Source: an uncultured Planctomycetia bacterium (lineage in GTDB: Bacteria; Planctomycetota; Phycisphaerae; FEN-1346; JAACEH01). From it: a DNA stretch of 64,000 nt. Position numbers and translations under genes: made by a program. Positions 1 through 64,000 of this stretch are shown here, one piece after another (the first letter of the stretch is position 1; the number at the start of each line of letters is the position of its first letter). The notes under the pieces were generated by a model that saw nothing but the letters and a program-made list of their open reading frames with translations, had not been told where the DNA came from and made no database searches. The DNA lies in NCBI GenBank assembly GCA_903929765.1, contig CAIYVX010000033.1:5037-69036 (forward strand), in the 5' to 3' direction.

Positions 1-2298
1 CTTTTCGAAAAAGGAACACTTGAAGGCCGCAACTTTATCAAAGACTTTTCTGACATTTCAATCATTCCCGCGTTGCTGGAGAATTCTGGTGGAGTAGCAA
101 CTGAGATTCAATCAAAATCAGTTTCCGATGCTATATTTGCTGCCGAAGTGAATATTTGGTGGGCCAATGTTAAGAGCGAGTACCTACAGGAGAAAGACCC
201 TTACACCGTCCTTGCAAAACGTGTAATTTTGAACTGGATCAACCGGTTCTTGTTTGCGCACGCCATCAAAACTAGATTCGCCAAGGCAACAGAGGTTGAG
301 AAGATAACTTACGTTGTTTCTGTACGCGACGCCTGCTTAATTTTCGAAAGCATATCCAAAGATTGTGACTTTTGGACCGTCTTTCAGCCATTTCTTGGCG
401 AAAATTGCCTTAGTAACTCATTCTGGCAACAGGTAACACAGCTTAATGCCTTTCTTTCCGAAATCCGTTTCTCTGAACTTGATCAGAATCTATTAAGGAC
501 GTTCCTTGAGACCTCAGTCGTATCCTATCAAAGGAAGCTGGCGGGTCAATTCACAACTCCTTCTGCACTTGCGGATATTCTTGTTCGATTGACTTTGATC
601 GACCGCAATGCTCCAATCCTTGATCCTTTTTGTGGTACCGGAACGATAGCTAGAGCCGCCTACAATGTCAAAGTTGAGAGTGGTCTTGATCCAGTTGTAG
701 CGCACGAGGGCGTATGGGCCAGCGACAAGTTTCCTTTCCCACTTCAAATTGCGTCGATTGCGCTTTCCCCTCCAGAATGCATGGGGATGTTGCTTCATGT
801 TTTTAAGGCTGACGCATTGTCTCTTACATCTGGCCAAATATTGGGATTCATCGACCCTAACGACGGAACTCGTCGAACCGAGGCACTCCCATCTTTCCGG
901 TTTATAGCCAGTAACCTGCCATTTGTGCAGCAAGAGGATTTGAATGTTGCTAACCCAGGTTTGGCCAAAATTAACAGCTTCATCCTTGAGAAAACCGGAA
1001 CTATTGACCAACTCGACGCGAGGAGCGATCTTTTTGCGTATTTGCCATTCTATTTGTGGAGAATCCTTTCAGACGATGGCCGACTAGGTGCCATCCTATC
1101 CAACTCTTGGCTCGCTACGGAGTGGGGGGCTACCTTTCGCAATCTCCTTCAACGATTCTTCCACATTGAAAAGGTAATTGTTTCAGGTGCCGGTCGTTGG
1201 TTCAGGAATTGTGATGTGGTCACGACAATTCTGGTTCTCAATAAGCGGGCTGTCGTTTCTTCGCCATCCACAAATGAAATAACCAGCTTCGTTCGACTTG
1301 ACCTCCCCATTCAGGAAAGTCTTAACGCTAGCGAGACAAAAACTATTGCCGAGCACATGCTGCTCGGCAAAGATATTCCATCAGTCCTTGTTACCCGCGC
1401 ATATTCGCAGGATCGTATTGTCGAACTTGAGGGCCTTGGAATGAATTGGTCCTCTCTCTTCGCAGGACTAGAATGGCTAAAACGAATCAAAGACCAACTG
1501 GTCAAAGTCAGTAGTCTTTTTGAGATTAACCGGGGCATGCGTCGGGGTTGGGATCCAATGTTTTATCCCGCGAAGTCTCATTCTATTGAGGCAAATTACT
1601 TAAAGCCGTTCTTGAAGTCCTCTCGCTCGGTTGAAGGTCTTATTGCTTCTCCGGACGGCGAGGCTTTCTGCTGTAACAAGAATCTTACCGAACTTAGAAG
1701 CCTTGGACACAAAGGAACTGTCCGTTGGATTAACCGTTTCGCCCACGCCACAAATGAGAAGGGCAAGCCATTGCCGAAGGTTTTGAAAATACCCGGCATG
1801 GAATGGTATCAGATGAATGCGTCAACTCTGGCCGACCTCGTTATGCTCATTAACTACGACAAGCGTCTGTTTGTCGCCAAAATGAGTCAACAAAGTTTTG
1901 TGAACCAGAGGTTGACTCGACTTACGGTCCGGTCTCAAGAGGTTGATGTTCCACTTTGTCACGCTATTCTGAACAGCATCATCGGGGTCTTCTACATCGA
2001 GGCGTTGGGCTTCGGGCGTGGTCTTGGCGTTTTGGATCTGAATACCTCGAAAATGAGAGAGAACTTGTTCATGCTCAACCCGGCTCTAGTCTCAGTTGCT
2101 TCCCGTGAGGCGATCCTGACGGACTTTGATCCACTTCTTAAGAGGCCGGTTGCACCTATCCTGGAAGAGTTAACACGCGAAGAGCGCAGGCGTTTCGATG
2201 AAACGGTTCTCGCATCTTTCGGCTTGCAGAATGAATACGATCACATCGTGGGGGCGTTCATGACTCTTTACAATATCAGAAAGGCTGTTGACCGGTAG
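1..2298 (+). CDS. N6-adenine DNA methyltransferase, Eco57I/type IIG-like (5' partial, open to window start)
   Basis: The reading frame has no stop from nt 1, so the listed TTG at 73 is probably internal. It carries SAM motif I DPFCGTGT followed by a catalytic motif IV-like SNLPF (an NPPF/NPPY variant). The Eco57I-type segment SDLFAYLPFYLWRILSDDGRLGAILSNSW follows. GC is visibly lower than in the rest of the window. Confidence 0.7.
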   Translation, partial: LFEKGTLEGRNFIKDFSDISIIPALLENSGGVATEIQSKSVSDAIFAAEVNIWWANVKSEYLQEKDPYTVLAKRVILNWINRFLFAHAIKTRFAKATEVEKITYVVSVRDACLIFESISKDCDFWTVFQPFLGENCLSNSFWQQVTQLNAFLSEIRFSELDQNLLRTFLETSVVSYQRKLAGQFTTPSALADILVRLTLIDRNAPILDPFCGTGTIARAAYNVKVESGLDPVVAHEGVWASDKFPFPLQIASIALSPPECMGMLLHVFKADALSLTSGQILGFIDPNDGTRRTEALPSFRFIASNLPFVQQEDLNVANPGLAKINSFILEKTGTIDQLDARSDLFAYLPFYLWRILSDDGRLGAILSNSWLATEWGATFRNLLQRFFHIEKVIVSGAGRWFRNCDVVTTILVLNKRAVVSSPSTNEITSFVRLDLPIQESLNASETKTIAEHMLLGKDIPSVLVTRAYSQDRIVELEGLGMNWSSLFAGLEWLKRIKDQLVKVSSLFEINRGMRRGWDPMFYPAKSHSIEANYLKPFLKSSRSVEGLIASPDGEAFCCNKNLTELRSLGHKGTVRWINRFAHATNEKGKPLPKVLKIPGMEWYQMNASTLADLVMLINYDKRLFVAKMSQQSFVNQRLTRLTVRSQEVDVPLCHAILNSIIGVFYIEALGFGRGLGVLDLNTSKMRENLFMLNPALVSVASREAILTDFDPLLKRPVAPILEELTREERRRFDETVLASFGLQNEYDHIVGAFMTLYNIRKAVDR

Positions 2299-2334
2299 CC
2301 GCGTTTGAAGAAATGCTTTCTAATTGGAGTTCCC

Positions 2335-4185
2335 ATGCCCCGCACATTCCGCGTCATCTTTCAGCCCTTCGGCCGCCAGGTGGCCGTTGCCGAGGGCCGC
2401 ACTGTTCTTGAGGCTGCGCAGCAGGCCGGCATCGAAATGACCTCGCCCTGCGGCGGGCATGGCACTTGCGGCGGATGTCGCGTCGAAATCACACGCGGCA
2501 CGCCCCCGCCCACCGACGCCGGCGCGGAACGGCTGACCGCCGAGGAACTTGGCCGCAATGTGCGACTGGCTTGCCAGACCCGCGTGACGCAGGACATGAC
2601 CATCGTCATTCCGCGCGAATCCCTCCTGTTCGACCAGCAGATTCTCGAAACCGGCATCGCCGTCAACGTTGAACTCGATCCCAACGTCCGCCGCGTGCCG
2701 CTCAAAATGCCCGAACCCTCCGTCGACGACCAGCGCAGCGACGCCGACCGCCTCACCGACGCCCTCGCGGAGCAGGGGGTCGAGGCCACGGTTGACCTGG
2801 CCCTGGCCCGCGAACTGCCCGACCGCCTCCGCCGCGCCGACTTCTCCGGCACCGCCGTCGTCCTCGCCGACCGCGTCGTCCAGTTCGATCGCGGCGATTC
2901 CAGCGCCGCAAATTACGGCGTCGCCGTCGACCTGGGCACCACGACCATCGTCGCCGCCCTCATGAACCTCGCCACCGGCCAGGAAGTGGCCGTCGCCTCC
3001 TGCGGCAATCCCCAGGCCGCCCACGGCGACGATGTGATCTCCCGCATCATGTACGCCCAGGAATCCGCCACGCGGCTCCGCGAACTTCAGCAACTCGCCG
3101 TCGGGGCCTTCAACAAACTGATCGACGAACTCTGCGAAAAGGCCGACCTCAAACGGACCTCCATCTACGAACTCGTCCTCGTCGGCAACACCACCATGAC
3201 GCACCTCATCCTCCGCCTCGACCCGACCTACATCGCCCGCGCCCCCTTCATCGCCGCCCTGCGCCGCGGGGCCGTCGCTGCGCCGCGAGATTTGGGCATC
3301 GCCATCAACCCGCGCGGCAGCGTTTACGTCGGCCCCAACATCGCCGGCTTCGTCGGCGCCGACACGGTGGCCGTCATCCTGGCCGCCGGAATGCACAAGT
3401 CCGACAAAATGCGTCTGGCCATCGACATCGGCACCAACGGCGAACTGGTCCTCGGCCACCGCCAGCGGCTCCTGGCCGCCAGCACGGCCGCCGGACCCGC
3501 CTTCGAGGGCGCCCGGATCAAATACGGCATGCGCGCCGCCGCTGGAGCCATCGACCGCGTCGACGTGCTCGACGGCCGCCTCCGCGTCCACGCCATCGGC
3601 GACGCCCCGGCCATCGGCCTGTGCGGCACCGGCCTGATCGAAGCCGTCAGCGCGTTCCTGGAACTGGGCGTCATCGACGAAACCGGCCGCATGATCGAAG
3701 ACGCGGATTTGGCCAAGCTGCCCAAATCTATCGCCGCGCGGCTCGTCGGGGCGGAAAACGACCGGGCCTTCGTCCTGGCCGACGCGAAGGAAACGCACAA
3801 CGGCCACCCGGTCCTCCTGACGCAAAAGGACGTGCGCGAAGTCCAGTTGGCCAAGGCGGCGATGTACGCCGGGGCCAAGGTGCTGATGGCCGAAATGGGC
3901 ATCAAGGTCGCCGACTTGGACGAAGTTCTCCTGGCCGGGGCCTTCGGCAACTTCATCCGTCCCGACCGGGCCAGGTCCGTCGGCCTTCTCCCCGAAACTC
4001 CGCTCGACCGCATCCGCTTCATCGGCAACGCCGCCGGCACGGGGGCGCGGATGATGCTTCTCGACCGCCGCCTCCGCGACACGGCGGAGGAGATCAGCCT
4101 CGGCGTGGAGCACGTCGAACTCTCCGGCCGCGCCGACTTCCAGGACTTCTTCGCCGAGGCGATGCTGTTTACCCCTCCCTCGTGA
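2335..4185 (+). CDS. 2Fe-2S ferredoxin / ASKHA-domain protein, RACo-like corrinoid reductive activase family
   Basis: N-terminal plant-type ferredoxin motif CGGHGTCGGCRVEI. Long ASKHA/DUF4445-like body (AVDLGTTT, DIGTNGE, TAAGPAFEG). GGAG lies 5 nt before the ATG at 2335. Confidence 0.75.
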   Translation: MPRTFRVIFQPFGRQVAVAEGRTVLEAAQQAGIEMTSPCGGHGTCGGCRVEITRGTPPPTDAGAERLTAEELGRNVRLACQTRVTQDMTIVIPRESLLFDQQILETGIAVNVELDPNVRRVPLKMPEPSVDDQRSDADRLTDALAEQGVEATVDLALARELPDRLRRADFSGTAVVLADRVVQFDRGDSSAANYGVAVDLGTTTIVAALMNLATGQEVAVASCGNPQAAHGDDVISRIMYAQESATRLRELQQLAVGAFNKLIDELCEKADLKRTSIYELVLVGNTTMTHLILRLDPTYIARAPFIAALRRGAVAAPRDLGIAINPRGSVYVGPNIAGFVGADTVAVILAAGMHKSDKMRLAIDIGTNGELVLGHRQRLLAASTAAGPAFEGARIKYGMRAAAGAIDRVDVLDGRLRVHAIGDAPAIGLCGTGLIEAVSAFLELGVIDETGRMIEDADLAKLPKSIAARLVGAENDRAFVLADAKETHNGHPVLLTQKDVREVQLAKAAMYAGAKVLMAEMGIKVADLDEVLLAGAFGNFIRPDRARSVGLLPETPLDRIRFIGNAAGTGARMMLLDRRLRDTAEEISLGVEHVELSGRADFQDFFAEAMLFTPPS

Positions 4186-4549
4186 CGGAAAACGGCATTT
4201 TATTTCCGCGTGGCTGCAAGCAGCCACCCTACAGGACTAAAAAAACAGCAAAAAAAGAAGAAGAGAAGATGGGTTTTCGTGAGTTTGCGTTCCGGGGGTT
4301 TCACCCCCGGCTACATTCTTTCGGCCCTTCGGGCCTTTGAGTTCGGTCTTTGGACGTGCCCCCGACGGCCAGAGCCGACGGCGTTTGCACGGCGGAAAAG
4401 ACGGGTACCCGCCCGACAGGAAACCTAACCCTAAAACCGTTTGACATTCCCGTCCTTCTTTGCTACCCTTCCGGCTTCTTTCCCCGACGATAAGCAGGGA
4501 AAAGCAGCGACCACGCCGTGGAGCGTGAATGGCTGCCGCAAAGGTTTTT

Positions 4550-4571
4550 TTATAACCGTTTTATAACCGTT
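4550..4571 (+). promoter_or_regulatory. Perfect tandem direct repeat TTATAACCGTT x2, 22 nt upstream of the ppdK start
   Basis: Read directly: ttataaccgtt (4550-4560) followed by ttataaccgtt (4561-4571), just before RBS gaaggag. Function unknown. Confidence 0.35.
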
Positions 4572-4593
4572 CCAATTGAAGGAGAATTTTGCA

Positions 4594-7431
4594 ATGGCAA
4601 CGAAGTACGTCTATTTCTTTGGCGGCGGCAAGGCCGAAGGTCGGGCCGGGATGAAGGAACTTCTGGGCGGCAAGGGCGCCAACCTCGCCGAAATGGCCAA
4701 CATCGGCCTGCCGGTGCCCGCCGGGTTCACCGTCACGACCGAAGTCTGTACCCTCTACTACAAGAACAAAAGCAAGCTGCCGGCCGAGTTGAACAAGCAG
4801 GTGGCCGAGAACATGAAGAAGCTCGAAAAAGTCATGGGCCACATCTTCGGCGACCCGACGAATCCGCAGCTCGTTTCGATCCGGTCCGGCGCCCGGGCCT
4901 CGATGCCCGGCATGATGGAAACGATTCTCAACGCCGGTCTGACTTCGACCACGATTCCCGGCATGATCGCCAAGACCAACAATCCGCGGTTCGTCTACGA
5001 CGCCTATCGCCGCCTGATCATGATGTACTCGGACGTGGTCATGGAAAAGGCCGCGGGCATCGAGCCGGCCGAAGGGCAGGGCATCCGCCAGCAGCTTGAG
5101 CACCTCATGGCGGCGATGAAGAAGGCGCGCGGCGTCGAGAAGGACACCGACCTGACCGGCGACGATCTCAAGACGCTGTGCGATCAGTTCAAGGCCAAGG
5201 TGATCGAAGTGCTCGGCAAGCCGTTCCCGGACCGGGCGGAAGATCAGCTTTGGGGCAGCATCGCCGCGGTGTTCCAGAGTTGGAACGGCCGGCGGGCGAT
5301 TGAGTATCGCCGCATCGAAAAAATTCCGGATGAGTGGGGCACGGCCGTTACCGTCCAGGCGATGGTCTTCGGCAACATGGGCGACACTTCGGCCACGGGC
5401 GTGGGCTTCTCCCGCGACCCGGCCACCGGCCGCAAGGTGTTTTATGGCGAGTGGCTGCCCAACGCCCAGGGCGAAGACGTGGTGGCCGGCATTCGGACGC
5501 CGCTGCCCGTGAACGAGGCCGGCAAGAGCGAGCACACGCAGCACCTGGTTAGCCTCGAGACGGCCATGCCGGTGGCCTACAAGCAGTTGAACGACATCCA
5601 GAAAAAACTCGAACAGCACTATCGCGACATGCTCGACCTGGAGTTCACGATCGAAGACACGCGGCTGTGGATGCTCCAGTGCCGCGTCGGGAAACGGACG
5701 GGCGTGGCGGCGGTGAAGATGGCCGTCGATATGTGCAACGAAAAGTTGATTACCACGGCCGAGGCGGTGAAGCGCATTAACCCGGACAGCCTGATTCAGT
5801 GCCTGCTGCCGATGGTCGATCCGAAGGCCGAACGTGAGAACAAGCCGCTGGCCAAGGGCCTGCCGGCCGGACCGGGCGGCGCTGCCGGCGTGGTCGTCTT
5901 CACGGCCGACGAAGCGGCACGGCGCGGGAAAGAGCTGAAGGAAAAGGTGATCCTGGTCCGGGCTGAAACTAGCCCCGAGGACGTGCACGGCATGCATGCG
6001 GCGCAGGCGATTCTGACCGGCAAGGGCGGGATGACGAGTCATGCGGCGCTGGTGGCCCGCGGCTGGGGCAAGTGCTGCATCGTCGGGTGCGCGGCTCTCG
6101 AGATCGACATGCACCACAAGGTGATGAAGGTCGGCGGGCGGGAAATTCACGAGGGCGAATGGATCACCCTGAACGGCACGGCCGGGGCGATTTACGCCGG
6201 GAAGTTGCCGCTCGTGGATCCCGACCTGGAGAACAACAAGGACGTCGGCCAGTTGATGAAGTGGATCGACACGTTCCGCACGCTCGGCGTCCGCACCAAC
6301 GCCGACACGCCGAAGGACGCGGCCAAGGCCCTGACGTTCGGGGCCGCGGGCATCGGCCTGTTCCGGACCGAACACATGTTCTACGGTGAAGGGGCCGACC
6401 AGCCGCTCTTTTTGCTGCGGAAGATGATCGCGTCGTCCGGTGTGGCCGAACGGCGAGCGGCGCTCGACCAACTCTTCCCGTTCATGAAGGCCGACATGAA
6501 GGCGACGATGCTGGCGATGCAGGGCCATCCGGTGACGATCCGGTTGCTGGACCCGCCGTTGCACGAATTCGTGCCGCACGACCCGGCGATGCTGGCGGAA
6601 CTGGCCCAGAGCCTGGGGATTTCGCTGGAACAGTTGAACAAGCGGGCCGACGGGTTGCGTGAATCCAACCCCATGATGGGCCATCGCGGCGTGCGCCTGG
6701 GCATCACGTACCCGGAAGTGACGGAGTACCAGGTGCGGGCGATTCTGGAATCGGCCGCCGAACTGGCCGCCGACAAGGCGGTGAAGAACGTCCTGCCGGA
6801 AATCATGATTCCCGTGACCGTGGCCAAGACCGAGCTTGACGATCAGAAGGCGATCATCGACCGCGTCGCCGCCGAGGTCAAGGCCAAGTACGGCCTGAAG
6901 ACGTTCGACTATATGATCGGCACGATGATCGAAATTCCGCGGGCCTGCCTGGTCGCGGACAAGATGGCCGAGACGGCCGAGTTCTTCAGCTTCGGGACCA
7001 ACGACCTGACGCAGATGAGCTTCGGGTTCTCGCGCGACGACATCGGCTCGTTCCTGCCGGACTACCTGAAGAAGAAGCTGCTGCCGGAGGATCCGTTCCA
7101 GACGGTCGACAAGGACGGCGTCGGCAAGCTGATCAAGATGGGCATCGAGGGCGGGCGGTCGACGCGGCCGAACCTGAAGATCGGGATTTGCGGCGAGCAC
7201 GGCGGCGATTACGATTCGGTGAAGTTCTGCCACAAGGTGGGCATGAACTACGTTTCGTGCAGCCCGTTCCGCGTGCCGATCGCGCGGCTGGCGGCGGCTC
7301 ATGCGGCGCTGGAAGATGCGGCCGCGGCGAAGGGCAAGAAGCCGGGGAAGAAGAAGGTGGCGAAGAAGGCTAAGAAGCCGGTGGCGAAGAAAGCCGTAAA
7401 GAAGGCCACGAAGAAGGGCAAGAAGAAGTAG
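4594..7431 (+). CDS. ppdK: Pyruvate, phosphate dikinase with a C-terminal Lys/Ala-rich extension
   Basis: Full-length PPDK signature: MATKYVYFFGGG, GGMTSHAALVARGWGK phospho-His region, FFSFGTNDLTQ, CGEHGGD, SCSPFRVPIARLAAA. RBS GAAGGAG lies upstream of ATG 4594. Confidence 0.95.
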   Translation: MATKYVYFFGGGKAEGRAGMKELLGGKGANLAEMANIGLPVPAGFTVTTEVCTLYYKNKSKLPAELNKQVAENMKKLEKVMGHIFGDPTNPQLVSIRSGARASMPGMMETILNAGLTSTTIPGMIAKTNNPRFVYDAYRRLIMMYSDVVMEKAAGIEPAEGQGIRQQLEHLMAAMKKARGVEKDTDLTGDDLKTLCDQFKAKVIEVLGKPFPDRAEDQLWGSIAAVFQSWNGRRAIEYRRIEKIPDEWGTAVTVQAMVFGNMGDTSATGVGFSRDPATGRKVFYGEWLPNAQGEDVVAGIRTPLPVNEAGKSEHTQHLVSLETAMPVAYKQLNDIQKKLEQHYRDMLDLEFTIEDTRLWMLQCRVGKRTGVAAVKMAVDMCNEKLITTAEAVKRINPDSLIQCLLPMVDPKAERENKPLAKGLPAGPGGAAGVVVFTADEAARRGKELKEKVILVRAETSPEDVHGMHAAQAILTGKGGMTSHAALVARGWGKCCIVGCAALEIDMHHKVMKVGGREIHEGEWITLNGTAGAIYAGKLPLVDPDLENNKDVGQLMKWIDTFRTLGVRTNADTPKDAAKALTFGAAGIGLFRTEHMFYGEGADQPLFLLRKMIASSGVAERRAALDQLFPFMKADMKATMLAMQGHPVTIRLLDPPLHEFVPHDPAMLAELAQSLGISLEQLNKRADGLRESNPMMGHRGVRLGITYPEVTEYQVRAILESAAELAADKAVKNVLPEIMIPVTVAKTELDDQKAIIDRVAAEVKAKYGLKTFDYMIGTMIEIPRACLVADKMAETAEFFSFGTNDLTQMSFGFSRDDIGSFLPDYLKKKLLPEDPFQTVDKDGVGKLIKMGIEGGRSTRPNLKIGICGEHGGDYDSVKFCHKVGMNYVSCSPFRVPIARLAAAHAALEDAAAAKGKKPGKKKVAKKAKKPVAKKAVKKATKKGKKK

Positions 7432-7457
7432 CCCTGGATTTTAACAGATGTAGCATG

Positions 7458-7496
7458 AAAAGGGGTGGCTCTTGCGAGCCGCCCCTTTTTTCTTTT
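7458..7496 (+). terminator. Rho-independent terminator after ppdK
   Basis: ggggtggctc-ttgc-gagccgcccc stem-loop followed by a T-run (ttttttctttt). Confidence 0.65.
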
Positions 7497-7507
7497 ATCA
7501 CGGAGGG

Positions 7508-7537
7508 GGTGGCATGGTCCGGCGAAGACGGGCCATG
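7508..7537 (+). repeat. REP-like palindromic element, GGTGGCATGG family, copy 1 (upstream flank of RAYT)
   Basis: ggtggcatggtccggcgaagacgggccatg. The same head and hairpin recur at 8201-8230 (inverted), 18996-19025, 25823-25853, 31537-31567, 31583-31611 (inverted) and 41858-41883 (inverted). Confidence 0.8.
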
Positions 7538-7594
7538 TAAAATTGTGCCAACTCCGTCTTGCCAAAAATCATCTCAAGCGATATCTTTGCTTTT

Positions 7595-8167
7595 ATGTCT
7601 CCTCCATCCTACAGCCGTCACCGAAAACGTTACGAAGGCGAGGGCCACGCCCGCTATCTGACCTTCTCTTGCTTCCAGAACCAATCCCTCCTGACTCCAG
7701 AGAATGCGCGCCTCTGGCTGGTTGAAGCCATCGCCCAAGCCAAAGCCAAACAACCTTTCGACCTGTGGGCCTGGGTGGCCATGCCCGAGCACGTGCACTT
7801 GTTGCTCTGGCCGCAAAAGGAAGTGAAGGTCGGCGCAATCTTGCAGAGCATCAAGCAATCTGTCACCCTACGAGCCATTCATTTCGCCCAAACGCAGCAA
7901 CCAGATTTGCTGGCCGCCATGCGCGACCTCCAACCCAACGGCGAACTTGCGTACCGTTTCTGGCAGCGCGGCGGGGGCCACGATCGAAACATCTTTTCCG
8001 TGGCCGAGGTTCACGAGAAGATCAACTACATTCACGCTAATCCGGTGCGGCGCGGAATGGTGGATCATCCGCAAGATTGGCGCTGGTCGAGTTGGTCGGC
8101 CTGGCACGGCGAAGGCACACCGATTCATCCGGTCGACCGGGAATCACTGCCGCATCTGGTGCGATAA
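7595..8167 (+). CDS. REP-associated tyrosine transposase (RAYT, IS200/IS605-like Y1 transposase)
   Basis: HUH motif in PEHVHLLLWP and catalytic Tyr region INYIHANPVRRGMV. Size about 190 aa. Flanked by inverted REP copies. Confidence 0.85.
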   Translation: MSPPSYSRHRKRYEGEGHARYLTFSCFQNQSLLTPENARLWLVEAIAQAKAKQPFDLWAWVAMPEHVHLLLWPQKEVKVGAILQSIKQSVTLRAIHFAQTQQPDLLAAMRDLQPNGELAYRFWQRGGGHDRNIFSVAEVHEKINYIHANPVRRGMVDHPQDWRWSSWSAWHGEGTPIHPVDRESLPHLVR

Positions 8168-8188
8168 ACGGCCACAATTCTTATTTGT

Positions 8189-8230
8189 GCGGTTACTCTT
8201 CATGGCCCGTCTGCGCCGGACCATGCCACC
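8189..8230 (-). repeat. REP-like element copy 2 (downstream flank of RAYT, inverted)
   Basis: gcggttactcttcatggcccgtctgcgccggaccatgccacc is the reverse complement of 18996-19037 with one mismatch. Confidence 0.85.
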
Positions 8231-8253
8231 CGGACCGGTATATTATTCAATAG

Positions 8254-8292
8254 TAAAAACAAAAGAGGCGACTCGTCGGAGCCGCCCCTTTT
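8254..8292 (-). terminator. Rho-independent terminator after rpoD (minus strand)
   Basis: On the minus strand: GGGGCGGCTC-CGAC-GAGTCGCCTC hairpin (two G-U pairs) followed by TTTTGTTTTT. Confidence 0.6.
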
Positions 8293-8323
8293 AATTTGCA
8301 AAACGTCTGAATCAAACAAACTA

Positions 8324-9970
8324 TCAATCCGTCCGTTCGACGGCGCCGTCGAGGAAGCCTTCGAGCTTGCGGGCGCGGACGGGGTGCTGGAGCTTGCGGA
8401 CGGCCTTGGCTTCGATCTGGCGGACGCGCTCGCGGGTGACTTTGAAGATGCGGCCGACTTCTTCGAGGGTGTAGGTGTAGCCGTCGCCGATGCCGTAGCG
8501 GAGCTTGATGATCTCGCGCTCGCGGTAGGTCAGGGTCTTGAGGACGTTCTCGATCCGTTCGCGGAGCATTTCCTGGGTGGCCACGGTGACGGGGCTTTCG
8601 GCGGTGTCGTCTTCGATGAAATCGCCGAAGTAGGAATCCTCGCTCTCGCCGACGGGACGGTCGAGCGAAATCGGATGGCGGGAAATCTTCATCACCCGCC
8701 GGGCCTCGCTCACGCTCATCACGGCCTTGGTGGCGATTTCCTCAATCGACGGCTCCCGGCCGTGCTCCTGGAGGAGTTGCTTGGCGATGTTACGCAGCTT
8801 GGTCATCGTCTCGATCATGTGGACCGGAATGCGGATCGTCCTGGCCTGGTCGGCGATGGAGCGGGTGATGGCCTGGCGAATCCACCACGTCGCGTAGGTC
8901 GAGAATTTGTAGCCGCGCCGGTATTCGTATTTGTCCACGGCCCGCATCAGGCCGGTGTTGCCTTCCTGAATCAGGTCGAGGAACGGCAGGCCGCGATTGC
9001 GGTACTTCTTGGCAATCGAGACCACCAGGCGCAGGTTGCCGCCGGAGAGCTTGCGCTTGACGTCCTCATATTCGGCGAAGCAGCGTTCGATCCGCTGGAC
9101 CCGGGCGGCGAGGCTGGAGGAATTCTCGCAGACCATCCGTTCCAGTCCGGCCAGTTCTTCGCGCAGCGTCTTGATTTCGGCCGGATCGCCGCCGGCCATC
9201 GACAGTTCGCTGATCGTCCGCTCGAGGTTCTGCATCTTCGTGCTGATGGCCTTGAGCTTCTTCATCAGCGGCACGATCTTGCCGGTACGCAGGCTCAACT
9301 CTTCGAGCAGCGTCACGCACTTTCGCTGCCGGGCCTTCATCCGTTTCTTGGCTTCGCGTTTCTTATCCGCGGCAACCGCATCGTCCGTCAGCGTCTGGTA
9401 ATCCGCCAGTTCCTGCTCCATCAGCCGCTTGGCCGTGACCAGGTTGGTGGGCAGGCGGTTGGTGATGGTTTCCTTGGCCAGGTTTTCGGAGACGGAAATT
9501 TTCATCGTCCGGTCGAAGGGCAGGAGGCCGCGGTCGACCTGGCTCAGAATGTCGGTCGCGGTGCGGATGCTCAGGCTGCTTTCCAGGACCTTGCGGCGGA
9601 ACTGCTTGCGGGTGAGTTCGATCTTCTTGGCGAGGGAAATTTCCTGCTCCCGCGTCAGCAGGGGAATTTCGCCCATCTGCGTCAGGTACATGCGGACCGG
9701 ATCGTCGATGCGGCGCGAAATGTTTTCGTCGTCGGCGACCTTTTCCGCGCTCTCGGTCTCTTCCTTGTAGACGTTTTCCAGCACGTCGGCCTCGTCCACG
9801 AGGTCGATGCCCATTTCGTCGAGGGCCGTGAGAATCTGATCCAGTCGATCCGCGCTGACCACGTCGTCAGGCAGCATCGAGTTCATTTCCTCGTAGGTGA
9901 GGTAGCCCTTTTGCTTACCCTTTTCAAACAGGGTGCCGATTATCGTAGGTTCCATCTCCACTGCTATCAC
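8324..9970 (-). CDS. rpoD: RNA polymerase primary sigma factor (sigma-70)
   Basis: Regions 1.2-4.2 are recognisable: [77 protein letters not shown]. The start is uncertain (GTG 9970 or ATG 9955). Confidence 0.95.
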
Positions 9971-9996
9971 TCCATAATCAATTTTATAATTCCAGA

Positions 9997-11856
9997 CTAA
10001 GCTAACTCTTCGCCAGTTCCCGCCGACGGCAGAAATCCCTGGCTCTGCTGCCGCAACTCCTGCACCCGCCGGAGCATCCTGGCGTCTTCCTCTTCGGACT
10101 GGGCGGCGGCCTTATTTGGCCGCAACGCCTCCAATTCGTCCCGCGCATTCAAGCGCTTGAGGGTCGCCAGTGAATCCTCCAGCAACGCCGCTAACTTCTC
10201 ATCCTCTTCCTCCAGACCGACGAGTTCCGCGGCCAGTTCGGCCACCGGTTCTTCCTCGAGTCGGCCCCAGAGCAAGCCAATGCCCTTTGCGGCCAATTGC
10301 TCGTGCATCTCGACCATCTGCCCGTACAGTTTCCGGTGCAACTCGTACTTCATCATCTCCGCCGGCAACCGCGCCGCCGTTTCACCAATTCGCTGCGGCG
10401 CTGCCACCAGCACCTGCAAGATTAAACGCTCGGTCCGGCCGCGCAGACTGCCATAATCCGCCACCGGCTCAGATTTTTCTTCCTCGCGTCCGCCAGGCCC
10501 GACTTCATCTTCCCGCCGCGCCTGGCTCCGCGCCCGTTTGCTCAACTCCGCCAGCCGTTCGCGGAGGCTACGCTCCTCGACGCCCATTACGGCGGCCATG
10601 CGGCTCAGCACCAAGTCACGCTTCAGGCCGTCCTGGTTCTGCCCCCAGGCCGGCTGCGCCGCCAAAGCCTCCAGCATCGCCTCGACCGCCCGCCGACGCC
10701 CCGGCACCGTCTCGGCCTCGTCAAACTGTTGACGCACGAGCCGCCACTTGAATTCCAGCGCTTCCGGCGCCGCGTCCACCAGAGCCGCAAATTCGTCTTT
10801 CCGACCGGCCAGCAGAAAATCGCACGGGTCGAGGTCGTCCGGGAGCGTCACAATTCGAACGCTCAGTTCCTCTTCCAGAAAAATCTGGACCGCCCGGTCC
10901 GCTGCGTTCTGCCCTGCGGCGTCGCCATCGTAAATCAGCACCACCTCGTCCACGAACCGTTTCAGCAGCCGCACATGGCTCCGCGTCAGGCTCGTGCCGA
11001 GCGTTGCCACCACGTTTTCAAGCCCCGCCTGGTGGGCCATCATGCAGTCCGTGTAGCCCTCCATCACGATCACGCGCCGCGAGGCCGTCATCTCGTCCCG
11101 GGCCAGCGTCAGGCCGTAGAGATTGTTGCTCTTGTTGAACACCACCGTTTCCGGCGAGTTCAAATATTTCGCCGGATCGTCGCCCAGCGTGCGACCGCCG
11201 AAGGCAATCGGGCGGTTCAAACTGTCAAAGATCGGAAAAATCAAACGGTTGCGAAACCGATCATAAAATCCGCCGCCTTCGCTGCGCGGCACCACCAGCC
11301 CGGCGGCCAGGAGCAACTGTTCGCTCACGCCGCGCTTCCCGGCCGCCTTGAGCATGGCGTCCCATGCATCGGGGGCCAAACCGAGCCGGTAGGTTTTCAC
11401 CGTCTCGTCGGTGAAGCCGCGCCGGGCGATATATTCGCGGCCGAGCCGACCCCCCGCCGGCTCGGCCAAAATCCGTTCGAAGACCTGCATCGCCCAGGCC
11501 ACCGTCTTAAAGACGCGGCTGCGGTCAGGTTCGTTCGGATTTTTCTCTTCGCGCCGCTCTTCCTCCAAGACGATACCGGCCCGATCCGCCAGCATCCGCA
11601 CCGCCTCGGGGAACGTCACGTTCTCCCGGGCCATGACAAACTGAAACACCGAGCCGCCCTTGCCGCAGCCGAAACATTTGAAAATCTGCTTCGCCGGGCT
11701 GACGTTGAAACTGGGCGTCTTCTCGGCATGAAACGGGCAGCAGGCCTTAAAATCCTTCCCGCCGCGCTTCAGCGGCAGATAGGACGAGACCACCTCGACG
11801 ATGTCGTTGGCGCGCTGAATCTCCTCGATCTTGGCTTCCGACCATCTCGGCGACAT
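9997..11856 (-). CDS. dnaG: DNA primase
   Basis: Zinc finger [29 protein letters not shown] and TOPRIM region [13 protein letters not shown]...YDGDAAG. Classic dnaG-rpoD linkage. ATG chosen at 11856 ([13 protein letters not shown]). Confidence 0.9.
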
Positions 11857-12379
11857 TGCACTCCGCGCCTCCAGCGGGGCGACAATCCCCCCGCTGAAGC
11901 CTTTCACGGCTTGAAGTTAAACACCTTTTTCAGTTGGTCAGACTGAAAAAACGGCCCGGTCTCTGCTCCCCGGGCAGTTCAGAAATTTCACGCGCATCGA
12001 CGCCGCTACCCAAGCCGCACCGACGTGGCTACACCGTGCCGGACGTTCGCAGCAGTCTACAGCCACGCAAGTATAGCTTATTAATTGTCTATAGTCAAGA
12101 ATCGGCGTGCTGAAATGATCTTTCAGACGCCGTTTTACCAGTCAACGGCAGTTGCTAACCCATTGTCCCTGTTGAAGATAAGGCCAGATCTTCGCCAGGC
12201 CAGACCAGATAGGCCAGATTTATAAGCTATTGACTTCCCGCCCGACCTTTCCCAGGTGTCCAGTTGCCGGAGGCTCTTTCTCGTTCCATTTTATGTCGCC
12301 TCACGATAAACTGTGAGTGCTCAGGGAGTGTCATGGTCTGCAAAAGCAGACAGGCCATGACAAGACAAGGAGAAGCCGC

Positions 12380-13063
12380 TTGCCCATCCCGCTCACCTCA
12401 TACGCTCGCCGGGAAATCCTCCTCTATGGCGGCATCCCTCTCCTGATCACGGCCGCCGTCGCGGTCTTTTTCTGGCCGCACTGGTATGTCGCCCTCGGCC
12501 CTGCCGTCATCACCGCCTGGGCCTTTTCATTTTTCCGCGACCCCAACCGCCGCGTGCCTCAGGGAAAAAACCTCCTCCTTGCTCCCGCCGACGGCCGCAT
12601 CACCCACGTCGAAACCCTTGAGTCCGCGCCGCCGGAACTCGGTTGCCCCGGCCCGGCGCTGCGAATTTCGATTTTCCTCTCCGTCTTCAATTGCCACCTG
12701 AACCGCGCCCCCTGCGCCGGCCGCATCGACCGCATCGTCTACAAACCCGGCCAGTACGTCAACGCCCTGCGCGGCGACAGCGCCGTCCTCAACGAGCAGA
12801 ACATCATCGTCCTCACCGCCGACGCCGTCGGCCGGCCCGTCCTGGTCCGCCAGGTCTCCGGGGCCATCGCCCGCCGCATTGTCTGCGCCGTCAAAGAAGG
12901 CGACCATTTGGAAACCGGACAGCGATTTGGTATGATCAAGTTCGGCAGCCGCACCGACCTGGTCATCCCGGCCGACGTCGCCGTGGAACTGGGCGTCAAG
13001 ATCGGCGACCGCGTTAAGGCCGGGCTGACGGTTCTTGGCCGCTTCGCCGGAGGCGAGGCTTGA
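12380..13063 (+). CDS. psd: Phosphatidylserine decarboxylase (short form)
   Basis: FRDPNR, LAPADGRI, and the FGSRTD self-cleavage Gly-Ser motif. Start chosen at TTG 12380, preceded by AAGGAG; the track ORF begins at 12317. Confidence 0.8.
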   Translation: MPIPLTSYARREILLYGGIPLLITAAVAVFFWPHWYVALGPAVITAWAFSFFRDPNRRVPQGKNLLLAPADGRITHVETLESAPPELGCPGPALRISIFLSVFNCHLNRAPCAGRIDRIVYKPGQYVNALRGDSAVLNEQNIIVLTADAVGRPVLVRQVSGAIARRIVCAVKEGDHLETGQRFGMIKFGSRTDLVIPADVAVELGVKIGDRVKAGLTVLGRFAGGEA

Positions 13064-13091
13064 TTACCACGGGGCAGGGGGGAGGCAACAG

Positions 13092-13943
13092 ATGAAAATG
13101 CGACCGATCGCTGTGCTTCCCGCCCTGGTTACTCTCGGCAACGCCGTCTGCGGCTTTCTCTCCATCGCCATCGTCGCCAAAAGCCCCTCCGTCGCCACAC
13201 CCGAGGGCCTCGTCCCCTTCATCGTCGCGGGGTACCTGATTTACCTGGCCATGATTTTCGACGGCCTCGACGGCCGCGTGGCCCGCTTCGCCCGCGTCAC
13301 CAGCGATTTCGGCGGCCAGCTCGACAGCCTCTCCGACGCCATCTCCTTCGGCGTCGCCCCGGCGGTCCTGGCCTACCGCATGTTCTTCGACATCGTCCCC
13401 AACAACGCCATTGCCGACCACCCCTTCCCGTTCCAGCGTATCGCCATGGCCTTCGGCGCCGCCTATGCCGGCTGCGCCCTCCTTCGCCTGGCCCGCTTCA
13501 ACGTCGAAAACGTCCACGATGAGGAAGCCCATCTCTCCTTTCGCGGCCTGCCCAGCCCGGCCGCCGCCGGCGCCGTCACCAGCCTCTGCATCCTGATTCT
13601 CTACCTCTGGCGCGACCAGGAATATCCTGCCCTGGCCAATGGCCTCCTCTGGGCCATGCCTCTGGTGCTCCTGGCCACGGGCCTGCTCATGGTCTCCACC
13701 GTGCGCTATGTGCACCTGGTCAACCAACTGATCCGCGGTCGCCGCCCCCTGAGTTACGTCGTCCAGATCATCTTCTGCGTTGTCCTCCTGCTCCTGCTGC
13801 ACGAGAAGGCCTTCGCCCTGCTCTTCGTCGCATACGCCCTCTCGGGCCCGGTACTTTTGGTTTACCGCAAGCTGACCCGTGCCGGCCGCGCCGCCGAAGT
13901 CCGCCCCGCCCAACGCCCCGGCGATCCGCCGGAAAAAATCTAG
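13092..13943 (+). CDS. pssA: CDP-diacylglycerol--serine O-phosphatidyltransferase
   Basis: CDP-alcohol phosphatidyltransferase motif DGLDGRVARFARVTSDFGGQLDSLSDAISFG. Multiple TM segments. GGAGG before ATG 13092. Confidence 0.85.
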   Translation: MKMRPIAVLPALVTLGNAVCGFLSIAIVAKSPSVATPEGLVPFIVAGYLIYLAMIFDGLDGRVARFARVTSDFGGQLDSLSDAISFGVAPAVLAYRMFFDIVPNNAIADHPFPFQRIAMAFGAAYAGCALLRLARFNVENVHDEEAHLSFRGLPSPAAAGAVTSLCILILYLWRDQEYPALANGLLWAMPLVLLATGLLMVSTVRYVHLVNQLIRGRRPLSYVVQIIFCVVLLLLLHEKAFALLFVAYALSGPVLLVYRKLTRAGRAAEVRPAQRPGDPPEKI

Positions 13944-14044
13944 TTTTGTTGCTATTTCTTCACTCCTCTCACTTGACGTGAGAGGGTAGGGTGGGGTGCG
14001 CCTGATGCACTCAAATTACCGGAGGAGTGTTGTTGCCGTTGCTG

Positions 14045-14719
14045 TTAAAACGGTTCCCGCGGTTCGCCTTCTTCCAGAAATTTCTGGAGCGGACACCCGG
14101 CGCACACCGGCGCTTGTTTTTTGCAATGGAGCTTCCCGGCCCGCACCAGCAAGGCGTGATATTCCTGCCACACGGCCACGTCTTTTTCCACCGACCCCGC
14201 AAAGGCCTCCTGCAACGTCTCGTAATCGGCGTCCAGATCGACGATCCCGTGCCGGAAGGCGAGGCGCAGCGTGTAGGCGTCGACCACGAAGACCGGCCGC
14301 TGGGCGGCATAGAGCACGATCGAATCCGCCGTCTCCCGGCCGATGCCGCGCACGGCCAGCACCGCCTCGCGCAGCCGCTCCGTCGGCAACTCGAAGAGCT
14401 GCTCCAGCGATCCGTCGTACTCTTCCACCACCAGGCGCAGAAAATTCCGCAGCCGGCCCGCCTTGACGTTGAAATACCCGGCCGGACGAATCAGTTCCGC
14501 CAATTCCTGCTCCGGCAGGGCCCAGAGCGCCGGCACCTGGAGTGCCCCCGCCGCCTTCAGATTCTCAATCGCCCGCTCCACGTTCCGCCAGGCCGTGTTC
14601 TGCGTCAGAATCGCCCCGACGCAAACCTCCAGCGGCGTCTCGGCCGGCCACCAGCCCTGCGGCCCCCAGGCCGCCAGCAGCGCCTCGTAGAATTCTCGCA
14701 CCTTCTCGCCGGCTCGCAT
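14045..14719 (-). CDS. Endonuclease III-like HhH-GPD base-excision repair protein
   Basis: ILTQNTAWRNVERAI, an HhH-GPD region GIGRETADSIVLYA, and a C-terminal Cys cluster CKKQAPVCAGCPL. Confidence 0.75.
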   Translation of the reverse strand: MRAGEKVREFYEALLAAWGPQGWWPAETPLEVCVGAILTQNTAWRNVERAIENLKAAGALQVPALWALPEQELAELIRPAGYFNVKAGRLRNFLRLVVEEYDGSLEQLFELPTERLREAVLAVRGIGRETADSIVLYAAQRPVFVVDAYTLRLAFRHGIVDLDADYETLQEAFAGSVEKDVAVWQEYHALLVRAGKLHCKKQAPVCAGCPLQKFLEEGEPREPF

Positions 14720-14764
14720 CGTCTACTCCGATCAAACTCTTCCGCTTGCAATTTGCAGTGAAGA

Positions 14765-15547
14765 ATGATAAACCTCTTGCCCATGCCGGACAAGAACAAA
14801 GCATCCTCCCGCGCCCCGCGCCGCCCCGCCGGCGGAAAAGCTAAGGTGATGACCGGCCCGTATCCTGCACTGGTCCAGGCCGCGGCGCTGGCCCCGTTTC
14901 TACTCCTCTACGAAATTGCCGTCTTCTTTGCCGCCCGTAGCGGCGCCGCCAATCCGCTCGACGCGCTCCTCCACCACGGCCTTGCCCGCCTCGGACTGGT
15001 TCCGTTTTATCTCCCGGGTCTCCTGATCCTGCTCATTCTCCTCCTCCTCCACCTCTTTCGCGGCGACCCCTGGAAAGTCTCTCCCGCCGACGTCTGGAAA
15101 CTCTGGGGCGAGTCGCTCCTCTGGCTCGTGCCGCTCGTCGTCATGTATCTGCTCTTTACCATGAACTGGCAGGAACTTTCCTCCCGCCTCAGCCTGGGCG
15201 ACGTCCATGTCGGTCGCCTCTACTCCACGGTCGTCTACCACATCGGCGTCGGGCTGTTCGAGGAATTTCTCTTCCGCCTGATTCTGCTCTCCGCCCTGCT
15301 GGTCATCGCCCAGCGGCTTTTTTCGCTGCCGCTCGGCGCCGCCCAGATCGTCGCCATCTGCCTCTCCGCCGCCATCTTCTCCGCCGCCCACCACTTCGTC
15401 GGCGCCGCCCCGTACACCCCCGTCATCTTCCTCTTCCGCACCGCCGCCGGAATTTATCTAGGAACCATCTTCGTCCTGCGCGGCTTCGCCACGGCGGTTC
15501 TTGTCCATGCCGGGTTCAATGTTTTTCTGGCGGTATTGGGTGTGTGA
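14765..15547 (+). CDS. CPBP family intramembrane glutamic endopeptidase (CAAX protease-like)
   Basis: Motifs EEFLFRLILL, FSAAHH and VHAGFN in a polytopic membrane protein. Start uncertain. Confidence 0.75.
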   Translation: MINLLPMPDKNKASSRAPRRPAGGKAKVMTGPYPALVQAAALAPFLLLYEIAVFFAARSGAANPLDALLHHGLARLGLVPFYLPGLLILLILLLLHLFRGDPWKVSPADVWKLWGESLLWLVPLVVMYLLFTMNWQELSSRLSLGDVHVGRLYSTVVYHIGVGLFEEFLFRLILLSALLVIAQRLFSLPLGAAQIVAICLSAAIFSAAHHFVGAAPYTPVIFLFRTAAGIYLGTIFVLRGFATAVLVHAGFNVFLAVLGV

Positions 15548-15596
15548 AAGTGTGGGTAGTTGCGGAGTGGTGTGTGCAAGCACGCACCCTACACAA

Positions 15597-16652
<1,056 letters not shown>

Positions 16653-16661
16653 GGCGATTCC

Positions 16662-17282
16662 TTATCTTACCGAATGCCTGAAACAATCCTGAATCAGCTT
16701 CTCCGCCGTATCCGCCTTGCTTCCGCCGGCCAGGACGCGGCCGACCAGTTCTTCCGCCTCGTTGCGGCGGTAGCCGAGCTGCACCAGCGCGTCGATGGCC
16801 TCGACCTGAAATCCTCCGCCAACCGGCGCGCGACGAACCGCCTCCAGTTGTCCCGTGAAGAAGCCCTGAAGCTTGCCGTTCAACTCCGCGATGATCTTCT
16901 CCGCCGTCCGTTTTCCGATGCCCGGCAGATGCGACAGGGCGTTGATGTCGCGGCTCTCGATGGCCAGGGCGATCTCGCCCGTCGGCACGGTCATAGCCTT
17001 CAACCCCTTGTTGATGCCCAGCCCCGGCACCGTGATGAACCGCAGAAAAAAGTCGCGCTCGCTCTCGCTCAGAAAGCCGATCAGTTGCGGCGTCAGGCTG
17101 CCGAAGCTCGGGTTCCCGGCGATGTACTCCAGCGTGAACAGCGTCACCCGCTGTCCCACCCGCGCCTCCAACTCCGGCCGGCTCACCGCCGGCACGAACA
17201 CCTCGTAGGTCAGGTCGTCGATGTCCAGGTAGACGCTCGTCGGACGCACCTCGCTCACCGTGCCGCGAATCCGGGCGATCAT
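16662..17282 (-). CDS. ruvA: Holliday junction DNA-binding protein RuvA
   Basis: MIARIRGT N-terminus, HhH motifs (LPGIGKRTAEKII), C-terminal domain III. Ends 9 nt upstream of ruvB. Confidence 0.9.
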   Translation of the reverse strand: MIARIRGTVSEVRPTSVYLDIDDLTYEVFVPAVSRPELEARVGQRVTLFTLEYIAGNPSFGSLTPQLIGFLSESERDFFLRFITVPGLGINKGLKAMTVPTGEIALAIESRDINALSHLPGIGKRTAEKIIAELNGKLQGFFTGQLEAVRRAPVGGGFQVEAIDALVQLGYRRNEAEELVGRVLAGGSKADTAEKLIQDCFRHSVR

Positions 17283-17396
17283 TTTTGTTTCCTCTTCTTC
17301 TTTTTCACCCCTCCCCCTTGAGGGAGGGTAGGGTGAGGGTGTCGCCGTTTCTTCTTCTTTTTCTTCTTGAAACTTTTTACTTTTACCTTTTACCTT

Positions 17397-17891
17397 TTAC
17401 CTTCTTCCTATCCCCGTCGTGCACCTCGCATGACACAACGCAATCGCCAGCGCATCCGCCACGTCCGGCGGTTCCGGCGGCGCCTTCAGATTAAACGCCG
17501 ATTGCACCGCCAACTGGATCTGTCGCTTTCCCGCGTGCCCCGCGTTGGCCACCGACTGCTTGATCCGGTTCGGGGCGTAGCTGTGCACCGGAATTTCCGC
17601 TGCCGCAGCCGCCAGAAAAATCACGCCGCGCGCGTGGCCCATCAGAATCGCCGTTCGCGGATGGTTGTAAGTCGAAAAAAGTTGCTCCACCACCGCCACG
17701 TCCGGCTTGAACTCGCCGATCACCTCGACCAGTCCATCATAGATTTCCTTCAGCCGAACCTCCAGCGTTTTCCGCGCATCCGCCCGAATCACTCCCGCTT
17801 CCACCAGCACCAGCCCCCGCGCCACCACGTCCACCACCCCGTAGCCCGTCCGCTGCAACCCAGGATCGATTCCAAGAATTCGCATCCGCAT
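17397..17891 (-). CDS. ruvC: Crossover junction endodeoxyribonuclease RuvC
   Basis: MRMRILGIDPGLQRTGYGVV and the C-terminal ADALAIALCH motif. ATG 17891 lies 5 nt after the stop of the upstream gene. Confidence 0.9.
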   Translation of the reverse strand: MRMRILGIDPGLQRTGYGVVDVVARGLVLVEAGVIRADARKTLEVRLKEIYDGLVEVIGEFKPDVAVVEQLFSTYNHPRTAILMGHARGVIFLAAAAAEIPVHSYAPNRIKQSVANAGHAGKRQIQLAVQSAFNLKAPPEPPDVADALAIALCHARCTTGIGRR

Positions 17892-17896
17892 TCTCA

Positions 17897-18877
17897 CTAA
17901 TTGGGCCGGGTGCCATGGCCGCCGAATTCCTTCCACGTCTGAATCATCGCCCGATAGTTCGCCATCGGCACTTCCGACTGGACGGCATTGGAGGCCCCCA
18001 GCACGAAACCGCCTCCCGCCTTGCTCGTCTCCAGGAGTTCCCGGGTCGCCTGGCGGACCTGGTCCGGCCGGCCGGTGAGCAGCAGGCCGCAGTCGATGTT
18101 GCCGCACAGGCAGAGCCGGTTTCCGACAATCTCTCTGGCCTGGCTCATCTCCATCCCGGCGACCGGATCGATGGCTTGCAGCGCGTCCAACCCGGTGGCC
18201 GCAATGGCGTCCAGATGCCGCGTCAGGTTTCCGTCGCTATGCAGGATGGTGAACATACCCAGCCGTCTGATTTCGTCCGACCATTTCGTCAGGTACGGCA
18301 GAACCCAGCGCTCCATCTGCGCGGGGCTGAAAAAAGGACCAGAATTGTCCGCCATATCCGAGGGCGAAATGACCGCCTCCACCCCGCAATCGCGGAACCG
18401 CTTCGCCGCTTCGAGAGCGCCGCTAATACATTCCTCCGCCTGTTTGTCTATGCTTTCCGGATCATCGAAAAGTCGTTGGCAGAAATCTACCGAATAGTCC
18501 GCGCCGATGATGCCACCAGTGCTCGCGAAGAGCATCAGATCCGGCGGGGCGACCTCCCGCAGGATTTTGATCTGTCGCAAACGGGCCTCGCCCGGCAGGA
18601 CGTAATACGCCAAGACTCCCGGTGATTGTTCCCAGTAGGGGCCGGGCACGGACAGCGCTGCATACCCCATTTCCACCGACGTGGCCACCAATATCTCCGC
18701 GTTGGCCCGCAAGGCCTTATCCTGTTCCTGCTGGGACAACGTCTCAAATTCGTGCCCCAAAACGACGTGTCGGCCGGACGCCGCATCCCAGGCCTGAAAC
18801 TCCAGTTCCCAAACGGGCACCGCGCCCTCCGGCTTCTGTTTTTGCAGGGCCGCTCGCATATCCTCTCTTTTTCCCAC
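17897..18877 (-). CDS. Uroporphyrinogen decarboxylase (URO-D) family protein, MtaA/CmuA-like methyltransferase-type
   Basis: About 326-aa URO-D family layout (ILHSDGN, LDALQAIDP, CLCGNID). No exact function can be assigned. Confidence 0.7.
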   Translation of the reverse strand: MGKREDMRAALQKQKPEGAVPVWELEFQAWDAASGRHVVLGHEFETLSQQEQDKALRANAEILVATSVEMGYAALSVPGPYWEQSPGVLAYYVLPGEARLRQIKILREVAPPDLMLFASTGGIIGADYSVDFCQRLFDDPESIDKQAEECISGALEAAKRFRDCGVEAVISPSDMADNSGPFFSPAQMERWVLPYLTKWSDEIRRLGMFTILHSDGNLTRHLDAIAATGLDALQAIDPVAGMEMSQAREIVGNRLCLCGNIDCGLLLTGRPDQVRQATRELLETSKAGGGFVLGASNAVQSEVPMANYRAMIQTWKEFGGHGTRPN

Positions 18878-18995
18878 GAGTCACTCCGCTAAAACTCAGC
18901 CGTTATGTAGGGCGGTTGCTTGACAACCGCCACAGTAAAATGCTCTTCTTCCGATTGCTGTTTCTGTTTTTACCGCTCGCCTACCAGAAACGCCG

Positions 18996-19037
18996 GGTGG
19001 CATGGTCCGGCGCAGACGGGCCATGAAGAATAACCGC
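18996..19037 (+). repeat. REP-like element copy 3
   Basis: ggtggcatggtccggcgcagacgggccatgaagaataaccgc; 41/42 identical to the reverse complement of 8189-8230. Confidence 0.85.
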
Positions 19038-19174
19038 CCGAAGATCATTCTACTTCTCCCCCCAACCCCCCGCAAGTCAACCCCGTCGCACGCCCACTGG
19101 ATTCTCACCGCTCCCCGCGTTAGAATGACTTGGTTACGACAATTGTTTTCCGCGAAGGTCCTCGGGGATATGTA

Positions 19175-19489
19175 ATGGACGACAAGCTAAAGGAATGCCT
19201 CGAAAAATTGCACGACGCCACTCTTGTGGGTGTTTATGTTGACTGGGGCAGCGGCGAGGTTAGGTTTGACCTTGAAACTGGTATGACCAAAGGGCACGAG
19301 ATTGTCAAAATCCGGGGTCGTGGACTAACGTTCCTTGATTGCCCGAGACGTTACCCCTGGGGCCCGAGTGAATCTGTGAACTCCGTATGGGCCGAGAAAG
19401 TTGTTGGGAACGTCACCCAACTGAACGTGGAAATGCAAAGTGGCGACGTGATCATTGCCATTGTTAATGAATTTGTGGTCGATTTATAA
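19175..19489 (+). CDS. Hypothetical protein (low-GC orphan ORF)
   Basis: Intact ORF of about 104 aa from ATG 19175. Visibly lower GC than its flanks. No motif recognised. Confidence 0.4.
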   Translation: MDDKLKECLEKLHDATLVGVYVDWGSGEVRFDLETGMTKGHEIVKIRGRGLTFLDCPRRYPWGPSESVNSVWAEKVVGNVTQLNVEMQSGDVIIAIVNEFVVDL

Positions 19490-19529
19490 ATTAGCTGCTG
19501 AATTTTTCCGCAAAAATCTAAGGACGCCC

Positions 19530-21158
19530 ATGACCCTTACCGATTCCCCCAACACCCTCACCTACACCGGCCACGCCGTCCCGCCCCTTCCGCGCGGACT
19601 GCCCAAGACCGTCACCAGCCTCTGCCCCGAATGCCGCCGCACCATCCCCGCCGAAATCCGCGACGTCGCCGGTGCGGTCCGCATGTTCAAAGCCTGCCCC
19701 GACCACGGACCCTTCGAGGACATCATCTGGTCCGACACCAAGCTCTACCTCAAGGCCGAGGACTATTTCTACGGCGAGGGCAGGGGGTTGGAAAATCCCA
19801 ACACCGATGCCGCCGAGGCCGATTGCCCCAACGGTTGCGGCCTCTGCGGCCACCACCTCAGCCACACCGCCCTCGCCAACATCGACCTCACCAACCGTTG
19901 CAACCTCCAATGCCCGATCTGTTTCGCCAACGCCGGCGCCCAGGGCTACGTCGTCGAACCGACCTTCGACCAGATCCTCGGCATGTTGCGCACCCTGCGC
20001 GAAATGCAGCCCGTCCCCGCCCGCGTCATCCAGTTCTCCGGCGGCGAACCGACGCTCCACCCGCGCTTCCTCGATTGCCTCCGCGCCGCCCGCGACATGG
20101 GCTTCTCCCACCTCCAGATCGCCACCAACGGCATCCGCTTCGCCCAGGAACCCGATTTCGCCAAGCAGTGTGAGGAAGCAGGCCTCCACGATCTCTACCT
20201 CCAGTTCGACGGTCTCTCCGACGACATTTACAGGCAAACCCGCAACCGCAACCTCTGGGACCTCAAGCAACGCGCCGTCGAAGCCGTCTCCGCCACCGAC
20301 ATGAAAATCGTCCTCGTCCCCACCATCGTGCGCGGCGTCAACGACCACCAGGTCGGCGGCATCGTCAACTACGCTCTCGCCCACATCAACACCGTCGCCG
20401 GCATTTCCTTCCAGCCCGTCGCCTTCTGCGGCCGCATCGCCGCCGAAGAACGCCTCGCCAAACGCTACACCCTTTCCGACCTCGCCCACGACATCAGCCG
20501 CCAGACCGGCCTCACCGACCCCGACCGCGATTTCTTCCCGCTCTCCTGCGTCCAGCCCTTCACCCGCCTGGTCAACGCCCTCCGCGACCAGCCGACCATC
20601 AACCTGACCTGCCACCCGCACTGTTCCTTGGGCACATATATGTTCATGGGACGCGACGGCCGCGCCGTTCCCATTCCTGCCTTCATCGACCTGCCCAACT
20701 TCCTCGCCGACATGAACCGCCTCGCCGGAAAGGCCGAAGGCGGTCGCAGCCGCCTCCTCGCCCAGGCCTCCGCTTTCCAGAAACTTTACAAGCACTGGCG
20801 CTCCGCCGGCGCCCCCGCCGGCATGTCTTTCACCGACCTGCTCCACACCCTCAACGGCATGATCGACAAGAAGGTCGGCCGCGGCGAAGGCGAGAAAAAA
20901 ACCTTCAAATCCCTGATGGTCGCCGGCATGCACTTCATGGACGCCTACAACTACGACACCGCCCGGGCCCGCCGCTGCGTCATTCACTATTCCACGCCCG
21001 ACGCCCGGCTCTACTCCTTCTGCACCTACAACGCCGGCCCCTGCCACCGCGACGCCACCGAGCGCCGCCAGGCCCTGACCCCCGCCGAATACCAAGCCCG
21101 AACCAAGCAGGGTGATGCTTGCAGTCACGCGGTCGATAAATATGCAGGGGGCTGCTAG
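19530..21158 (+). CDS. Radical SAM protein with N-terminal Cys/His zinc-ribbon; architecture resembles class-D radical SAM / tetraether lipid synthase (Tes, GDGT-MAS)
   Basis: CNLQCPICFA (CX3CX2C) radical SAM cluster. N-terminal SLCPECRRTIPAEI...CPDHGPFEDIIWSD. Cys-rich C-terminal part (CHPHCSLG, CVIHYS...FCTYNAGPC). AAGGA before ATG 19530. The family call is from memory of MJ0619-type proteins. Confidence 0.8.
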   Translation: MTLTDSPNTLTYTGHAVPPLPRGLPKTVTSLCPECRRTIPAEIRDVAGAVRMFKACPDHGPFEDIIWSDTKLYLKAEDYFYGEGRGLENPNTDAAEADCPNGCGLCGHHLSHTALANIDLTNRCNLQCPICFANAGAQGYVVEPTFDQILGMLRTLREMQPVPARVIQFSGGEPTLHPRFLDCLRAARDMGFSHLQIATNGIRFAQEPDFAKQCEEAGLHDLYLQFDGLSDDIYRQTRNRNLWDLKQRAVEAVSATDMKIVLVPTIVRGVNDHQVGGIVNYALAHINTVAGISFQPVAFCGRIAAEERLAKRYTLSDLAHDISRQTGLTDPDRDFFPLSCVQPFTRLVNALRDQPTINLTCHPHCSLGTYMFMGRDGRAVPIPAFIDLPNFLADMNRLAGKAEGGRSRLLAQASAFQKLYKHWRSAGAPAGMSFTDLLHTLNGMIDKKVGRGEGEKKTFKSLMVAGMHFMDAYNYDTARARRCVIHYSTPDARLYSFCTYNAGPCHRDATERRQALTPAEYQARTKQGDACSHAVDKYAGGC

Positions 21159-21249
21159 CATGCACTAATCGCTCCCACCAATCTATTTTGCGATTTGTGG
21201 TGTTAATAGTAATAATGGGAGGCTGAAGTTTCTTTCAAAGGAAAAGCCT

Positions 21250-22560
21250 ATGTTCCGCGCTGCCACAGTTTCCCTCGCCGTCATACTTTCCCTGGCCCTC
21301 TCCTCCGCCGTCCTGGCCCTTGATACCATCGAGCGCTACGACGACGGCCTGATCAAGATTAAATACACCGCCAACGCCGCCGGCCAGAAAATCGGCGACT
21401 ATCTCGAAAACTACCCCAAGGGCAAGATCAAGCTCAAGTGTTTCTACAAGGCCGACCAGCTCCACGGTCCCTGGACCAGCTACTACGAATCCGGCGCCGT
21501 CCACGTTAATACCGCCTACGCCGCCGGCCAGCTTCACGGTTCCTACGTCGAACAGGACGAAAAGGGCAAGATTCTCAAAGAGCAGGCTTTCTTCAACGGA
21601 CTATTGCTCTATCCGCGCTCGCAGCGCCAGATCGTCGCCACCCTGGCCGAAATCGGCGTTAAGACCAACGAAGGCCCGGTACTCGGCGAACCTTCGGGCG
21701 GTAAACGTGCCGCCGTCCCGAACACTAAGTCTTCTCCCGCCGCGCCTCTCGCCACCACTACCGGCTCCGGCGGCCTCACCGATCCGGCAAATATCGACGC
21801 GATTAAACGTCTCAACGCCTACCGCTACCTGGCCGGCGTCCCCTGGGACGTCACCCTCAACGCCGATTATTGCCAACTCTCCAGCAGCGGCGCCAAAATG
21901 CTCGCCATGCTCGGCCACCTCGACCACACCCCCGCCAACCCCGGCCTTCCGCCCGACGAATACAAGATGGCTTTTGCCGGCACCAGTCACGGCAACCTCC
22001 ATGAAGGTCGCGGCACACGCAGCTCCGTCGACGGTTACATCTTCGACAGCGATCCCAGGAACATCGATCGCGTCGGCCACCGCCGCTGGTGCCTCGACCC
22101 CGTCATGCTCCAGACCGGGTTCGGCGAGTCCGGCAAGTTCTCCGTCATGTACGCCTTCGACATGTCCCGCAGGAATTTTCCCGATTTCGATTATGTCGCC
22201 TGGCCCTGCGCCGGCTACATGCCCGTCACCTTCTTCGGCCACAACTATGCCTGGCACGTCTCCGTCAATCCGCAAAAGTACCTGGCCCCGACCCTCGACG
22301 TCAAAGCCGCCATCTACCCGCTCCTCGCCTCCGGTCCCGGCGTCCCCGACCCCGCCAAGCGCGGCCCAGCCCTCGCACTCGACTACCTCCACATCGACGA
22401 CAAACCCATCGGCCAGTTGAACAACGCCGTCATCTTCCGCCCCAAAAATCTGAACTTCAATGGCCCCCAGACCCGCTACTGGGTCGAAATCACCGGCCTC
22501 AAGAAAAAAGACGGCTCCGACGCCAAAATCGAATACCTGGTCGATTTCTGCTCGCTCTGA
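21250..22560 (+). CDS. Secreted protein with MORN/YwqK-like repeats and a CAP (SCP/PR1-like) C-terminal region
   Basis: Signal peptide MFRAATVSLAVILSLALSSAVLA. Repeats such as GPWTSYYESGAV and HGSYVEQDEKGKI. The later NAYRYLAGVPW...HRRWCLDP segment resembles a CAP domain. Confidence 0.5.
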   Translation: MFRAATVSLAVILSLALSSAVLALDTIERYDDGLIKIKYTANAAGQKIGDYLENYPKGKIKLKCFYKADQLHGPWTSYYESGAVHVNTAYAAGQLHGSYVEQDEKGKILKEQAFFNGLLLYPRSQRQIVATLAEIGVKTNEGPVLGEPSGGKRAAVPNTKSSPAAPLATTTGSGGLTDPANIDAIKRLNAYRYLAGVPWDVTLNADYCQLSSSGAKMLAMLGHLDHTPANPGLPPDEYKMAFAGTSHGNLHEGRGTRSSVDGYIFDSDPRNIDRVGHRRWCLDPVMLQTGFGESGKFSVMYAFDMSRRNFPDFDYVAWPCAGYMPVTFFGHNYAWHVSVNPQKYLAPTLDVKAAIYPLLASGPGVPDPAKRGPALALDYLHIDDKPIGQLNNAVIFRPKNLNFNGPQTRYWVEITGLKKKDGSDAKIEYLVDFCSL

Positions 22561-22564
22561 AAAA

Positions 22565-22596
22565 ACGGGCCATCGACCTTTCGGCCGACGGCCCGT
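22565..22596. terminator. Bidirectional hairpin terminator (copy 1 of a 32-nt repeat)
   Basis: aaaaa-acgggccatcgacctttcggccgacggcccgt-tttt, located between convergent genes. 30/32 identical to 23138-23169. Confidence 0.6.
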
Positions 22597-22623
22597 TTTC
22601 AAATTCCTCTGCCCCGCGAATCT

Positions 22624-23052
22624 CTACCGATGTTCTCGCTCATCGCGTCGCTCCGGCGGTCGCGCCTCATGGCGTTCCTCCGGCTGAGATCGATTTCCTT
22701 CAACATGTACGCCACCAACAGAAACGCTCCAGCGTCCCGACCGGTACCGATAGCCGCGATCAATATGCTCGTATTGCGGGGCCACCCAGACGTACCCGGC
22801 CTGCGGCGGACGCTCCCAATAGCCGGGGTGCCAGGCGTAGGCGTTGCCGGCCCAGACCCAATAGCCCTGGATCCAGACGTAGTCCGGGCCGGGAGGCGGC
22901 GACTGGGTGTCGGCCTGCGCCGTCGCCGGTGGAGGATTGGGTGCCACGACGTCGCCCCCCGACGCCTGCTCGCTCCCCTTGGTGCATCCGCCCAGGACCA
23001 GCGCCAGCACCACGGCCGGCGCGGCCAACCACAATAGTGCTTTCTTCATCAT
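22624..23052 (-). CDS. YXWGXW repeat-containing lipoprotein
   Basis: Signal/lipobox MMKKALLWLAAPAVVLALVLGGC. Repeats GYWVWAGNAYAWHPGYWERPP and GYVWVAPQY. Confidence 0.65.
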   Translation of the reverse strand: MMKKALLWLAAPAVVLALVLGGCTKGSEQASGGDVVAPNPPPATAQADTQSPPPGPDYVWIQGYWVWAGNAYAWHPGYWERPPQAGYVWVAPQYEHIDRGYRYRSGRWSVSVGGVHVEGNRSQPEERHEARPPERRDEREHR

Positions 23053-23137
23053 TCGCTCCCCCGAAAAAACAGTTTCCGAGACCAACTTCACATGGTCATT
23101 CTACTTGAAGCACCGTTCAGGCCGGTGAAAAAAAAGA

Positions 23138-23169
23138 ACGGGCCGCCGACCTTTCGGCCGACGGCCCGT
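23138..23169 (-). terminator. Hairpin terminator (copy 2 of the 32-nt repeat)
   Basis: acgggccgccgacctttcggccgacggcccgt preceded on the plus strand by an A-run, which becomes a U-run after the hairpin on the minus strand downstream of 23202..23654. Confidence 0.55.
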
Positions 23170-23201
23170 CCTGATTTACATCCGTTCACGTGCCGAAAAA
23201 C

Positions 23202-23654
23202 CTAGCGATGATGATGGTCGTCGTGATGCCCGCCGAACCAATGACCCCGCACATAATGCCAGCCGCCGCCGAACCGTTCCCAGCGCGGCCCGATCCAGAT
23301 CACGCCCGCGCCCGGGGGAACCGCCCAGTACCCGCGTACCCAGGCATACCCCGATCCGGTCCAGACGTAATATCCCGGCACCCAGACGTAGCCCGGCCCC
23401 GGAGCCGGCGGTTGCATCTCCACCACCGTCGCCGGCGGCGCCTGTTGCACCACCACGGCTTGCGGCGTTTCCTGCACCACCACCGGCTGAGGCGGCGCCT
23501 GGTACACCACGGTCGGCGGCGGAGGCGGCGGCGGTTGCTCCACCACAATCACCCGACGTGGCGGCGGCGGACGTTGCTCAATGACCAGGTTGCAGCCCAC
23601 GGCGACCACAACAACTCCCGCCACCAGCAACGCGATTACATGTGAACTTTTCAT
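23202..23654 (-). CDS. YXWGXW repeat-containing lipoprotein with Pro-rich linker and His-rich tail (paralog of 22624..23052)
   Basis: MKSSHVIALLVAGVVVVAVGC, PGYVWVPGYYVWTGSGYAWVRGYWAVPP, C-terminal GGHHDDHHHR. Confidence 0.65.
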   Translation of the reverse strand: MKSSHVIALLVAGVVVVAVGCNLVIEQRPPPPRRVIVVEQPPPPPPPTVVYQAPPQPVVVQETPQAVVVQQAPPATVVEMQPPAPGPGYVWVPGYYVWTGSGYAWVRGYWAVPPGAGVIWIGPRWERFGGGWHYVRGHWFGGHHDDHHHR

Positions 23655-23761
23655 CTTCCAACCTCCTGGCTTGAAATTACGCTCCTTGCTTCTTTACATA
23701 ACGTACACGGCGAATATTTATTACACCAGGGTGTGGGGTGCGTGCAAGCCGCACCCTACTT

Positions 23762-24415
23762 TTATTTCGCCGTGGCCCGCGCTCGCCGCACTTCGTCGAT
23801 AAACCGCGCCGCCGTTTCGGTGATCAATTTCCAGTTCCCCGTGGCCAGGGCGTCTTTGGAGACCAGTTCGCCGCCCACGCCCAGGAACTCCGCTCCGGCC
23901 TTGATAAAATTTCCCGCCGTCGTCAGGTTCACTCCGCCGGTGGGCGTCAGTTTGACCTGCGGCAACGGTCCTTTAATCGCCTTGAAATAATCTGGTCCGC
24001 CGACGCTGGCCGGGAAGACCTTGACCACTTCCGCTCCCGCCGTCCAGGCCGCAAAAATTTCCGTCGGCGTAAAGGCCCCGCAAATACAGGCTTTCTCGTG
24101 TCGGTGGGACTCGGCAATCACTTCCGGCGTCATGATCGGACTGACCACGAACTCCGCCCCCGCCTCAATCGCCGCTCGCGCCGTCGCCGCGTCCAGCACC
24201 GTCCCCACGCCCACCAGGGCGCTCGACCCCAGTTCCTTGGAAACCTTGCTGATTACTTCCAGGGCGTTGGGCGTGGTCATGGTGATTTCGATGGCGATGA
24301 TCCCGCCCTCTTTCAAAGCTTTGGCCACGTCGACCAGTTGTTCGCTTGACTTCGCCCGCACCACGGCCACGCAGCCCGAGGCCGCGATTCGCGCCACTGT
24401 TTCCGCTCGACCCAT
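23762..24415 (-). CDS. eda: 2-dehydro-3-deoxyphosphogluconate (KDPG) / 4-hydroxy-2-oxoglutarate aldolase
   Basis: Typical Eda length and motifs (AIEITMTTP, GAGTV-like GVGTVLD, FVVSP, VKVFPA, PTGGV). AAGGAAGG before ATG 24415. Confidence 0.85.
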   Translation of the reverse strand: MGRAETVARIAASGCVAVVRAKSSEQLVDVAKALKEGGIIAIEITMTTPNALEVISKVSKELGSSALVGVGTVLDAATARAAIEAGAEFVVSPIMTPEVIAESHRHEKACICGAFTPTEIFAAWTAGAEVVKVFPASVGGPDYFKAIKGPLPQVKLTPTGGVNLTTAGNFIKAGAEFLGVGGELVSKDALATGNWKLITETAARFIDEVRRARATAK

Positions 24416-24654
24416 CTTTGCCTTCCCTTCCTTGTTGTTAAATGTAGGTCGGGTCAACAGACCCGACAAGTTTTTTCTTGCTGAGTTGGCACATGATAGC
24501 CACAAACCCCGCTCCGGTCAACAAATCCGCAACAGCCGCGGAGCGGCGTTTGATAGTAGCCACGTGGCGCAAGCCCGTGGTTGAAATCGGCGGCACCCAC
24601 CCTTCTTTTTATTTTGTTTTTAGCCCCGGAGGGGCGACTGAAAAATAAATTAAA

Positions 24655-25200
24655 TCACTTTGCGTTATTCTCAAGGGCTGGTAGTGGGAGAATTTCTCGG
24701 TTACTGTTCAAGCAAAGAACATGGATCTCTTGGCCGTGAAGGACTTCAATAGACCCGAAAAGATCATCGATCACGGTACGGTGTAGGTTTTCGTCAGACA
24801 GGTAATCGATAACATCAGCATTTGAGAAAGCACGGGCCGACTGAAGCATTTTTTCTCTTTCATCTTCCTTCACGATTTGACTGGTTGCCCCGGATAAAGT
24901 GCAATCGCGTCGAATGCTATATGGGATACCATAGAGTCGGTCGAAACGAATAAGAAGAATGGGCCATTTGGCTAACGCTTCGGTCTGGTAGGGAACCTTG
25001 TTCCAGTATGCGTCTAGGCTAATTGCCGCTATTCCAGTTTCTTTTTCGTTACAGGCAACGAATGTTATCCAAGAAGAGTCGTGGAGCGTATAGTGGTCTA
25101 GGAATCTTGGCATCGTGGTTGAATACGAAAGTTCCCAGGGAAAGGTTCCCTCCAGAAGATCGTGGGCCAGCCATGCCGGATACCAATCGTCGTGGACCAT
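24655..25200 (-). CDS. Hypothetical protein (low-GC orphan ORF)
   Basis: 181-aa intact ORF. Visibly AT-richer than its neighbours. No motif recognised. Confidence 0.45.
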   Translation of the reverse strand: MVHDDWYPAWLAHDLLEGTFPWELSYSTTMPRFLDHYTLHDSSWITFVACNEKETGIAAISLDAYWNKVPYQTEALAKWPILLIRFDRLYGIPYSIRRDCTLSGATSQIVKEDEREKMLQSARAFSNADVIDYLSDENLHRTVIDDLFGSIEVLHGQEIHVLCLNSNREILPLPALENNAK

Positions 25201-25229
25201 GATGAATTCCTTTGTGTAATCGCCAGCTT

Positions 25230-25799
25230 CTATCGTTCCGGAAACTCAATCAGCGTCTGCGTCTTCAGGATAGTCAGATACTCCGGGAAGACATGGAAGG
25301 CGTGCAGCACAAAGCCGCCGCCGGCGTGATCCGGGAACGTCACGGCCAGCGGCCAGAGTTTGCGTTCCACGCCCTCGATCCGGTACTCGCACGACAGCCC
25401 TTCCTTGAGGGCCTGTTTACGCAGATCCTCGTAGGCCGCCTCGAAAAGCTGTTCGTTGAGCGTCTCCGTCTCGAAGTTGATCCGGTGGCGGAACCCGTTG
25501 CGCAGTTCCGCCCGGGCTTCGTCCTCGCCCACCAGGGCCACCGACGCGATCCGCCCCCGGTCCGGAATCGCCAGCCCCGCCGGCCCGACGATCTCCGTTA
25601 CGCAGCGCTCGTAAGATCGTCCTTTGCCGACGCGGCGCACCGTCAGCACGTGTGAGAGGCCGGTGATCCAGATTTCGGCCTCCAGGTCGCGGCCCTTGTA
25701 GAACCGCTGGGCGAAGACCTTGAAAAACTCGGGATGCAGCGGCCTCAGGTAGAGGTAGAGCATCATGTCGGACGGTTTTGTTGACAGCACTTCAGCCAC
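25230..25799 (-). CDS. Conserved hypothetical protein (possibly DUF2617-like)
   Basis: 189-aa ORF with normal host-like composition (LYLYLRPLHPEFF...). The family assignment is from memory only. Confidence 0.45.
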   Translation of the reverse strand: MAEVLSTKPSDMMLYLYLRPLHPEFFKVFAQRFYKGRDLEAEIWITGLSHVLTVRRVGKGRSYERCVTEIVGPAGLAIPDRGRIASVALVGEDEARAELRNGFRHRINFETETLNEQLFEAAYEDLRKQALKEGLSCEYRIEGVERKLWPLAVTFPDHAGGGFVLHAFHVFPEYLTILKTQTLIEFPER

Positions 25800-25822
25800 A
25801 GTTCATCTTCCTTCCCAGCGTG

Positions 25823-25853
25823 GGTGGCATGGACCACGCTTGCGTGGCCATGG
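25823..25853 (+). repeat. REP-like element copy 4 (variant inner stem)
   Basis: ggtggcatggaccacgcttgcgtggccatgg: same GGTGGCATGG head and CCATG tail, with a different but still self-complementary inner stem. Confidence 0.7.
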
Positions 25854-25986
25854 TTACGCCGGAATTATAGTCTCCCGGACCGGCCCGACCAAGCCGATTC
25901 GCTCCCGCTCGGCGGGATTCTGCCTTTACCTTGTCGCCCTGATGGAATATCATAAGGCACATCAACCGCCGCACCGGAGGACGCGC

Positions 25987-26262
25987 ATGAACAGCTTTCT
26001 GCTTTGGGTCGTGGCCCTGCCGCTTCTGACGATCTTCCTCGCCGCGGGGTGCAGCGAAGGCCCGCCGCGAACGCCGCAGCAGACCCGGGAGGAAGCCCAC
26101 CAGGCCGCCGAGGCCGCCCAGAATAAAGCCCTGACCGCCGACGCCGAGCGCCGCCAGAAGGCCGAATCCGACCGCGCGCCCAATGCCGCCGACAGTTCGC
26201 CCGAAGCCCCGGCCCACCTGCACCCGGACACGTCCGACGAGGACGAGGAGATGGACAAATAG
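25987..26262 (+). CDS. Small acidic lipoprotein (hypothetical)
   Basis: MNSFLLWVVALPLLTIFLAAGC signal/lipobox from ATG 25987. The longer track ORF from 25765 overlaps the upstream gene and a REP. Confidence 0.4.
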   Translation: MNSFLLWVVALPLLTIFLAAGCSEGPPRTPQQTREEAHQAAEAAQNKALTADAERRQKAESDRAPNAADSSPEAPAHLHPDTSDEDEEMDK

Positions 26263-26319
26263 AATGTAGGTCGGGTTTCGGCCCGACCGCTTTTCTCTGT
26301 TTCTCTTGGAGCAACGGTA

Positions 26320-27471
26320 GTGATGCCTTTACGAATATTAATTCTCCTCATCCTGGCCCTGGCCACCATCGCTGCTCTGGCGGTCGCGCCCGTGGCGGCC
26401 CAATTGAGCGCCAACGCCGCCACCACTGCGGCTCCCGCCGCGCCGCTGCCGCCAAACAATAATGCGGTGGAAGACAATGCCGCCCGGCAACGCGCCGAAG
26501 CTGCGGCCAAATTCGAGCAAATTAAACAGCAAATGTTGCAAGAGGCCGAAGCCAACCGCCAGCAAATGGTTCAGAAGTTCGCCGTTCAAGCCGGCCCGAA
26601 CAACCTGCCGGGTGGCGCTGTGCAGATTCAGATCAACCAGCAAGTTGCCAGCGGGGGCGGGGCGGTTTTCATCCAGCAGCAAGGCGGCGGGCAGGCGACG
26701 GCCATCATCAATCTGAGCGGTGGATCGCCGATAACATTGGTGAACGGCCAACCCGTCCCGGCCGAGACCGCTTCTGCCACGGCCTCGTCCGCGCCCACTC
26801 CCGCCGTACCCGCCGTCCCCATCGACCAGCGCGAACTTCCCGCTCTGGTGGCGGCGCTCGGCGGCGAAAACTGGGCGGCGCGGCAAGGGGCCGAAGACCA
26901 GTTGACCGCCGCCGGACCGGACATCCTCGCCCGGCTCGATCCCTTTCTCGCCAAGGCCGCCGACCCCGAAGCCCTCTGGCGACTCGAACGCATTTACCGG
27001 GCTCTCACTCCCCCGGACCGCTATGTCGCCACCGGACCGCCGGCCTACCTGGGCATCGGTTTCAGCATGGTTTCCTCCGGCATCGACTCCCGGCTGTCCG
27101 GGCGAAACTGGGGCGTGCAACTGGTCCTGGTCCAGCCCGGCTCGCCCGCCGATCAGGCCGGACTGGCCGTCAACGATCTGATCGTCTCCATCAACGGCGA
27201 ACCCTTCGTCGGCAGTTTCACCGACGGGGCCTCCAACCAGGGGATTACCGAGCGGATTCAGAGTTACGGCATCGGCGCCGAGGTCAAGATCGTCTTTTTC
27301 CGCGGCCAGGAACGGCGCGAAGCCACCGTCAAACTCGCGCCCCGGACCGACGGCTTTGTCCAGCCCGTTCCACCCGCTCAGAAATGGAAACGCTATTGGA
27401 CCAAGCACCTGGCCGACCTCCGCGCCGCCGAAGCGCCAACGCCCGCGTCCCCGGCCGGCCCGAAAAAGTAG
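26320..27471 (+). CDS. PDZ domain-containing secreted protein
   Basis: Signal peptide. C-terminal PDZ segment GVQLVLVQPGSPADQAGLAVNDLIVSINGEPF. Confidence 0.6.
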   Translation: MMPLRILILLILALATIAALAVAPVAAQLSANAATTAAPAAPLPPNNNAVEDNAARQRAEAAAKFEQIKQQMLQEAEANRQQMVQKFAVQAGPNNLPGGAVQIQINQQVASGGGAVFIQQQGGGQATAIINLSGGSPITLVNGQPVPAETASATASSAPTPAVPAVPIDQRELPALVAALGGENWAARQGAEDQLTAAGPDILARLDPFLAKAADPEALWRLERIYRALTPPDRYVATGPPAYLGIGFSMVSSGIDSRLSGRNWGVQLVLVQPGSPADQAGLAVNDLIVSINGEPFVGSFTDGASNQGITERIQSYGIGAEVKIVFFRGQERREATVKLAPRTDGFVQPVPPAQKWKRYWTKHLADLRAAEAPTPASPAGPKK

Positions 27472-27622
27472 GGTGGTTGTTGGCAGTCACACTGTTCTTG
27501 CAGGGCGGTTGCGCCGTTTGCCGCCGCCATAATCAAAGGCCGTGTTCCGCTTGGCGTTGCCGTTTTTTTCTGCAGTACCTGAAGACTGAGGACCGAAGAC
27601 TGCTGTAAAAAGGAGACTCTCT

Positions 27623-28630
27623 ATGCGTTGGCTGGTCACCGGAGGCGCTGGTTTCATCGGTTCGAATTTCGTCCGCCTGGTCCTCAAAGAGCGGCCGGAA
27701 ATCGATCTGCTCAACTTTGACGCCCTGACCTACGCCGGCAACCTCGACAACCTGGCCGACGTCCGCGACCTGCCGCGCTACAAATTCCAGCGCGGCCGCA
27801 TCCAGGACCGCGCCGCCGTCGAACTGGCCCTGGCCGACGGGGCGGACGTGATCGTCAACTTCGCCGCCGAGAGTCACGTCGACCGCTCCATTGTCGATTC
27901 CGCCCCCTTCATCGACACCAACGTCCTGGGCACCCAGGTGCTGCTGGACGCCGCTCGCCGGGCCAAAGTCGGCCGCTTCCTCCACGTCTCGACCGACGAG
28001 GTCTACGGCTCGCTCGGCAAGGAGGGCTATTTCACCGAAACGACGCCGATTTCGCCAAATTCCCCATATTCGGCCTCGAAGGCCGCGAGCGACCTCCTGG
28101 TCCACGCCGCCGTCCACACCTTCGGCGACGCCGCGGTTATCACCCGCTGTTCCAATAATTATGGACCATATCAATTCCCTGAAAAATTGTTGCCGCTGAT
28201 GATTTCCAATGCTTTGGAAGGCAAGCCTTTACCCGTTTACGGCGACGGCCAGCAGATCCGCGACTGGATTCACGTCGAGGATCATTGCCGGGCCATTCTC
28301 GCCGCCGCCGAGCGCGGCCGTCCCGGCCAGGTCTACAACATCGGCGGCCACGCCGAACGGGCCAACCTCGACGTCGTCCGCGAAATCCTCCGCCAGCTCG
28401 GCCAGCCCGACAGCCTGATCAAGTTCGTCAAGGACCGTCCCGGCCACGACCGCCGCTACGCCATCGACTCCCGGAAAATCGAGACCGAACTCGGCTGGAC
28501 CCGCAAATGGAACTTCGAGGACGGCCTGGCCGACACCATCCGTTGGTATCAGGAACACACCAAGTGGTGGCAGCGGATCAAGGACGGCACGTACCAGGCC
28601 TTCTACGACCAGTGGTACGGCGGGCGGTAA
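27623..28630 (+). CDS. rfbB: dTDP-glucose 4,6-dehydratase
   Basis: GGAGFIGSNF Rossmann motif, the YSASKAASD catalytic triad region, DRPGHDRRYAID. Confidence 0.95.
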   Translation: MRWLVTGGAGFIGSNFVRLVLKERPEIDLLNFDALTYAGNLDNLADVRDLPRYKFQRGRIQDRAAVELALADGADVIVNFAAESHVDRSIVDSAPFIDTNVLGTQVLLDAARRAKVGRFLHVSTDEVYGSLGKEGYFTETTPISPNSPYSASKAASDLLVHAAVHTFGDAAVITRCSNNYGPYQFPEKLLPLMISNALEGKPLPVYGDGQQIRDWIHVEDHCRAILAAAERGRPGQVYNIGGHAERANLDVVREILRQLGQPDSLIKFVKDRPGHDRRYAIDSRKIETELGWTRKWNFEDGLADTIRWYQEHTKWWQRIKDGTYQAFYDQWYGGR

Positions 28631-28687
28631 TAGTCCTCATATAACCAAGGAATCTGGGTGCTACACCGTGTCCCCAAAAAGCCGGGG

Positions 28688-28708
28688 GCCAGGGTGTGGC
28701 ACCCTGGC
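28688..28708. terminator. Perfect 9-bp hairpin between convergent genes
   Basis: gccagggtg-tgg-caccctggc. A T-run follows only on the minus strand. Confidence 0.4.
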
Positions 28709-28757
28709 TCCGTGAAGCGCTGGATAAACATAATAATTTGGGATCAGCCGCTCAGAT

Positions 28758-29138
28758 TTACGAATCTTCCCCCGGCGGCTCCTGGCCCGCCGCTTTGTTG
28801 CGAGCGTCTTGCTTGTCCTGCTTGTCCTGCTCCACGGCTTTGCGGTAGGCAACCACGCGGCGCTTCTGGAGGGAGGCCAGCAGGATGATCGAGAGGGCCC
28901 CCAGGACGAAGACCGCGCCCCAGGCCATCAGCACGCGGGTGTTGGGCCGGCCCGTCGGGATGGTGCTGCCCGTTGGCACGCCGGCGTGGTAGTTGATCGA
29001 GAGGGCGCTGCTGTTTGATTCCGCCGGGACATTGGTCGAAGTGACGGCGTTGTCTTCGGCCGAGGCGGCACCGGCCAGGACCGCCACCAGCCCCAGGGCC
29101 AAGGCGAAGGCGACTTTTTCAAACCGGCGGTTGCTCAC
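28758..29138 (-). CDS. Hypothetical membrane-anchored protein
   Basis: N-terminal signal-like segment, C-terminal TM (AWGAVFVLGALSIILLASL) plus a charged tail. No motif recognised. Confidence 0.35.
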   Translation of the reverse strand: MSNRRFEKVAFALALGLVAVLAGAASAEDNAVTSTNVPAESNSSALSINYHAGVPTGSTIPTGRPNTRVLMAWGAVFVLGALSIILLASLQKRRVVAYRKAVEQDKQDKQDARNKAAGQEPPGEDS

Positions 29139-29188
29139 GAGTCACCTCTTGGTTAGAACGCGCCTCCGGCCTCGCGATTGAACGAACA

Positions 29189-29275
29189 TGGTGCTCGGGA
29201 CAGGAGTCGAACCTGCAAGCCCTTGCGGGCACTGCCACCTCAAAGCAGCGTGTCTGCCAATTCCACCACCCGAGC
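29189..29275 (-). tRNA. tRNA-Leu (anticodon GAG), long variable arm, CCA encoded
   Basis: Minus-strand read: GCUCGGG-UG-GUGGAAUUGGCAGACACG-CUGCU-UUGAGGU-GGCAG-long variable arm-GCAGGUUCGACUCCUGU-CCCGAGC-ACCA. The cloverleaf folds by hand. Confidence 0.9.
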
Positions 29276-29307
29276 TTCAAAAAAACTCACACCGTTGTAA
29301 CGTGCGG

Positions 29308-29337
29308 CATTATATGAGCCGGCTCCGCCACCTGTCA
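29308..29337 (-). promoter_or_regulatory. Consensus sigma70 promoter of tRNA-Leu (TTGACA-N18-TATAAT)
   Basis: Minus strand: TTGACA (29337-29332), 18-nt spacer, TATAAT (29313-29308). About 33 nt upstream of the tRNA 5' end. Confidence 0.6.
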
Positions 29338-29526
29338 AGGCCAAGTGTCTGGCCGCCGGGTCCGGAGGGGTCGAAAAAAATATTCCAGAAAAGTGACAAT
29401 TATGTGTCAGCGGGCTTGACACCGTCCGGGGCGGAGGTAAAGTAGGACTCGGTGTTAGACGATATGTGATAATGGAGCCGCTGGGATGTGGGGTGTGTGG
29501 GACTGGCTCTGGTTGGAGGTTGTCGC

Positions 29527-29706
29527 ATGAACTGTACAGCGTGTGGCGGCGAGATGCACCTGGTCCGCGAAGTGACCGAAGGATCGAAAACCTATCTCTG
29601 GTACGCCTGTGAGGATATCTCCTGCGGCCGGGAGTTGCTGCACATCAAGACCGACGGGCCGTCTCCGGGAAAGACCGAGACCAAATCCGAGCCGCCGATC
29701 CAATAA
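29527..29706 (+). CDS. Small zinc-ribbon protein (hypothetical)
   Basis: MNCTACGG...YACEDISCG gives a CxxC...CxxxxC pattern, 59 aa. A weak promoter-like TTGACA-N16-TAAAGT lies upstream. Confidence 0.3.
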   Translation: MNCTACGGEMHLVREVTEGSKTYLWYACEDISCGRELLHIKTDGPSPGKTETKSEPPIQ

Positions 29707-29740
29707 CCAGGCTGGTTTCAATTCATTAATTGGATGTCCA

Positions 29741-30373
29741 TTATTTATTCCTGAGCCGCACGGCCAGGCCGAGTTGCTCCAGTTCCAGCGACAGGGCGAC
29801 GGTCGAAACCACCACGGCCGCCGGCACGTCGAGCCGCACCGGCGAAAAGTTCAGCAGGCCCTGGATGCCCGCCCGCACCAGCAGGTCGGCCACGTCCTGG
29901 GCGGCGCTGCCCGGCACGGCCAGAATGGCCAGCCGAATCCGGTCCCGCTGGCAGACGAAGTGGAGCTTGGCGATGTCCTGGACGATCAGGCCGCCGTACT
30001 GCCGGCCGACCTTGCGCAGGTCGTTGTCGAGCAGGGCCGTGATCTTGAAGCCGCGCCGCTCGAAACCGGGATAAGTCGCCAGGGCCCGGCCCAGGTTCCC
30101 AGCCCCCACCAGGGCCACCGGCCGCAACTGATCCGTGCCGAGGATGCGGCGGAACTGTTCGGCGAGGGCGGGGCAGAGGTACCCGATGCCGGCTCGGCCC
30201 AGCGGCCCGAAGCGGGCCAGGTCTTTGCGGACCTGCGCCGCCGTGAGGCCCAGGCTCTCGGCCAATTGGCCGCTGGAAACCTTCGTCTGGCCCGCCTCCA
30301 GGAGCGACTCGACTTCACGCAGATAGAGACTGAGCCGCAGCGCCGCAGCCTTGGGAATCGTCTGTTTGGCCAA
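29741..30373 (-). CDS. rex: Redox-sensing transcriptional repressor Rex
   Basis: Winged-helix RLSLYLREVESL...SSGQLAESLGLTAAQVRKDLARFG and NAD-binding VALVGAGNLGRAL. TTG start at 30373 with GGAG 7 nt upstream. Confidence 0.9.
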   Translation of the reverse strand: MAKQTIPKAAALRLSLYLREVESLLEAGQTKVSSGQLAESLGLTAAQVRKDLARFGPLGRAGIGYLCPALAEQFRRILGTDQLRPVALVGAGNLGRALATYPGFERRGFKITALLDNDLRKVGRQYGGLIVQDIAKLHFVCQRDRIRLAILAVPGSAAQDVADLLVRAGIQGLLNFSPVRLDVPAAVVVSTVALSLELEQLGLAVRLRNK

Positions 30374-30439
30374 GCTAATTCTCCAGTTTTACAATACTTT
30401 CCGGTTCATCCGGAAATTTCTGGAAGTTTCGAGGAAACA

Positions 30440-30547
30440 GCGAATATCCAATACTCAATATCCAATATCCAATCATGAAGTCGGATTCCGAATCGGGAGT
30501 TTTTCACTTCATGATTGGATATTGAGTGTTGGATATTGGATATTCGC
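30440..30547. repeat. 108-bp AT-rich imperfect inverted repeat built from ATATCCAAT units
   Basis: Left arm 30440-30481 and right arm 30506-30547 are reverse complements at 37/42 positions, with a 24-nt loop. Lies between the AsmA-like gene stop and rex. Confidence 0.8.
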
Positions 30548-30585
30548 CGTTTCTCTTTCCTTTCGCCCGGAAATACCCGCAATTG

Positions 30586-31440
30586 TTACTTCTGCTGAGT
30601 GTTGTCCCCCGGTTTCTTGAACAATCCCTGCAGCCCGTTTCCCAACCCTCTGACCGCGTTGCCCACCGGGTTTCCCACCTGGTTCAGCAGGTCGCCGGCG
30701 CCTTTGCCCAACGAATTGACCGCATTGGAAATGTTGCCGGTCAGCGAGTTGGCGAAGTCCGGCGGAATGATTCCCTCGCCCTTCTTGACCACCGCCATCA
30801 GAATCGCCGGCACTAATTTTTTCATCAACTCCGGCATGGCCACGCCCGCCGCATTGTCCTGGCTCACGTTGTTGAGTACGATCTCCGGCACCGTGACGTC
30901 GAGCGTGGTGGCCTTGGCGCCGCCCAAGGGCAGCAGTTGCACGTGGGCCGTCACGTTCTTGACCAGAATCTGGTTCACCGCAATTTTTCTGCCGCTCGAT
31001 TCCTTGGCCGCTTCTTTCTTTTGCGCCTCCGTCCCGCCGCCGGCCGGGGGCGAGATGTTATCCATCATCACGCTGACGTTGCTTGTGCCTAAACCTTTCT
31101 GTTCGATGAAGACGTCCAGCCCTTCGATCACGAACTTCGACACTCGCACCGTACTCCCGGTCAGGCTGCCGATGTCCACGGTCACATCGATCTTTCCGCT
31201 TTTCATCAGGTGCGGCGTCGTGAAGTCCTTCGGGTTGGCGATGTTCAACCCGTTCAAAACGATTTCCCCGCCGAAGACATGCACCGACGCCAGGTTCAGC
31301 GACGTCGGGACTTTCAGGGCGTAGGTGCCGCCCTTTTCGACGCCGGTCTTCACCAGCACGTCCAGCGACAGCCACGCTACGGCGACCCCGACCAGCACCA
31401 GGATCACCAGAACCAGCAAAACTTTCAGCAGTTTTTTCAT
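30586..31440 (-). CDS. N-terminally anchored AsmA-like/DUF748-like protein (hypothetical)
   Basis: MKKLLKVLLVLVILVLVGVAVAW anchor followed by beta-rich repeats. The family call is tentative. Confidence 0.4.
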   Translation of the reverse strand: MKKLLKVLLVLVILVLVGVAVAWLSLDVLVKTGVEKGGTYALKVPTSLNLASVHVFGGEIVLNGLNIANPKDFTTPHLMKSGKIDVTVDIGSLTGSTVRVSKFVIEGLDVFIEQKGLGTSNVSVMMDNISPPAGGGTEAQKKEAAKESSGRKIAVNQILVKNVTAHVQLLPLGGAKATTLDVTVPEIVLNNVSQDNAAGVAMPELMKKLVPAILMAVVKKGEGIIPPDFANSLTGNISNAVNSLGKGAGDLLNQVGNPVGNAVRGLGNGLQGLFKKPGDNTQQK

Positions 31441-31536
31441 GGACGGCTCCTTTCCTTTGAGGGGGAATTTCCAATATGTGTTTTCAGTCTACCCCGTCCC
31501 TCGCCGCACCACAAGCCCTCACCTTTAACGAACAGG

Positions 31537-31611
31537 GTGGCATGGCTCACGCGGAGCGTGACCATGACCTTCACCAGTTCTCGTGGCCACGCAAGCGTGG
31601 ACCACGCCACC
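31537..31611. repeat. REP-like doublet (copies 5 and 6, head-to-head inverted)
   Basis: ggtggcatggctcacgcggagcgtgaccatg (31537-31567) and gtggccacgcaagcgtggaccacgccaccc (31583-31611, opposite orientation). Confidence 0.7.
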
Positions 31612-31730
31612 CGACCGTGCGAAAAATTCCGCTTCCCTCACACAAATTTGACTCGACAGGCATCGCTCGCTACAATGTCGCCGTGCCGCTCTAAGAACAT
31701 TCTCCTCCAGACCCCGAGGACCCGCCAGCC

Positions 31731-33455
31731 ATGGATGCCACCGACCTGCTGTTCAGCGTTCGCGATACCAGTGACGAGACCGAGTTCTACACGCCGGTGC
31801 CCGAGGGCTACACGACCGGTCGCGTCAAATACGTCGTCGTCATGGGCACGGTCATGAGCGGCCTGGGCAAGGGGATTTTCTCCTCCAGCCTGGCCCGCCT
31901 CTTGCAGGGCAAGGGCCTCCGCGTCGCCCCGATCAAGCTCGAAGGCTATCTCAACGTCGATTCCGGCACGCTCAACCCCTTCCGCCACGGCGAGGTCTTC
32001 GTCCTTGACGACGGCATGGAATGCGACATGGACCTGGGCACCTACGAACGCCTGCTCGACCAGGACCTGACGCGCGACAACTTCACCACCAGCGGCCAGA
32101 TTTATTCCGCCGTCCTGGAGCGCGAACGGCGCGGCGAATACCTGGGCCGCGACGTCCAGATGATTCCCCACGTCACGGCCGAGGTCAAGAACCGGCTGCG
32201 GACCCTGGCCGTCAAGAGCCGGGCCGACGTCGTCTTTGTCGAAATCGGCGGCACGGTCGGCGATTTCGAGAACGGGTATTACATCGAGGCCATGCGCCAA
32301 TTGGCCTACGAGGAAGGGCAGCAGAACGTCCTGTTCGTCGCCCTGACATTTATTTTGGAGCCGCCCACCCTGGGCGAGCAGAAGTCCAAGGCCGCCCAGC
32401 TTGGGATCAAGCAGGCCCTCCAGATGGGCATTCAGCCGCACATCATCGCCTGCCGCGCCCAGCGCGAAGTGACCGACAAGGTTCGCGAAAAAATTTCCGT
32501 CTACACCAACGTGCCCAAGGCCCGCGTCTTCAGTATGCACGATTGCGAAAGCATCTATCTGATTCCCTCGCGCATGCGCGAGGCCCAGCTCGACCAGCAG
32601 GTCATGCATCTGCTGAACCTGACCGACCGGGCCAACCCCGGCGTCGAGCGCCGCGACTGGGCCGCCTGGCAGCGTTTCGTCGACCGCATCCTGGCCCCCA
32701 AGCACGAAGTCACCGTCGGCATCACCGGCAAATACACCTCCGTCCGCGACAGCTACGCCAGCCTGCTGATGGCCCTGGAACATTCCGGCGGCGCGCTGGA
32801 GACCAAGGTCCATTCCAAGTGGATCGACACCACCAACATTACCGACGAGAACGTGGCCGAGGCCCTGGCCGATTGCGACGCCATCATCGTTCCCGGCGGG
32901 TTCGGCAGCCGCGGGGCCGAAGGCAAAATCTCCTGCATCCGCTACGCCCGCGAAAACAAAATGCCTTACCTCGGCCTCTGCTACGGTTTCCAGATGGCCG
33001 TGATTGAGTTCGCCCGCAACGTCTGCGGCCTGAAGGACGCCAACACCACCGAAGTGGCCCACGATTGCCGCGACGCCGTGATCGACATCCTCCCCGAACA
33101 GAAAAAAATCGAGGGCCTGGGCGGCAACATGCGCCTCGGCGGCCGCGACATCGAAGTCAAGCCCGGCACCCTGGCCGCCAAGCTCCTCGGCGGGGCCAAA
33201 ACGGTGCGCCTGCGCTTCCGCCACCGATACGAAGTCGATCCTAAATATCTCGAATGCCTCGAATCAAAGGGTCTGGTCTTCAGCGGCAAGGCTCCCGACC
33301 AGCCGATCATGCAGATTCTGGAACTGCCGGACCATCCGTTCTTCGTCGGCTTGCAGGCCCACCCGGAATTGACCAGCCGACCGCTGCGCCCCAGCCCGTT
33401 CTTCGTCGGCCTGGTTCAGGCCGCCCTGGCCCGCCGCGAAAGCAAAACCAAGTAG
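31731..33455 (+). CDS. pyrG: CTP synthase
   Basis: GGVVSGLGKG-type P-loop variant MGTVMSGLGKGI, the glutaminase region GLCYGFQ, and FRHRYEV. About 30-aa N-terminal extension. Confidence 0.95.
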   Translation: MDATDLLFSVRDTSDETEFYTPVPEGYTTGRVKYVVVMGTVMSGLGKGIFSSSLARLLQGKGLRVAPIKLEGYLNVDSGTLNPFRHGEVFVLDDGMECDMDLGTYERLLDQDLTRDNFTTSGQIYSAVLERERRGEYLGRDVQMIPHVTAEVKNRLRTLAVKSRADVVFVEIGGTVGDFENGYYIEAMRQLAYEEGQQNVLFVALTFILEPPTLGEQKSKAAQLGIKQALQMGIQPHIIACRAQREVTDKVREKISVYTNVPKARVFSMHDCESIYLIPSRMREAQLDQQVMHLLNLTDRANPGVERRDWAAWQRFVDRILAPKHEVTVGITGKYTSVRDSYASLLMALEHSGGALETKVHSKWIDTTNITDENVAEALADCDAIIVPGGFGSRGAEGKISCIRYARENKMPYLGLCYGFQMAVIEFARNVCGLKDANTTEVAHDCRDAVIDILPEQKKIEGLGGNMRLGGRDIEVKPGTLAAKLLGGAKTVRLRFRHRYEVDPKYLECLESKGLVFSGKAPDQPIMQILELPDHPFFVGLQAHPELTSRPLRPSPFFVGLVQAALARRESKTK

Positions 33456-33497
33456 GTCGGGCCCTGGCCCGACATTGATAAAGAGAGGCTCCAAATC

Positions 33498-34022
33498 ATG
33501 GCTGACGAAAAAAACAATTTACCGGGCGAGAAGAAGTTGCACATCGACGCGGGCTGGAAGGCCGAGGTGCAGGCCGAAAAGGAACGCCAGGAGCGCGAAG
33601 AGCGCGAGCGGCAGGCCGCCGAAAAATCCAACCAGCGCAAACGCGAGTCCGGCGTCATCGGCGGCGTCGATTTCGCCGGGGCCAAAGCCCCTGCGGCCCA
33701 AGCGGCGGAACCGGAGGGCGACGAGGAGCATGATCACGATCACGACGAGGAACACGGCCCGCGGGAAATGCCGCCCGCCAGTTTCGACATTCTGGTTCAG
33801 AGTCTGGCCTCGCAGGCCGTCATGCTGCTGACGCCGCGCCGCGACCCTCGTTCGGGCCGCGTCGTCCAAGATCTCGACCTGGCCAAGCACACCATCGACC
33901 TCCTGGCCGTCCTGGAGGAGAAGACCAAAGGCAACCTGACCGACGACGAAAAGAAGTTGCTCGGCACGGTTCTTTACCAGGTCCGCATGGCTTACGTTCA
34001 AGCGGTGCAGGCGACACTTTAA
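33498..34022 (+). CDS. DUF1844 domain-containing protein
   Basis: C-terminal FDILVQSLASQAVMLL...DLDLAKHTIDLLAVLEEKTKGNLTDDEKKLL, typical of DUF1844. Confidence 0.65.
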   Translation: MADEKNNLPGEKKLHIDAGWKAEVQAEKERQEREERERQAAEKSNQRKRESGVIGGVDFAGAKAPAAQAAEPEGDEEHDHDHDEEHGPREMPPASFDILVQSLASQAVMLLTPRRDPRSGRVVQDLDLAKHTIDLLAVLEEKTKGNLTDDEKKLLGTVLYQVRMAYVQAVQATL

Positions 34023-34120
34023 CCGGTTCCGGGGCTATTTCACTTTCGACCAAATTTGGTATTATGCGGCGAATTGACGGGGCGCGTTGCCCCAGGCACA
34101 GGGAAAAAGGAAGCGCAGCT

Positions 34121-35197
34121 ATGAAAAACGCTCTGGTGGTTTCGGCTTTGTTTCTGACAGTGGCGGCGGCTGGTTGCGGACCAACCCAGCCGTCCGGGTC
34201 GGCGCTGTCGGAAGAAGCGGCGGCCTTGCGACCGCTGCTTGCGGCCCGGAATTCTGCTGTGTCGGTTCAGCCCCCTTCGCGGACGGATCTTGCTGCACAA
34301 CGGGAGATGCTGGCGGCGCTGCGCTCTTCAGAAACCAGTTCACCGACCATTCTCGACGCACCGGATGCGGCGATTTCGACTGCCGTGGCGCCCGTGACGG
34401 CTGCCGACGTTCCGAGCGGCCAGTCTGCCCCGGCCCAGATCCGCTGGTGGCAGCAGCCGCAGGAAAGCGGCTGGTGGCAGAAACCACTGGCCGGCCGTTC
34501 CTTCTCCGAGGTCGTCAAAGATGACTTCAATAACTTTCCCCGCGAATTCATCAAGAGCGGCTCGGACTGCGTCAACTTTGAGGCCGGGCTGGTCCTGGCC
34601 GGCGCGGCCATTCTCTCCGGCGTCAGCCGCGCCAACTGGGACCATAACGTCGACAAATCAATGGTCTATGATCATAGTCAGAAGTCGAACTTTTTCAGCA
34701 AGTGCGACCACTGGGGCGACGACCTCGGCAACCCCGTCACCGGTTTCGGCGTGGCCATGATTTGTTACGGCTGGGGCGTGGAGACGAAGAACGACGAGCT
34801 TTACGGGTTTTCGAAATCGCTGATGCAGGCCCTGATTCTGAATGATCTGGCCACCGTCTCCCTGAAGCTGGCCACGCACGAATACAGCCCCAACCACGAT
34901 GATCGTTTCGACTGGCCGAGCGGGCACACCAGTTCCACGGCGGCCATGGCTGCGGTGGCCTGGGACTATTACGGGCCGGAGGTCGGCGTGCCGCTCTACC
35001 TGTTCAGCGGCTTCGTCGCTGTTTCGATGATGCACGAGCGGCAGCATTGGCTGGGCGACGTGATTTTCGGGGAGGTCATGGGCGCGGTCATCGGGCACAG
35101 CGTGGCCAGCAACCGGCAGTTGAAGGTCGGCGGGTTCGCCGTGCTGCCCTACTCGTCGGGCGACGGCGGTGGCGTGATGTTGGTCAAGGAATTTTAA
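34121..35197 (+). CDS. PAP2 superfamily phosphatase lipoprotein
   Basis: Lipobox LTVAAAGC. PAP2 motifs PSGHTS and RQHWLGDV. Confidence 0.7.
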   Translation: MKNALVVSALFLTVAAAGCGPTQPSGSALSEEAAALRPLLAARNSAVSVQPPSRTDLAAQREMLAALRSSETSSPTILDAPDAAISTAVAPVTAADVPSGQSAPAQIRWWQQPQESGWWQKPLAGRSFSEVVKDDFNNFPREFIKSGSDCVNFEAGLVLAGAAILSGVSRANWDHNVDKSMVYDHSQKSNFFSKCDHWGDDLGNPVTGFGVAMICYGWGVETKNDELYGFSKSLMQALILNDLATVSLKLATHEYSPNHDDRFDWPSGHTSSTAAMAAVAWDYYGPEVGVPLYLFSGFVAVSMMHERQHWLGDVIFGEVMGAVIGHSVASNRQLKVGGFAVLPYSSGDGGGVMLVKEF

Positions 35198-35262
35198 TTG
35201 GTGCGTGCCCCTCGACAGGCTTGGGGAAATCAAGCACGCACGGTACATTAAAGGAGAAGCTA

Positions 35263-35793
35263 ATGAGAGTTTTGATTCTGGTGTTGGCGCTGGTGATGGC
35301 CGGTAGCAGGGTCGAGGCGCAGGGCACCGTCGCGCCGGCGGCAGCTCCGGCCATGTCGCCGTCGTCGCTGATCAGCCCCGAATTTGAGAAGAGCGTGCAC
35401 AAGCTGCTCGAAGTTTCCCACGCCGCCGACATGAGTAAGGATGGCATCAGCCGCACCATCGCCCAGATCAAGAAGGCCATGCCGGACGTGCCCGAGGATT
35501 TCTGGACCCGGTTGGAGGCCAAACTCAATCTAGAGATCAACGACCTGCTTGCGCAACTGGTGCCGGTCTACGCCAATAACCTTAGCCCGGAGGACGTCAA
35601 GAGTCTGATCAGCTTCTACGAATCGCCGTTGGGTCAGCGGTTCATCGCGGCCCAGCCGAAAATCAACGGCGAGGCGGCCTTTGCGGCACAGGCCTGGGGC
35701 AAGGCGATCAGCGAGAAGATTATGAGTGAAATCAACGCGGAACAGGCCAGGTTGGCCCCCAAGTCGGCCGTCGCGCCGGCCCCGGCCAAATAG
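35263..35793 (+). CDS. DUF2059 domain-containing periplasmic protein
   Basis: Signal peptide. LSPEDVKSLISFYESPLGQRF is typical of DUF2059. AAGGAG before ATG 35263. Confidence 0.6.
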   Translation: MRVLILVLALVMAGSRVEAQGTVAPAAAPAMSPSSLISPEFEKSVHKLLEVSHAADMSKDGISRTIAQIKKAMPDVPEDFWTRLEAKLNLEINDLLAQLVPVYANNLSPEDVKSLISFYESPLGQRFIAAQPKINGEAAFAAQAWGKAISEKIMSEINAEQARLAPKSAVAPAPAK

Positions 35794-35885
35794 ATATTCG
35801 GGAATAGTTGCGTCGAGAGACGTGGTGAGATAAGAGCCTATCCGGCGGTCGTTCGGATAGGCTCTGATTTTTTGGACAGAGGAAG

Positions 35886-37400
35886 TTACTCGGCCAATCC
35901 TTCCTGGGCCTGGCCGGAGCGGCGCCGGGCGTCGAGTTCGGACCGGACGGTGGCCATGTACTCGGGCGTCAGCGGGATGAAGTAGGTGAGAACCAGCCCG
36001 ATGACGGAGCCGGCAATTAAGCAGGGGAAGCCGAGCCAGAGCATGTTGTGCAGGGTCTGGGACGTTTGGTGGTTTTGCAGTTCTTTGTCGAAGCCGGTTA
36101 AGGCGAGGATGAAGCCGCTGGCCAGGACCATGCCGGAGCGGAGCAGTTTGCCGAAGAAGGTGTTGACGGCGGAGAAGAGGGCTTCGCGCCGCTCACCGGA
36201 ATTGAGTTCGTCGATGTCGCAGATGTCGGGCATGAGGGAACTGCCGAACAGGCCGCCGATGGAGTTGATGGGAATGAAGAGTACGGCCCAGGCAAACCAG
36301 ATGTACTGGTTTCCGGGGCGGGCGATGAAGCAGAGGACGATGGCGTTGACGAGGCCCAGGGCGGCGCAGACGATCATGCCGCGGCGCTTGCCGAGGCGGC
36401 GTGTGATGCCTGCCGCCGTGGGCATGAGCAAGAAGGCGACGCCCAAGGCGATGATGCCGCTGATGCCGCCGCACAGGACGTTGTAGAAGTTGTAATCACC
36501 TTCGAAAACATAGAGTGAGCCGATCCAGAAGGCGACAGTACCCCAGATGCCAAGGAGGATGTTGTTGTTGACGCCAAAGAGCAGGACAATAATAAAGGCC
36601 TTGACGCGCAAGGTGGCCTTGAGGGCAGGCCAGACCTTGACGTGGGTCTTATTGGCCTTGACGAACCGCTCCTTGGTGCCGAAGAAGACGACCAGGCCGG
36701 AGGCCACGGCCAAGGCGGCCATGGCTATGGAAATGATGCGAATGCCGCGGATGGGGTTGCCGAAGCCCTCCCACATGGCCAGAGGCCAGAGCCAGCCGAG
36801 AATCTGGCCAGCCAGGTTACTATAGAAGTTCCAAATGGCGAAGACCTTGGTACGGATATTGTAATCGTCCGAGAGTTCGTAGCCCAGTGCGTTGCAGGTC
36901 ATTTCGTTGGTGCCGTAACAGATAAAGAGCAAGGTAATGCAGACGGTCAGCCAGGCGAACATGGCCGTCTGGCCCCAGTCGCGGGTGGCCCACCACTGGG
37001 CCAGCCAGGGCGGTCCGGCGGGGGCGTGGGTGACGAACCAGTTGCCCCAATCGGGCGACATCCACCAGATGCCCGTGATCAGAAAGGAACCGAGAATGGT
37101 GGAGCCGAGGATGAATGGGCGACGGCGGCCCCAGCGGGTGTGGGTGATATCGGAGAGGTGGCCGATCAGGGGGTCGATCAGGCCGTCGAGGAGTCGCGGC
37201 ACGCAGAAAGCGATGCCGATCAGGATGGGGCTGAGTTTGTACTCCATGGTCAGGAAGGCGCTCATGGCGATGGGGAAGTAGAGCATGAGGGAGCTGATGC
37301 TGGCCTGCCCCCAGCAGTGCATTTCGAGATTGCTGGCGGAATAGGGTTTGTGGGCGGGCGGGCCGGCCGCGGCGTCTGGGGAAACTTTGGTTTCAGTCAT
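35886..37400 (-). CDS. MFS transporter, glycoside-pentoside-hexuronide (GPH) symporter family
   Basis: DGLIDPLIGHLSDITHTRWGRRRPFILG GPH signature, about 12 TM segments. Confidence 0.8.
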   Translation of the reverse strand: MTETKVSPDAAAGPPAHKPYSASNLEMHCWGQASISSLMLYFPIAMSAFLTMEYKLSPILIGIAFCVPRLLDGLIDPLIGHLSDITHTRWGRRRPFILGSTILGSFLITGIWWMSPDWGNWFVTHAPAGPPWLAQWWATRDWGQTAMFAWLTVCITLLFICYGTNEMTCNALGYELSDDYNIRTKVFAIWNFYSNLAGQILGWLWPLAMWEGFGNPIRGIRIISIAMAALAVASGLVVFFGTKERFVKANKTHVKVWPALKATLRVKAFIIVLLFGVNNNILLGIWGTVAFWIGSLYVFEGDYNFYNVLCGGISGIIALGVAFLLMPTAAGITRRLGKRRGMIVCAALGLVNAIVLCFIARPGNQYIWFAWAVLFIPINSIGGLFGSSLMPDICDIDELNSGERREALFSAVNTFFGKLLRSGMVLASGFILALTGFDKELQNHQTSQTLHNMLWLGFPCLIAGSVIGLVLTYFIPLTPEYMATVRSELDARRRSGQAQEGLAE

Positions 37401-37535
37401 CGAGCGGTTCCTTCAGAACTCTCAGGACAGACTTGAAACGCCTTGGCGTCGCGGGCGTTTCGGCGAAAGTGGAAAAACTACTGCTCGGGATACGGCGTCG
37501 GTGAAAGTCAAGCAAGAACAAAGAGGACGACGGGT

Positions 37536-39053
37536 TTACTCGGCCAATCCTTCCTGGGCCTGGCCGGAGCGGCGCCGGGCTTCGAGTTCGGCGTGGACTT
37601 TGGCCATGTATTCGGGCGTCAGCGGCATGAAGCAGGCGATGACGAGTCCGACGGCGGAGCCGAGAATAAGGGCCGGGAAGCCGACCCAGATCATGGTGTG
37701 AAGGGTCTCGGGCAATTGATGGCTTTGGAGTTCTTTGTCGTAGCCGCACATAACGACGAGATAGCCGCTGAGCAGAACCATGCCGGAGCGGAGCAGCTTG
37801 CCGAAGAAAGTGTTGACGGCGGAGAAGAGGGCTTCGCGGCGCTCGCCGGATTGGAGTTCGTCGATGTCGCAGATGTCGGGCATGAGGGAACTGCCGAACA
37901 GGCCGCCGATGGAGTTGATGGGAATGAAGAGCGCGGCCCAGGCAAACCAGAGGTACTGGTACCCGGGACGGGCGATCAGGAAGAGGACGATAGCGTTGAG
38001 GAGGCTCAGGGCGTTGCAGAGGATGATCCCGCGGCGCTTGCCGATGTGGCGGGTGATGCGTGCTGCCGTGGGCATGAGGAGGAAGGAGACGACCAGGCTG
38101 ATGAGCGTCAGACCAACTCCGCACAGCCGGTTAAATTTGTCGTAATCCCCTTCGAAGACATATAGAGCGGCGATATAGAAGGCGACCGCATTCCAGATGC
38201 CGATGATGATATTGCCGCTGACGCCCATGAGGAGGATAACGACAAAGGCCTTGACGCGCAAGGTGGCCTTGATGGCGGGCCAGATTTTGACGTGGGTCTT
38301 GTTGGCCTTGGCGAACCGCTCCTTGGTGCCGAAAAAGACGATCAGGGCGGAGATGATGGCGATTGCGGCCATGCCCAGGGAAATGACGCGGATGCCGACG
38401 ATAGCGCTGGCAAAGAGCGCTAAGGCCAGGGGCCAGACAAAGGCAAGAGCTGTATTGCCCAGATTATACCAGAAGTTATAGATGGCGAAGACTTTGGTGC
38501 GGACGTTGTAGTCGTCGGAGAGTTCGTAGCCGAGGGCGTTGCAGGTCATTTCCAAGGTGCCGTAACAGGTGAATAACAGGGTAAGGCAGACGGCCAGCCA
38601 GGCGAACATGGCCGTCTGGCTCCAGTCGCGTGCGGCCCACCACTGGGCCAGCCAGGGCGGTCCGGCGGGGGCATGGACGACGAACCACTGGCCCCAGTCG
38701 GGCGACATCCACCAGATGGCGACGATCAAAAAGGAGCCGAGCAGGGAGGTGCCGAGGATGAACGGTCGGCGGCGGCCCCAGCGGGTGTGGGTGATGTCGG
38801 AGAGGTGGCCGATCATGGGATCGAGCAGGCCGTCGAAGATACGTGGGATGAAGAAGGCCCAGCCGATCAGGATTGGGCTGAACTTGTACTCTATGACCAG
38901 AAAGTTGGTCATGGCGATGGGGAAGTAGAGCATGACGTTGGCGATGCTGCTCTGCCCCCAGCAGTGCATTTCGAGATTGCCGGCGGAGTAGGGTTTGCGG
39001 GCAGGCGGGTCGGTGACGGCGCCGGTGGAATTAGGGACTTCAGCCATCAGCAT
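37536..39053 (-). CDS. MFS transporter, GPH family (tandem paralog)
   Basis: DGLLDPMIGHLSDITHTRWGRRRPFILG. Highly similar to 35886..37400. Start at ATG 39053 or 39047; the 668-aa track ORF is over-extended. Confidence 0.8.
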   Translation of the reverse strand: MLMAEVPNSTGAVTDPPARKPYSAGNLEMHCWGQSSIANVMLYFPIAMTNFLVIEYKFSPILIGWAFFIPRIFDGLLDPMIGHLSDITHTRWGRRRPFILGTSLLGSFLIVAIWWMSPDWGQWFVVHAPAGPPWLAQWWAARDWSQTAMFAWLAVCLTLLFTCYGTLEMTCNALGYELSDDYNVRTKVFAIYNFWYNLGNTALAFVWPLALALFASAIVGIRVISLGMAAIAIISALIVFFGTKERFAKANKTHVKIWPAIKATLRVKAFVVILLMGVSGNIIIGIWNAVAFYIAALYVFEGDYDKFNRLCGVGLTLISLVVSFLLMPTAARITRHIGKRRGIILCNALSLLNAIVLFLIARPGYQYLWFAWAALFIPINSIGGLFGSSLMPDICDIDELQSGERREALFSAVNTFFGKLLRSGMVLLSGYLVVMCGYDKELQSHQLPETLHTMIWVGFPALILGSAVGLVIACFMPLTPEYMAKVHAELEARRRSGQAQEGLAE

Positions 39054-39302
39054 CTCCCAGGGAGAGTAAACCCGGTCGCTCAAACCGAAAAATGTTGTCC
39101 GCGCAACCGCGTCACACGAGTCCGGCCAGGGCCAAGCGGAGCGTGAATATACAGCCGCGTCGCGCTGTCGGCAAGGACAAAGCTCCGGCCATTTTTCTGG
39201 GGCCCGGTTTTCCATTTGCCGGGGCGGTTGGTTTGTTGCTAGTCTACCGCATCTTTTGGCGTCGAGCGGGGTTAACCGGGCAGGAGCGGATAAGGAAGAC
39301 CG

Positions 39303-40829
39303 ATGAGCGAAGCAGCGCCAACCGCCGCCAAACCGTTCACCGCCAGATTGTGGGCCATTCACCTCTGGGGCCTGGGCGGCATGGCCGACTATTTTCTTTA
39401 TTCGGCCTTCAACATGATTAACTTGGCATTTACGACCGGGTACAAGCTGGATCCGGTCCTGGTGGGGATCGCCCTGTCTGCGCCCCGGTTTATCGACGCC
39501 CTCGTCGATCCGCTGATCGGGCATTTTTCGGACGATTTTCACAGCCGCTGGGGGCGTCGGCGGCCCTTCATCCTCGGTTCCAGCGTGATCGGAGCGCTAC
39601 TGGTCATGGGCCTCTGGTGGGACTCGCCGGCGTGGAACCAGTGGGTGCAACTGGCCTGGGTCACGGTCGGGGCCACGCTGCTGTTCACGATGTGGGGCAT
39701 CTTCAACTTGACGCACACGGCCCTGGGCTATGAACTGTCGGACGATTACGGCAACCGCTCGAAGGTTCTGGCCATCAAAGGTTGGTGGGCCACGGTGGCC
39801 ATGATCGGCGGATCGTACGTCTATTCAGGCGTCCTGAACATGCCTGCGGTTCTCGATCACGTGGCCGGGGCGGCGCACTGGTGTCTGGGAGGCCAGACCG
39901 GCATCGACGTCTGGTTGGACAACGGCGTGGCCTGGCTCAGGCCCCAGGTCGGCACCGAGGTGGGGGCCTTCCGGCTGATCTACATTTTCGTCGCCCTCGT
40001 GATCGTCTTCGGGGGCCTGGTTCCGTTCCTCACGGTCAAGGAGCGGTTCTCCCGGGCCAACCGCAAACACGTCGCCCTGTGGCCGGCCATGCGGGCCACG
40101 TTTCAGAACAAAACCTATCGCCTGCTCCTGATCCTGCGGATTTCCCAGACGTTCGGCACCGCGCTGTCAGGCATCACGGGCGCATATCTGGCCATTTATT
40201 ACATCTGTTACGGGGACAAGAAGTGGTACATGGCGGTGGCGCCGCCGTGTGGCACCTTCGTCGGCCTGGTGCTGGCGCTGGCCATGATGTTCCTGGCGGC
40301 GCCGATCACCCGGAAACTCGGGAAGCGGACGGGCCTCATTGTCTGCTTCGGCCTGATGTTCCTCTCGACGTGCTTCGCGCCGTTGATCTACCAGCCTGGC
40401 CACCTGTATCTGGTCGTCTTCTACGGGCTGTGCTTCGCGCCCGTGGCGATGGTGCTGAACAATCTTTCGGGCTCGCTCATCCCCGACATCTGCGACGTCG
40501 ACGAGTTGGAGCACGGCGAGCGTCGCGAGGGCCTGTTCGCAGCGGTCCAGTCGTTCGTCAATAAAATGGAGACCTCCACCATTATGCTGTTCAGTGGTTT
40601 CCTGCTGAAATTTTCCGGATTCGATCAGCACATCATCGTGCAGCCGCCGGAGGTGTTGCACCGGATGCTCTGGATGTATTTTACGCCGAGCATTTTCTTT
40701 GCCGGGGTGACCTTCGTCATTTCCTGGTTCATCCCGCCCGATCAGAAAAACATGGCGGCTGTGCGGGCCGAACTCGACGCCCGCCGGGCCGCCGGATTGA
40801 CCCAGGAAACGGGCAAACCGACGGCCTGA
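39303..40829 (+). CDS. MFS transporter, GPH family (divergent third copy)
   Basis: DALVDPLIGHFSDDFHSRWGRRRPFILG, about 12 TM segments. Confidence 0.8.
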   Translation: MSEAAPTAAKPFTARLWAIHLWGLGGMADYFLYSAFNMINLAFTTGYKLDPVLVGIALSAPRFIDALVDPLIGHFSDDFHSRWGRRRPFILGSSVIGALLVMGLWWDSPAWNQWVQLAWVTVGATLLFTMWGIFNLTHTALGYELSDDYGNRSKVLAIKGWWATVAMIGGSYVYSGVLNMPAVLDHVAGAAHWCLGGQTGIDVWLDNGVAWLRPQVGTEVGAFRLIYIFVALVIVFGGLVPFLTVKERFSRANRKHVALWPAMRATFQNKTYRLLLILRISQTFGTALSGITGAYLAIYYICYGDKKWYMAVAPPCGTFVGLVLALAMMFLAAPITRKLGKRTGLIVCFGLMFLSTCFAPLIYQPGHLYLVVFYGLCFAPVAMVLNNLSGSLIPDICDVDELEHGERREGLFAAVQSFVNKMETSTIMLFSGFLLKFSGFDQHIIVQPPEVLHRMLWMYFTPSIFFAGVTFVISWFIPPDQKNMAAVRAELDARRAAGLTQETGKPTA

Positions 40830-40947
40830 GCGGACTTCCGGCGTCACACAGCAAAACATCAAGCTGTTTCTTAGAAGCCGGCGGATTTTTCTCCGGCGAG
40901 GCCGGCAGCGTCCTGAGTTATAATCCAGGGGGTAAAAGGAGCGGCCG

Positions 40948-41547
40948 ATGACGATCAGGGAACTAGCGGCGAGGCGCGGCGCCGCCGTGTGGCTGGCGCT
41001 GGGGCTGGCGACGGCGGGGTGCAGCCATTCGGGCCAGACGTCGCCGCAGGGCGAAGGGAGAACGGACATGGCAAACAAGATGGTCATTACCAGTACGGCC
41101 TTTGGGGCCAACCAGAAGATACCGCGGCAATATAGCGGAGAAGGCCGCGATGTCTCGCCGCCGCTCGGGTGGTCGGGCGTGCCGGAAAAGGCACGGGAAC
41201 TGGCGCTGATCGTGGATGATCCGGATGCGCCGCGGGCGGAGCCGTGGGTACACTGGGTGATTTACCAGATCGCGGTGACGGTCACGGGGCTACCGGAGGC
41301 GGTGGCGACGAACGAAGTTCTGGCGTCGCCGCCGGGAGCGCTCCAGGGGCGGAACACGGCGGGGCAGTTGGGTTATATGGGCCCGATGCCGCCGCCGGGC
41401 CACGGCGTGCATCACTACCACTTCAAACTTTATGCCCTGGACGCAGCGCTGGGCCTCAAGCCCGGAGTGGACAAGAAGACGCTGGAGGCGGCCATGGCCG
41501 GGCATATTGTCGCCCAGGCCGAGTTGGTGGGGACATACGAAAGATAG
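40948..41547 (+). CDS. YbhB/YbcL family Raf kinase inhibitor-like (PEBP) lipoprotein
   Basis: GPMPPPGHGVHHYHFKLYALD PEBP motif. Lipobox LATAGC. Confidence 0.85.
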   Translation: MTIRELAARRGAAVWLALGLATAGCSHSGQTSPQGEGRTDMANKMVITSTAFGANQKIPRQYSGEGRDVSPPLGWSGVPEKARELALIVDDPDAPRAEPWVHWVIYQIAVTVTGLPEAVATNEVLASPPGALQGRNTAGQLGYMGPMPPPGHGVHHYHFKLYALDAALGLKPGVDKKTLEAAMAGHIVAQAELVGTYER

Positions 41548-41583
41548 ACTACAGCCCCGTTTTACGGAAAGTCGGTCTTTTTG

Positions 41584-41612
41584 TTGACAAAGCAGTTGGC
41601 ATTCCTTATACT
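41584..41612 (+). promoter_or_regulatory. Near-consensus sigma70 promoter (TTGACA-N17-TATACT) about 290 nt upstream of ilvD
   Basis: TTGACA 41584-41589, 17-nt spacer, TATACT 41607-41612. Same quality as the tRNA promoters in this window. Confidence 0.5.
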
Positions 41613-41857
41613 CCTGACTTCTTTGTCAGCGCACCTCGTCTCCCACGGGGTCGGCCTTCGGAAGTTGGCGAGGGCCACGGGGTCGGATCGGCGGCGATTC
41701 GACTCAAGCCTCGGAGACGAACCCAATGGAGCCGCACTGATCTCGGGCCGGAACCGCCAAGTGGCGGGAATGGCCGACGACCGCCGAAGGTCGTGATGCA
41801 AGATTTTGAAACGAGTGTCGGTAAGCGGAAGGCGTTTTGGACGCCAGGAGTGTTCGT

Positions 41858-41883
41858 CATGGCCGCAAGCGGCCATGCCACCC
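41858..41883 (-). repeat. REP-like element copy 7 (short variant, inverted), 18 nt before the ilvD ATG
   Basis: catggccgcaagcggccatgccaccc is the reverse complement of GGGTGGCATGG-CCGCTTGCGG-CCATG. Confidence 0.65.
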
Positions 41884-41901
41884 GTTATTTTCGGTGAAGC
41901 A

Positions 41902-43587
41902 ATGAAAAGCGAAAAATTCCGATCTGGATATCAGTGGGCGCCGAACCGAGCGTTGCTGTACGCGACGGGGAAGTCGCCGGGCGACCTGAAGAAGCCGCTG
42001 ATCGGGCTGTGTTCGTCGTTCACGGACCTGATTCCCGGTCATGTACACATGCGCATCCTGGAGCGTGACATTGAGAAGGGGATTCACTCGGGCGGCGGGA
42101 TCAGTTTCCTGTTCAGCGTGCCGGGGATCTGCGACGGGATTGCGATGGGCCATGAGGGGATGCACTACAGCTTGGCGAGCCGGGAACTGATCGCGGACAT
42201 GATCGAGTCGGTGATGATCGCGCATCGGCTGGACGGGATGGTGCTGCTGACGAATTGCGACAAGATCACGCCGGGGATGCTGATGGCGGCGGCGCGGCTG
42301 AATCTGCCGGCCATCGTCGTGACGGGCGGACCGATGTACACGGGTCGCCTCAACGGCAAGCGGCTGAGCCTGGTGCGGGACACGTTCGAGGCGGTGGGTC
42401 GGCGTCAGGCGGAAAAGATCAACGATGAGGAGTTGGCCTGCCTGGAACTGGAAGCCTGTCCCGGAGCGGGGAGTTGCCAGGGTTTGTACACGGCCAACAC
42501 GATGGCCTGCGTGACGGAGGCGCTGGGGATGAGCCTGGCGGGTTGCGCGACGGCGCTGGCGGTGGGGGCGAAGAAGCGGCGCATCGCTTATGCCAGCGGC
42601 GAGCGGGTGGTGGAACTGGTGAAGGAAAACCTGACACCGCGCAAGATCATGGTTCGTGCGGCGTTTGAGAATGCGCTGACGATAGACATGGCGTTGGGCG
42701 GCTCGACGAATACCTGCCTGCATATTCCGGCGATTGCGCATGAGGCGGAGGTGGCGCTGCCGCTGGAAGTAGTGGACAACGTCAGCCGGCACACGCCGAC
42801 GATTGCTTCGCTGGAGCCGACGGGCAACTACTACATGGAAGACCTGGAATTCGCCGGCGGGATTCCGGCGGTGATGAAGCGGCTGGGCAACCGGCTGAAC
42901 AATTGCAAGCTGACGGTGACGGGCAAGACGATCCGGGAAATCGCCCACGAGGCGAAATTGACGGATGAGGAAGTGATTCGGGATTTCAAGCGGGCGTATC
43001 GGCCCGAGGGCGGGATCGCGGTGCTGCGCGGCAATCTGGCGCCGGACGGGGCGATTGTGAAGCAGGCGGCGGTGACGGAAGCGATGATGAAGTACACGGG
43101 TAAGGCGGTCTGCTTCGACAGCGAAGATTTGGCGATGAAGTACATTCTGGGCGGCAAGGCCAAGGCGGGCCAGGTGCTGGTGATCCGTTACGAAGGCCCG
43201 CGCGGCGGTCCGGGGATGCGGGAGATGCTGGGACCGACGGCGGCACTGGTGGGTCAGGGCCTGGCGGACAAGGTGGCGCTGATAACGGACGGTCGGTTCA
43301 GCGGGGGGACGCGCGGTCCGTGCCTGGGCCACGTTTCGCCGGAGGCGGCGTCGGGCGGCCCGATTGCGCTGGTGAAGAATGGTGATACGATAGTCATTGA
43401 CATTCCAGGCCGCAAGCTGGCCCTGAACGTGAGCGAGACGGAGATGAAAAACCGGGCCTCGGCCTGGCGGGCGCCGAAGGCAAAGATCACGACGGGCTGG
43501 CTGGCGCGGTATGCGGAGTGCGTGACGAGCGCGGCGACGGGCGCGGTGCTGGTGGCACCGAGTGAGAATCGGAAAAAGAAGGCTTAA
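41902..43587 (+). CDS. ilvD: Dihydroxy-acid dehydratase
   Basis: [44 protein letters not shown]. Confidence 0.95.
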
Positions 43588-43619
43588 GAAACGGCAAAAG
43601 AAGCGCGGGGGACACTGGT

Positions 43620-43693
43620 TACCCGGTGGTGTAATGGTAACACAGGAGTTTTTGGTACTCCTGTTCCTGGTTCGAGTCCAGGCCGGGTAGCCA
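43620..43693 (+). tRNA. tRNA-Gln (anticodon UUG), CCA encoded
   Basis: UACCCGG-UG-GUGU-AAUGGUA-ACAC-A-GGAGU-UUUUGGU-ACUCC-UGUU-CCUGG-UUCGAGU-CCAGG-CCGGGUA-G-CCA. The U1-A72 pair is typical of bacterial tRNA-Gln. Confidence 0.9.
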
Positions 43694-43712
43694 GAGTTCC
43701 CGGCGAGGAAAA

Positions 43713-44762
43713 ATGAGTCAAACGAAAGCGATCATTCTCGCGGCGGGCAAGAGTACTCGGATGAAGAGCGATCTGCCGAAGGTGCTGCACGACGTCTGTG
43801 GGCGGCCGATGCTGTCGTACGTCATCGAGGCCGGCCGGCAGGCGGGTGCGGAGGAACTGATCGTGGTCGTGGGCTTCGGCCGTGAACTGGTCAAGGAAAC
43901 TTTCCGCGACGAGGCGAAGATCACCTGGGTGACTCAGGAACCGCAACTGGGGACGGGTCACGCGATCCTGGTTTGCCGCGAGGCGCTGGCGGGTTTCCAG
44001 GGTAACGTGCTGATTCTTTGCGGCGACGCACCGTGCATCCAGGCCTCGACGATCCAGAAGTTGCGGCAGCGCCACGAGGAGACAGGGGCGGCGGTAACGC
44101 TGCTATCGGCGGAGTTGGCGGATGCGGCGGCGTATGGCCGGATTGTGCGGGACGGGCAGGGGGGGCTGAAAGGGATTGTGGAATTCAAGGATTGCACGCC
44201 GGAACAGGCGGCGATTCGGGAAGTTAATTCCGGCTATTATTGTTACCGGGCGGCGGACCTGTTGTGGGCGCTGGAGCGGCTGACTAATAATAATGCCAAG
44301 AGCGAATATTACCTGACTGACACGGTGGCGGCGTTGATCGGTGACGGTCGGCGGGCCGAGGCTTATCCTGGGATGTCGGCGGGGGAAATGACGGCGGCGA
44401 ACAGCCGGGCGGAGCTAGTGGCGGTATCGCGGGTGTTGCATGATCGGATTCTCGCGGGCCACATGGACAACGGCGTGACGATAGTCGATCCGGGGACGAC
44501 GTTCATCGACGCGCGGGCGACGATCGGACAGGATACGGTGGTGCGACCGTTTACGGTTCTGGACGGTCGGGTGGCGGTGGGAGCGCGGTGTACGATCGGG
44601 CCGTTTGCGCACCTGCTGGACGGGGCGACGGTGCCCGACGGCGTGCAGGTCGGCTCTTTTGCGCAGGCGCGGGCGGCGAAGGCGGCACGGCGGTCGGCGC
44701 GGCGTGGGAAGGTCGAGCGTCGGTCGGGTCGAGAGCCGGCGGCGAGGAGTGGGCAGCGATGA
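43713..44762 (+). CDS. glmU: GlmU-like N-acetylglucosamine-1-phosphate uridyltransferase with truncated left-handed beta-helix
   Basis: AIILAAGKSTRMKSDLPKVLH and QLGTGHA uridyltransferase motifs. The LbH repeats stop after TIGPFAHLLDG...VGSF and are replaced by an Arg/Ala-rich tail. The stop overlaps the prs ATG (ATGA). Confidence 0.8.
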   Translation: MSQTKAIILAAGKSTRMKSDLPKVLHDVCGRPMLSYVIEAGRQAGAEELIVVVGFGRELVKETFRDEAKITWVTQEPQLGTGHAILVCREALAGFQGNVLILCGDAPCIQASTIQKLRQRHEETGAAVTLLSAELADAAAYGRIVRDGQGGLKGIVEFKDCTPEQAAIREVNSGYYCYRAADLLWALERLTNNNAKSEYYLTDTVAALIGDGRRAEAYPGMSAGEMTAANSRAELVAVSRVLHDRILAGHMDNGVTIVDPGTTFIDARATIGQDTVVRPFTVLDGRVAVGARCTIGPFAHLLDGATVPDGVQVGSFAQARAAKAARRSARRGKVERRSGREPAARSGQR

Positions 44763-45709
44763 ATCGGGAATTGAAGATATTTTCCGGCAACAGCAACCGG
44801 CCTCTGGCGCAGAAGATCTGTGACCGGCTGGGGCTGCCGATGGGCATGGCGACGATCAGCACGTTTCCGGACGGGGAGACGTTCATCAAGCTGGACGAGG
44901 ACATCCGGGGCCGGGATATTTTCGTCATCCAAAGCGTTTGCCACGAGCCGAACGAATATTTGATGGAGCTTTTGATTTATCTGGATTGCATTCGGCGGGC
45001 CTCGGCGCAGCGGGTGACGGCCGTGATACCCTATTACGGCTACGCCCGGCAAGACCGCAAGGACGAGGGCCGGACGCCGATCACGGCGAAGCTGGTGGCG
45101 AACATGCTGGTGACGGCGGGGGCGGACCGGGTGCTGACGATCGACCTGCACGCCAGCCAGATACAGGGTTTTTTCGACATTCCGCTGGACCACCTGCTGG
45201 CCGAGCAGGTATTTATGGAACATTACCGCAAGATGAATATTCCCGATCTGACGGTGGCTTCGCCGGACGTGGGGAGCGTGAAGCGGGCGCGGCTGTACGC
45301 GAAACACCTGGGCGGGACGCTGGTGATCGCGGAGAAGGAGCGGATCGGCTCGACGGACGTGCGGGCGGGCAACCTGATCGGGAGCGTCGAAGGCCGCAAC
45401 GTGATCCTGGTGGACGACATGATTTCGACGGCGGGGAGCGTGGTCGCGGCGGCGAAGATGGTCAAGGATCACGGGGCGAAGGACATATATATAGCGGCGA
45501 CGCACGGGCTGTTCTGCGGTCCGGCGATTGAGCGTCTGGCGGGGGCGGGAATCAAGGAAGTGGCGGTGAGCGACACGATTCCGCTGCCGGAGGCGTGCAA
45601 GAAGCTGAAGAACCTGGCGGTGCTGAGCGTGGCGCCGATGCTGGGCGAGGCGATCAGCCGGATTCATCGGAATGAGTCGGTGAGCAGCCTGTTTATGAAC
45701 GAATCGTAA
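44759..45709 (+). CDS. prs: Ribose-phosphate pyrophosphokinase
   Basis: IFSGNSNRPLAQKI, DLHASQIQGFFDIP, and the PRPP-binding loop ILVDDMISTAGS. Confidence 0.95.
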   Translation: MNRELKIFSGNSNRPLAQKICDRLGLPMGMATISTFPDGETFIKLDEDIRGRDIFVIQSVCHEPNEYLMELLIYLDCIRRASAQRVTAVIPYYGYARQDRKDEGRTPITAKLVANMLVTAGADRVLTIDLHASQIQGFFDIPLDHLLAEQVFMEHYRKMNIPDLTVASPDVGSVKRARLYAKHLGGTLVIAEKERIGSTDVRAGNLIGSVEGRNVILVDDMISTAGSVVAAAKMVKDHGAKDIYIAATHGLFCGPAIERLAGAGIKEVAVSDTIPLPEACKKLKNLAVLSVAPMLGEAISRIHRNESVSSLFMNES

Positions 45710-45771
45710 TGAGACGGCCTGGGGGCCTTCGGGGCCGGCCGGGCGAGCGAGTGAGTGAAAGGAGTGGAGCG

Positions 45772-46470
45772 ATGAAGGAAGTTCTGTCATTGGCGACGAA
45801 GAATCGCGAGGGCCGCGGTACGAGCAAGTCCCGTCGCCTGAGGTATGAGGGCCAGGTGCCCGGGATCGTTTACGGGCACAAGCAGGAGCCGCGGCAGGTC
45901 ACGGTGGCTTACGACGACCTGCTGGGGGCGGTGCGTCATCACACGCGGATGATGGACCTGGAGACGGGCGGGGCGAAGGAACGGGTGATTCTCCACGACG
46001 TGCAGTTCGACGCGTTCGGGATGGACATCGTTCATGCCGACTTCGTGCGGGTGGCGATGGACGAACTGATCCGGATCAAGGTTCCGGTGGAACTGCGCGG
46101 CAAGGCGGCCGGGGAAGTTCACGGCGGCGTGGCGGAGCAGTTGCTGACGGAGGTGGAAGTGGAGTGCCTGCCGGGCGACATACCGGAGGCTATTCCGTTC
46201 GTGATCAGCGCGCTGGAAGTGGGGCAGTCGGTGTCGGTGAGCCAGTTGGTGGCGCCGGTCAAGACGCGGATAACGAGCGAACCGAACCTCATCGTGGTGA
46301 CGGTGGCGGCGCCGAAGACCGAGGCGGCGGCAGTGGCAGCGCCGGTCGAAGCGGTGGCGGTGGCGGGCGTGGAGCCGGAAGTGATCACTCGCGGCAAGGC
46401 GGAGGAAGGCGAGGAAGGCGAGGAAGCGGCCGAGGGGGACAAGAAGAAGGAAAAGGAAAAGAAGAAGTAG
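45772..46470 (+). CDS. rplY: 50S ribosomal protein L25 / general stress protein Ctc
   Basis: SRRLRYEGQVPGIVYG and the long Ctc-type C-terminal domain. Acidic then Lys-rich tail. AAAGGAG before ATG 45772. Confidence 0.9.
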   Translation: MKEVLSLATKNREGRGTSKSRRLRYEGQVPGIVYGHKQEPRQVTVAYDDLLGAVRHHTRMMDLETGGAKERVILHDVQFDAFGMDIVHADFVRVAMDELIRIKVPVELRGKAAGEVHGGVAEQLLTEVEVECLPGDIPEAIPFVISALEVGQSVSVSQLVAPVKTRITSEPNLIVVTVAAPKTEAAAVAAPVEAVAVAGVEPEVITRGKAEEGEEGEEAAEGDKKKEKEKKK

Positions 46471-46530
46471 GCCGGGGAGCGACGGCGTGTTTTGTGTTGA
46501 GGTTCGGCGAGAAAGGAAGCGAGCGCAGAG

Positions 46531-47106
46531 ATGCGGTTGATCGTCGGGCTTGGCAATCCGGGCAAGGGCTACGCGACGACGCGGCACAACCTCGGGTTTC
46601 GCGTCTGCGAGCAGGTGTGCGAGCGGCTGTCGGCAAGCTGGAGCGGCGAAAAGTTTTCGTCGCGAGTCGCCGAGGTTCGCGGGCCGCAGGGCCGGGTGCT
46701 GCTGCTGGAGCCACAGACTTTTATGAATCTTTCGGGCCAGGCGGTGAGCACTGCGGTGGGTTTCTACCGGCTGGACCTGGTGGAGATGCTGGTGATCTGC
46801 GACGATTTCAACCTGCCGCTGGGCCAGTTGCGGCTGAGGACGGGCGGGTCGCACGGTGGTCACAACGGGTTGCGTAGCGTGATCGAGCATCTGGGCACGG
46901 AGGAGTTTCCGAGAATGCGTCTCGGAGTGGGTCCGGTCGCAGGGAAGGACACGGTTGACTTTTGCCTGGCGAAGTTTCGACCGGGCGAGGAAGCGGCAGT
47001 GGCAGAGATGGTGGCCCGGGCGGCCGATGCGGCCCAGGTCTGGCTGGAGTCGGGCATCGAGGAAGCGATGAACCGGTTCAATAGCAAGGCGACGCCGGAA
47101 AGTTGA
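46531..47106 (+). CDS. pth: Peptidyl-tRNA hydrolase
   Basis: MRLIVGLGNPG...TRHNLGF, GGHNGLRS. Confidence 0.95.
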   Translation: MRLIVGLGNPGKGYATTRHNLGFRVCEQVCERLSASWSGEKFSSRVAEVRGPQGRVLLLEPQTFMNLSGQAVSTAVGFYRLDLVEMLVICDDFNLPLGQLRLRTGGSHGGHNGLRSVIEHLGTEEFPRMRLGVGPVAGKDTVDFCLAKFRPGEEAAVAEMVARAADAAQVWLESGIEEAMNRFNSKATPES

Positions 47107-47125
47107 CCCGGCAAAACGGCAGATC

Positions 47126-47581
47126 ATGAGGAGGACGGTGGTGAAGAATTACGAGGCGATGTTCCTGCTGGAGAGCGGCTATGCCGCCAGTCATTGGAGC
47201 GAGGGCCACAAGGAGATCGAGGGCATCCTGACGAAGCACGGGTGCGAGATCGTCCGGCTGGTGAAGTGGGACGATCGGAAGCTGGCGTACGAGATCGCGC
47301 GGCACAAGCGCGGGACGTATGTGCTGGCCTATTTCAAGGCGCCGTTCGACGCTCCGGCGAAGATCGAGCGCGACGTGCAGCTTTCGGAAACGTTGCTGCG
47401 CGTGCTGCTGATCCGGCGCGAGAAGATGACGGAGGAAGCGATGTTGCGTCAGCCGGTGCCGTCGCGTGAGGCCAACGTGATCGGGGTGGCGCTGGAACCG
47501 CTGCCTCCGCCGACGCCGAAGACGCCGGTGGTCGCTCCGGAAGTCGGCGAAGCGGGCGAGGGTCTGGAAGTCGGCGAATAG
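47126..47581 (+). CDS. rpsF: 30S ribosomal protein S6
   Basis: NYEAMFLL N-terminus, KWDDRKLAYEI. The true start may be GTG 47141, which lies 6 nt after GAGGAGG. Confidence 0.9.
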   Translation: MRRTVVKNYEAMFLLESGYAASHWSEGHKEIEGILTKHGCEIVRLVKWDDRKLAYEIARHKRGTYVLAYFKAPFDAPAKIERDVQLSETLLRVLLIRREKMTEEAMLRQPVPSREANVIGVALEPLPPPTPKTPVVAPEVGEAGEGLEVGE

Positions 47582-47662
47582 TCGGGTGGGCCGGGAGGAA
47601 GGTGATTCCGTCCGGGTAACCGCCGGTCTATTAGTCCGGCCTAGAATTATGGAGAACTGGCT

Positions 47663-48118
47663 ATGGCAAACTATAATAAGGTGTTTCTGATCGGCAACCT
47701 GACGCGCGATCCGCAGTTGCGGTACACGCCGAGCCAGACGGCGGTCTGCGACTTCGGTCTGGCGGTGAACCGCAAGTCCAAGACGAGTACGGGCGAGATG
47801 CGGGAAGAAGTCTGTTTCGTGGATATCACGGCCTGGGGTAAGCAGGCCGAGACCCTGGCGAAATATGTGACCAAGGGCAGCCCGCTGCTGGTCGAAGGCC
47901 GGTTGACCTACGACCAGTGGGAATCGGAAGGGCAGAAGCGGAGCAAGTTGAAAGTGACGCTCGAGGGGTTCCAGTTTCTTGGTTCCGGCCAGCGTGGCGC
48001 CGGGGGAACGGCCGCCGCGGGCGCTGCGGGCGCTGCGGGCGGGGCGGCTGGGACGGAAAAGGGTTCCGGAGGGGGCGAGTTTACCCAGGATCTCGAGGAT
48101 GACACTATACCGTTCTGA
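47663..48118 (+). CDS. ssb: Single-stranded DNA-binding protein
   Basis: NKVFLIGNLTRDPQLRYTP OB fold, Gly/Ala-rich linker, acidic tip DDTIPF. Confidence 0.95.
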   Translation: MANYNKVFLIGNLTRDPQLRYTPSQTAVCDFGLAVNRKSKTSTGEMREEVCFVDITAWGKQAETLAKYVTKGSPLLVEGRLTYDQWESEGQKRSKLKVTLEGFQFLGSGQRGAGGTAAAGAAGAAGGAAGTEKGSGGGEFTQDLEDDTIPF

Positions 48119-48199
48119 GCAGGAAAAATAGTCAAAGCGGCGCGTAAGTCGGCTGCGGTAACGGATAAGTCAGCGTAAAGAAAGAGGTCAGGAGAAAGC

Positions 48200-48463
48200 A
48201 TGTTCGAAAAGAGAAAGCCGAGAGTTGGAGATAAGAAGAAGAAAAAGAAGGTCATTTACAAGGCCGGGGCCAAGTGCCGGTTCTGCCGGGAGAAGATCGC
48301 CGAAATCGACTACAAGGACGGCGACTCGCTGCAGAAACTGGTCACGGGGCAGGGCAAGCTGTTCTCGCGGAAGCGGTCGGGCAACTGCGCCCACCATCAG
48401 CGCAGCGCCGCCCGGGCGGTCAAGCGGGCTCGCTTCCTGTCGCTGATGCCGTTTGTGGGCTAA
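48200..48463 (+). CDS. rpsR: 30S ribosomal protein S18
   Basis: CRFCREKIAEIDYKD...GKLFSRKRSGNCAHHQR...AVKRARFLSLMPF. Confidence 0.9.
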   Translation: MFEKRKPRVGDKKKKKKVIYKAGAKCRFCREKIAEIDYKDGDSLQKLVTGQGKLFSRKRSGNCAHHQRSAARAVKRARFLSLMPFVG

Positions 48464-48563
48464 GGCGTCCGTCGGCGGTGGAGGTGGTAGTCGTCAAGTG
48501 AGGCGGCCGGCGTCGCGGTCGTTGAATTATTGAATGGGCCAAACAGGTCCGCAGGAGAAAATC

Positions 48564-49022
48564 GTGAAACTTTTATTGGCAGAAGACGTGAAGAATCTTG
48601 GCAAGGCCGGCGAAATGGTGACGGTCAAGGACGGCTATGCCCGCAATTACCTTCTGCCCCAGGGCCTGGCCCTGCGGCCGACGGCGGGCAACGTTCAGCG
48701 TGTGGAAAGCCTGAAGCAGGAGCGCGAGGCGGCCACGGTCGCTCAGCGACAGCGCCTGACTGAGGCGGTGGCGGCGCTCGAAGGGGTCAGTGTCACGGTC
48801 AAGGCCCAGGCCAACGAGCAGGGTCACCTTTTTGGCTCGGTCACAGAAAAGGAGATCGCCACGGCTCTGCAGGATCTCGGCCACAAGATCGAGGCCGGAC
48901 AGATTCTGCTGGCGGAACCGATTCGCATGCTGGATCGCTTCCACGTGCCGGTTCGCCTGGCGGACGGCTTCGAGGCGACGATCGACCTGTGGGTGGTGCC
49001 GGCGGAAGCCCCCGCAGCCTGA
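48564..49022 (+). CDS. rplI: 50S ribosomal protein L9
   Basis: (V)KLLLAEDVKNLGKAGEMVTVKDGYARNYLLPQGLA. GTG 48564 lies 7 nt after AGGAG. Confidence 0.9.
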   Translation: MKLLLAEDVKNLGKAGEMVTVKDGYARNYLLPQGLALRPTAGNVQRVESLKQEREAATVAQRQRLTEAVAALEGVSVTVKAQANEQGHLFGSVTEKEIATALQDLGHKIEAGQILLAEPIRMLDRFHVPVRLADGFEATIDLWVVPAEAPAA

Positions 49023-49117
49023 CGGTCCGTCGCCCCGGCAATGTCGGCCATCGGGAAGTTTCGGCGAAGACGGAGGAAATCCGAAGTCATCAGTCATCGT
49101 TCTCCGGAGTCTTTTGC

Positions 49118-49146
49118 TTGACCTCGGCGTCCGGCTGACGTAGAAT
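49118..49146 (+). promoter_or_regulatory. Sigma70 promoter of tRNA-fMet (TTGACC-N17-TAGAAT)
   Basis: TTGACC 49118-49123 and TAGAAT 49141-49146. The tRNA starts 17 nt downstream. Confidence 0.6.
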
Positions 49147-49162
49147 GTGCTTCGGAATAGAT

Positions 49163-49239
<77 letters not shown>

Positions 49240-49247
49240 AAGTTCTC

Positions 49248-49281
49248 AACACCTGTCCTTCGGGGCAGGTGTTCTTTTTTT
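49248..49281 (+). terminator. Rho-independent terminator after tRNA-fMet
   Basis: 11-bp stem AACACCTGTCC/GGGCAGGTGTT with a UUCG loop, followed by CTTTTTTT. Confidence 0.8.
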
Positions 49282-49738
49282 CCCAGAGGGCGAACGCGCC
49301 CGGGTTCAAGGCCATTTCTCCCCGTTTCTTTCTCGGCCAGAAGGTAATCGACTCGATATATCCGGAGAGGACTTGACGGGTGAATCCGTCGCGTCGCCCG
49401 TCGGCTGCTTATCGCAATCCGGTCATCATTTCCAGGTTGAACTGGAAAGACATTGACCCACAGAAGCAACCAAGTTGAAATCGAAAAAAAGCCATCGCTC
49501 GCCGTAACTTGCTTGTTTTACACGTGTTGCATCAAAACGCAAAATCAATGACCGGACAGTAGTGTGCTACAATTAGAAATCGACCCCACTAGCGAGATTG
49601 CGTCATGGGCAGTCTCGAAGCGGACCTGTTCGAAACTCTGCGGTTTGAGCCAGTGTCTCTTTGAACTCCGGGATTTGGCCGGGGCCGATGCGATGCTGAT
49701 TCGTGTCCTTGAAATCTCGCCGGCTCAGCGAGGAACGG

Positions 49739-50512
49739 TCAGAGCCGGCCCAGCAAGCGCAGCAGGCCGTCGAGAATCGTGAGGGGATGAGGCGGGCAGC
49801 CGGGAACGAAAAGATCGACGGGAACCGTCCCGGCAGCGCCGTTGTGAACTTCCGGGTGGTCAATGTACGGTCCACCGGAAATAGCGCAGGCCCCGACGGC
49901 GATGACGATTTTGGGCGACGGCACGGCCTGCCAGGTTTTCTCCAGGGCGAGTTTCATGTTGTCCGAGACCGCGCCGGTGATGAGCAAGCCGTCGGCGTGT
50001 CGCGGCGAGGCGACGAACTGGACGCCGAAGCGTCCGAGGTCCCAGCCCACCGTTCCCAGCACGTTGGTGTCGGCCTCGCAGGCGTTGCAGCCGCCGGCGG
50101 AGACCTGACGCAGCCGGAGCGAGCGGCCGAAGATTTTGCGGGCTTTCGCGTCGAGGGCGGCGGCGAGTTTAAGCGGCGCCTCGCCCGTGATCAAATTCTC
50201 CCGCGTGCACGTCGCCAGACGATAATCGTTACTGTAGGTAATCGCCTGGTGCGGACACGCGGCGGCGCAGTCGGGACAGAAGAGGCAGCGCCCGAGATCG
50301 ACGGTCAGGCGGGTGGCCGCGCCGGCTTGCGGCGCTTCGACAATCGCTCCGGTCGGGCAGGCATCGACGCAGCGCCGGCAGTCGGCCTGGCAGCGAGCCG
50401 CGACAAGTTGCGGCAACCCGCGAAAACGTTCCGGCAGCACCGGCGGCGGTCCGTCGGGAAAACGGATCGTGCGGTGTTTTTGCTGCCATCTGGCCAACAA
50501 CACTCTAATCAT
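49739..50512 (-). CDS. Fusion of a 2x[4Fe-4S] ferredoxin (HyfH/NuoI-like) with a NuoB/HyfI-type hydrogenase small subunit
   Basis: CQADCRRCVDACP and CLFCPDCAAACP ferredoxin motifs. NuoB-type ligands GGCNACE, GACAISGGP, VPGCPPHP. Confidence 0.8.
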   Translation of the reverse strand: MIRVLLARWQQKHRTIRFPDGPPPVLPERFRGLPQLVAARCQADCRRCVDACPTGAIVEAPQAGAATRLTVDLGRCLFCPDCAAACPHQAITYSNDYRLATCTRENLITGEAPLKLAAALDAKARKIFGRSLRLRQVSAGGCNACEADTNVLGTVGWDLGRFGVQFVASPRHADGLLITGAVSDNMKLALEKTWQAVPSPKIVIAVGACAISGGPYIDHPEVHNGAAGTVPVDLFVPGCPPHPLTILDGLLRLLGRL

Positions 50513-50531
50513 GACGGCTCTCCGACAACTT

Positions 50532-50990
50532 CTACAAATCGTGTCCGCAATAGGACAGGTTGAAGCTCTTGTTGCAGAGCGGGAAATCTGAAACGGCCTG
50601 GTTGCGCAAGGCGCAGGCCAGACCGAACCAGTTGTGGAACGAGGGATCGACGACCTTGTAGGAGGTAAACCGGCCGCGCTCGTCGGTCAGGACGACGTGG
50701 CAGATTTCGCCGCGCCAGCCTTCAATCAGCGAGACGGTCGCCTGGTTGGGGGCCAACGGTCCGACCTCTGTTGACAGAACCAGCAGGCCGCCGGCCTCGT
50801 CGTCGGCCAGAACGGCGAGCAATCGGAGTTTGTCGTTTGTGGCCAATTGGCCGAACAGGGCCGAAAGCCGCGCGCCGGCGCGAACCTCGTCGATGACAAC
50901 GTCGCGGAAGTCGTCGAATTCAATCAGCGGCACATCGGCCACGGGGGCGGCCTGGGCATTCTGAAGATGAAGGACGGAGTCGTCCATCAT
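50532..50990 (-). CDS. Miniaturised NuoD/[NiFe]-hydrogenase large-subunit-like protein (152 aa, no Ni-binding cysteine boxes)
   Basis: The C-terminal roughly 63 aa (EGWRGEICHVV...VVDPSFHNWFGL...DFPLCNKSFNLSYCGHDL) line up with the C-terminus of NuoD/HycE-type subunits. The ATG at 50990 overlaps the upstream stop (ATGA), with GGAGG upstream. The central catalytic domain is absent. Confidence 0.6.
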   Translation of the reverse strand: MMDDSVLHLQNAQAAPVADVPLIEFDDFRDVVIDEVRAGARLSALFGQLATNDKLRLLAVLADDEAGGLLVLSTEVGPLAPNQATVSLIEGWRGEICHVVLTDERGRFTSYKVVDPSFHNWFGLACALRNQAVSDFPLCNKSFNLSYCGHDL

Positions 50991-52495
50991 GGCCCTCCAG
51001 TGATGATGCCGGAGGCCTGGGTCAAGGTCTCTCGCAGGAAGTCCGGCATCCACAATCCGACGGCCAACAACAGACCAAGCGGCGCCCAGACCAGAGCCTT
51101 CTCGATCAGCGTGGACTTTTCAATCGGAAGCGGTTGCGCGGGCGCGGGCTGCTCCGATGATTTCCCCCAGGCGGCGGCGATGGCGTAGCGCAGGGCGGCG
51201 ACGAAAACGATCGAGAGGCCGGCCAGGAAAATGGCCATGACGAGGAAGTCGCCTTTGTCGACGGCGGCTTTGAGAATCAGGAACTCGCTCATGAAGATGG
51301 CGAACGGGGCCACGCCGATCAGGGCCAGGAGACTGACGAACAGTCCACCGCCCCAGAGCGGCGCGGAGCGGGCGGCCCCGGCCAGAACGCCGAGGTCGTG
51401 GGTGCCGAACCGTTGGCCCAGGCGGCCGGCGGAGAAAAAGGCCAGCGGCTTGCAGAGCGAATGGTTCAACACATGGAACATGGCGGCAAAGACGCCGACG
51501 CCGCCCAGGCCGACGCCGAGGGCGATAATGCCCATGTGCTCGACGCTGCTATAGGCCAGGAGCCGCTTGGCGTCGCGCTGAAAAAGGATGAACGCCGCAG
51601 CGACCACAATCGAGACCAGGCCGACGAGCGTGAGCAGACCAGTCGCCCAGCCGATATTCCCTGTGGCGGCCTCGACCAGCGGCAGGCAGCGCAAGATGCA
51701 ATAGAGGGCGGAGTTCAAGAGGAACCCCGAGAAGACGGCCGAGACCGGGGCAGGGGCCTGGCTGTGGGCGTCCGGCAGCCAGTTGTGCATCGGGGCCAGG
51801 CCGGCCTTGGTGCCATAACCGACGAGCATGAAGATGAAGGCCATCTTGAGCAGCGCGGGGTTCAGGTCCGGAGCGACGTCGCGCAGCCGGGTCCAGAGCA
51901 GGGCGTCGCCCGCCGGAAGATGAGCCTGGCCGGCGGCGGCCCCGATCAGCAGCGTGCCAATGAAGGCAAAGGCCACGCCCACCGAGCAGACGATCAGATA
52001 TTTCCACATGGCTTCGAGCGAACCCGGACTGCGGTGGAGGCAGATCAGGAACGCCGTCAGGAGCGTCGTGGCCTCGACGCCCACCCAGACCACGCCCAGG
52101 TTGTTGGAGATGAGTACCAGGGCCATGGCGCCGAGGGAACCGAGCCACAAGGCCCCGAAGCGCCGGGCGGTTCGCAGCGAGAAATGTCCCGCCCGTTCCT
52201 CGTGGCCGAAGTAGAACCAGGCGTAGACGGAACTCAGCCCGAAGACCGCGAGCAGGATGGCCAGGTGATAGGCCGACAAGGCGTCGAGGTAGAACCAGCC
52301 GGCGCAGGCTTCGACCGGGCCGTGGGCAAAGACCGCCCAGACAGCGGCGCCGGTGGCCACGGCTTCCGCCGCCACTACGGCGCAAACGCCGGCCAGCACG
52401 GTCTTGGGCGAGCGCAGGAGCAGGCACACCAAAGCGCCCAGCGCCGGCACGATCAAGAGTGGCCAGAGGAGCCACGACATTTCCATGAGCATCAA
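50987..52495 (-). CDS. Proton-conducting membrane transporter subunit (HyfF/NuoN-like antiporter-type)
   Basis: About 14 TM segments. The conserved WLPDAHSQAPAPVSA motif of the NuoL/M/N-Mrp family. Confidence 0.85.
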   Translation of the reverse strand: MMLMEMSWLLWPLLIVPALGALVCLLLRSPKTVLAGVCAVVAAEAVATGAAVWAVFAHGPVEACAGWFYLDALSAYHLAILLAVFGLSSVYAWFYFGHEERAGHFSLRTARRFGALWLGSLGAMALVLISNNLGVVWVGVEATTLLTAFLICLHRSPGSLEAMWKYLIVCSVGVAFAFIGTLLIGAAAGQAHLPAGDALLWTRLRDVAPDLNPALLKMAFIFMLVGYGTKAGLAPMHNWLPDAHSQAPAPVSAVFSGFLLNSALYCILRCLPLVEAATGNIGWATGLLTLVGLVSIVVAAAFILFQRDAKRLLAYSSVEHMGIIALGVGLGGVGVFAAMFHVLNHSLCKPLAFFSAGRLGQRFGTHDLGVLAGAARSAPLWGGGLFVSLLALIGVAPFAIFMSEFLILKAAVDKGDFLVMAIFLAGLSIVFVAALRYAIAAAWGKSSEQPAPAQPLPIEKSTLIEKALVWAPLGLLLAVGLWMPDFLRETLTQASGIITGGP

Positions 52496-53139
52496 CCTTT
52501 CAGCGAGTCCAACTGGTCGGCGTCCAGGTGTTCAAATTCCCGGCTGATGTGGTAGGTGGCAATCGTCATGACGAAGACCCCCACGAAAGCGTCGAGCAGG
52601 ACGCCCAGTTCCACCAGGGCCGGAATCTCTTTCACCAGGGCCAGGCCCAGCACATAAATCCCGTTCTCCATCACCAGATAGCCGAGTACCTGGTTGATGG
52701 CAATCTTGCGGCTGATGATGACGAAGAGTCCGATCAGGATGGTCGACAGGGCCACCGGCAACAGCAGGGCCAGGTGCGGCGTCTCCGGCAACGGCAGCCG
52801 CGAGATCAACCAGAACGAAATGGCCAGTGTCAACACGCCGATCACGATCGACAGCGAGTAGCCGACAAACGGCTCGACCTCGCGCTGCACATTGGCCTGA
52901 CGCAAAGCCTTCAGGAGCAACTGCGGGAAGATCACGCCGCGGATAATCACGCTGGCGGCGGCGATGAACCACAACCGCCCCGAAATTCCCTGGTCCCAGG
53001 ACAACAGGAGCGGCAAGAGACCCAGGGCGATGCCCTCGGCGGCGACGATGCGCGTGCAGGCGATCAGTCGGCTCGAGGCCAGCAGCCACAGGTTCAGCAG
53101 CACCAGCAGGACCATCAACCCATCGATTGGTTCGTTCAT
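52492..53139 (-). CDS. Hydrogenase-4 component E-like small membrane subunit (HyfE/NuoK-like)
   Basis: 215-aa polytopic protein, VLGYLVMENGIYVLG. ATGA overlaps at both ends. Confidence 0.7.
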   Translation of the reverse strand: MNEPIDGLMVLLVLLNLWLLASSRLIACTRIVAAEGIALGLLPLLLSWDQGISGRLWFIAAASVIIRGVIFPQLLLKALRQANVQREVEPFVGYSLSIVIGVLTLAISFWLISRLPLPETPHLALLLPVALSTILIGLFVIISRKIAINQVLGYLVMENGIYVLGLALVKEIPALVELGVLLDAFVGVFVMTIATYHISREFEHLDADQLDSLKG

Positions 53140-54062
53140 ACGGGACGCCTCAAAACCAGGACCAGGGCGACGACGGACAAGGCCCCGGCCGTGACCAGCA
53201 GTTGCGGCACGCGAACCATTCGCAGCCGCGCCATTGTTGATTCCACCGTGCCGACTGCCACGCCCAGGCTCAACAACCCGGCCAGCAACACGGCGAGATC
53301 AACCAGCCACGTGCCGCTATGGGCCGGCAGAACAATCTGCACCAGGATCATGCCCATGACCCACATTTTCAGGGCCGCACCGTACAGGATGAAAGCGAAA
53401 TCGGGACCGCCGTGATCCAGGACCATGACCTCGTGAATCATCGTCAGCTCGAGGTGCGTGTTCGGATCGTCCACGGGAATGCGGGCGTTCTCGACCAGGA
53501 AGACGAGGAACATGGCCGCTGCGACCAGGGCCAGTTCCGGCGCCGCCGACCACCAGCTCTCGACCGTCAGGCCGCCGAAGATACCGGTCAGCGACAGGCT
53601 GCCCGTGAGCTTGGCCAGCGCCGCCAGGCCGAGCAGGAAGGCCGGCTCGGCCAGAGCGGAGAAGGTTACTTCGCGGCTGGCGCCCATGCCCTCAAAGGCC
53701 GAGCCGGTGTCGAGCGCCGCCAGGACGGTAATGAATCGCATCAGGCCGAACAGGCCGGCCAACAAGATCAGGTCGCCGTCAAACCCAAGCAGCGAGCTGC
53801 CGCCGCCGGTGGGTACGATCAACAAGGCCGTCAGGACCGCCGCCAGGCCCAGGGCCGGACCCAGCCGAAACACCCAGCTCGTCGTCCGGCTGTAGACGGC
53901 GCCCTTATGGAGCAATTTCCACAGGTCATAGTAAAGTTGCAGGAGCGGCGGTCCCTTTCGACCTGCGAAGAAGGCCTTGGTGCGGTTGATCACGCCGGGC
54001 AGGAGCGGCGCCAGGACCACCGACAACGCGAGGTTGAGGATCGTTGTGGAGTTCATGGTCAT
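53136..54062 (-). CDS. HyfC/HycD/NuoH-like membrane subunit
   Basis: LPGVINRTKAFFAGRKGPPLLQLYYDLWKLL... is typical of formate hydrogenlyase subunit 4 / NuoH. The ATG at 54062 overlaps the upstream stop. Confidence 0.8.
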   Translation of the reverse strand: MTMNSTTILNLALSVVLAPLLPGVINRTKAFFAGRKGPPLLQLYYDLWKLLHKGAVYSRTTSWVFRLGPALGLAAVLTALLIVPTGGGSSLLGFDGDLILLAGLFGLMRFITVLAALDTGSAFEGMGASREVTFSALAEPAFLLGLAALAKLTGSLSLTGIFGGLTVESWWSAAPELALVAAAMFLVFLVENARIPVDDPNTHLELTMIHEVMVLDHGGPDFAFILYGAALKMWVMGMILVQIVLPAHSGTWLVDLAVLLAGLLSLGVAVGTVESTMARLRMVRVPQLLVTAGALSVVALVLVLRRPV

Positions 54063-56023
54063 CCCAGCTTCCAGGCCAGCAGGATCAGCAGGGCCAGAAC
54101 AATGTACAGGACGTAGAGTTGCAACCGCCCGTGTTGCAGCCATTGCAGACGGCCCATCAGCCATTTGACGCCCTGGAAGGCCGGGCGGAAAACGCTCTCG
54201 CCGAACAGGTCGGGCGTGTGCGTTACCAGGCTGGCTTCGCGCGGGAAAAGGCCGGTCGGCAACTGGGCCTCGCGACGCGTGCGGAGGAACATTTGAAAGA
54301 CTTCCGTGAGCGGCTCGGCGAACGAGGAGGCGGTGTACTGCATCCGCGCCGTTGGGGCCACATAGCCGCAATCCCAGGTGCCTGCAGTCTCGACCTTGCG
54401 ACCGGCGAGAAGCCGGCGTCGCAAAAGAAGCAATCCGCCGAGGATCACCACCACAGCGCCTCCGGCCCAGGCCATGCCGTTGGCCAGCCCCGTCGTCCCC
54501 GACAGTTCTGCGTGTGCCGTCTCAACCGGGAGGCCCGCCGCCACGGCCACGGCCTCGCTCAGCCACGGCAGCACCAGAGGCGCGAGCAGGCCGATCAGAA
54601 TACAGGCCAGAGCCAACGCGATCATCGGAATCAGCATCGCCGAGGGAACCTCGTGGGCTTTTGCTGCCTGCTCGGTGCGCGGCTCTCCGAGAAACACCAC
54701 GCCGCCGGCTTTGGCGAAACACGCCGCCGCCAGGCCGCCGATCAGGGCCAGACAGCCGATGGCCGCCAACAGCGCCGCCGGACCCCAGGAACCCAACGCC
54801 ACCATGCCCTTGAGTGAGCCGACAAAAATGAGCAATTCGCTGATGAACCCGTTCAGCGGCGGCAGCCCGGCGATGGCCACGGAAGCAATCAGGAACGTGG
54901 CCGCCGTCCACGGCATTTTCTTAATGAGCCCGCCGAGGCGGTCGATCTCTCGTGTGCCCGTGGCGTGCAACACCGCGCCCGCCCCGAGGAACAAAAGCCC
55001 CTTGAACAGGGCGTGATTGACGACGTGCAGCAACCCGCCCGCAAACCCCAGGACGGCCACGGTCATGTTGCCGCGCGCCAGGCCGACCAGGCCCACGCCC
55101 AGACTGAGGGTGATGATACCGATATTTTCCACGCTGCTATAGGCCAGCAACCGTTTCAGATCGCTCTGTGAGAGGGCCAGCAGCACGCCGAGAATCCCGG
55201 AGGTCACGCCCACGCCGATCAGAACCCAGCCCCACCATTCCAGCGGCGGGCCGAGGAACGTCAACGTGCGCACCAGGCCGTAGATGCCGGTCTTGATCAT
55301 CACGCCCGACATCACCGCCGAAACGTGGCTCGGCGCCGCCGGATGGGCCTCCGGCAGCCAAACGTGCAGCGGCAGGAAGCCCGCCTTCGTCCCGAACCCG
55401 ATCACCGCCAGCAGGAACAGGACGCTCGGCATTCCCGCTGCCGTGAAGTTCTCGAAGTCCAGCGAGTTGTTCTCGCGCCCCAGCAGCAGGAACATCACCA
55501 GCAGAAAGGCCGTGCCCAGGTGCATGGCAATCAGGTAGGTCCAGCCGGCCTGCCGCACGCTCTCCTTTTCGTTCTCGGAGGTGACCAGGAAGAACGATGA
55601 CAGCGACATCACCTCCCAGGCCACGAGGAACAGCAGGCCGTTACGGGCCACGACCAGCAGCACCATTGATGCCGCCAGCAGATTGAAGCAGAGCCACGAC
55701 CTGCCGTGGGACTTGGCGCGATCAAGGTAGGCCGATCCGTAGATGGCGGCCAGGGCCGGAAGCACGACGATCGGCAGCACGAACAGGGCCGACAGGCCGT
55801 CCATAGCCAGCGAGAACGATCCCAGCGGCATGTTCCACGCCCAGCGAATCGGCTCGACCGAGCCGCCGGCCAGTGCCATCCCCGCCGGGATCGCGGCCGC
55901 CGCCGCGCCCAGGACGGCGGCGCCAACGCCGAACGCCATGGCGGCGCGGCGGGACGAGCCGCTCAGAAACGAAGCGACCCCTCCCAGCAGATAGATGCCG
56001 ATGGCGACGACGATCAGATACAT
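54059..56023 (-). CDS. HyfB/NuoL-like proton-conducting membrane transporter subunit
   Basis: 654 aa, about 16 TM segments, WLPEAHPAAPSHVSAVMSGVMIK antiporter motif. Confidence 0.85.
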   Translation of the reverse strand: MYLIVVAIGIYLLGGVASFLSGSSRRAAMAFGVGAAVLGAAAAAIPAGMALAGGSVEPIRWAWNMPLGSFSLAMDGLSALFVLPIVVLPALAAIYGSAYLDRAKSHGRSWLCFNLLAASMVLLVVARNGLLFLVAWEVMSLSSFFLVTSENEKESVRQAGWTYLIAMHLGTAFLLVMFLLLGRENNSLDFENFTAAGMPSVLFLLAVIGFGTKAGFLPLHVWLPEAHPAAPSHVSAVMSGVMIKTGIYGLVRTLTFLGPPLEWWGWVLIGVGVTSGILGVLLALSQSDLKRLLAYSSVENIGIITLSLGVGLVGLARGNMTVAVLGFAGGLLHVVNHALFKGLLFLGAGAVLHATGTREIDRLGGLIKKMPWTAATFLIASVAIAGLPPLNGFISELLIFVGSLKGMVALGSWGPAALLAAIGCLALIGGLAAACFAKAGGVVFLGEPRTEQAAKAHEVPSAMLIPMIALALACILIGLLAPLVLPWLSEAVAVAAGLPVETAHAELSGTTGLANGMAWAGGAVVVILGGLLLLRRRLLAGRKVETAGTWDCGYVAPTARMQYTASSFAEPLTEVFQMFLRTRREAQLPTGLFPREASLVTHTPDLFGESVFRPAFQGVKWLMGRLQWLQHGRLQLYVLYIVLALLILLAWKLG

Positions 56024-56034
56024 GAAAGTTCCTG

Positions 56035-56760
56035 CTAACCCCCTGCGGCCGGGGAAGATGGTTCTGTGGAAACTTGCGGGCTATTCGAGGTCAGGCCCTG
56101 ATCCACCCGGGCGGCCGCATCGAGCAATTCCTGGCGCGAGGCCTGCCGCGTGACGGCGCTGTGGAACTCGTTGTCGCGCAGGGCAAAGGCCAGTTTCGAC
56201 AACAGGCTCAGGTGCCCGCGAATGGTCGGGCTGACCAGGGTGAAAAGCGTTTTTACGAGTTGGCCGTCCATGGCCCCGAAGTCTATCGGCTGTTCCAGAA
56301 AACAGAGCGCGACCATCGGCCGCGGAATGTGCAGCACAATCGGATTACGCACATGCGGGATGGCGATACCGTCGCCGATGGCCGTCGAGCCGAGCGACTC
56401 GCGGGCCAGGAGAACCTTGAGCAGGAAGTCGCGGTCGACTTCCTCGGGCAACGGCATGATCTCCACCACGGACTTGAGGACCGAGGGCTTGTCGATCCCG
56501 CCCACGCGGTAGAAGACGCCGCCGGAGCGTAACGCGTCGGCAAAGGTGAAGACGCTGCCGGTCGCCCCTTCCGGCTCGGCGAAGATCTCCGGCGAGACGT
56601 TGATCCGCCTGGCCGTGGCCCATTCCAGCAACTCGGCCCGGTTGAACCGGTACTGGTCGTTGACCTTGTAGGCCGGCAGCTTCCCTTCCTTGACCCAGCG
56701 GTAGATAGTCTTTTCGGAAAGGTCCAGAATCTTAGCCGCATCGTGGACGGTAAGTTGCAT
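56035..56760 (-). CDS. Excisionase/MerR-type HTH domain fused to a PTS EIIA (fructose/nitrogen, PtsN-like) domain
   Basis: N-terminus LTVHDAAKILDLSEKTIYRWVKEGKLPAYKV. The C-terminus carries the EIIA-2 active-site region GDGIAIPHVRNP. It ends 11 nt before the HyfB-like start. Confidence 0.75.
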   Translation of the reverse strand: MQLTVHDAAKILDLSEKTIYRWVKEGKLPAYKVNDQYRFNRAELLEWATARRINVSPEIFAEPEGATGSVFTFADALRSGGVFYRVGGIDKPSVLKSVVEIMPLPEEVDRDFLLKVLLARESLGSTAIGDGIAIPHVRNPIVLHIPRPMVALCFLEQPIDFGAMDGQLVKTLFTLVSPTIRGHLSLLSKLAFALRDNEFHSAVTRQASRQELLDAAARVDQGLTSNSPQVSTEPSSPAAGG

Positions 56761-56964
56761 TCTTCTCCTGACTTCTCGTCTGAGCCACATTTTGGACTTC
56801 AATGGACAGGAAAATTTTATAGCGAACCAACTGAGCCGTCAATGGCAAATCTGATTCCGCAGCATCAGCCAAGACATCCGCCATTTCGCTCCTAACTCTC
56901 GTCCCCGGCGAAACTTAAATTCAATCAAAATCGCCGCCCATGAGGATATCCACGAGGGGTGCCC

Positions 56965-58026
56965 CTACAAGGCCCGGTGCTGTTCCAGCGCCGCGATGGT
57001 GCGGCGCATGTCTTCGGGGATGGGGGCCTCGAAGGTGATCTGCTTGCCGGTCATGGGGTGCCAGAGGGTGAGGCGGCGGGCGTGGAGGGCCTGGCGGGAG
57101 ATGAGAACCTGGGCGGCGTCTTCGGGCTTGCCGGTCAGGTCGGCGAGAGTGAGTTGGGAGCGGGAAGAGTAGGCGGCGTCGGCCAGGACTTTGAGGCCAA
57201 CGCTGGCCAGGTGGATGCGAATCTGGTGGGTGCGGCCGGTCAGGGGTTTGCAGGTGACGAGAGCGAAGCCGCGGTAGTGGCGGTCGATCTGGTAGCGGGT
57301 GACGGCCTCGCGGCCGGAGATCAGGTCGACGGCCATTTTTTCGCGGACTTTGGGGTGGCGGCCGATGGGCTTGTCGATCACGTCGCCGTCGCATTGCGGC
57401 GCGCCCTCGACGATGGCCAGGTACTCCTTCTTGACGCGGCGGTTTTCCCATTGCCGGGCCATCTGGGCGTGGGCCCGGTCGTCTTTGGCCACCAGGATGA
57501 TGCCCGACGTGTCGCGGTCGAGTCGATGGACAATGCCGGGCCGCTCCGGACCGTTGACGCCGCTCAATTTTTGAAAATGATACGCGAGAGCATTGACCAG
57601 CGTGCCGCCCCAGTTGCCGCGCGCGGGATGGACGATCATGTTGGCGGGCTTGTTGATGACGACCATGAGGTCGTCCTCGTAGACGATGTCGAGCGGGATG
57701 TTCTCCGGCTCGATTTCCATTTTGGTGGGCGGGGGGAGTTCGACGTGGACGATTTCGCCGCCGGCAATTTCGCGCGAAGGCTTGGACGGCTGCCCGTTGA
57801 CGAGGACGCGACCGCCCTTGATCAATTTCTGGAACCAGGCCCGCGAGCGGTCGGGGAACCGCGCCGCCAGAAACGAATCGAGCCGCCGGCCGGCGTTGAC
57901 CGGACGAATCCGCAGTTCGACGGTTTCGGTTTCCCCGGTTTCCTCGTCACCGAAATCGTCTTCGATGACGTCGGCGCCTTCGGGGTCGGGAGGCGGGGTA
58001 GGAAGATTTTTTTCGGGATCGTTCAA
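56965..58026 (-). CDS. rluD: RluA-family 23S rRNA pseudouridine synthase (RluD-like) with S4 domain
   Basis: RLDSFLAARF S4 region and the catalytic HRLDRDTSGIILVAK. The track ORF extends to 58104 but overlaps the upstream gene. TTG 58026 follows GGAG. Confidence 0.85.
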   Translation of the reverse strand: MNDPEKNLPTPPPDPEGADVIEDDFGDEETGETETVELRIRPVNAGRRLDSFLAARFPDRSRAWFQKLIKGGRVLVNGQPSKPSREIAGGEIVHVELPPPTKMEIEPENIPLDIVYEDDLMVVINKPANMIVHPARGNWGGTLVNALAYHFQKLSGVNGPERPGIVHRLDRDTSGIILVAKDDRAHAQMARQWENRRVKKEYLAIVEGAPQCDGDVIDKPIGRHPKVREKMAVDLISGREAVTRYQIDRHYRGFALVTCKPLTGRTHQIRIHLASVGLKVLADAAYSSRSQLTLADLTGKPEDAAQVLISRQALHARRLTLWHPMTGKQITFEAPIPEDMRRTIAALEQHRAL

Positions 58027-58048
58027 GAAAACTCCAAAAAGATTCCCA

Positions 58049-59404
58049 TTATGCGCTGACCGTATTCGCCTTGGTTTTGTGGTCCACCAGGCACAAGGCC
58101 GCAATCACGCCGCCGACCACGGCGCAGGCCACGTACAGCCAGGCCCAGACATAGCACTTCACGCCGGTGGCCGGATCTTCATAGATCAGCGCGCCCATGA
58201 CGTAGGGGCAGGCGGCCGCCAGGACGTAGGCACAACAGTTGGTGAAGCCCATGGCCTTACCGTAGACTTCGGCTGGAAACATGTCGGCCGGGATGGTCAG
58301 GGCCGGGCCCCAGACCATGTTCGAGAAGAACCCCGCGCCCGTCAGGGCCAGCAGCAACAGCAGCGGCGAGACGCCCTGGCTCATCGTAGCCAGGGCCACG
58401 ACGAAGGGCAGCGCGCCGCCAAAGGCCAGCATGATCATCAGTTTACGCTTGCCGCCCAGGAACGTGTCGCTGATCCAACTGCTCAGGAACGAGCCCAGCG
58501 CCCCACCGATGAAGTAGACGCAGGCCCAGGCCCCCATCTCCAACACCTTGAAATGATGGACCTGCGTCAGATATTGGGGCGACCAGGTGAGTACGCCCCA
58601 GATGATCTGCTGGGCGAAGATGTAGACGAAGATCAGGGGCACGAACCCCCGCGCGCCGATAATCTGTCGGAACGTGATGGCCCCGGCCTTGACCTTCTGC
58701 TCCAGCAAGCCCGGCCGGCCCCCTTCGAGATCGGCGGCGGTAATCTGCCCCTTGGCCAGTTCGTCCTCGTAGGCGTCTCGCACATCCTCCCGGCGGGCCC
58801 ACCGGCACCGTTCCGGCCGGTCGAAGATGAAGATCAGGATCAGGATCAGCGGTATGCTTCCGGCGACGGCCAGGATCACGAACACGCCTCGCCAACTATC
58901 GCCCAGGGCCGAGTAAAGTGCCGCGGCCACCAGCGGCGCCCAAGCCGGCGTGACGATCCAGGCCCAGGAGAGCACGCCTTGGGCCGTGGCCCTCTGCCGC
59001 GGCGGAAACCACCGGACCAGCAGCCTGGCCGAGGGCACCAGCTCGGTGCCGATCAGCACGCCGAACAACGCCATGCGGACATACCATTCGGAGGCCGTGT
59101 GCATGTTGGCCATCCAGGCGGTCAGCGAACTCCAGGCGATCACGGAGAAGATCAGGATCTTCCGCGAGCCGATCCTGTCGCACAGCCATCCCGTGGCCCA
59201 CTGCGACAGCCCGTAGAGCACCATCATCAGGGCTACACCCAGGCCCTGCTCGGCGGTTGAAAATCCGAGATCCTTGCTCACGAAAGGCATCAGCGTGGGC
59301 GCGGTGACCCGGTCGAGCCATTGGATGGTGTAACAGGCGGTCAGCACGGCCAGAAGGACGTACCGGTACCTGAAAACCGGGTGCTCTCTTCCCAGTATCG
59401 ACAT
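58049..59404 (-). CDS. MFS transporter (anion:cation symporter/ACS-like)
   Basis: 12-TM MFS layout with WLCDRIGSRKIL-type loop 2-3 motif. ATG 59404 lies 6 nt after GGAG. Confidence 0.75.
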   Translation of the reverse strand: MSILGREHPVFRYRYVLLAVLTACYTIQWLDRVTAPTLMPFVSKDLGFSTAEQGLGVALMMVLYGLSQWATGWLCDRIGSRKILIFSVIAWSSLTAWMANMHTASEWYVRMALFGVLIGTELVPSARLLVRWFPPRQRATAQGVLSWAWIVTPAWAPLVAAALYSALGDSWRGVFVILAVAGSIPLILILIFIFDRPERCRWARREDVRDAYEDELAKGQITAADLEGGRPGLLEQKVKAGAITFRQIIGARGFVPLIFVYIFAQQIIWGVLTWSPQYLTQVHHFKVLEMGAWACVYFIGGALGSFLSSWISDTFLGGKRKLMIMLAFGGALPFVVALATMSQGVSPLLLLLALTGAGFFSNMVWGPALTIPADMFPAEVYGKAMGFTNCCAYVLAAACPYVMGALIYEDPATGVKCYVWAWLYVACAVVGGVIAALCLVDHKTKANTVSA

Positions 59405-59546
59405 CAGGCACTCCGTTCCGCACGGCGGGACTACTCTACCCTCTCCCAAGTGTGAGGGGTGAAGAAACAACTTCAAGATAAGAATGGGGACAATCGGCTA
59501 CAGACCGACTGTCCCCACGGATCGTTGAGGTCACAACTAAAACGGA

Positions 59547-60173
59547 CTAGGCCACCAGTTTTTTGGCCACGTCGACGGCCGAGGCGGCATCGGCAGCATA
59601 GCCTTCGGCGCCGATTTCGTCGGCGTAGTTCTGGGTGACCGGGGCGCCGCCGATCATGACCTTGGCGGTGAGGCCGGCGGCCTTGAGGGCCTTGACCACG
59701 TCGCGCATCTGGGGCATCGTGGTGGTCAGCAGGGCCGACATGGCCACGACGCACTTTCCATTTTCCTTGACCGAGGCGACAAACTTGTCGGCCGGGACGT
59801 CGGTGCCGAGGTCGATGACCTGGAAGCCGCCGCCCTTGAGCATCATGCCGACGAGGTTCTTGCCGATGTCGTGGAGGTCGCCCTTGACGGTGCCCAGGAC
59901 GATCTTGCCGATGGGCTGAACGCCGCTGGAGGTCAGCACGGGCTGCAGCAGGTTCATGCCGGCGTGCATGGCCCGAGCGGCGATCAGGACTTCGGGAACA
60001 TAGACTTCGTTCTTTTTGAACTTGGCGCCGATGATGGCCATGCCGGCGATCAGGCCTTCTTCGAGAATCTTCTTCGGGCTGACCTTCTCGTCAATGGCCT
60101 GCTGGACCAACTTGGTTACGGTGTTGCGATCGCCTTTTTGCAGCGCTGCACTGATGCCATTGAGATCTGCCAT
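59547..60173 (-). CDS. Cobalamin-binding corrinoid protein (methyltransferase cognate, MtmC/MtbC/MttC-like)
   Basis: B12-binding DxHxxG motif GDLHDIGKNLV, the SALLTTTM and GGAP signatures, and an N-terminal helical cap. Confidence 0.85.
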   Translation of the reverse strand: MADLNGISAALQKGDRNTVTKLVQQAIDEKVSPKKILEEGLIAGMAIIGAKFKKNEVYVPEVLIAARAMHAGMNLLQPVLTSSGVQPIGKIVLGTVKGDLHDIGKNLVGMMLKGGGFQVIDLGTDVPADKFVASVKENGKCVVAMSALLTTTMPQMRDVVKALKAAGLTAKVMIGGAPVTQNYADEIGAEGYAADAASAVDVAKKLVA

Positions 60174-60233
60174 GAGTTGCTCCCCTGTCTGTTAACAATC
60201 TGGGACGACGAAAACCACGTCTAGGCCACGCGC

Positions 60234-61043
60234 CTATTTTTTCGCATCGTTCGTGGTTTTCGGTCCCGTGGATTCGGACGACTTCACTACCGGCGGCACG
60301 ACCGCCGCCCCGCCACTGGCGACCTGCGCCGCCGGAACTTTAACTGCGGCCGCGCCGGACGGTACTGCCGAGGCCTTTGGTGTCGCGGGCGTTTCGGTGT
60401 CAAAGTCGAGCGGCTTGGCCTCCCGCAGAATCTTCAGGCGCTCATTGGCCCGGGTCTCAATCGACGTGTTCGGATTCTCTTTGGCCAGAGCGATAAACTG
60501 CTTCTCGGCATCGGCCTTGAGGGCCGGTTCCTGATCGCTCATTTCTGCCGCGACCGAGGCCAGGCCTAATTTGGCTTCCAGACCGATGTCGTCTCGGCGC
60601 GAGGCGAGTTCCTCGTAGCGGCGCTTGGCCTCTTGAAAATCATTTTTGACGTTCAGGCTGCCCTTGGCGGAAGGCTCGGCCCAACCGAAGATCGCCCGAT
60701 CATAATAACGGTTAGCCAGGCTGAGTTTGGCCGCCGTCGCCATGGGCGAGGTGGGAAACTGGCGAATGAAGCTATCGAGTTCGGCGATCTGCCTGGTCAA
60801 CTGGTCGATCATCTCGCCGCCGGTCGACCCGTTCAGACTCGGGAGAAAAGCGATCATCGCCCGGTCCGCATCGGCCTTCTTACGTTGGCCGCTCTTGGCG
60901 TAAAAGGAGACCGACACCCCCACGACCAAGGCGCCGATCAGAACATAGGCCAGATAAGGTTTAGCCTGTGTCCACCAACGGAGCAGGGCCTCGGCCAGTT
61001 CATTGTGCGTCATTTGCTGTCGTTCTGTCGCCTTCATTCGCAC
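60234..61043 (-). CDS. Membrane-anchored TPR-like protein (YfgM-like architecture)
   Basis: Single N-terminal TM (YLAYVLIGALVVGVSVSFY), helical repeat body, Ala/Pro-rich tail. Tentative. Confidence 0.4.
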   Translation of the reverse strand: MRMKATERQQMTHNELAEALLRWWTQAKPYLAYVLIGALVVGVSVSFYAKSGQRKKADADRAMIAFLPSLNGSTGGEMIDQLTRQIAELDSFIRQFPTSPMATAAKLSLANRYYDRAIFGWAEPSAKGSLNVKNDFQEAKRRYEELASRRDDIGLEAKLGLASVAAEMSDQEPALKADAEKQFIALAKENPNTSIETRANERLKILREAKPLDFDTETPATPKASAVPSGAAAVKVPAAQVASGGAAVVPPVVKSSESTGPKTTNDAKK

Positions 61044-61203
61044 CTTCCCAAAAGACCGCCGCGCTGGGGCACAAGCCCTTCATCGACCGTCTCCGACCTG
61101 TTCTAGAACGGAAATGCTAGCCGACCGGAGCAAAAATGACAATACAAAAACCGACACTCGGCGGCAAAAATCCGCGCCGGGCCGCTGAGCGGCTCACGAA
61201 AAA

Positions 61204-61845
61204 TCAGAACTTCGCCAGCCGCTCGGCATAGCGGAAGGCGGCCGCCACCTCCTGGACTGACAGTCCGGCCCCGCGCAGGACAGCCTCGGCCCCCGCCCGG
61301 TCATAGAGATCCTGCGGGCCGTGGGCGTCAGAGCCGAAAATCACGGCGGCCCCGGCGGCGCGGGCGGTGACGGTCACGTGGCCGTTGGTCAAAGAATGGC
61401 CGCGGCGACCGGAGATTTCCAGGGCCACGCCGCGCCGGGCCGCTTCGCGGGCGTCGGCCTCAGTGATGAAGCCCGGATGAGCCAGGATGTCGGTCCCGGC
61501 CGCGATGGCGGCGCGATTGGTGCCGGGCAGAACCGGCTCGACCGGCGACTCGCCGTGAACAATGACCAGGTCCGCCCCGAGTTGGCGGGCCCGGGCCACG
61601 ACCGCGGCAATGTGCTCGAGCCGGCAGTGCGTCACCTCGCAGGAGGCCAGAACTTTCAGACTCATGACCGCCGAAAGTTCCCGCGCCGCCCGGACCAGCA
61701 CCGGCACGGTCGCCTCGACCGTGGCGTGGTCCACATGGTCGGCAAAGGCAAAGGCCCGGAAGCCCTTGACCTCGACGCGGCGGGCCAGTTCGGCGGGAAT
61801 CAGTTCGCCATCGGAAAGGAACGTATGCATGTGAAAATCGATCAT
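61204..61845 (-). CDS. PHP domain metal-dependent phosphoesterase (histidinol phosphatase-like)
   Basis: MIDFHMHTFLSDG and later HGESP and GSDAHG metal-ligand motifs. Confidence 0.8.
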   Translation of the reverse strand: MIDFHMHTFLSDGELIPAELARRVEVKGFRAFAFADHVDHATVEATVPVLVRAARELSAVMSLKVLASCEVTHCRLEHIAAVVARARQLGADLVIVHGESPVEPVLPGTNRAAIAAGTDILAHPGFITEADAREAARRGVALEISGRRGHSLTNGHVTVTARAAGAAVIFGSDAHGPQDLYDRAGAEAVLRGAGLSVQEVAAAFRYAERLAKF

Positions 61846-61920
61846 AATTTGGTCACTCGCCAGAAAATCTTTAGCGCTGTTCTCACCGGCCGGTGATGCC
61901 GTCTCTGCCGGAAAATTCTG

Positions 61921-61994
61921 TACGCCCGGGCAGAGTCGAACTGCCGACCTGCGGTTTAGGAAACCGCCGCTCTATCCTTCTGAGCTACGGGCGC
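61921..61994 (-). tRNA. tRNA-Arg (anticodon CCU), CCA not encoded
   Basis: GCGCCCG-UA-GCUC-AGAAGGAUA-GAGC-G-GCGGU-UUCCUAA-ACCGC-AGGUC-GGCAG-UUCGACU-CUGCC-CGGGCGU-A. G1-U72 wobble. Confidence 0.85.
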
Positions 61995-62010
61995 ATCCTG
62001 ATGGTGACTG

Positions 62011-62039
62011 ACTATATCGCCCTGGGACAAAACCGTCAA
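62011..62039 (-). promoter_or_regulatory. Sigma70 promoter of tRNA-Arg (TTGACG-N17-TATAGT)
   Basis: Minus strand: TTGACG 62039-62034 and TATAGT 62016-62011. Confidence 0.55.
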
Positions 62040-62094
62040 GGACCAGGACCAGGCTGCCGCTTCGGAAGCCGAAGCGAGGGAGGCAAAGCGGCGC

Positions 62095-62123
62095 TTGAAC
62101 GTTGCGTCCGTCGTCGTTATAAT
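62095..62123 (+). promoter_or_regulatory. Sigma70 promoter of the truncated tRNA-Gly (TTGAAC-N17-TATAAT)
   Basis: TTGAAC 62095-62100 and TATAAT 62118-62123. The tRNA-like sequence starts at 62142. Confidence 0.6.
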
Positions 62124-62141
62124 CGCTGTCTGCCTTTTTTC

Positions 62142-62182
62142 GCGGGCGTAGCTCAGTGGTAGAGCTCCAGCCTTCCAAGCTG
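62142..62182 (+). pseudogene. 5' fragment (41 nt) of tRNA-Gly (UCC): acceptor 5' strand, D arm, anticodon stem-loop only
   Basis: GCGGGCGUAGCUCAGUGGUAGAGCUCCAGCCUUCCAAGCUG, then unrelated sequence (caaactgaaattgtaacc...). No T arm or 3' acceptor strand follows. Confidence 0.75.
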
Positions 62183-62383
62183 CAAACTGAAATTGTAACC
62201 TCTTTCGGAACCGCCACTTCCAGTGATGGCCTTCTGACCCACAGCAGTAACCACAGCACTTCGTCCGAAAACGACGACCTCCAACAATTGGTCGACGCCT
62301 GGCAGACTCTGCCGGCACCGATCAAAGTCGCCATCCTGGCCATGGTGAAAGCGACCGGCAAACCGATGGAGGGCACGGCATGA
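62156..62383 (+). CDS. Small hypothetical protein of the element (start uncertain)
   Basis: Its stop overlaps the next ATG (ATGA at 62380). The C-terminal DLQQLVDAWQTLPAPIKVAILAMVKA resembles small proteins I have seen on mobile elements. The listed GTG start lies inside the tRNA fragment and is doubtful. Confidence 0.3.
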   Translation: MVELQPSKLQTEIVTSFGTATSSDGLLTHSSNHSTSSENDDLQQLVDAWQTLPAPIKVAILAMVKATGKPMEGTA

Positions 62384-62952
62384 TCACTCACCTTGGCCTT
62401 CCCTCAGAGCAACCAGAACCCACACCGGCTATTCGACAATTGGCAGAATCGCTTCGGGGTCTGCTTCACCCTGAACTGACGGAAGCAGATTTCGAGGAGG
62501 CGAGAAAGTACCTGGCCGATCCGTATGCGTGGTGGGCGACTTGGTTTGACATTACCCGCGAAAACTACGCGAGGTTTGTGGTCTTTCGCTCGTCTCCGGA
62601 AACGGCAACAGGTCACAAACTCTGTTCCGCCACTGACGAAAACGGGCGGCCATGTCAAAACGAAATCCTGTTTGACGGCCGGGGAGCCGACGCGCCGGAG
62701 CGATTCATCTTCGGCCTTAGCGACCGGTGTCCGGCCCATCAGGAGGTTTTTTGGTGCTCTGACCTGAGTGGGGTTGAGTCGGACGTGGATCAGGTCAGTG
62801 CCGTAATTAATAAAAAGCTGCGGCGGCTTATTTCAGCAGATTTCACGGCTCCATGTGTCAAGTGCTCCGTCATGTTTTGGTTCGGCAGGGAGCCCGTAGG
62901 CCTGCCTCGCCTGTTTACCGACGAAGCAGGAAAGGGGTCATTCGAATGGTAA
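62380..62952 (+). CDS. Hypothetical Cys-containing protein of the element
   Basis: 190-aa ORF. Possible zinc-binding pairs (CSATDENGRPC, CPAHQEVFWC, CVKC). No family recognised. Confidence 0.4.
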   Translation: MITHLGLPSEQPEPTPAIRQLAESLRGLLHPELTEADFEEARKYLADPYAWWATWFDITRENYARFVVFRSSPETATGHKLCSATDENGRPCQNEILFDGRGADAPERFIFGLSDRCPAHQEVFWCSDLSGVESDVDQVSAVINKKLRRLISADFTAPCVKCSVMFWFGREPVGLPRLFTDEAGKGSFEW

Positions 62953-64000
62953 TTGGCGAGACGGAGAAACCTAAGGGCACGGAAATGGCGACCCTGAAGC
63001 CGCTCCAGAGGGCAGCGGTAAGTTACAAGGAGTCCCGGATGGCCGAAGAGGCCAGCCCTGAGGGGGTGAAGACCTCCAGGCGGCAGGCGGCGGCCAAGCG
63101 GCTGGCCCAGCGTGCTGCCAACCGAGCGAAGACCAAATCCCAGGCGATGCCCAGGAGCGACGTTACCGCTCTTTTTCGCCCTGACATTGCGAAGTCAGGA
63201 AAGACCGTGCCGATCTTCAATGTGCTGGAGGTACTGCTGCAGCAGCCGATTTTTTCCGGTAAGGCCGGAATGATCCGGGCCTTGGTTCTGGCCAAGATTT
63301 ACGATACGGCCAATCGCAACACTAACGCCATGATGTGCTGGCCGACCATCGAGTACCTGTGCACCAGCCTTGGAAGAAGTAAGAGTTCCGTCTGCCGGGC
63401 GATCAAGTGGCTGGAGCGGAACAGGTGGATCGGGGTCATCCCAGACTACTTCAATAAATCCACCACACCCCACAACATCTATTATCTGTTGGACCCCAGG
63501 TTGGCAGCAGGTGGTAGCGGAGTGTCAGCAGGGCACCCGGCTACCAGTAATCGGCAGGTGGTAGCGGAGTGTCTTACAGACACCCCGTTACCGGTAGCGG
63601 AGTGTCTTACTGACTCCCGGCTACCGGTAGCGGGTGGTCTTACTGACACCCTAACAGTAGAAGAAGAAGCTTTAACAGAAGAAGAAAAAGAGAACAGGGG
63701 AGGGGGAGCAGCGGCCGCGGCTTCGCCGCGTCCGCCAGCCCCCCACCCTGAATCTTTAAAAGAAGAAGATCAGGAGGACCTGGGTATCAAGAATAAAAAT
63801 TCTTTAGAAACAGGATCCCTGATTACCGAAGGTCGGGCTTCAAAAGAAAATGAAATGGGATCCCTGGTTACAAAGAATAAAGATTTTTTAGAAACAGAAT
63901 CCCTGATTACCGCAGGTAGGGCTTCAAACAGAAACAACAGCCCCTCCCCCGGTTCCGTTTTACCCCCTCCCCTCATCAAAGAGATTCATCCTTATCTCCT
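62946..64000 (+). CDS. Winged-helix (HTH_36-like) replication-initiator-like protein, 3' partial (open to window end)
   Basis: My own translation found no stop from 62814 to 64000; this ORF is absent from the track because it has no stop. CWPTIEYLCTSLGRSKSSVCRAIKWLERNRWI looks like the wHTH of phage/plasmid initiators. Start at ATG 62946 (overlaps the previous stop) or ATG 62985. Confidence 0.5.
   Translation, partial: MVIGETEKPKGTEMATLKPLQRAAVSYKESRMAEEASPEGVKTSRRQAAAKRLAQRAANRAKTKSQAMPRSDVTALFRPDIAKSGKTVPIFNVLEVLLQQPIFSGKAGMIRALVLAKIYDTANRNTNAMMCWPTIEYLCTSLGRSKSSVCRAIKWLERNRWIGVIPDYFNKSTTPHNIYYLLDPRLAAGGSGVSAGHPATSNRQVVAECLTDTPLPVAECLTDSRLPVAGGLTDTLTVEEEALTEEEKENRGGGAAAAASPRPPAPHPESLKEEDQEDLGIKNKNSLETGSLITEGRASKENEMGSLVTKNKDFLETESLITAGRASNRNNSPSPGSVLPPPLIKEIHPYL
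63513..63658 (+). repeat. Four 33-bp iteron-like repeats with internal dyad symmetry (GGTAGCGGAGTGTC...GGCTACC)
   Basis: R1 63513-63545, R2 63560-63592, R3 63593-63625, R4 63626-63658. R2-R4 are contiguous. An A/T- and purine-rich tract follows (gtagaagaagaagctttaacagaagaagaaaaagag). Confidence 0.75.
63789..63933 (+). repeat. Two roughly 61-nt AT-rich direct repeats, period 84 nt
   Basis: aagaataaaaattctttagaaacaggatccctgattaccgaaggtcgggcttcaaaagaaa versus aagaataaagattttttagaaacagaatccctgattaccgcaggtagggcttcaaacagaaa. Confidence 0.7.

Follow-up and report, generated by a model that had tools for sequence, protein, structure and literature searches.

Is the 152-aa protein that stands in the place of the large subunit in this operon a working part of a new kind of membrane complex, or what is left of an ordinary one? 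The locus lies in a 64-kb stretch of DNA (the window), and the original prediction saw in it a complex design in which the Fe-S relay is retained and the catalytic subunit 'nearly gone'. We propose that this is very probably a canonical Ehr operon whose large subunit has been hit by a recent repeat-mediated deletion, resulting in a loss-of-function allele and not in a new complex design.

The locus is an ordinary Ehr operon

Positions 49739-56802 of the window (minus strand) hold the canonical seven-gene Ehr operon, including a regulator of the HTH-EIIA type. Six co-directional minus-strand genes had been predicted here, and both their coordinates and their domain calls are borne out; the count was one short, as a seventh gene, encoding the HTH_17/PTS-EIIA regulator, lies 11 nt upstream and accompanies the cassette in 37 of 44 relatives. 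This regulator (56035..56802, minus strand), the first gene of the conserved cassette, joins an excisionase-type HTH_17 domain (PF12728, 2e-17) to a PtsN-like PTS EIIA-2 domain (PF00359, 4.9e-22; NCBIfam PtsN-like, 5.6e-17) and keeps 28/28 family-invariant residues. Just upstream of it, on the same strand, a sigma-70-like match (TTGACG-17-TAAAAT, 56814..56842) is a possible operon promoter, recognised by consensus match only in a region that holds two such matches against 0.9 expected.

The membrane part begins with an antiporter-like subunit of 654 aa (HyfB/HycC/NuoL-like, EhrA-type; 54059..56023, minus strand; PF00361, 3e-55), whose best solved match is HycC (7Z0S_C, 1.6e-71) and which, on alignment to HycC, has the TM5 Glu, the TM7 Lys (GFGTKAG) and the TM12 Glu (ISELL), with 85 of 86 family-invariant residues kept. 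There follow, on the same strand, a NuoH/HyfC/HycD-like subunit of 308 aa (53136..54062; PF00146, 5e-32) and a HyfE-like subunit of 215 aa with a NuoK-like C-terminal part (52492..53139; PF00420, 4.3e-7), each with an ATGA overlap with its upstream gene, and then a second antiporter-like subunit (HyfF/NuoN-like) of 501-502 aa (50987..52495; PF00361, 6.7e-47). The NuoH-like and HyfF-like proteins retain 60/60 and 59/59 family-invariant residues, and the HyfE-like protein 20 of 22, its two changes (Q35E and K67R) being conservative. ATGA junctions had been claimed at four places; those at 54059-54062, 53136-53139 and 50987-50990 are present, while 52492-52495 reads TTGA, giving either a TTG start or an ATG start 3 nt later as TGATG. 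The operon genes are free of frameshifts and their translational-coupling overlaps are retained.

The small subunit (49739..50512, minus strand, 257 aa), whose gene has an SD-like GGAG 8 nt before its ATG, fuses an N-terminal 2x[4Fe-4S] ferredoxin (HycF/NuoI/MbhN-like; two Fer4 matches) to a NuoB/HycG-like domain (PF01058, 9.7e-26), and matches HycG (7Z0S_G, 1.8e-29, Cys aligned), MbhN (1.1e-12) and HycF (1.1e-11). The NuoB/HycG-like domain carries all four proximal-cluster Cys (CxxC, GxC, PGCPP), and in alignments with HycG and MbhJ its GGCNACE, GACAISGG and PGCPP fall on their Cys motifs, so that the proximal [4Fe-4S] ligands are kept; 78/78 family-invariant residues are present. The claim of a retained Fe-S relay is upheld by these NuoB-type ligands and by both ferredoxin Cys motifs.

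Group-4-like large and small subunits, a NuoH-like and antiporter-like subunits in one cluster, as identified by Pfam, NCBIfam and PDB matches, make up the gene set of Ehr, which HydDB and others already class as a non-hydrogenase family (PMC5037454, PMC6349859), with a large subunit that has no Ni/Fe-coordinating residues (PMC6349859, PMC13194489) and with subunits named EhrA-1 (NuoL-like), EhrC (HyfE-like), EhrL and EhrS (PMC7894505). The predicted Ehr-type assignment agrees with the full-length relatives, in which AGDT replaces the CGIC and NLSYCG the DPCYSC of HycE, so that all four NiFe Cys are absent, and with the lack of maturation genes nearby. The 152-aa protein itself has lost the L1 region, and its C-terminal sequence is FNLSYCGHDL, without NiFe Cys. 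Compared by description with the Ehr of Geobacter (G. sulfurreducens GSU0739-0745, Coppi 2005; Ehr also in Marreiros et al. 2013, BBA 1827:198), the locus shares the NuoL-like, NuoH-like, HyfE-like and second antiporter-like subunits, the 'large' and 'small' hydrogenase-like subunits and the absence of linked maturation genes; unlike published Ehr, its large subunit has a private 347-codon internal deletion. The window's Ehr subfamily has as features the conserved HTH-EIIA regulator and the NuoI-NuoB fusion; no published description of either was found in the Ehr literature consulted. What the locus does not have is the NuoC-NuoD large subunit of about 500 aa of this subfamily; with 152 aa and residues 77-423 missing, it is Ehr by descent but a defective allele. 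The family is widespread and already described, and the locus is one of its ordinary members.

Relation to hydrogenases and complex I

E. coli formate hydrogenlyase-1 (Hyc; PDB 7Z0S/7Z0T) is the closest solved structure for every subunit, with the full-length large subunits of relatives matching HycE at 1.3e-47, and the gene order B-C-E-F-large-small resembles that of E. coli hydrogenase-4 (hyfB, C, E, F, G, (H) I). The large subunit of the full-length relatives is a NuoC-NuoD fusion, as are HycE and HyfG. Unlike Hyc and Hyf, the Ehr locus has no NiFe cysteines and no HyfA, HyfD, HyfJ, HycB, FdhF, HycI or hyp genes, and its HycF-like and HycG-like proteins are fused. As predicted, no hyp, hycI, formate dehydrogenase, HyfA or HyfD gene was found in the 64 kb, and HyfA/HycB, HyfD, formate dehydrogenase H and the HycI/HyfK protease are absent from the window and from 93 related loci. 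Hydrogenase-4/formate hydrogenlyase (group 4a [NiFe]) was rejected on the missing NiFe Cys and on equivalog scores that all fall below cut-off (616.6 bits against 667 for NCBIfam 'hydrogenase 4 subunit B', 103.9 against 136 for HyfE and 384.3 against 610 for HyfF).

Respiratory complex I (Nuo, 11-14 subunits) was also rejected: its separate NuoA, J, K and M are missing, the membrane subunits being limited to NuoL-, NuoH-, HyfE- and NuoN-like ones, and a full-length relative scores 179 against the NuoD equivalog cut-off of 360. Pyrococcus furiosus MBS/MBX (PDB 6U8Y) and the Q-module of complex I descend from hydrogenases: the NiFe site of their NuoD-like subunit is lost, and another acceptor is reduced. 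The full-length large subunit matches 6U8Y_L (1.4e-15) and Nqo4 (1.7e-35) more weakly than HycE, the inventory of MBS/MBX and complex I is, unlike that of Ehr, larger (Mrp module; NuoA/J/K/M), and there is no evidence of quinone or polysulfide chemistry for the Ehr locus in this sequence analysis.

The short subunit is the product of a single internal deletion

The shortened large subunit (EhrL minus residues 77-423; 50532..50990, minus strand, 152 aa), delimited by tblastn with a full-length relative and by nucleotide alignment to the nearest relative, L165, consists of residues 1-76 of the normal 502-aa protein joined in frame to about its last 76-79 (424-502). The NuoC-like domain contributes its N-terminus (residues 1-76 of the short protein) and the NuoD/HycE-like domain its C-terminal end (residues 77-152), finishing ...SDFPLCNKSFNLSYCGHDL; PF00346 matches the short protein only over residues 77-145, at 23.8 bits, just under the cut-off of 24. 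In the tblastn search residues 1-75 fall on 50987-50763 and residues 423-503 on 50777-50535, with no other large-subunit match in the 64-kb window. This clean in-frame fusion of N- and C-terminal ends rules out a '152-aa remnant' in the sense of a gradually reduced subunit.

L165 has 89% nucleotide identity on both flanks and a large subunit of 502 aa. Its nt 1239-2279, exactly 1,041 bp or 347 codons, are absent from the window, L165 1-1238 aligning by blastn with window 51995-50761 and L165 2280-3314 with window 50769-49734, with 9 nt common to both blocks. The deleted segment is bounded by two 9-bp direct repeats (GAGGTCGG, "EVG"; both L165 flanks GA(A/G)GTCGG), of which a single copy is left over at the junction in the window (GAGGTCGGA, codons E-V-G; 50761..50769, minus strand). 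Recombination or slippage between the two in-frame repeats would have removed the 1,041 bp, and an in-frame product is automatic because both repeats lie in the same frame.

The deletion takes away 88 of the 122 columns conserved at >=97% (72%), including seven invariant His and three invariant Cys. No part of the large subunit is more conserved than the C-terminal segment that is kept, in which 34/34 conserved columns are present, with one I->V change; upstream, the ATGA coupling is preserved, and so is the distance to the gene downstream. The same deletion is found in ENA ERZ18626558 scaffold_4441, which aligns without gaps over 7,908 bp and differs at 8 positions; the two contigs are nearly identical and possibly stem from related samples.

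The short form is private to one strain

The family motif is present in >589 species genomes, with large-subunit ORFs of about 505 aa, and the subfamily spreads over Planctomycetota, Verrucomicrobiota, Acidobacteriota, Deltaproteobacteria, Elusimicrobia and others. Wherever the large-subunit gene is complete, in 121 of 121 loci, it has the full-length form (at least 450 of 503 residues); the 36 short versions among the loci examined are incomplete because a contig end falls within the gene. A normal large-subunit gene is also present in the nearest relatives, whose adjacent HyfF-like proteins show 84-92% identity, and in contigs at 84-86% identity the normal sequence runs on past the breakpoint (STEVGQTYPALTP...). 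No second N75+C77 protein was found among 1.84e9 (1.84 billion) representatives or in a 5.8e9-cluster search, and no other stub-type large subunit in the 160 loci examined; an internal fragment in L016 was rejected as a second short form, its context being unrelated and without a small subunit. The cassette is conserved across relatives and the 152-aa form is not, so that the idea of a design with a 'nearly gone' catalytic subunit has to be given up: as the relatives always carry the full large subunit, this is a decayed locus. Downstream of the cassette no conserved gene was found in 93 loci, upstream only the regulator is conserved, and the surveyed loci hold no conserved redox partner gene.

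A model for the origin and consequence of the deletion

We infer that the large subunit has lost its function, and the redox-coupling module is most probably disabled, since the deletion leaves little of the NuoC-like domain and nothing of the core of the NuoD-like fold. The event is recent, as next to no family-invariant residue has been lost from the other six genes; such undecayed genes are expected after a recent event and fit continued selection on the operon just as well. In intact relatives, going by homology to FHL, Mbh and complex I, a soluble low-potential donor, e.g. ferredoxin, would most likely give electrons to the fused 2x[4Fe-4S] domain, from which the NuoB-type cluster would pass them to an acceptor at the large-subunit/NuoB/NuoH interface, this transfer being coupled to ion translocation through the antiporter-like subunits; the NuoI-NuoB fusion would carry three [4Fe-4S] clusters. 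It is possible that intact Ehr large subunits, as a family and not in the window specifically, bind a different cofactor via their invariant His/Cys/Asp set (H146, H154, H162, C167, D208, H213, C269, C284, C489 and C498 in L165 numbering). The 152-aa protein may have a residual structural role, as the reading frame, the ATGA coupling, the conserved C-terminus and the downstream spacing have all been kept, and a second intact large-subunit gene may lie outside the 64-kb window.

The alternative that fares best, improbable as it is, takes the 152-aa protein for a functional 'mini' large subunit with its in-frame architecture under selection, in a complex remodelled without the NuoD-like pocket, e.g. 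a ferredoxin-linked or purely antiporter-type ion translocator. The deletion is indeed in frame, with both gene junctions, the conserved C-terminal 76 residues and all other subunits intact, but the architecture is confined to one strain whose relatives at 84-92% identity carry the full gene, 72% of the invariant residues are lost, the flanking 9-bp repeats account for an accidental origin, and the AF2 model is of low confidence (mean pLDDT 54.8) with no confident compact fold. We give a slightly smaller chance to a fusion that is alive in that its C-terminal element packs on the NuoB- and NuoH-like subunits, so that the membrane arm and the Fe-S subunit with its three clusters can form a minimal complex working without the NuoD-type pocket; if true, it would be a natural experiment showing how small a working core of the complex-I/hydrogenase superfamily can be.

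It is just as doubtful that the genome really carries a full-length gene, the short one having arisen as an artefact of assembly or being a minority variant that the assembler favoured. The sequence does come from short-read metagenome assemblies, and ERZ1426725 (10,973 bp), with an identical HyfF-like protein, lists no gene after it and may break there, as with two coexisting alleles. Against this, the same junction occurs in contigs of 72 kb and 7.9 kb that belong to different assemblies, and is clean, in frame and without Ns; a 9-bp repeat is far below any assembler k-mer, so a false join is not attributable to it, and the presence of the deletion in a second, independent contig makes an assembly error unlikely. 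A conserved Ehr operon class with a stub for a catalytic subunit and the Fe-S relay kept, as originally predicted, is barely credible, as the window alone speaks for it and not one other locus of 160, nor any database protein, has such an architecture.

Having weighed these alternatives, we retain the recent repeat-mediated deletion of a canonical Ehr large subunit. A 'catalytic-subunit-free' class of Ehr complex does not exist, and a false lead is thereby removed. What the locus provides is a clean natural microhomology-mediated in-frame deletion hitting the Ehr redox module in an environmental population. As it knocks out this module in such a population, it suggests that the Ehr complex is dispensable under some conditions, and a 2026 Geobacter study also makes the case for relaxed selection on ehr (PMC13194489). 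The Ehr subfamily, as a very widespread and self-contained seven-gene cassette, merits experimental attention itself.

Gene content and family of the cassette

The minus-strand cassette of the window is a member of the published category of energy-converting-hydrogenase-related (Ehr) complexes. Its catalytic subunit, all but missing although the Fe-S relay is whole, is best explained as a recent in-frame deletion allele private to this strain. The six minus-strand open reading frames of the original prediction are all present where they had been placed, and encode a NuoL/HyfB-like subunit B (54059-56023; Pfam Proton_antipo_M, 654 aa), a NuoH-like subunit C (53136-54062; NADHdh/NuoH, 308 aa), a HyfE-like subunit E (52492-53139; Oxidored_q2, 215 aa), a HyfF-like subunit F (50987-52492; Proton_antipo_M, 501 aa), a 152-aa large-subunit remnant (50532-50990; sub-threshold Complex1_49kDa match over residues 77-145 only) and a 257-aa small subunit (49739-50512; two Fer4 motifs and Oxidored_q6/NuoB). 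Three of the four junctions described as ATGA overlaps are indeed so, while that at 52492-52495 reads TTGA. The nearest NCBIfam models for the membrane subunits are HyfB, HyfE and HyfF, all scoring below the equivalog cut-offs. A regulator gene with HTH_17 and PTS-EIIA domains (56035-56802, minus strand) precedes the structural genes by 11 nt and has a promoter-like site immediately upstream, and the opposite boundary of the operon is marked by a tRNA-Met with a terminator-like hairpin.

The NuoL-like subunit of the family retains Glu in TM5, Lys in TM7 and Glu in TM12, residues characteristic of antiporter-like pumps, and the small subunit, fused to a HycF/MbhN-like 2x[4Fe-4S] domain, keeps all four proximal-cluster cysteines. 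In the alignment of a full-length Ehr large subunit with E. coli HycE (7Z0S_E; E = 1.3e-47), the nickel ligands are replaced: AGDT of the Ehr relatives sits at CGIC of HycE, and NLSYCG at its DPCYSC. The assignment to an Ehr-type complex devoid of catalytic hardware is borne out. The published category comprises hydrogenase-related complexes without NiFe ligands whose role was never established (PMC6349859; PMC4758237, citing Marreiros et al. 2013; PMC7894505 and PMC13194489, citing Coppi 2005), and HydDB explicitly filters Ehr out as non-hydrogenases (PMC5037454). Annotation of the 64-kb window turned up neither hyp nor hycI nor formate dehydrogenase genes, which confirms the predicted absence of all three.

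When genomes, one for each species, were scanned for the C-terminal signature SDFPLCNK...FNLSYCGH, at least 589 proved to encode it. Across the 160 loci compared, 80 from the species-genome scan and 80 more from metagenomes, the cassette is shared by Planctomycetota, Verrucomicrobiota, Acidobacteriota, Deltaproteobacteria, Elusimicrobia, Hydrogenedentes and further groups, in the order regulator, B, C, E, F, large subunit (an ORF of about 505 aa) and small subunit. The only conserved upstream neighbour is the regulator (37 of 44 loci); no conserved gene lies 3′ of the small subunit among 93 loci, and a conserved electron-donor gene adjoining the cassette was looked for and not found. In the window and in these 37 loci, across phyla, the regulator directly upstream of this Ehr subfamily fuses an excisionase-type HTH to a PtsN-like PTS EIIA domain, which suggests that PTS(Ntr)-type phosphorylation controls the subfamily; the Ehr literature examined yielded no description of an HTH-EIIA regulator beside Ehr.

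Intact Ehr large subunits carry an invariant set of His (H108, H146, H154, H162, H183, H213, H249, H448 and H469), Cys (C167, C269, C284, C489 and C498) and Asp (D208) residues, numbered as in L165, the nearest intact relative of the window locus (L165:1009-2517), even though these proteins are without the NiFe cysteines. The set may form a different metal or cofactor site.

Mapping of the deletion

A full-length relative matches the window in two blocks, residues 1-75 at 50987-50763 and residues 423-503 at 50777-50535, with no further pieces in the window. Closer relatives came from a protein search with the HyfF-like subunit, which was of use in dating the deletion; a metagenome scan with the small subunit returned relatives only at ≤70% identity and was no help in this. 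L165 (JGI 3300037357), whose HyfF-like protein is 92% identical, has a large-subunit gene of 502 codons and, after it, a gene for a small subunit of 257 aa. At the nucleotide level L165 1-1238 corresponds to window 51995-50761 (88.6% identity) and L165 2280-3314 to window 50769-49734 (89.4%), and 9 nt are common to both blocks. The left site in L165 reads ACA GAA GTC GGC CAA (TEVGQ), the right site GAA GAG GTC GGA CCG (EEVGP) and the window junction ACA GAG GTC GGA CCG (TEVGP). Exactly 1,041 bp (347 codons) between two in-frame direct repeats are missing from the window and one repeat copy remains, the signature of a slippage or microhomology-mediated deletion. Such an event between the repeats would have produced the 152-aa fusion, in frame because the repeats are. 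Three more near relatives (84-86% identity) continue into normal sequence at the left breakpoint.

Against an assembly artefact stands a second contig, assembled separately (ENA ERZ18626558, 7,908 bp), which matches window 49421-57328 without gaps and through the same junction; its 8 mismatches comprise 7 at its extreme end and 1 that is synonymous. A repeat of 9 bp is too short to deceive a k-mer assembler. One more contig (ERZ1426725), whose HyfF-like protein is identical, seems to end at this point of the operon, which could be a hint of coexisting alleles.

Another rearrangement seems to have taken place in a relative with 84% identity to the window in the HyfF-like protein. Between its F gene and a full-length large subunit lies a chimeric 197-aa ORF (L163:7423-8016, also L164:4324-4917), of which the first 46 residues are a window-clade large-subunit N-terminus (61% identity) and the remainder a C-terminal piece from an antiporter-like subunit. 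In the large and small subunits encoded next, identity to the window clade is no higher than about 64-65%. The arrangement resembles a scar of recombination that replaced the distal operon half, so the ehr locus of the window clade has been rearranged more than once.

Singularity of the 152-aa protein

The original prediction viewed the reduced catalytic subunit as a design of the complex, a reading that does not survive comparison with the relatives. Large-subunit matches cover at least 450 of 503 residues in 121 of the 160 loci that have one and are cut by a contig end in 36; the remaining three, all internal partials, are those of the window, of its twin contig and of the unrelated fragment in L016. 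Searched against 5.8 billion protein clusters, the 152-aa protein found itself and thousands of matches on its C-terminal half only. HMMER, run exhaustively against 1.84 billion representatives, returned proteins of about 500 aa matching in two stretches, together with C-terminal fragments, and the N75+C77 layout recurred in none. The full HyfG-type subunit is present in every relative with a complete gene, the very outcome that the original prediction had named as marking a decayed locus.

Three groups of candidates for further short forms were rejected. Spans over query 1-152 or 21-152 in tblastn matches to loci L077, L030 and L070 are chance extensions into normal preceding sequence, and all three belong to the 121 loci above. 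Many database matches of 135-265 aa that lie on long contigs are the C-terminal ends of normal genes, split by frameshifts where the assembly is from long reads, or by contig ends; frameshifted genes such as those of L001 (ENA ERZ25039537 contig_34019) explain why protein databases list short 'large subunits' on long contigs. L016, a Planctomycetales MAG contig, holds a solitary C-terminal fragment whose gene neighbourhood is unrelated and includes no small subunit.

The L016 piece itself (L016:9794-10243, 150 residues) adjoins antiporter-like genes of a different type and is either a relic or a misassembly. In L001 the ehr cassette adjoins a nif-like cluster (NifH, two P-II proteins and Oxidored_nitro genes), and every gene in that region is fragmented by frameshifts.

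Consequence and age of the deletion

Of the 122 columns that are ≥97% conserved among 120 full-length relatives, the deletion takes out 88; the other 34 all lie in the C-terminal part that is left, and the 76 N-terminal residues that are left contain none. Among the lost residues are FERE, HEVxVGPxHAGxIEPGHFRFQC, LGxQHRG, GD....H, ELERxAxHxGD, CGRxRG and CGxRxGR. Given these losses and an AlphaFold2 model of the 152-aa protein, built from the available alignment, with no confident fold (mean pLDDT 54.8, pTM 0.45), large-subunit function has most likely been lost in the window strain. The other genes keep their invariant residues (regulator 28/28, B 85/86, C 60/60, E 20/22, F 59/59, small subunit 78/78) within the range of intact relatives, without decay, so that either little evolutionary time has passed since the deletion or the genes left still have a use. 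Two conservative changes in the HyfE-like subunit, Q35E and K67R, fall at positions ≥95% conserved in 90 relatives, and no relative has more than two such changes.

Surroundings of the operon

Elsewhere the window carries ordinary chromosomal genes (rpoD, dnaG, ruvAB, pyrG, prs and rpsF-ssb-rpsR-rplI), with sugar/MFS transporters and some corrinoid-protein genes. The latter belong to corrinoid-methyltransferase systems and are scattered at 2305-4185, 17897-18877, 19455-21158 and 59547-60173. Their products are a reductive activase (RACo), a methyltransferase of the URO-D/MtaA type, a radical-SAM protein that has an HMPTM zinc ribbon, and a B12-binding protein, whose gene is no more than about 3 kb away from the ehr operon on its upstream side. 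An Rfam Acido-Lenti-1 sRNA match (4292-4336, plus strand; 43.6 bits, gathering score 37) lies between the genes for the RACo-like corrinoid activase and for a pyruvate phosphate dikinase, and may hint at Acidobacteria or Lentisphaerae-PVC as the phylum. Window 1-2000 has a G+C content of 46%, against about 62% elsewhere, with no ORF of coding character picked and no Rfam match.

Implications for the Ehr family

The window locus is a defective copy of an already known family, and it sheds no further light on the role of intact Ehr complexes. What the survey yields is how widespread and self-contained the regulator-linked Ehr subfamily is.

Follow-up and report, generated by a model that had tools for sequence, protein, structure and literature searches.

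Mobile elements that target tRNA genes carry, in the classical arrangement, the 3′ part of the tRNA within their attP site, such that integration leaves an intact tRNA gene beside the 5′ part that belongs to the host. For prophages and islands that use tyrosine integrases for this purpose, the anticodon loop is reportedly one of the sublocations at which the classical crossover takes place. Island-finding software and most textbooks assume that the 3′ part of the tRNA is rebuilt next to the integrase. Two rare mechanisms stand outside this scheme, namely integration on the 5′ side of the tRNA gene, known so far from archaea and a few bacteria, and integration without rebuilding of the tRNA, known so far from actinobacteriophages; because rebuilding of the 3′ part is assumed, junctions of these kinds go unnoticed or are taken for pseudogenes or for errors of assembly. 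Recombination of elements with the 5′-distal part of the tRNA is said to have been described under the term ‘reversed target orientation’. A further point of reference is the lambda-type replication module, which consists of an O initiator, with the iterons of the origin lying inside its gene, and a P/DnaC-like loader.

In one account, 5′-distal recombination is described as real but considerably less frequent, and archaeal cases are listed (PMC6563490, citing Zhao and Williams 2002). The dependence of lysogeny on phage tRNAs is described for actinobacteriophages such as Fionnbharth, LeBron and Gaia (Guerrero-Bustamante and Hatfull 2024, PMC10865867). In ICEKp1, the host tRNA-Asn promoter drives int (PMC13023037).

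The locus described here lies in a stretch of DNA of 64 kb, the whole of which is called the window below. In it, foreign DNA with its own replication genes cuts a promoter-equipped tRNA-Gly gene just past the anticodon arm. The insertion is genuine, and belongs to a kind of mobile-element integration that is already known but seldom met with.

The truncated tRNA-Gly gene and its host surroundings

On the host side of the insertion, the features are:

61920-61994, minus strand: intact tRNA-Arg(CCU) gene in host DNA (ARAGORN; Rfam tRNA, 64.6 bits)
62039-62011, minus strand: promoter-like TTGACG-17-TATAGT facing tRNA-Arg, its putative promoter (consensus scan, 10/12 matches)
62095-62123, plus strand: promoter-like TTGAAC-17-TATAAT, sigma-70-like (consensus scan, 10/12 matches)
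62142-62182, plus strand: 5′ part of tRNA-Gly(UCC), GCGGGCGTAGCTCAGTGGTAGAGCTCCAGCCTTCCAAGCTG, 41 nt, canonical positions 1-42 (direct reading)
62167-62182, plus strand: anticodon stem-loop CCAGC-CTTCCAA-GCTG, the presumed recombination core, at the right edge of which tRNA homology stops

The tRNA-Gly fragment comprises the acceptor 5′ strand, the D arm and the anticodon stem-loop, including four of the five bases of the 3′ strand of the latter. The first base foreign to the tRNA is C at 62183, where G43 would be expected; in other words, the homology stops one base before the end of the anticodon stem. A first-pass annotation of this DNA had described a tRNA-Gly(UCC) gene cut after 41 nt where lower-GC DNA begins, and both the truncation and the shift in composition (GC 0.556 for 62183-64509 against 0.618 in the host) are confirmed. 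The length of 41 nt was also correct, but the numbering that it implied was not, since the fragment lies one base further left. Its observation that no T arm or acceptor 3′ strand follows holds as well: ARAGORN calls no tRNA at the 62142 locus, the partial Rfam tRNA match of the fragment, at 26.7 bits, falls short of the gathering score (29), and the Rfam alignment shows no T arm, no acceptor 3′ strand and no pairing after 62182. An intact tRNA at the host-promoter junction, as a classical element would leave, is rejected on these same scores. What is found at the sole visible junction is a host tRNA that has not been reconstructed, as in tRNA-dependent lysogeny, and a displaced 5′ fragment that, with the host promoter, abuts element DNA at 62183, as in 5′-distal integration.

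Within the 64-kb window there is no tRNA-Gly 3′ half (three weak matches against 2.5 expected by chance), and the core CCAGCCTTCCAAGCTG occurs only once. Rfam returned no other RNA family or intron at E ≤ 1 in 60000-64000 beyond chance-level matches, and the leader fold after the fragment is unremarkable (z = −0.38). By analogy with tRNA-targeting tyrosine integrases, and with the short anticodon-adjacent cores given in PMC10865867, the anticodon stem-loop at 62167-62182 would be the crossover site. That the fragment is not a chance resemblance is evident from the identical 41-mer, which forms the 5′ half of an intact tRNA-Gly(UCC) gene in 37/37 other public contigs (JGI metagenomes). The flanks of these intact loci differ from both flanks at the junction, and at least seven kinds of 3′ half are represented among them. 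The junction itself, the recurrence of which in relatives had been suggested at first pass as an argument against insertion, was found in none. The 41-mer is common to many phyla and is absent from IMG/VR.

The TTGAAC-N17-TATAAT promoter of the first-pass annotation is present, and ends 18 nt 5′ of tRNA-Gly position 1. It is probably the native tRNA-Gly promoter, now facing into the element. A promoter scan of 2.4 kb gave just two sites, where 0.8 are expected, and both are correctly placed ahead of their tRNAs. In the contigs L096, L104 and L111, the intact tRNA-Gly gene is preceded by TATAAT, with TGGCAA/TGACAA further upstream, and the leader measures 21 nt. On the plus strand, no terminator-like site was found between the tRNA-Gly promoter and the element. 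The promoter thus points into the element, as had been proposed; it may also drive the genes of the element, for which ICEKp1 offers a precedent (PMC13023037).

The tRNA-Arg(CCU) gene is the divergent neighbour of the tRNA-Gly gene, and adjoins a PHP-domain gene that is also present at L003, a locus of a Planctomycetota MAG. A genome scan with the neighbouring PHP protein retrieved Planctomycetota MAGs at 65-71% identity, among which tRNA-Arg is kept solely in L003; a search of these MAGs for the empty site found tRNA-Gly at that locus in none. At L003 an integrase gene lies on the same side of tRNA-Arg as does tRNA-Gly in the window. The similarity between L003 and the window stops at tRNA-Arg, and L003 is therefore silent on tRNA-Gly. 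A TATAAT-NN-CTGTCTG motif apparently common to both was rejected, there being no wider homology around it, and neither the window nor L003 contains repeats of tRNA-Arg fragments.

The foreign element and its replication gene

Beyond the junction, the features are:

62183-64000, plus strand: left arm of the foreign element, marked by a GC/GC3 shift and the near-absence of homologues, running past the window to at least 64743
62156-62383, plus strand: ORF1, 75 aa, with a GTG start within the tRNA fragment and a frame open through the junction
62380-62952, plus strand: ORF2, 190 aa, with GGAGGG upstream of its ATG
62944 to about 64743 (the window ends at 64000), plus strand: rep, a phage-O-like/DnaC-like replication gene with a 599-aa product, P0001
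63507-63651, plus strand: about four iteron-like units inside rep (Tandem Repeats Finder; L001 1505-1649; families D2, I1-I2)
63754-63921, plus strand: 84-nt tandem repeat in two copies, 79% identical (family D1), encoding the low-complexity linker of Rep

The contig L001 continues the element to 64509 with 0 mismatches, and exact-protein look-ups for ORF2 and Rep returned short ENA contigs only, the longest reaching 65025. The composition shift at 62183 is sharp. A GC as low as that of the element occurs in just 1.7% of host segments of equal length, and GC3 is 0.57-0.59 in the ORFs of the element against 0.72-0.85 in five nearby host genes. The small ORFs are coupled, as the first-pass annotation had it, ORF1 and ORF2 overlapping by 4 nt and ORF2 and rep by 9 nt, an arrangement of translational coupling. 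ORF1 is nonetheless doubtful as a gene, since no Shine-Dalgarno-like motif is seen ahead of its in-frame starts; it is predicted in one assembly only. Neither ORF1 nor ORF2 matches a family in Pfam, PHROG or NCBIfam. A wetland metatranscriptome contig matches the ORF2 region 62653-62793 with one mismatch.

P0001 has a phage-O-like HTH initiator domain at its N terminus and a DnaC-like P-loop domain at its C terminus, the two being joined by a low-complexity linker. The protein matches Pfam HTH_36 (1.5e-7, 31.6 bits against a cut-off of 25), the PHROG replication-initiation families phrog_270 (2.1e-8) and phrog_391 (7.1e-7), and the PHROG DnaC-like loader (7e-5). The iteron-like units inside the gene have a spacing of 33-47 bp (period 33/47) with 81-88% matches, and each is internally palindromic (GGTAGCGGAGTGTC...GACAC.CCGCTACC). 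Given that the lambda ori lies inside gene O, the region 63507-63651 is a candidate replication origin. Short contigs break within the 84-nt repeats, L002 (see below) and a second contig both stopping at 63803.

Relatives of the element are almost absent from the collections searched. Rep gave no match in an IMG/VR scan, in word-indexed protein searches each of Rep, ORF2 and ORF1 retrieved itself alone, tblastn against phage and plasmid collections gave no match, and an exhaustive phmmer search with Rep produced one weak match among 1.84 billion representative proteins. The element is thus an orphan, with no family whose att sites might be set beside its own. Over the 2.3 kb that are covered, no integrase was found by Pfam, PHROG or NCBIfam, or by tblastn with the L003 integrase, and ARAGORN and Rfam detected no tRNA gene in 62183-64509.

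The junction in other assemblies

The junction is crossed with 0 mismatches by L002, an ENA assembly of a separate sample, which together with the source contig covers 61810-63803 continuously. It is likewise crossed with 0 mismatches by single-run Logan contigs from X1 (62153-62380) and X4 (62135-62363), the latter consisting of 7 nt of host-specific leader, the whole tRNA fragment and 181 nt of the element, all exact. Over these 41 nt, the remaining tRNA-Gly genes of the runs depart from the fragment by 1-2 bases or more, with the exception of one exact copy in X1. An assembly chimera at 62182/62183, which the first-pass annotation had raised against itself, is rejected on the exact matches of the separate-sample and single-run contigs. 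In X1, depth is 4.7-5.6 for host contigs, 4.1-6.0 for element contigs and 4.1 for the junction contig. tRNA sequences are common to many organisms in the sample, with a depth of 50-260 over the fragment.

An intact tRNA-Gly gene with the same 5′ half

The exact copy in X1, a run of the same lake study, appears on two contigs. One (944 nt, depth 6.86) has the identical 41 nt at its end, preceded by a flank unlike that in the window (...ACCCACAAAAACCTACAATCCAAGCAACAA), such that its identity to the window begins exactly at tRNA position 1. The other, of 263 nt and depth 6.9, leads from the same 30-mer into GTCATGTGGGTTCGATTCCCATCGCCCGCTCCA, a T arm and acceptor strand that match this 41-nt 5′ half perfectly. 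The intact gene carries a flank ACCCACAAAAACC... and its upstream flank is A-rich (40% GC, a single G), unlike the host, with TACAAT 11 nt before the tRNA. Its 3′ half is of the type present in three GC-rich contigs (0.62-0.63) with a solitary tRNA-Gly, L096, L104 and L111. Neither flank has a copy in the 64-kb window.

Since its depth is similar to that of the host and element contigs of X1, the intact gene could belong to the same genome as the element, and it may be the far junction of the latter. The first-pass annotation had suggested, as one possibility, that the intact copy and the integrase lie at the far end of the element, beyond the window, and the intact gene of X1 lends this some indirect support. 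In X4, the junction contig is unbranched through the 41-mer at a depth of 2.7x; alternative flanks therefore left no trace there, which at such a depth is weak evidence against linkage. Two observations on the intact gene count against integration on the 5′ side: it could come from another organism, the 41-mer spanning many phyla, and its depth of 6.9 is somewhat greater than the 4.1 of the junction contig. Also to be counted against it are that the sequence covered shows no far end, integrase or direct repeat, and that the element has no relatives in which a family pattern might appear.

How the element may have integrated

The reading that we prefer, at a probability of roughly 0.4, is that the DNA from 62183 onward is the left arm of an integrative element inserted site-specifically in the anticodon stem-loop of tRNA-Gly(UCC), with 5′-side geometry. 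The element, a temperate phage of small size or else an integrative plasmid, would be foreign and self-replicating, its host probably one of the Planctomycetota and its target the chromosomal tRNA-Gly(UCC). The geometry would mirror that of the common arrangement. Host promoter and host tRNA positions 1-42 would stay together at the junction in the window, joined to non-tRNA DNA of the element, whereas at the far junction the host 3′ half would be joined to a promoter and 5′ part brought in by the element, giving a working gene, and an integrase would lie near that end. As a consequence, the strong host tRNA promoter would read into the ORF1-ORF2-rep block. Such an insertion is of a rare kind, since at the junction seen here the tRNA is ordinarily rebuilt. 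In this regard, a break one base before the end of the anticodon stem is where an integrase core in the anticodon loop would stop, and where a random deletion would stop only by coincidence. Moreover, the lack of an integrase at the visible end fits one situated at the far, tRNA-rebuilding end, and the A-rich flank in X1, with its TACAAT, is as expected of a promoter supplied by the element.

A stronger form of 5′-side integration can be put forward, although it is unlikely: a promoter swap, in which this orphan planctomycete element would integrate in mirror-image geometry, such that the sole tRNA-Gly(UCC) gene of the host would come to depend on the element for its promoter and 5′ half, while the strong native promoter, together with a truncated tRNA leader, would be captured and would drive the replication operon of the integrated element. 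Were this so, imprecise loss of the element would cost the host an essential tRNA, and the arrangement would amount to a built-in addiction mechanism.

The alternative that survives best, while itself rather unlikely, is integration without rebuilding of the tRNA, for which attP would share a core of at most 16 nt within CCAGCCTTCCAAGCTG and the host tRNA-Gly(UCC) would be inactivated, its function being taken over either by a second copy in the chromosome or, as in tRNA-dependent lysogeny, by a complete tRNA-Gly(UCC) that the element bears. The visible junction resembles the attL of such an event, with the host 5′ part up to the anticodon region and then unrelated element DNA, and PMC10865867 reports experimental demonstration in several phage clusters, with cores of 8-17 bp. 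The intact tRNA-Gly of X1, with its foreign-looking upstream flank, could then be the element-borne gene or a paralogue. However, the 2.3 kb of element seen contain no tRNA gene and, whereas the Boilgate attP lies directly upstream of int according to PMC10865867, no integrase stands beside the junction here. The X1 gene is identical to the host fragment at 41/41 positions, starting from position 1, and has a 3′ half like that of GC-rich environmental contigs, which is more in keeping with a host gene that has been rebuilt than with a phage tRNA that has diverged. Furthermore, its 263-nt contig (contig D) is unbranched over its whole length, with no second entry into the 3′ half detected, an argument that is weak at that depth.

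It is improbable that the locus is a decayed remnant, in which an element once lay beside an intact tRNA-Gly and a later deletion or rearrangement took the 3′ half and the integrase end. A junction with neither integrase nor 3′ half, and an ORF1 lacking a convincing start, would suit such a history. Against it, the break falls within one base of the end of the anticodon stem, for which the chance under random deletion is estimated at a few per cent; the 599-aa rep gene, the iterons and the coupled ORFs are all intact; and loss of the only GGA-reading tRNA would need compensation anyway.

A quite different placing of the boundary, at the tRNA-Arg 5′ end (about 61995), would make the promoter and tRNA-Gly fragment a cargo scar from an earlier host, and is very improbable. 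In its favour, one Logan contig, from run X3, agrees with the window over the PHP gene and tRNA-Arg and then diverges past 61995, the contigs of one sample end at 62003 and 62006, no Logan contig covers 62000-62134, and the L003 integrase gene lies on the corresponding side of tRNA-Arg. L002 and the source contig are, however, continuous across the whole region, and the spacer contains the well-placed tRNA-Arg promoter, which the host needs. The breaks may be explained by coverage of 3-6x together with graph clean-up, which would drop a short low-depth link joining two high-depth tRNA nodes; L003, the similarity of which stops at tRNA-Arg, is uninformative on tRNA-Gly.

Hardly credible, finally, are an assembler chimera through a shared tRNA k-mer, for which the abundance of the tRNA sequence in the sample is a classic cause but against which stand the exact single-run X4 contig and the base differences of every other tRNA-Gly in the runs bar the one X1 copy, and a split tRNA joined as RNA in the manner of Nanoarchaeum, a possibility that the first-pass annotation had also entertained and for which there is no evidence, the window holding no 3′ half beyond chance and the break being followed by foreign coding DNA with an unremarkable leader fold rather than by a GC-rich pairing segment.

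Significance

If either 5′-side or non-rebuilding integration were confirmed, a rare mechanism would be extended to the Planctomycetota, whose mobile elements are little studied, and the locus would offer a case from nature in which the replication genes of an element are coupled to a host tRNA promoter. If the far end showed a decayed remnant, the finding would be an ordinary one.

Comparison with known systems

The locus is like the elements of reversed orientation in having a tRNA 5′ fragment and the host promoter at one end, with no rebuilding and no integrase there; it is unlike them in that there are only candidate contigs for the rebuilt gene and its element-borne promoter, the host is probably a planctomycete and the proteins of the element are without relatives. 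With tRNA-dependent lysogeny it shares an attB in a tRNA gene near the anticodon and the lack of reconstruction beside the host 5′ part. It differs in that the 2.3 kb seen hold no cognate tRNA and no tyrosine integrase, the gene adjoining the junction is not int, and both the host phylum and the type of element are other than those of the actinobacteriophages. Classical elements that use the anticodon loop resemble it in their tRNA gene target and in a break of homology at the anticodon stem-loop, but the junction beside the host 5′ part is here not an intact tRNA.

As in ICEKp1, a host tRNA promoter faces the element with no predicted terminator between; in ICEKp1, however, the tRNA is intact and int is driven, whereas here a truncated tRNA is followed by ORF1, ORF2 and rep. 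The replication gene is similar to the lambda-type module at profile level only, and shares with it an N-terminal O-like HTH, iteron-like repeats in the coding sequence and a DnaC-like P-loop domain; unlike that module, it combines initiator and loader in a single protein of 599 aa, the linker of which is repetitive and of low complexity.

A tRNA-Gly gene cut at the boundary of a foreign element

Two divergent tRNA units lie within 61900-62200, a tRNA-Arg(CCU) gene and the 5′ part of a tRNA-Gly(UCC) gene, separated by a spacer of 147 nt. The spacer holds the only two sigma-70-like sites in 61600-64000, where 0.8 would be expected from shuffles.

Features at the junction and in the adjoining element (window coordinates)
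61920-61994, minus strand: tRNA-Arg(CCU), called by ARAGORN (Rfam 64.6 bits)
Spacer, towards tRNA-Arg: sigma-70-like site TTGACG-17-TATAGT
62095-62123, spacer, towards tRNA-Gly: sigma-70-like site TTGAAC-17-TATAAT
62142-62182, plus strand: tRNA-Gly(UCC) 5′ fragment, the first 41 nt of a canonical tRNA, GCGGGCGTAGCTCAGTGGTAGAGCTCCAGCCTTCCAAGCTG
ORF1: 75 aa, starting within the tRNA fragment, a doubtful gene
ORF2: 190 aa, with GGAGGG upstream and a 4-nt overlap with ORF1
rep: 599 aa, with a 9-nt overlap with ORF2

The fragment comprises the acceptor 5′ strand, the D arm and the anticodon stem-loop, including four of the five bases of the stem 3′ strand, and the tRNA match breaks at 62183, where C is present and G43 is required. 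For a continuation beyond this point no tRNA is called by ARAGORN, and Rfam gives an alignment with unpaired T arm and acceptor that scores 26.7 bits against a gathering score of 29. The first-pass annotation had described a promoter-equipped tRNA-Gly(UCC) gene cut after nucleotide 41, with no T arm or acceptor 3′ strand following; this is exact apart from the numbering, which placed the fragment one base too far right. The 5′ ends of the two tRNA units (61980-61994 and 62142-62156), flanking the divergent promoter spacer, form a 15-nt inverted repeat that is 87% complementary.

The junction is real. Contig L002, which comes from another sample in the same lake study, runs from the PHP-domain gene through tRNA-Arg, spacer and fragment into 1.6 kb of the element with the same junction as the window, and single-run Logan contigs cross it with no mismatches in runs X1 (62153-62380) and X4 (62135-62363), the latter including 7 nt of host-specific leader. 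Apart from one exact copy in X1, every remaining tRNA-Gly gene in these metagenomes shows at least one or two base differences from the fragment. An assembly chimera at 62183, which had been raised as a refutation, is contradicted by L002 and the X1 and X4 contigs. One sample's contigs do break at 62003 and 62006, and no Logan contig covers 62000-62134; these would be most simply explained by 3-6x coverage together with graph clean-up of a short low-depth link joining two high-depth tRNA nodes.

The foreign element and its genes

The DNA from 62183 rightwards is foreign. Its GC content is 0.556 over 62183-64509 (the window and its extension on a second contig) as against 0.618 in the 62 kb to the left, a value as low as this being found in 1.7% of equal-length host windows, and GC3 is 0.57-0.59 in its ORFs as against 0.72-0.85 in five neighbouring host genes. 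The change to unrelated, lower-GC DNA with coupled small ORFs is in this regard as first described. At its N terminus the 599-aa protein carries a phage-O-like initiator HTH (Pfam HTH_36, 1.5e-7; phrog_270, 2e-8; phrog_391, 7e-7), and at its C terminus a DnaC-like P-loop domain (phrog_50, 7e-5). Within the coding sequence lie about four palindromic iteron-like units (63507-63651) and, in a low-complexity linker, an 84-nt duplication. Together these features mark the replication module of a temperate phage or integrative plasmid.

Word-indexed searches of 5.8 billion proteins with ORF1, ORF2 and Rep returned the query alone, an exhaustive phmmer search of 1.84 billion representatives gave a single weak relative (4e-5), and IMG/VR, GenBank phages and PLSDB plasmids yielded no match; as judged by these searches, the element is an orphan. 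A 162-nt contig from a wetland metatranscriptome of a different study (X22) matches ORF2 at 62653-62793 with one mismatch, such that the element or a near-identical relative is present outside the lake study. This contig is the only RNA hint for the element, which may be transcribed there, DNA carry-over being the alternative.

Host relatives and other copies of the fragment

Judged by the PHP protein, the host's closest genome relatives are MAGs of Planctomycetota (65-71% identity), among which no empty site was recovered. Only one (L003, JAPLML010000127.1) keeps the tRNA-Arg adjoining the PHP gene; past it lies a tyrosine integrase gene, tRNA-Gly is missing, and similarity to the window ends at tRNA-Arg. 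Within L003 1520-3010, this integrase gene (424 aa) starts about 140 nt from the tRNA-Arg(CCU) 5′ end, pointing away, on the side where the window holds the fragment. No repeat of tRNA-Arg is found within the 5.2-kb contig, and the locus may be another 5′-side insertion.

A search for exact copies of the 41-mer hit no IMG/VR contig and 37 JGI metagenome contigs, all of which have it within an intact tRNA-Gly(UCC) gene, mostly in a Tyr-Gly-Thr cluster in other phyla. The truncation is thus unique to this locus; conservation of the junction in relatives, the other refutation envisaged, does not hold.

An intact tRNA-Gly gene in run X1

In X1 the 30-mer at 62153-62182 branches two ways, into the element (depth 4.09) and into a 263-nt branch of depth 6.9 that reads GTCATGTGGGTTCGATTCCCATCGCCCGCTCCA then TTGCCAAACACGGACGCCCGTTGCCAAATC and completes this 5′ half perfectly, closing its anticodon stem and providing the T arm and acceptor strand. 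On a 944-nt contig (depth 6.86) the same 41 nt follow ...ACCCACAAAAACCTACAATCCAAGCAACAA, with agreement with the window ceasing precisely at position 1 of the tRNA; depths in this run are 4.7-5.6 for host contigs and 4.1-6.0 for element contigs. Three GC-rich contigs with solitary tRNA-Gly genes (L096, L104, L111) have exactly the same 3′ half. Upstream, the flank has a GC content of 40%, just one G, and TACAAT placed 11 nt ahead of the gene. Neither flank is present in the window or in any other locus compared. The 30 nt after the CCA end (TTGCCAAACACGGACGCCCGTTGCCAAATC) contain TTGCCAAA repeated 20 nt apart, which could be protein-binding repeats adjoining the tRNA.

Other features of the window

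A low-GC patch at the left edge (GC 0.46 in 1-1500, host mean 0.62; profile over 1-3000) surrounds a 741-aa ORF (73-2295, plus strand) whose product has an N6 DNA methylase domain (Pfam N6_Mtase, 4e-8), perhaps marking another insertion of foreign or defence type. An Acido-Lenti-1 RNA motif (RF01687, 4292-4336, plus strand; 43.6 bits, gathering score 37) is flanked by genes for a RACo-like protein and pyruvate phosphate dikinase. ARAGORN calls a tRNA-Leu(GAG) at 29189-29275 (minus strand), absent from the Rfam gathering-threshold scan of the whole window, which has three tRNAs.

Mode of integration and known parallels

Ordinary tRNA-targeting integrases use an attP carrying the tRNA 3′ part, so that the junction with the host 5′ part keeps an intact gene. 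This defining feature was sought at the present junction and is absent. Two documented exceptions yield exactly the type of junction visible here: 5′-side integration, described in PMC6563490, citing Zhao and Williams 2002 and several archaeal cases, as considerably less frequent, and tRNA-dependent lysogeny, in which, according to PMC10865867, a short core breaks the host tRNA and the phage supplies its own cognate tRNA.

We tentatively favour 5′-side integration (probability roughly 0.4), because no integrase lies on this side, the X1 duplication starts precisely at position 1 of the tRNA, and the X1 3′ half is of the type on GC-rich environmental contigs. Under this mechanism the element's promoter and 5′ part would be fused to the host 3′ half at the far junction, and the X1 gene suggests just such a product; it could equally be element-borne, paralogous or another organism's gene, and the unbranched X4 junction contig is, at a depth of 2.7x, weak evidence against linkage. 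The earlier interpretation is supported in part: the element, the truncated promoter-bearing tRNA and the absence of a chimera all stand, and its location for the intact copy is suggested by X1 reads. Lysogeny of the tRNA-dependent kind, including a variant with a compensating second chromosomal copy, is somewhat less likely. A deletion remnant is improbable, since the break falls at the anticodon-stem end and the element genes are undamaged. Slighter still is the chance that foreign DNA begins at 61995, a minor rival retained because a 508-nt X3 Logan contig (depth 3.66) matches 61543-61995 (PHP gene and tRNA-Arg, one mismatch) and then departs into AAGTTACTGCAAATAAGCTACTTACGAAAA, unlike the window; that contig reflects a chimeric graph path or else strain variation to the right of tRNA-Arg. 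A chimera or split gene merits hardly any credence.

With no terminator-like site found on the plus strand, transcription from the tRNA promoter could plausibly run on into ORF1, ORF2 and rep, and ICEKp1, in which a host tRNA-Asn promoter drives int, is a precedent (PMC13023037). The locus belongs among the rare, already known classes of tRNA-gene integration, here with an orphan element in a poorly studied phylum.
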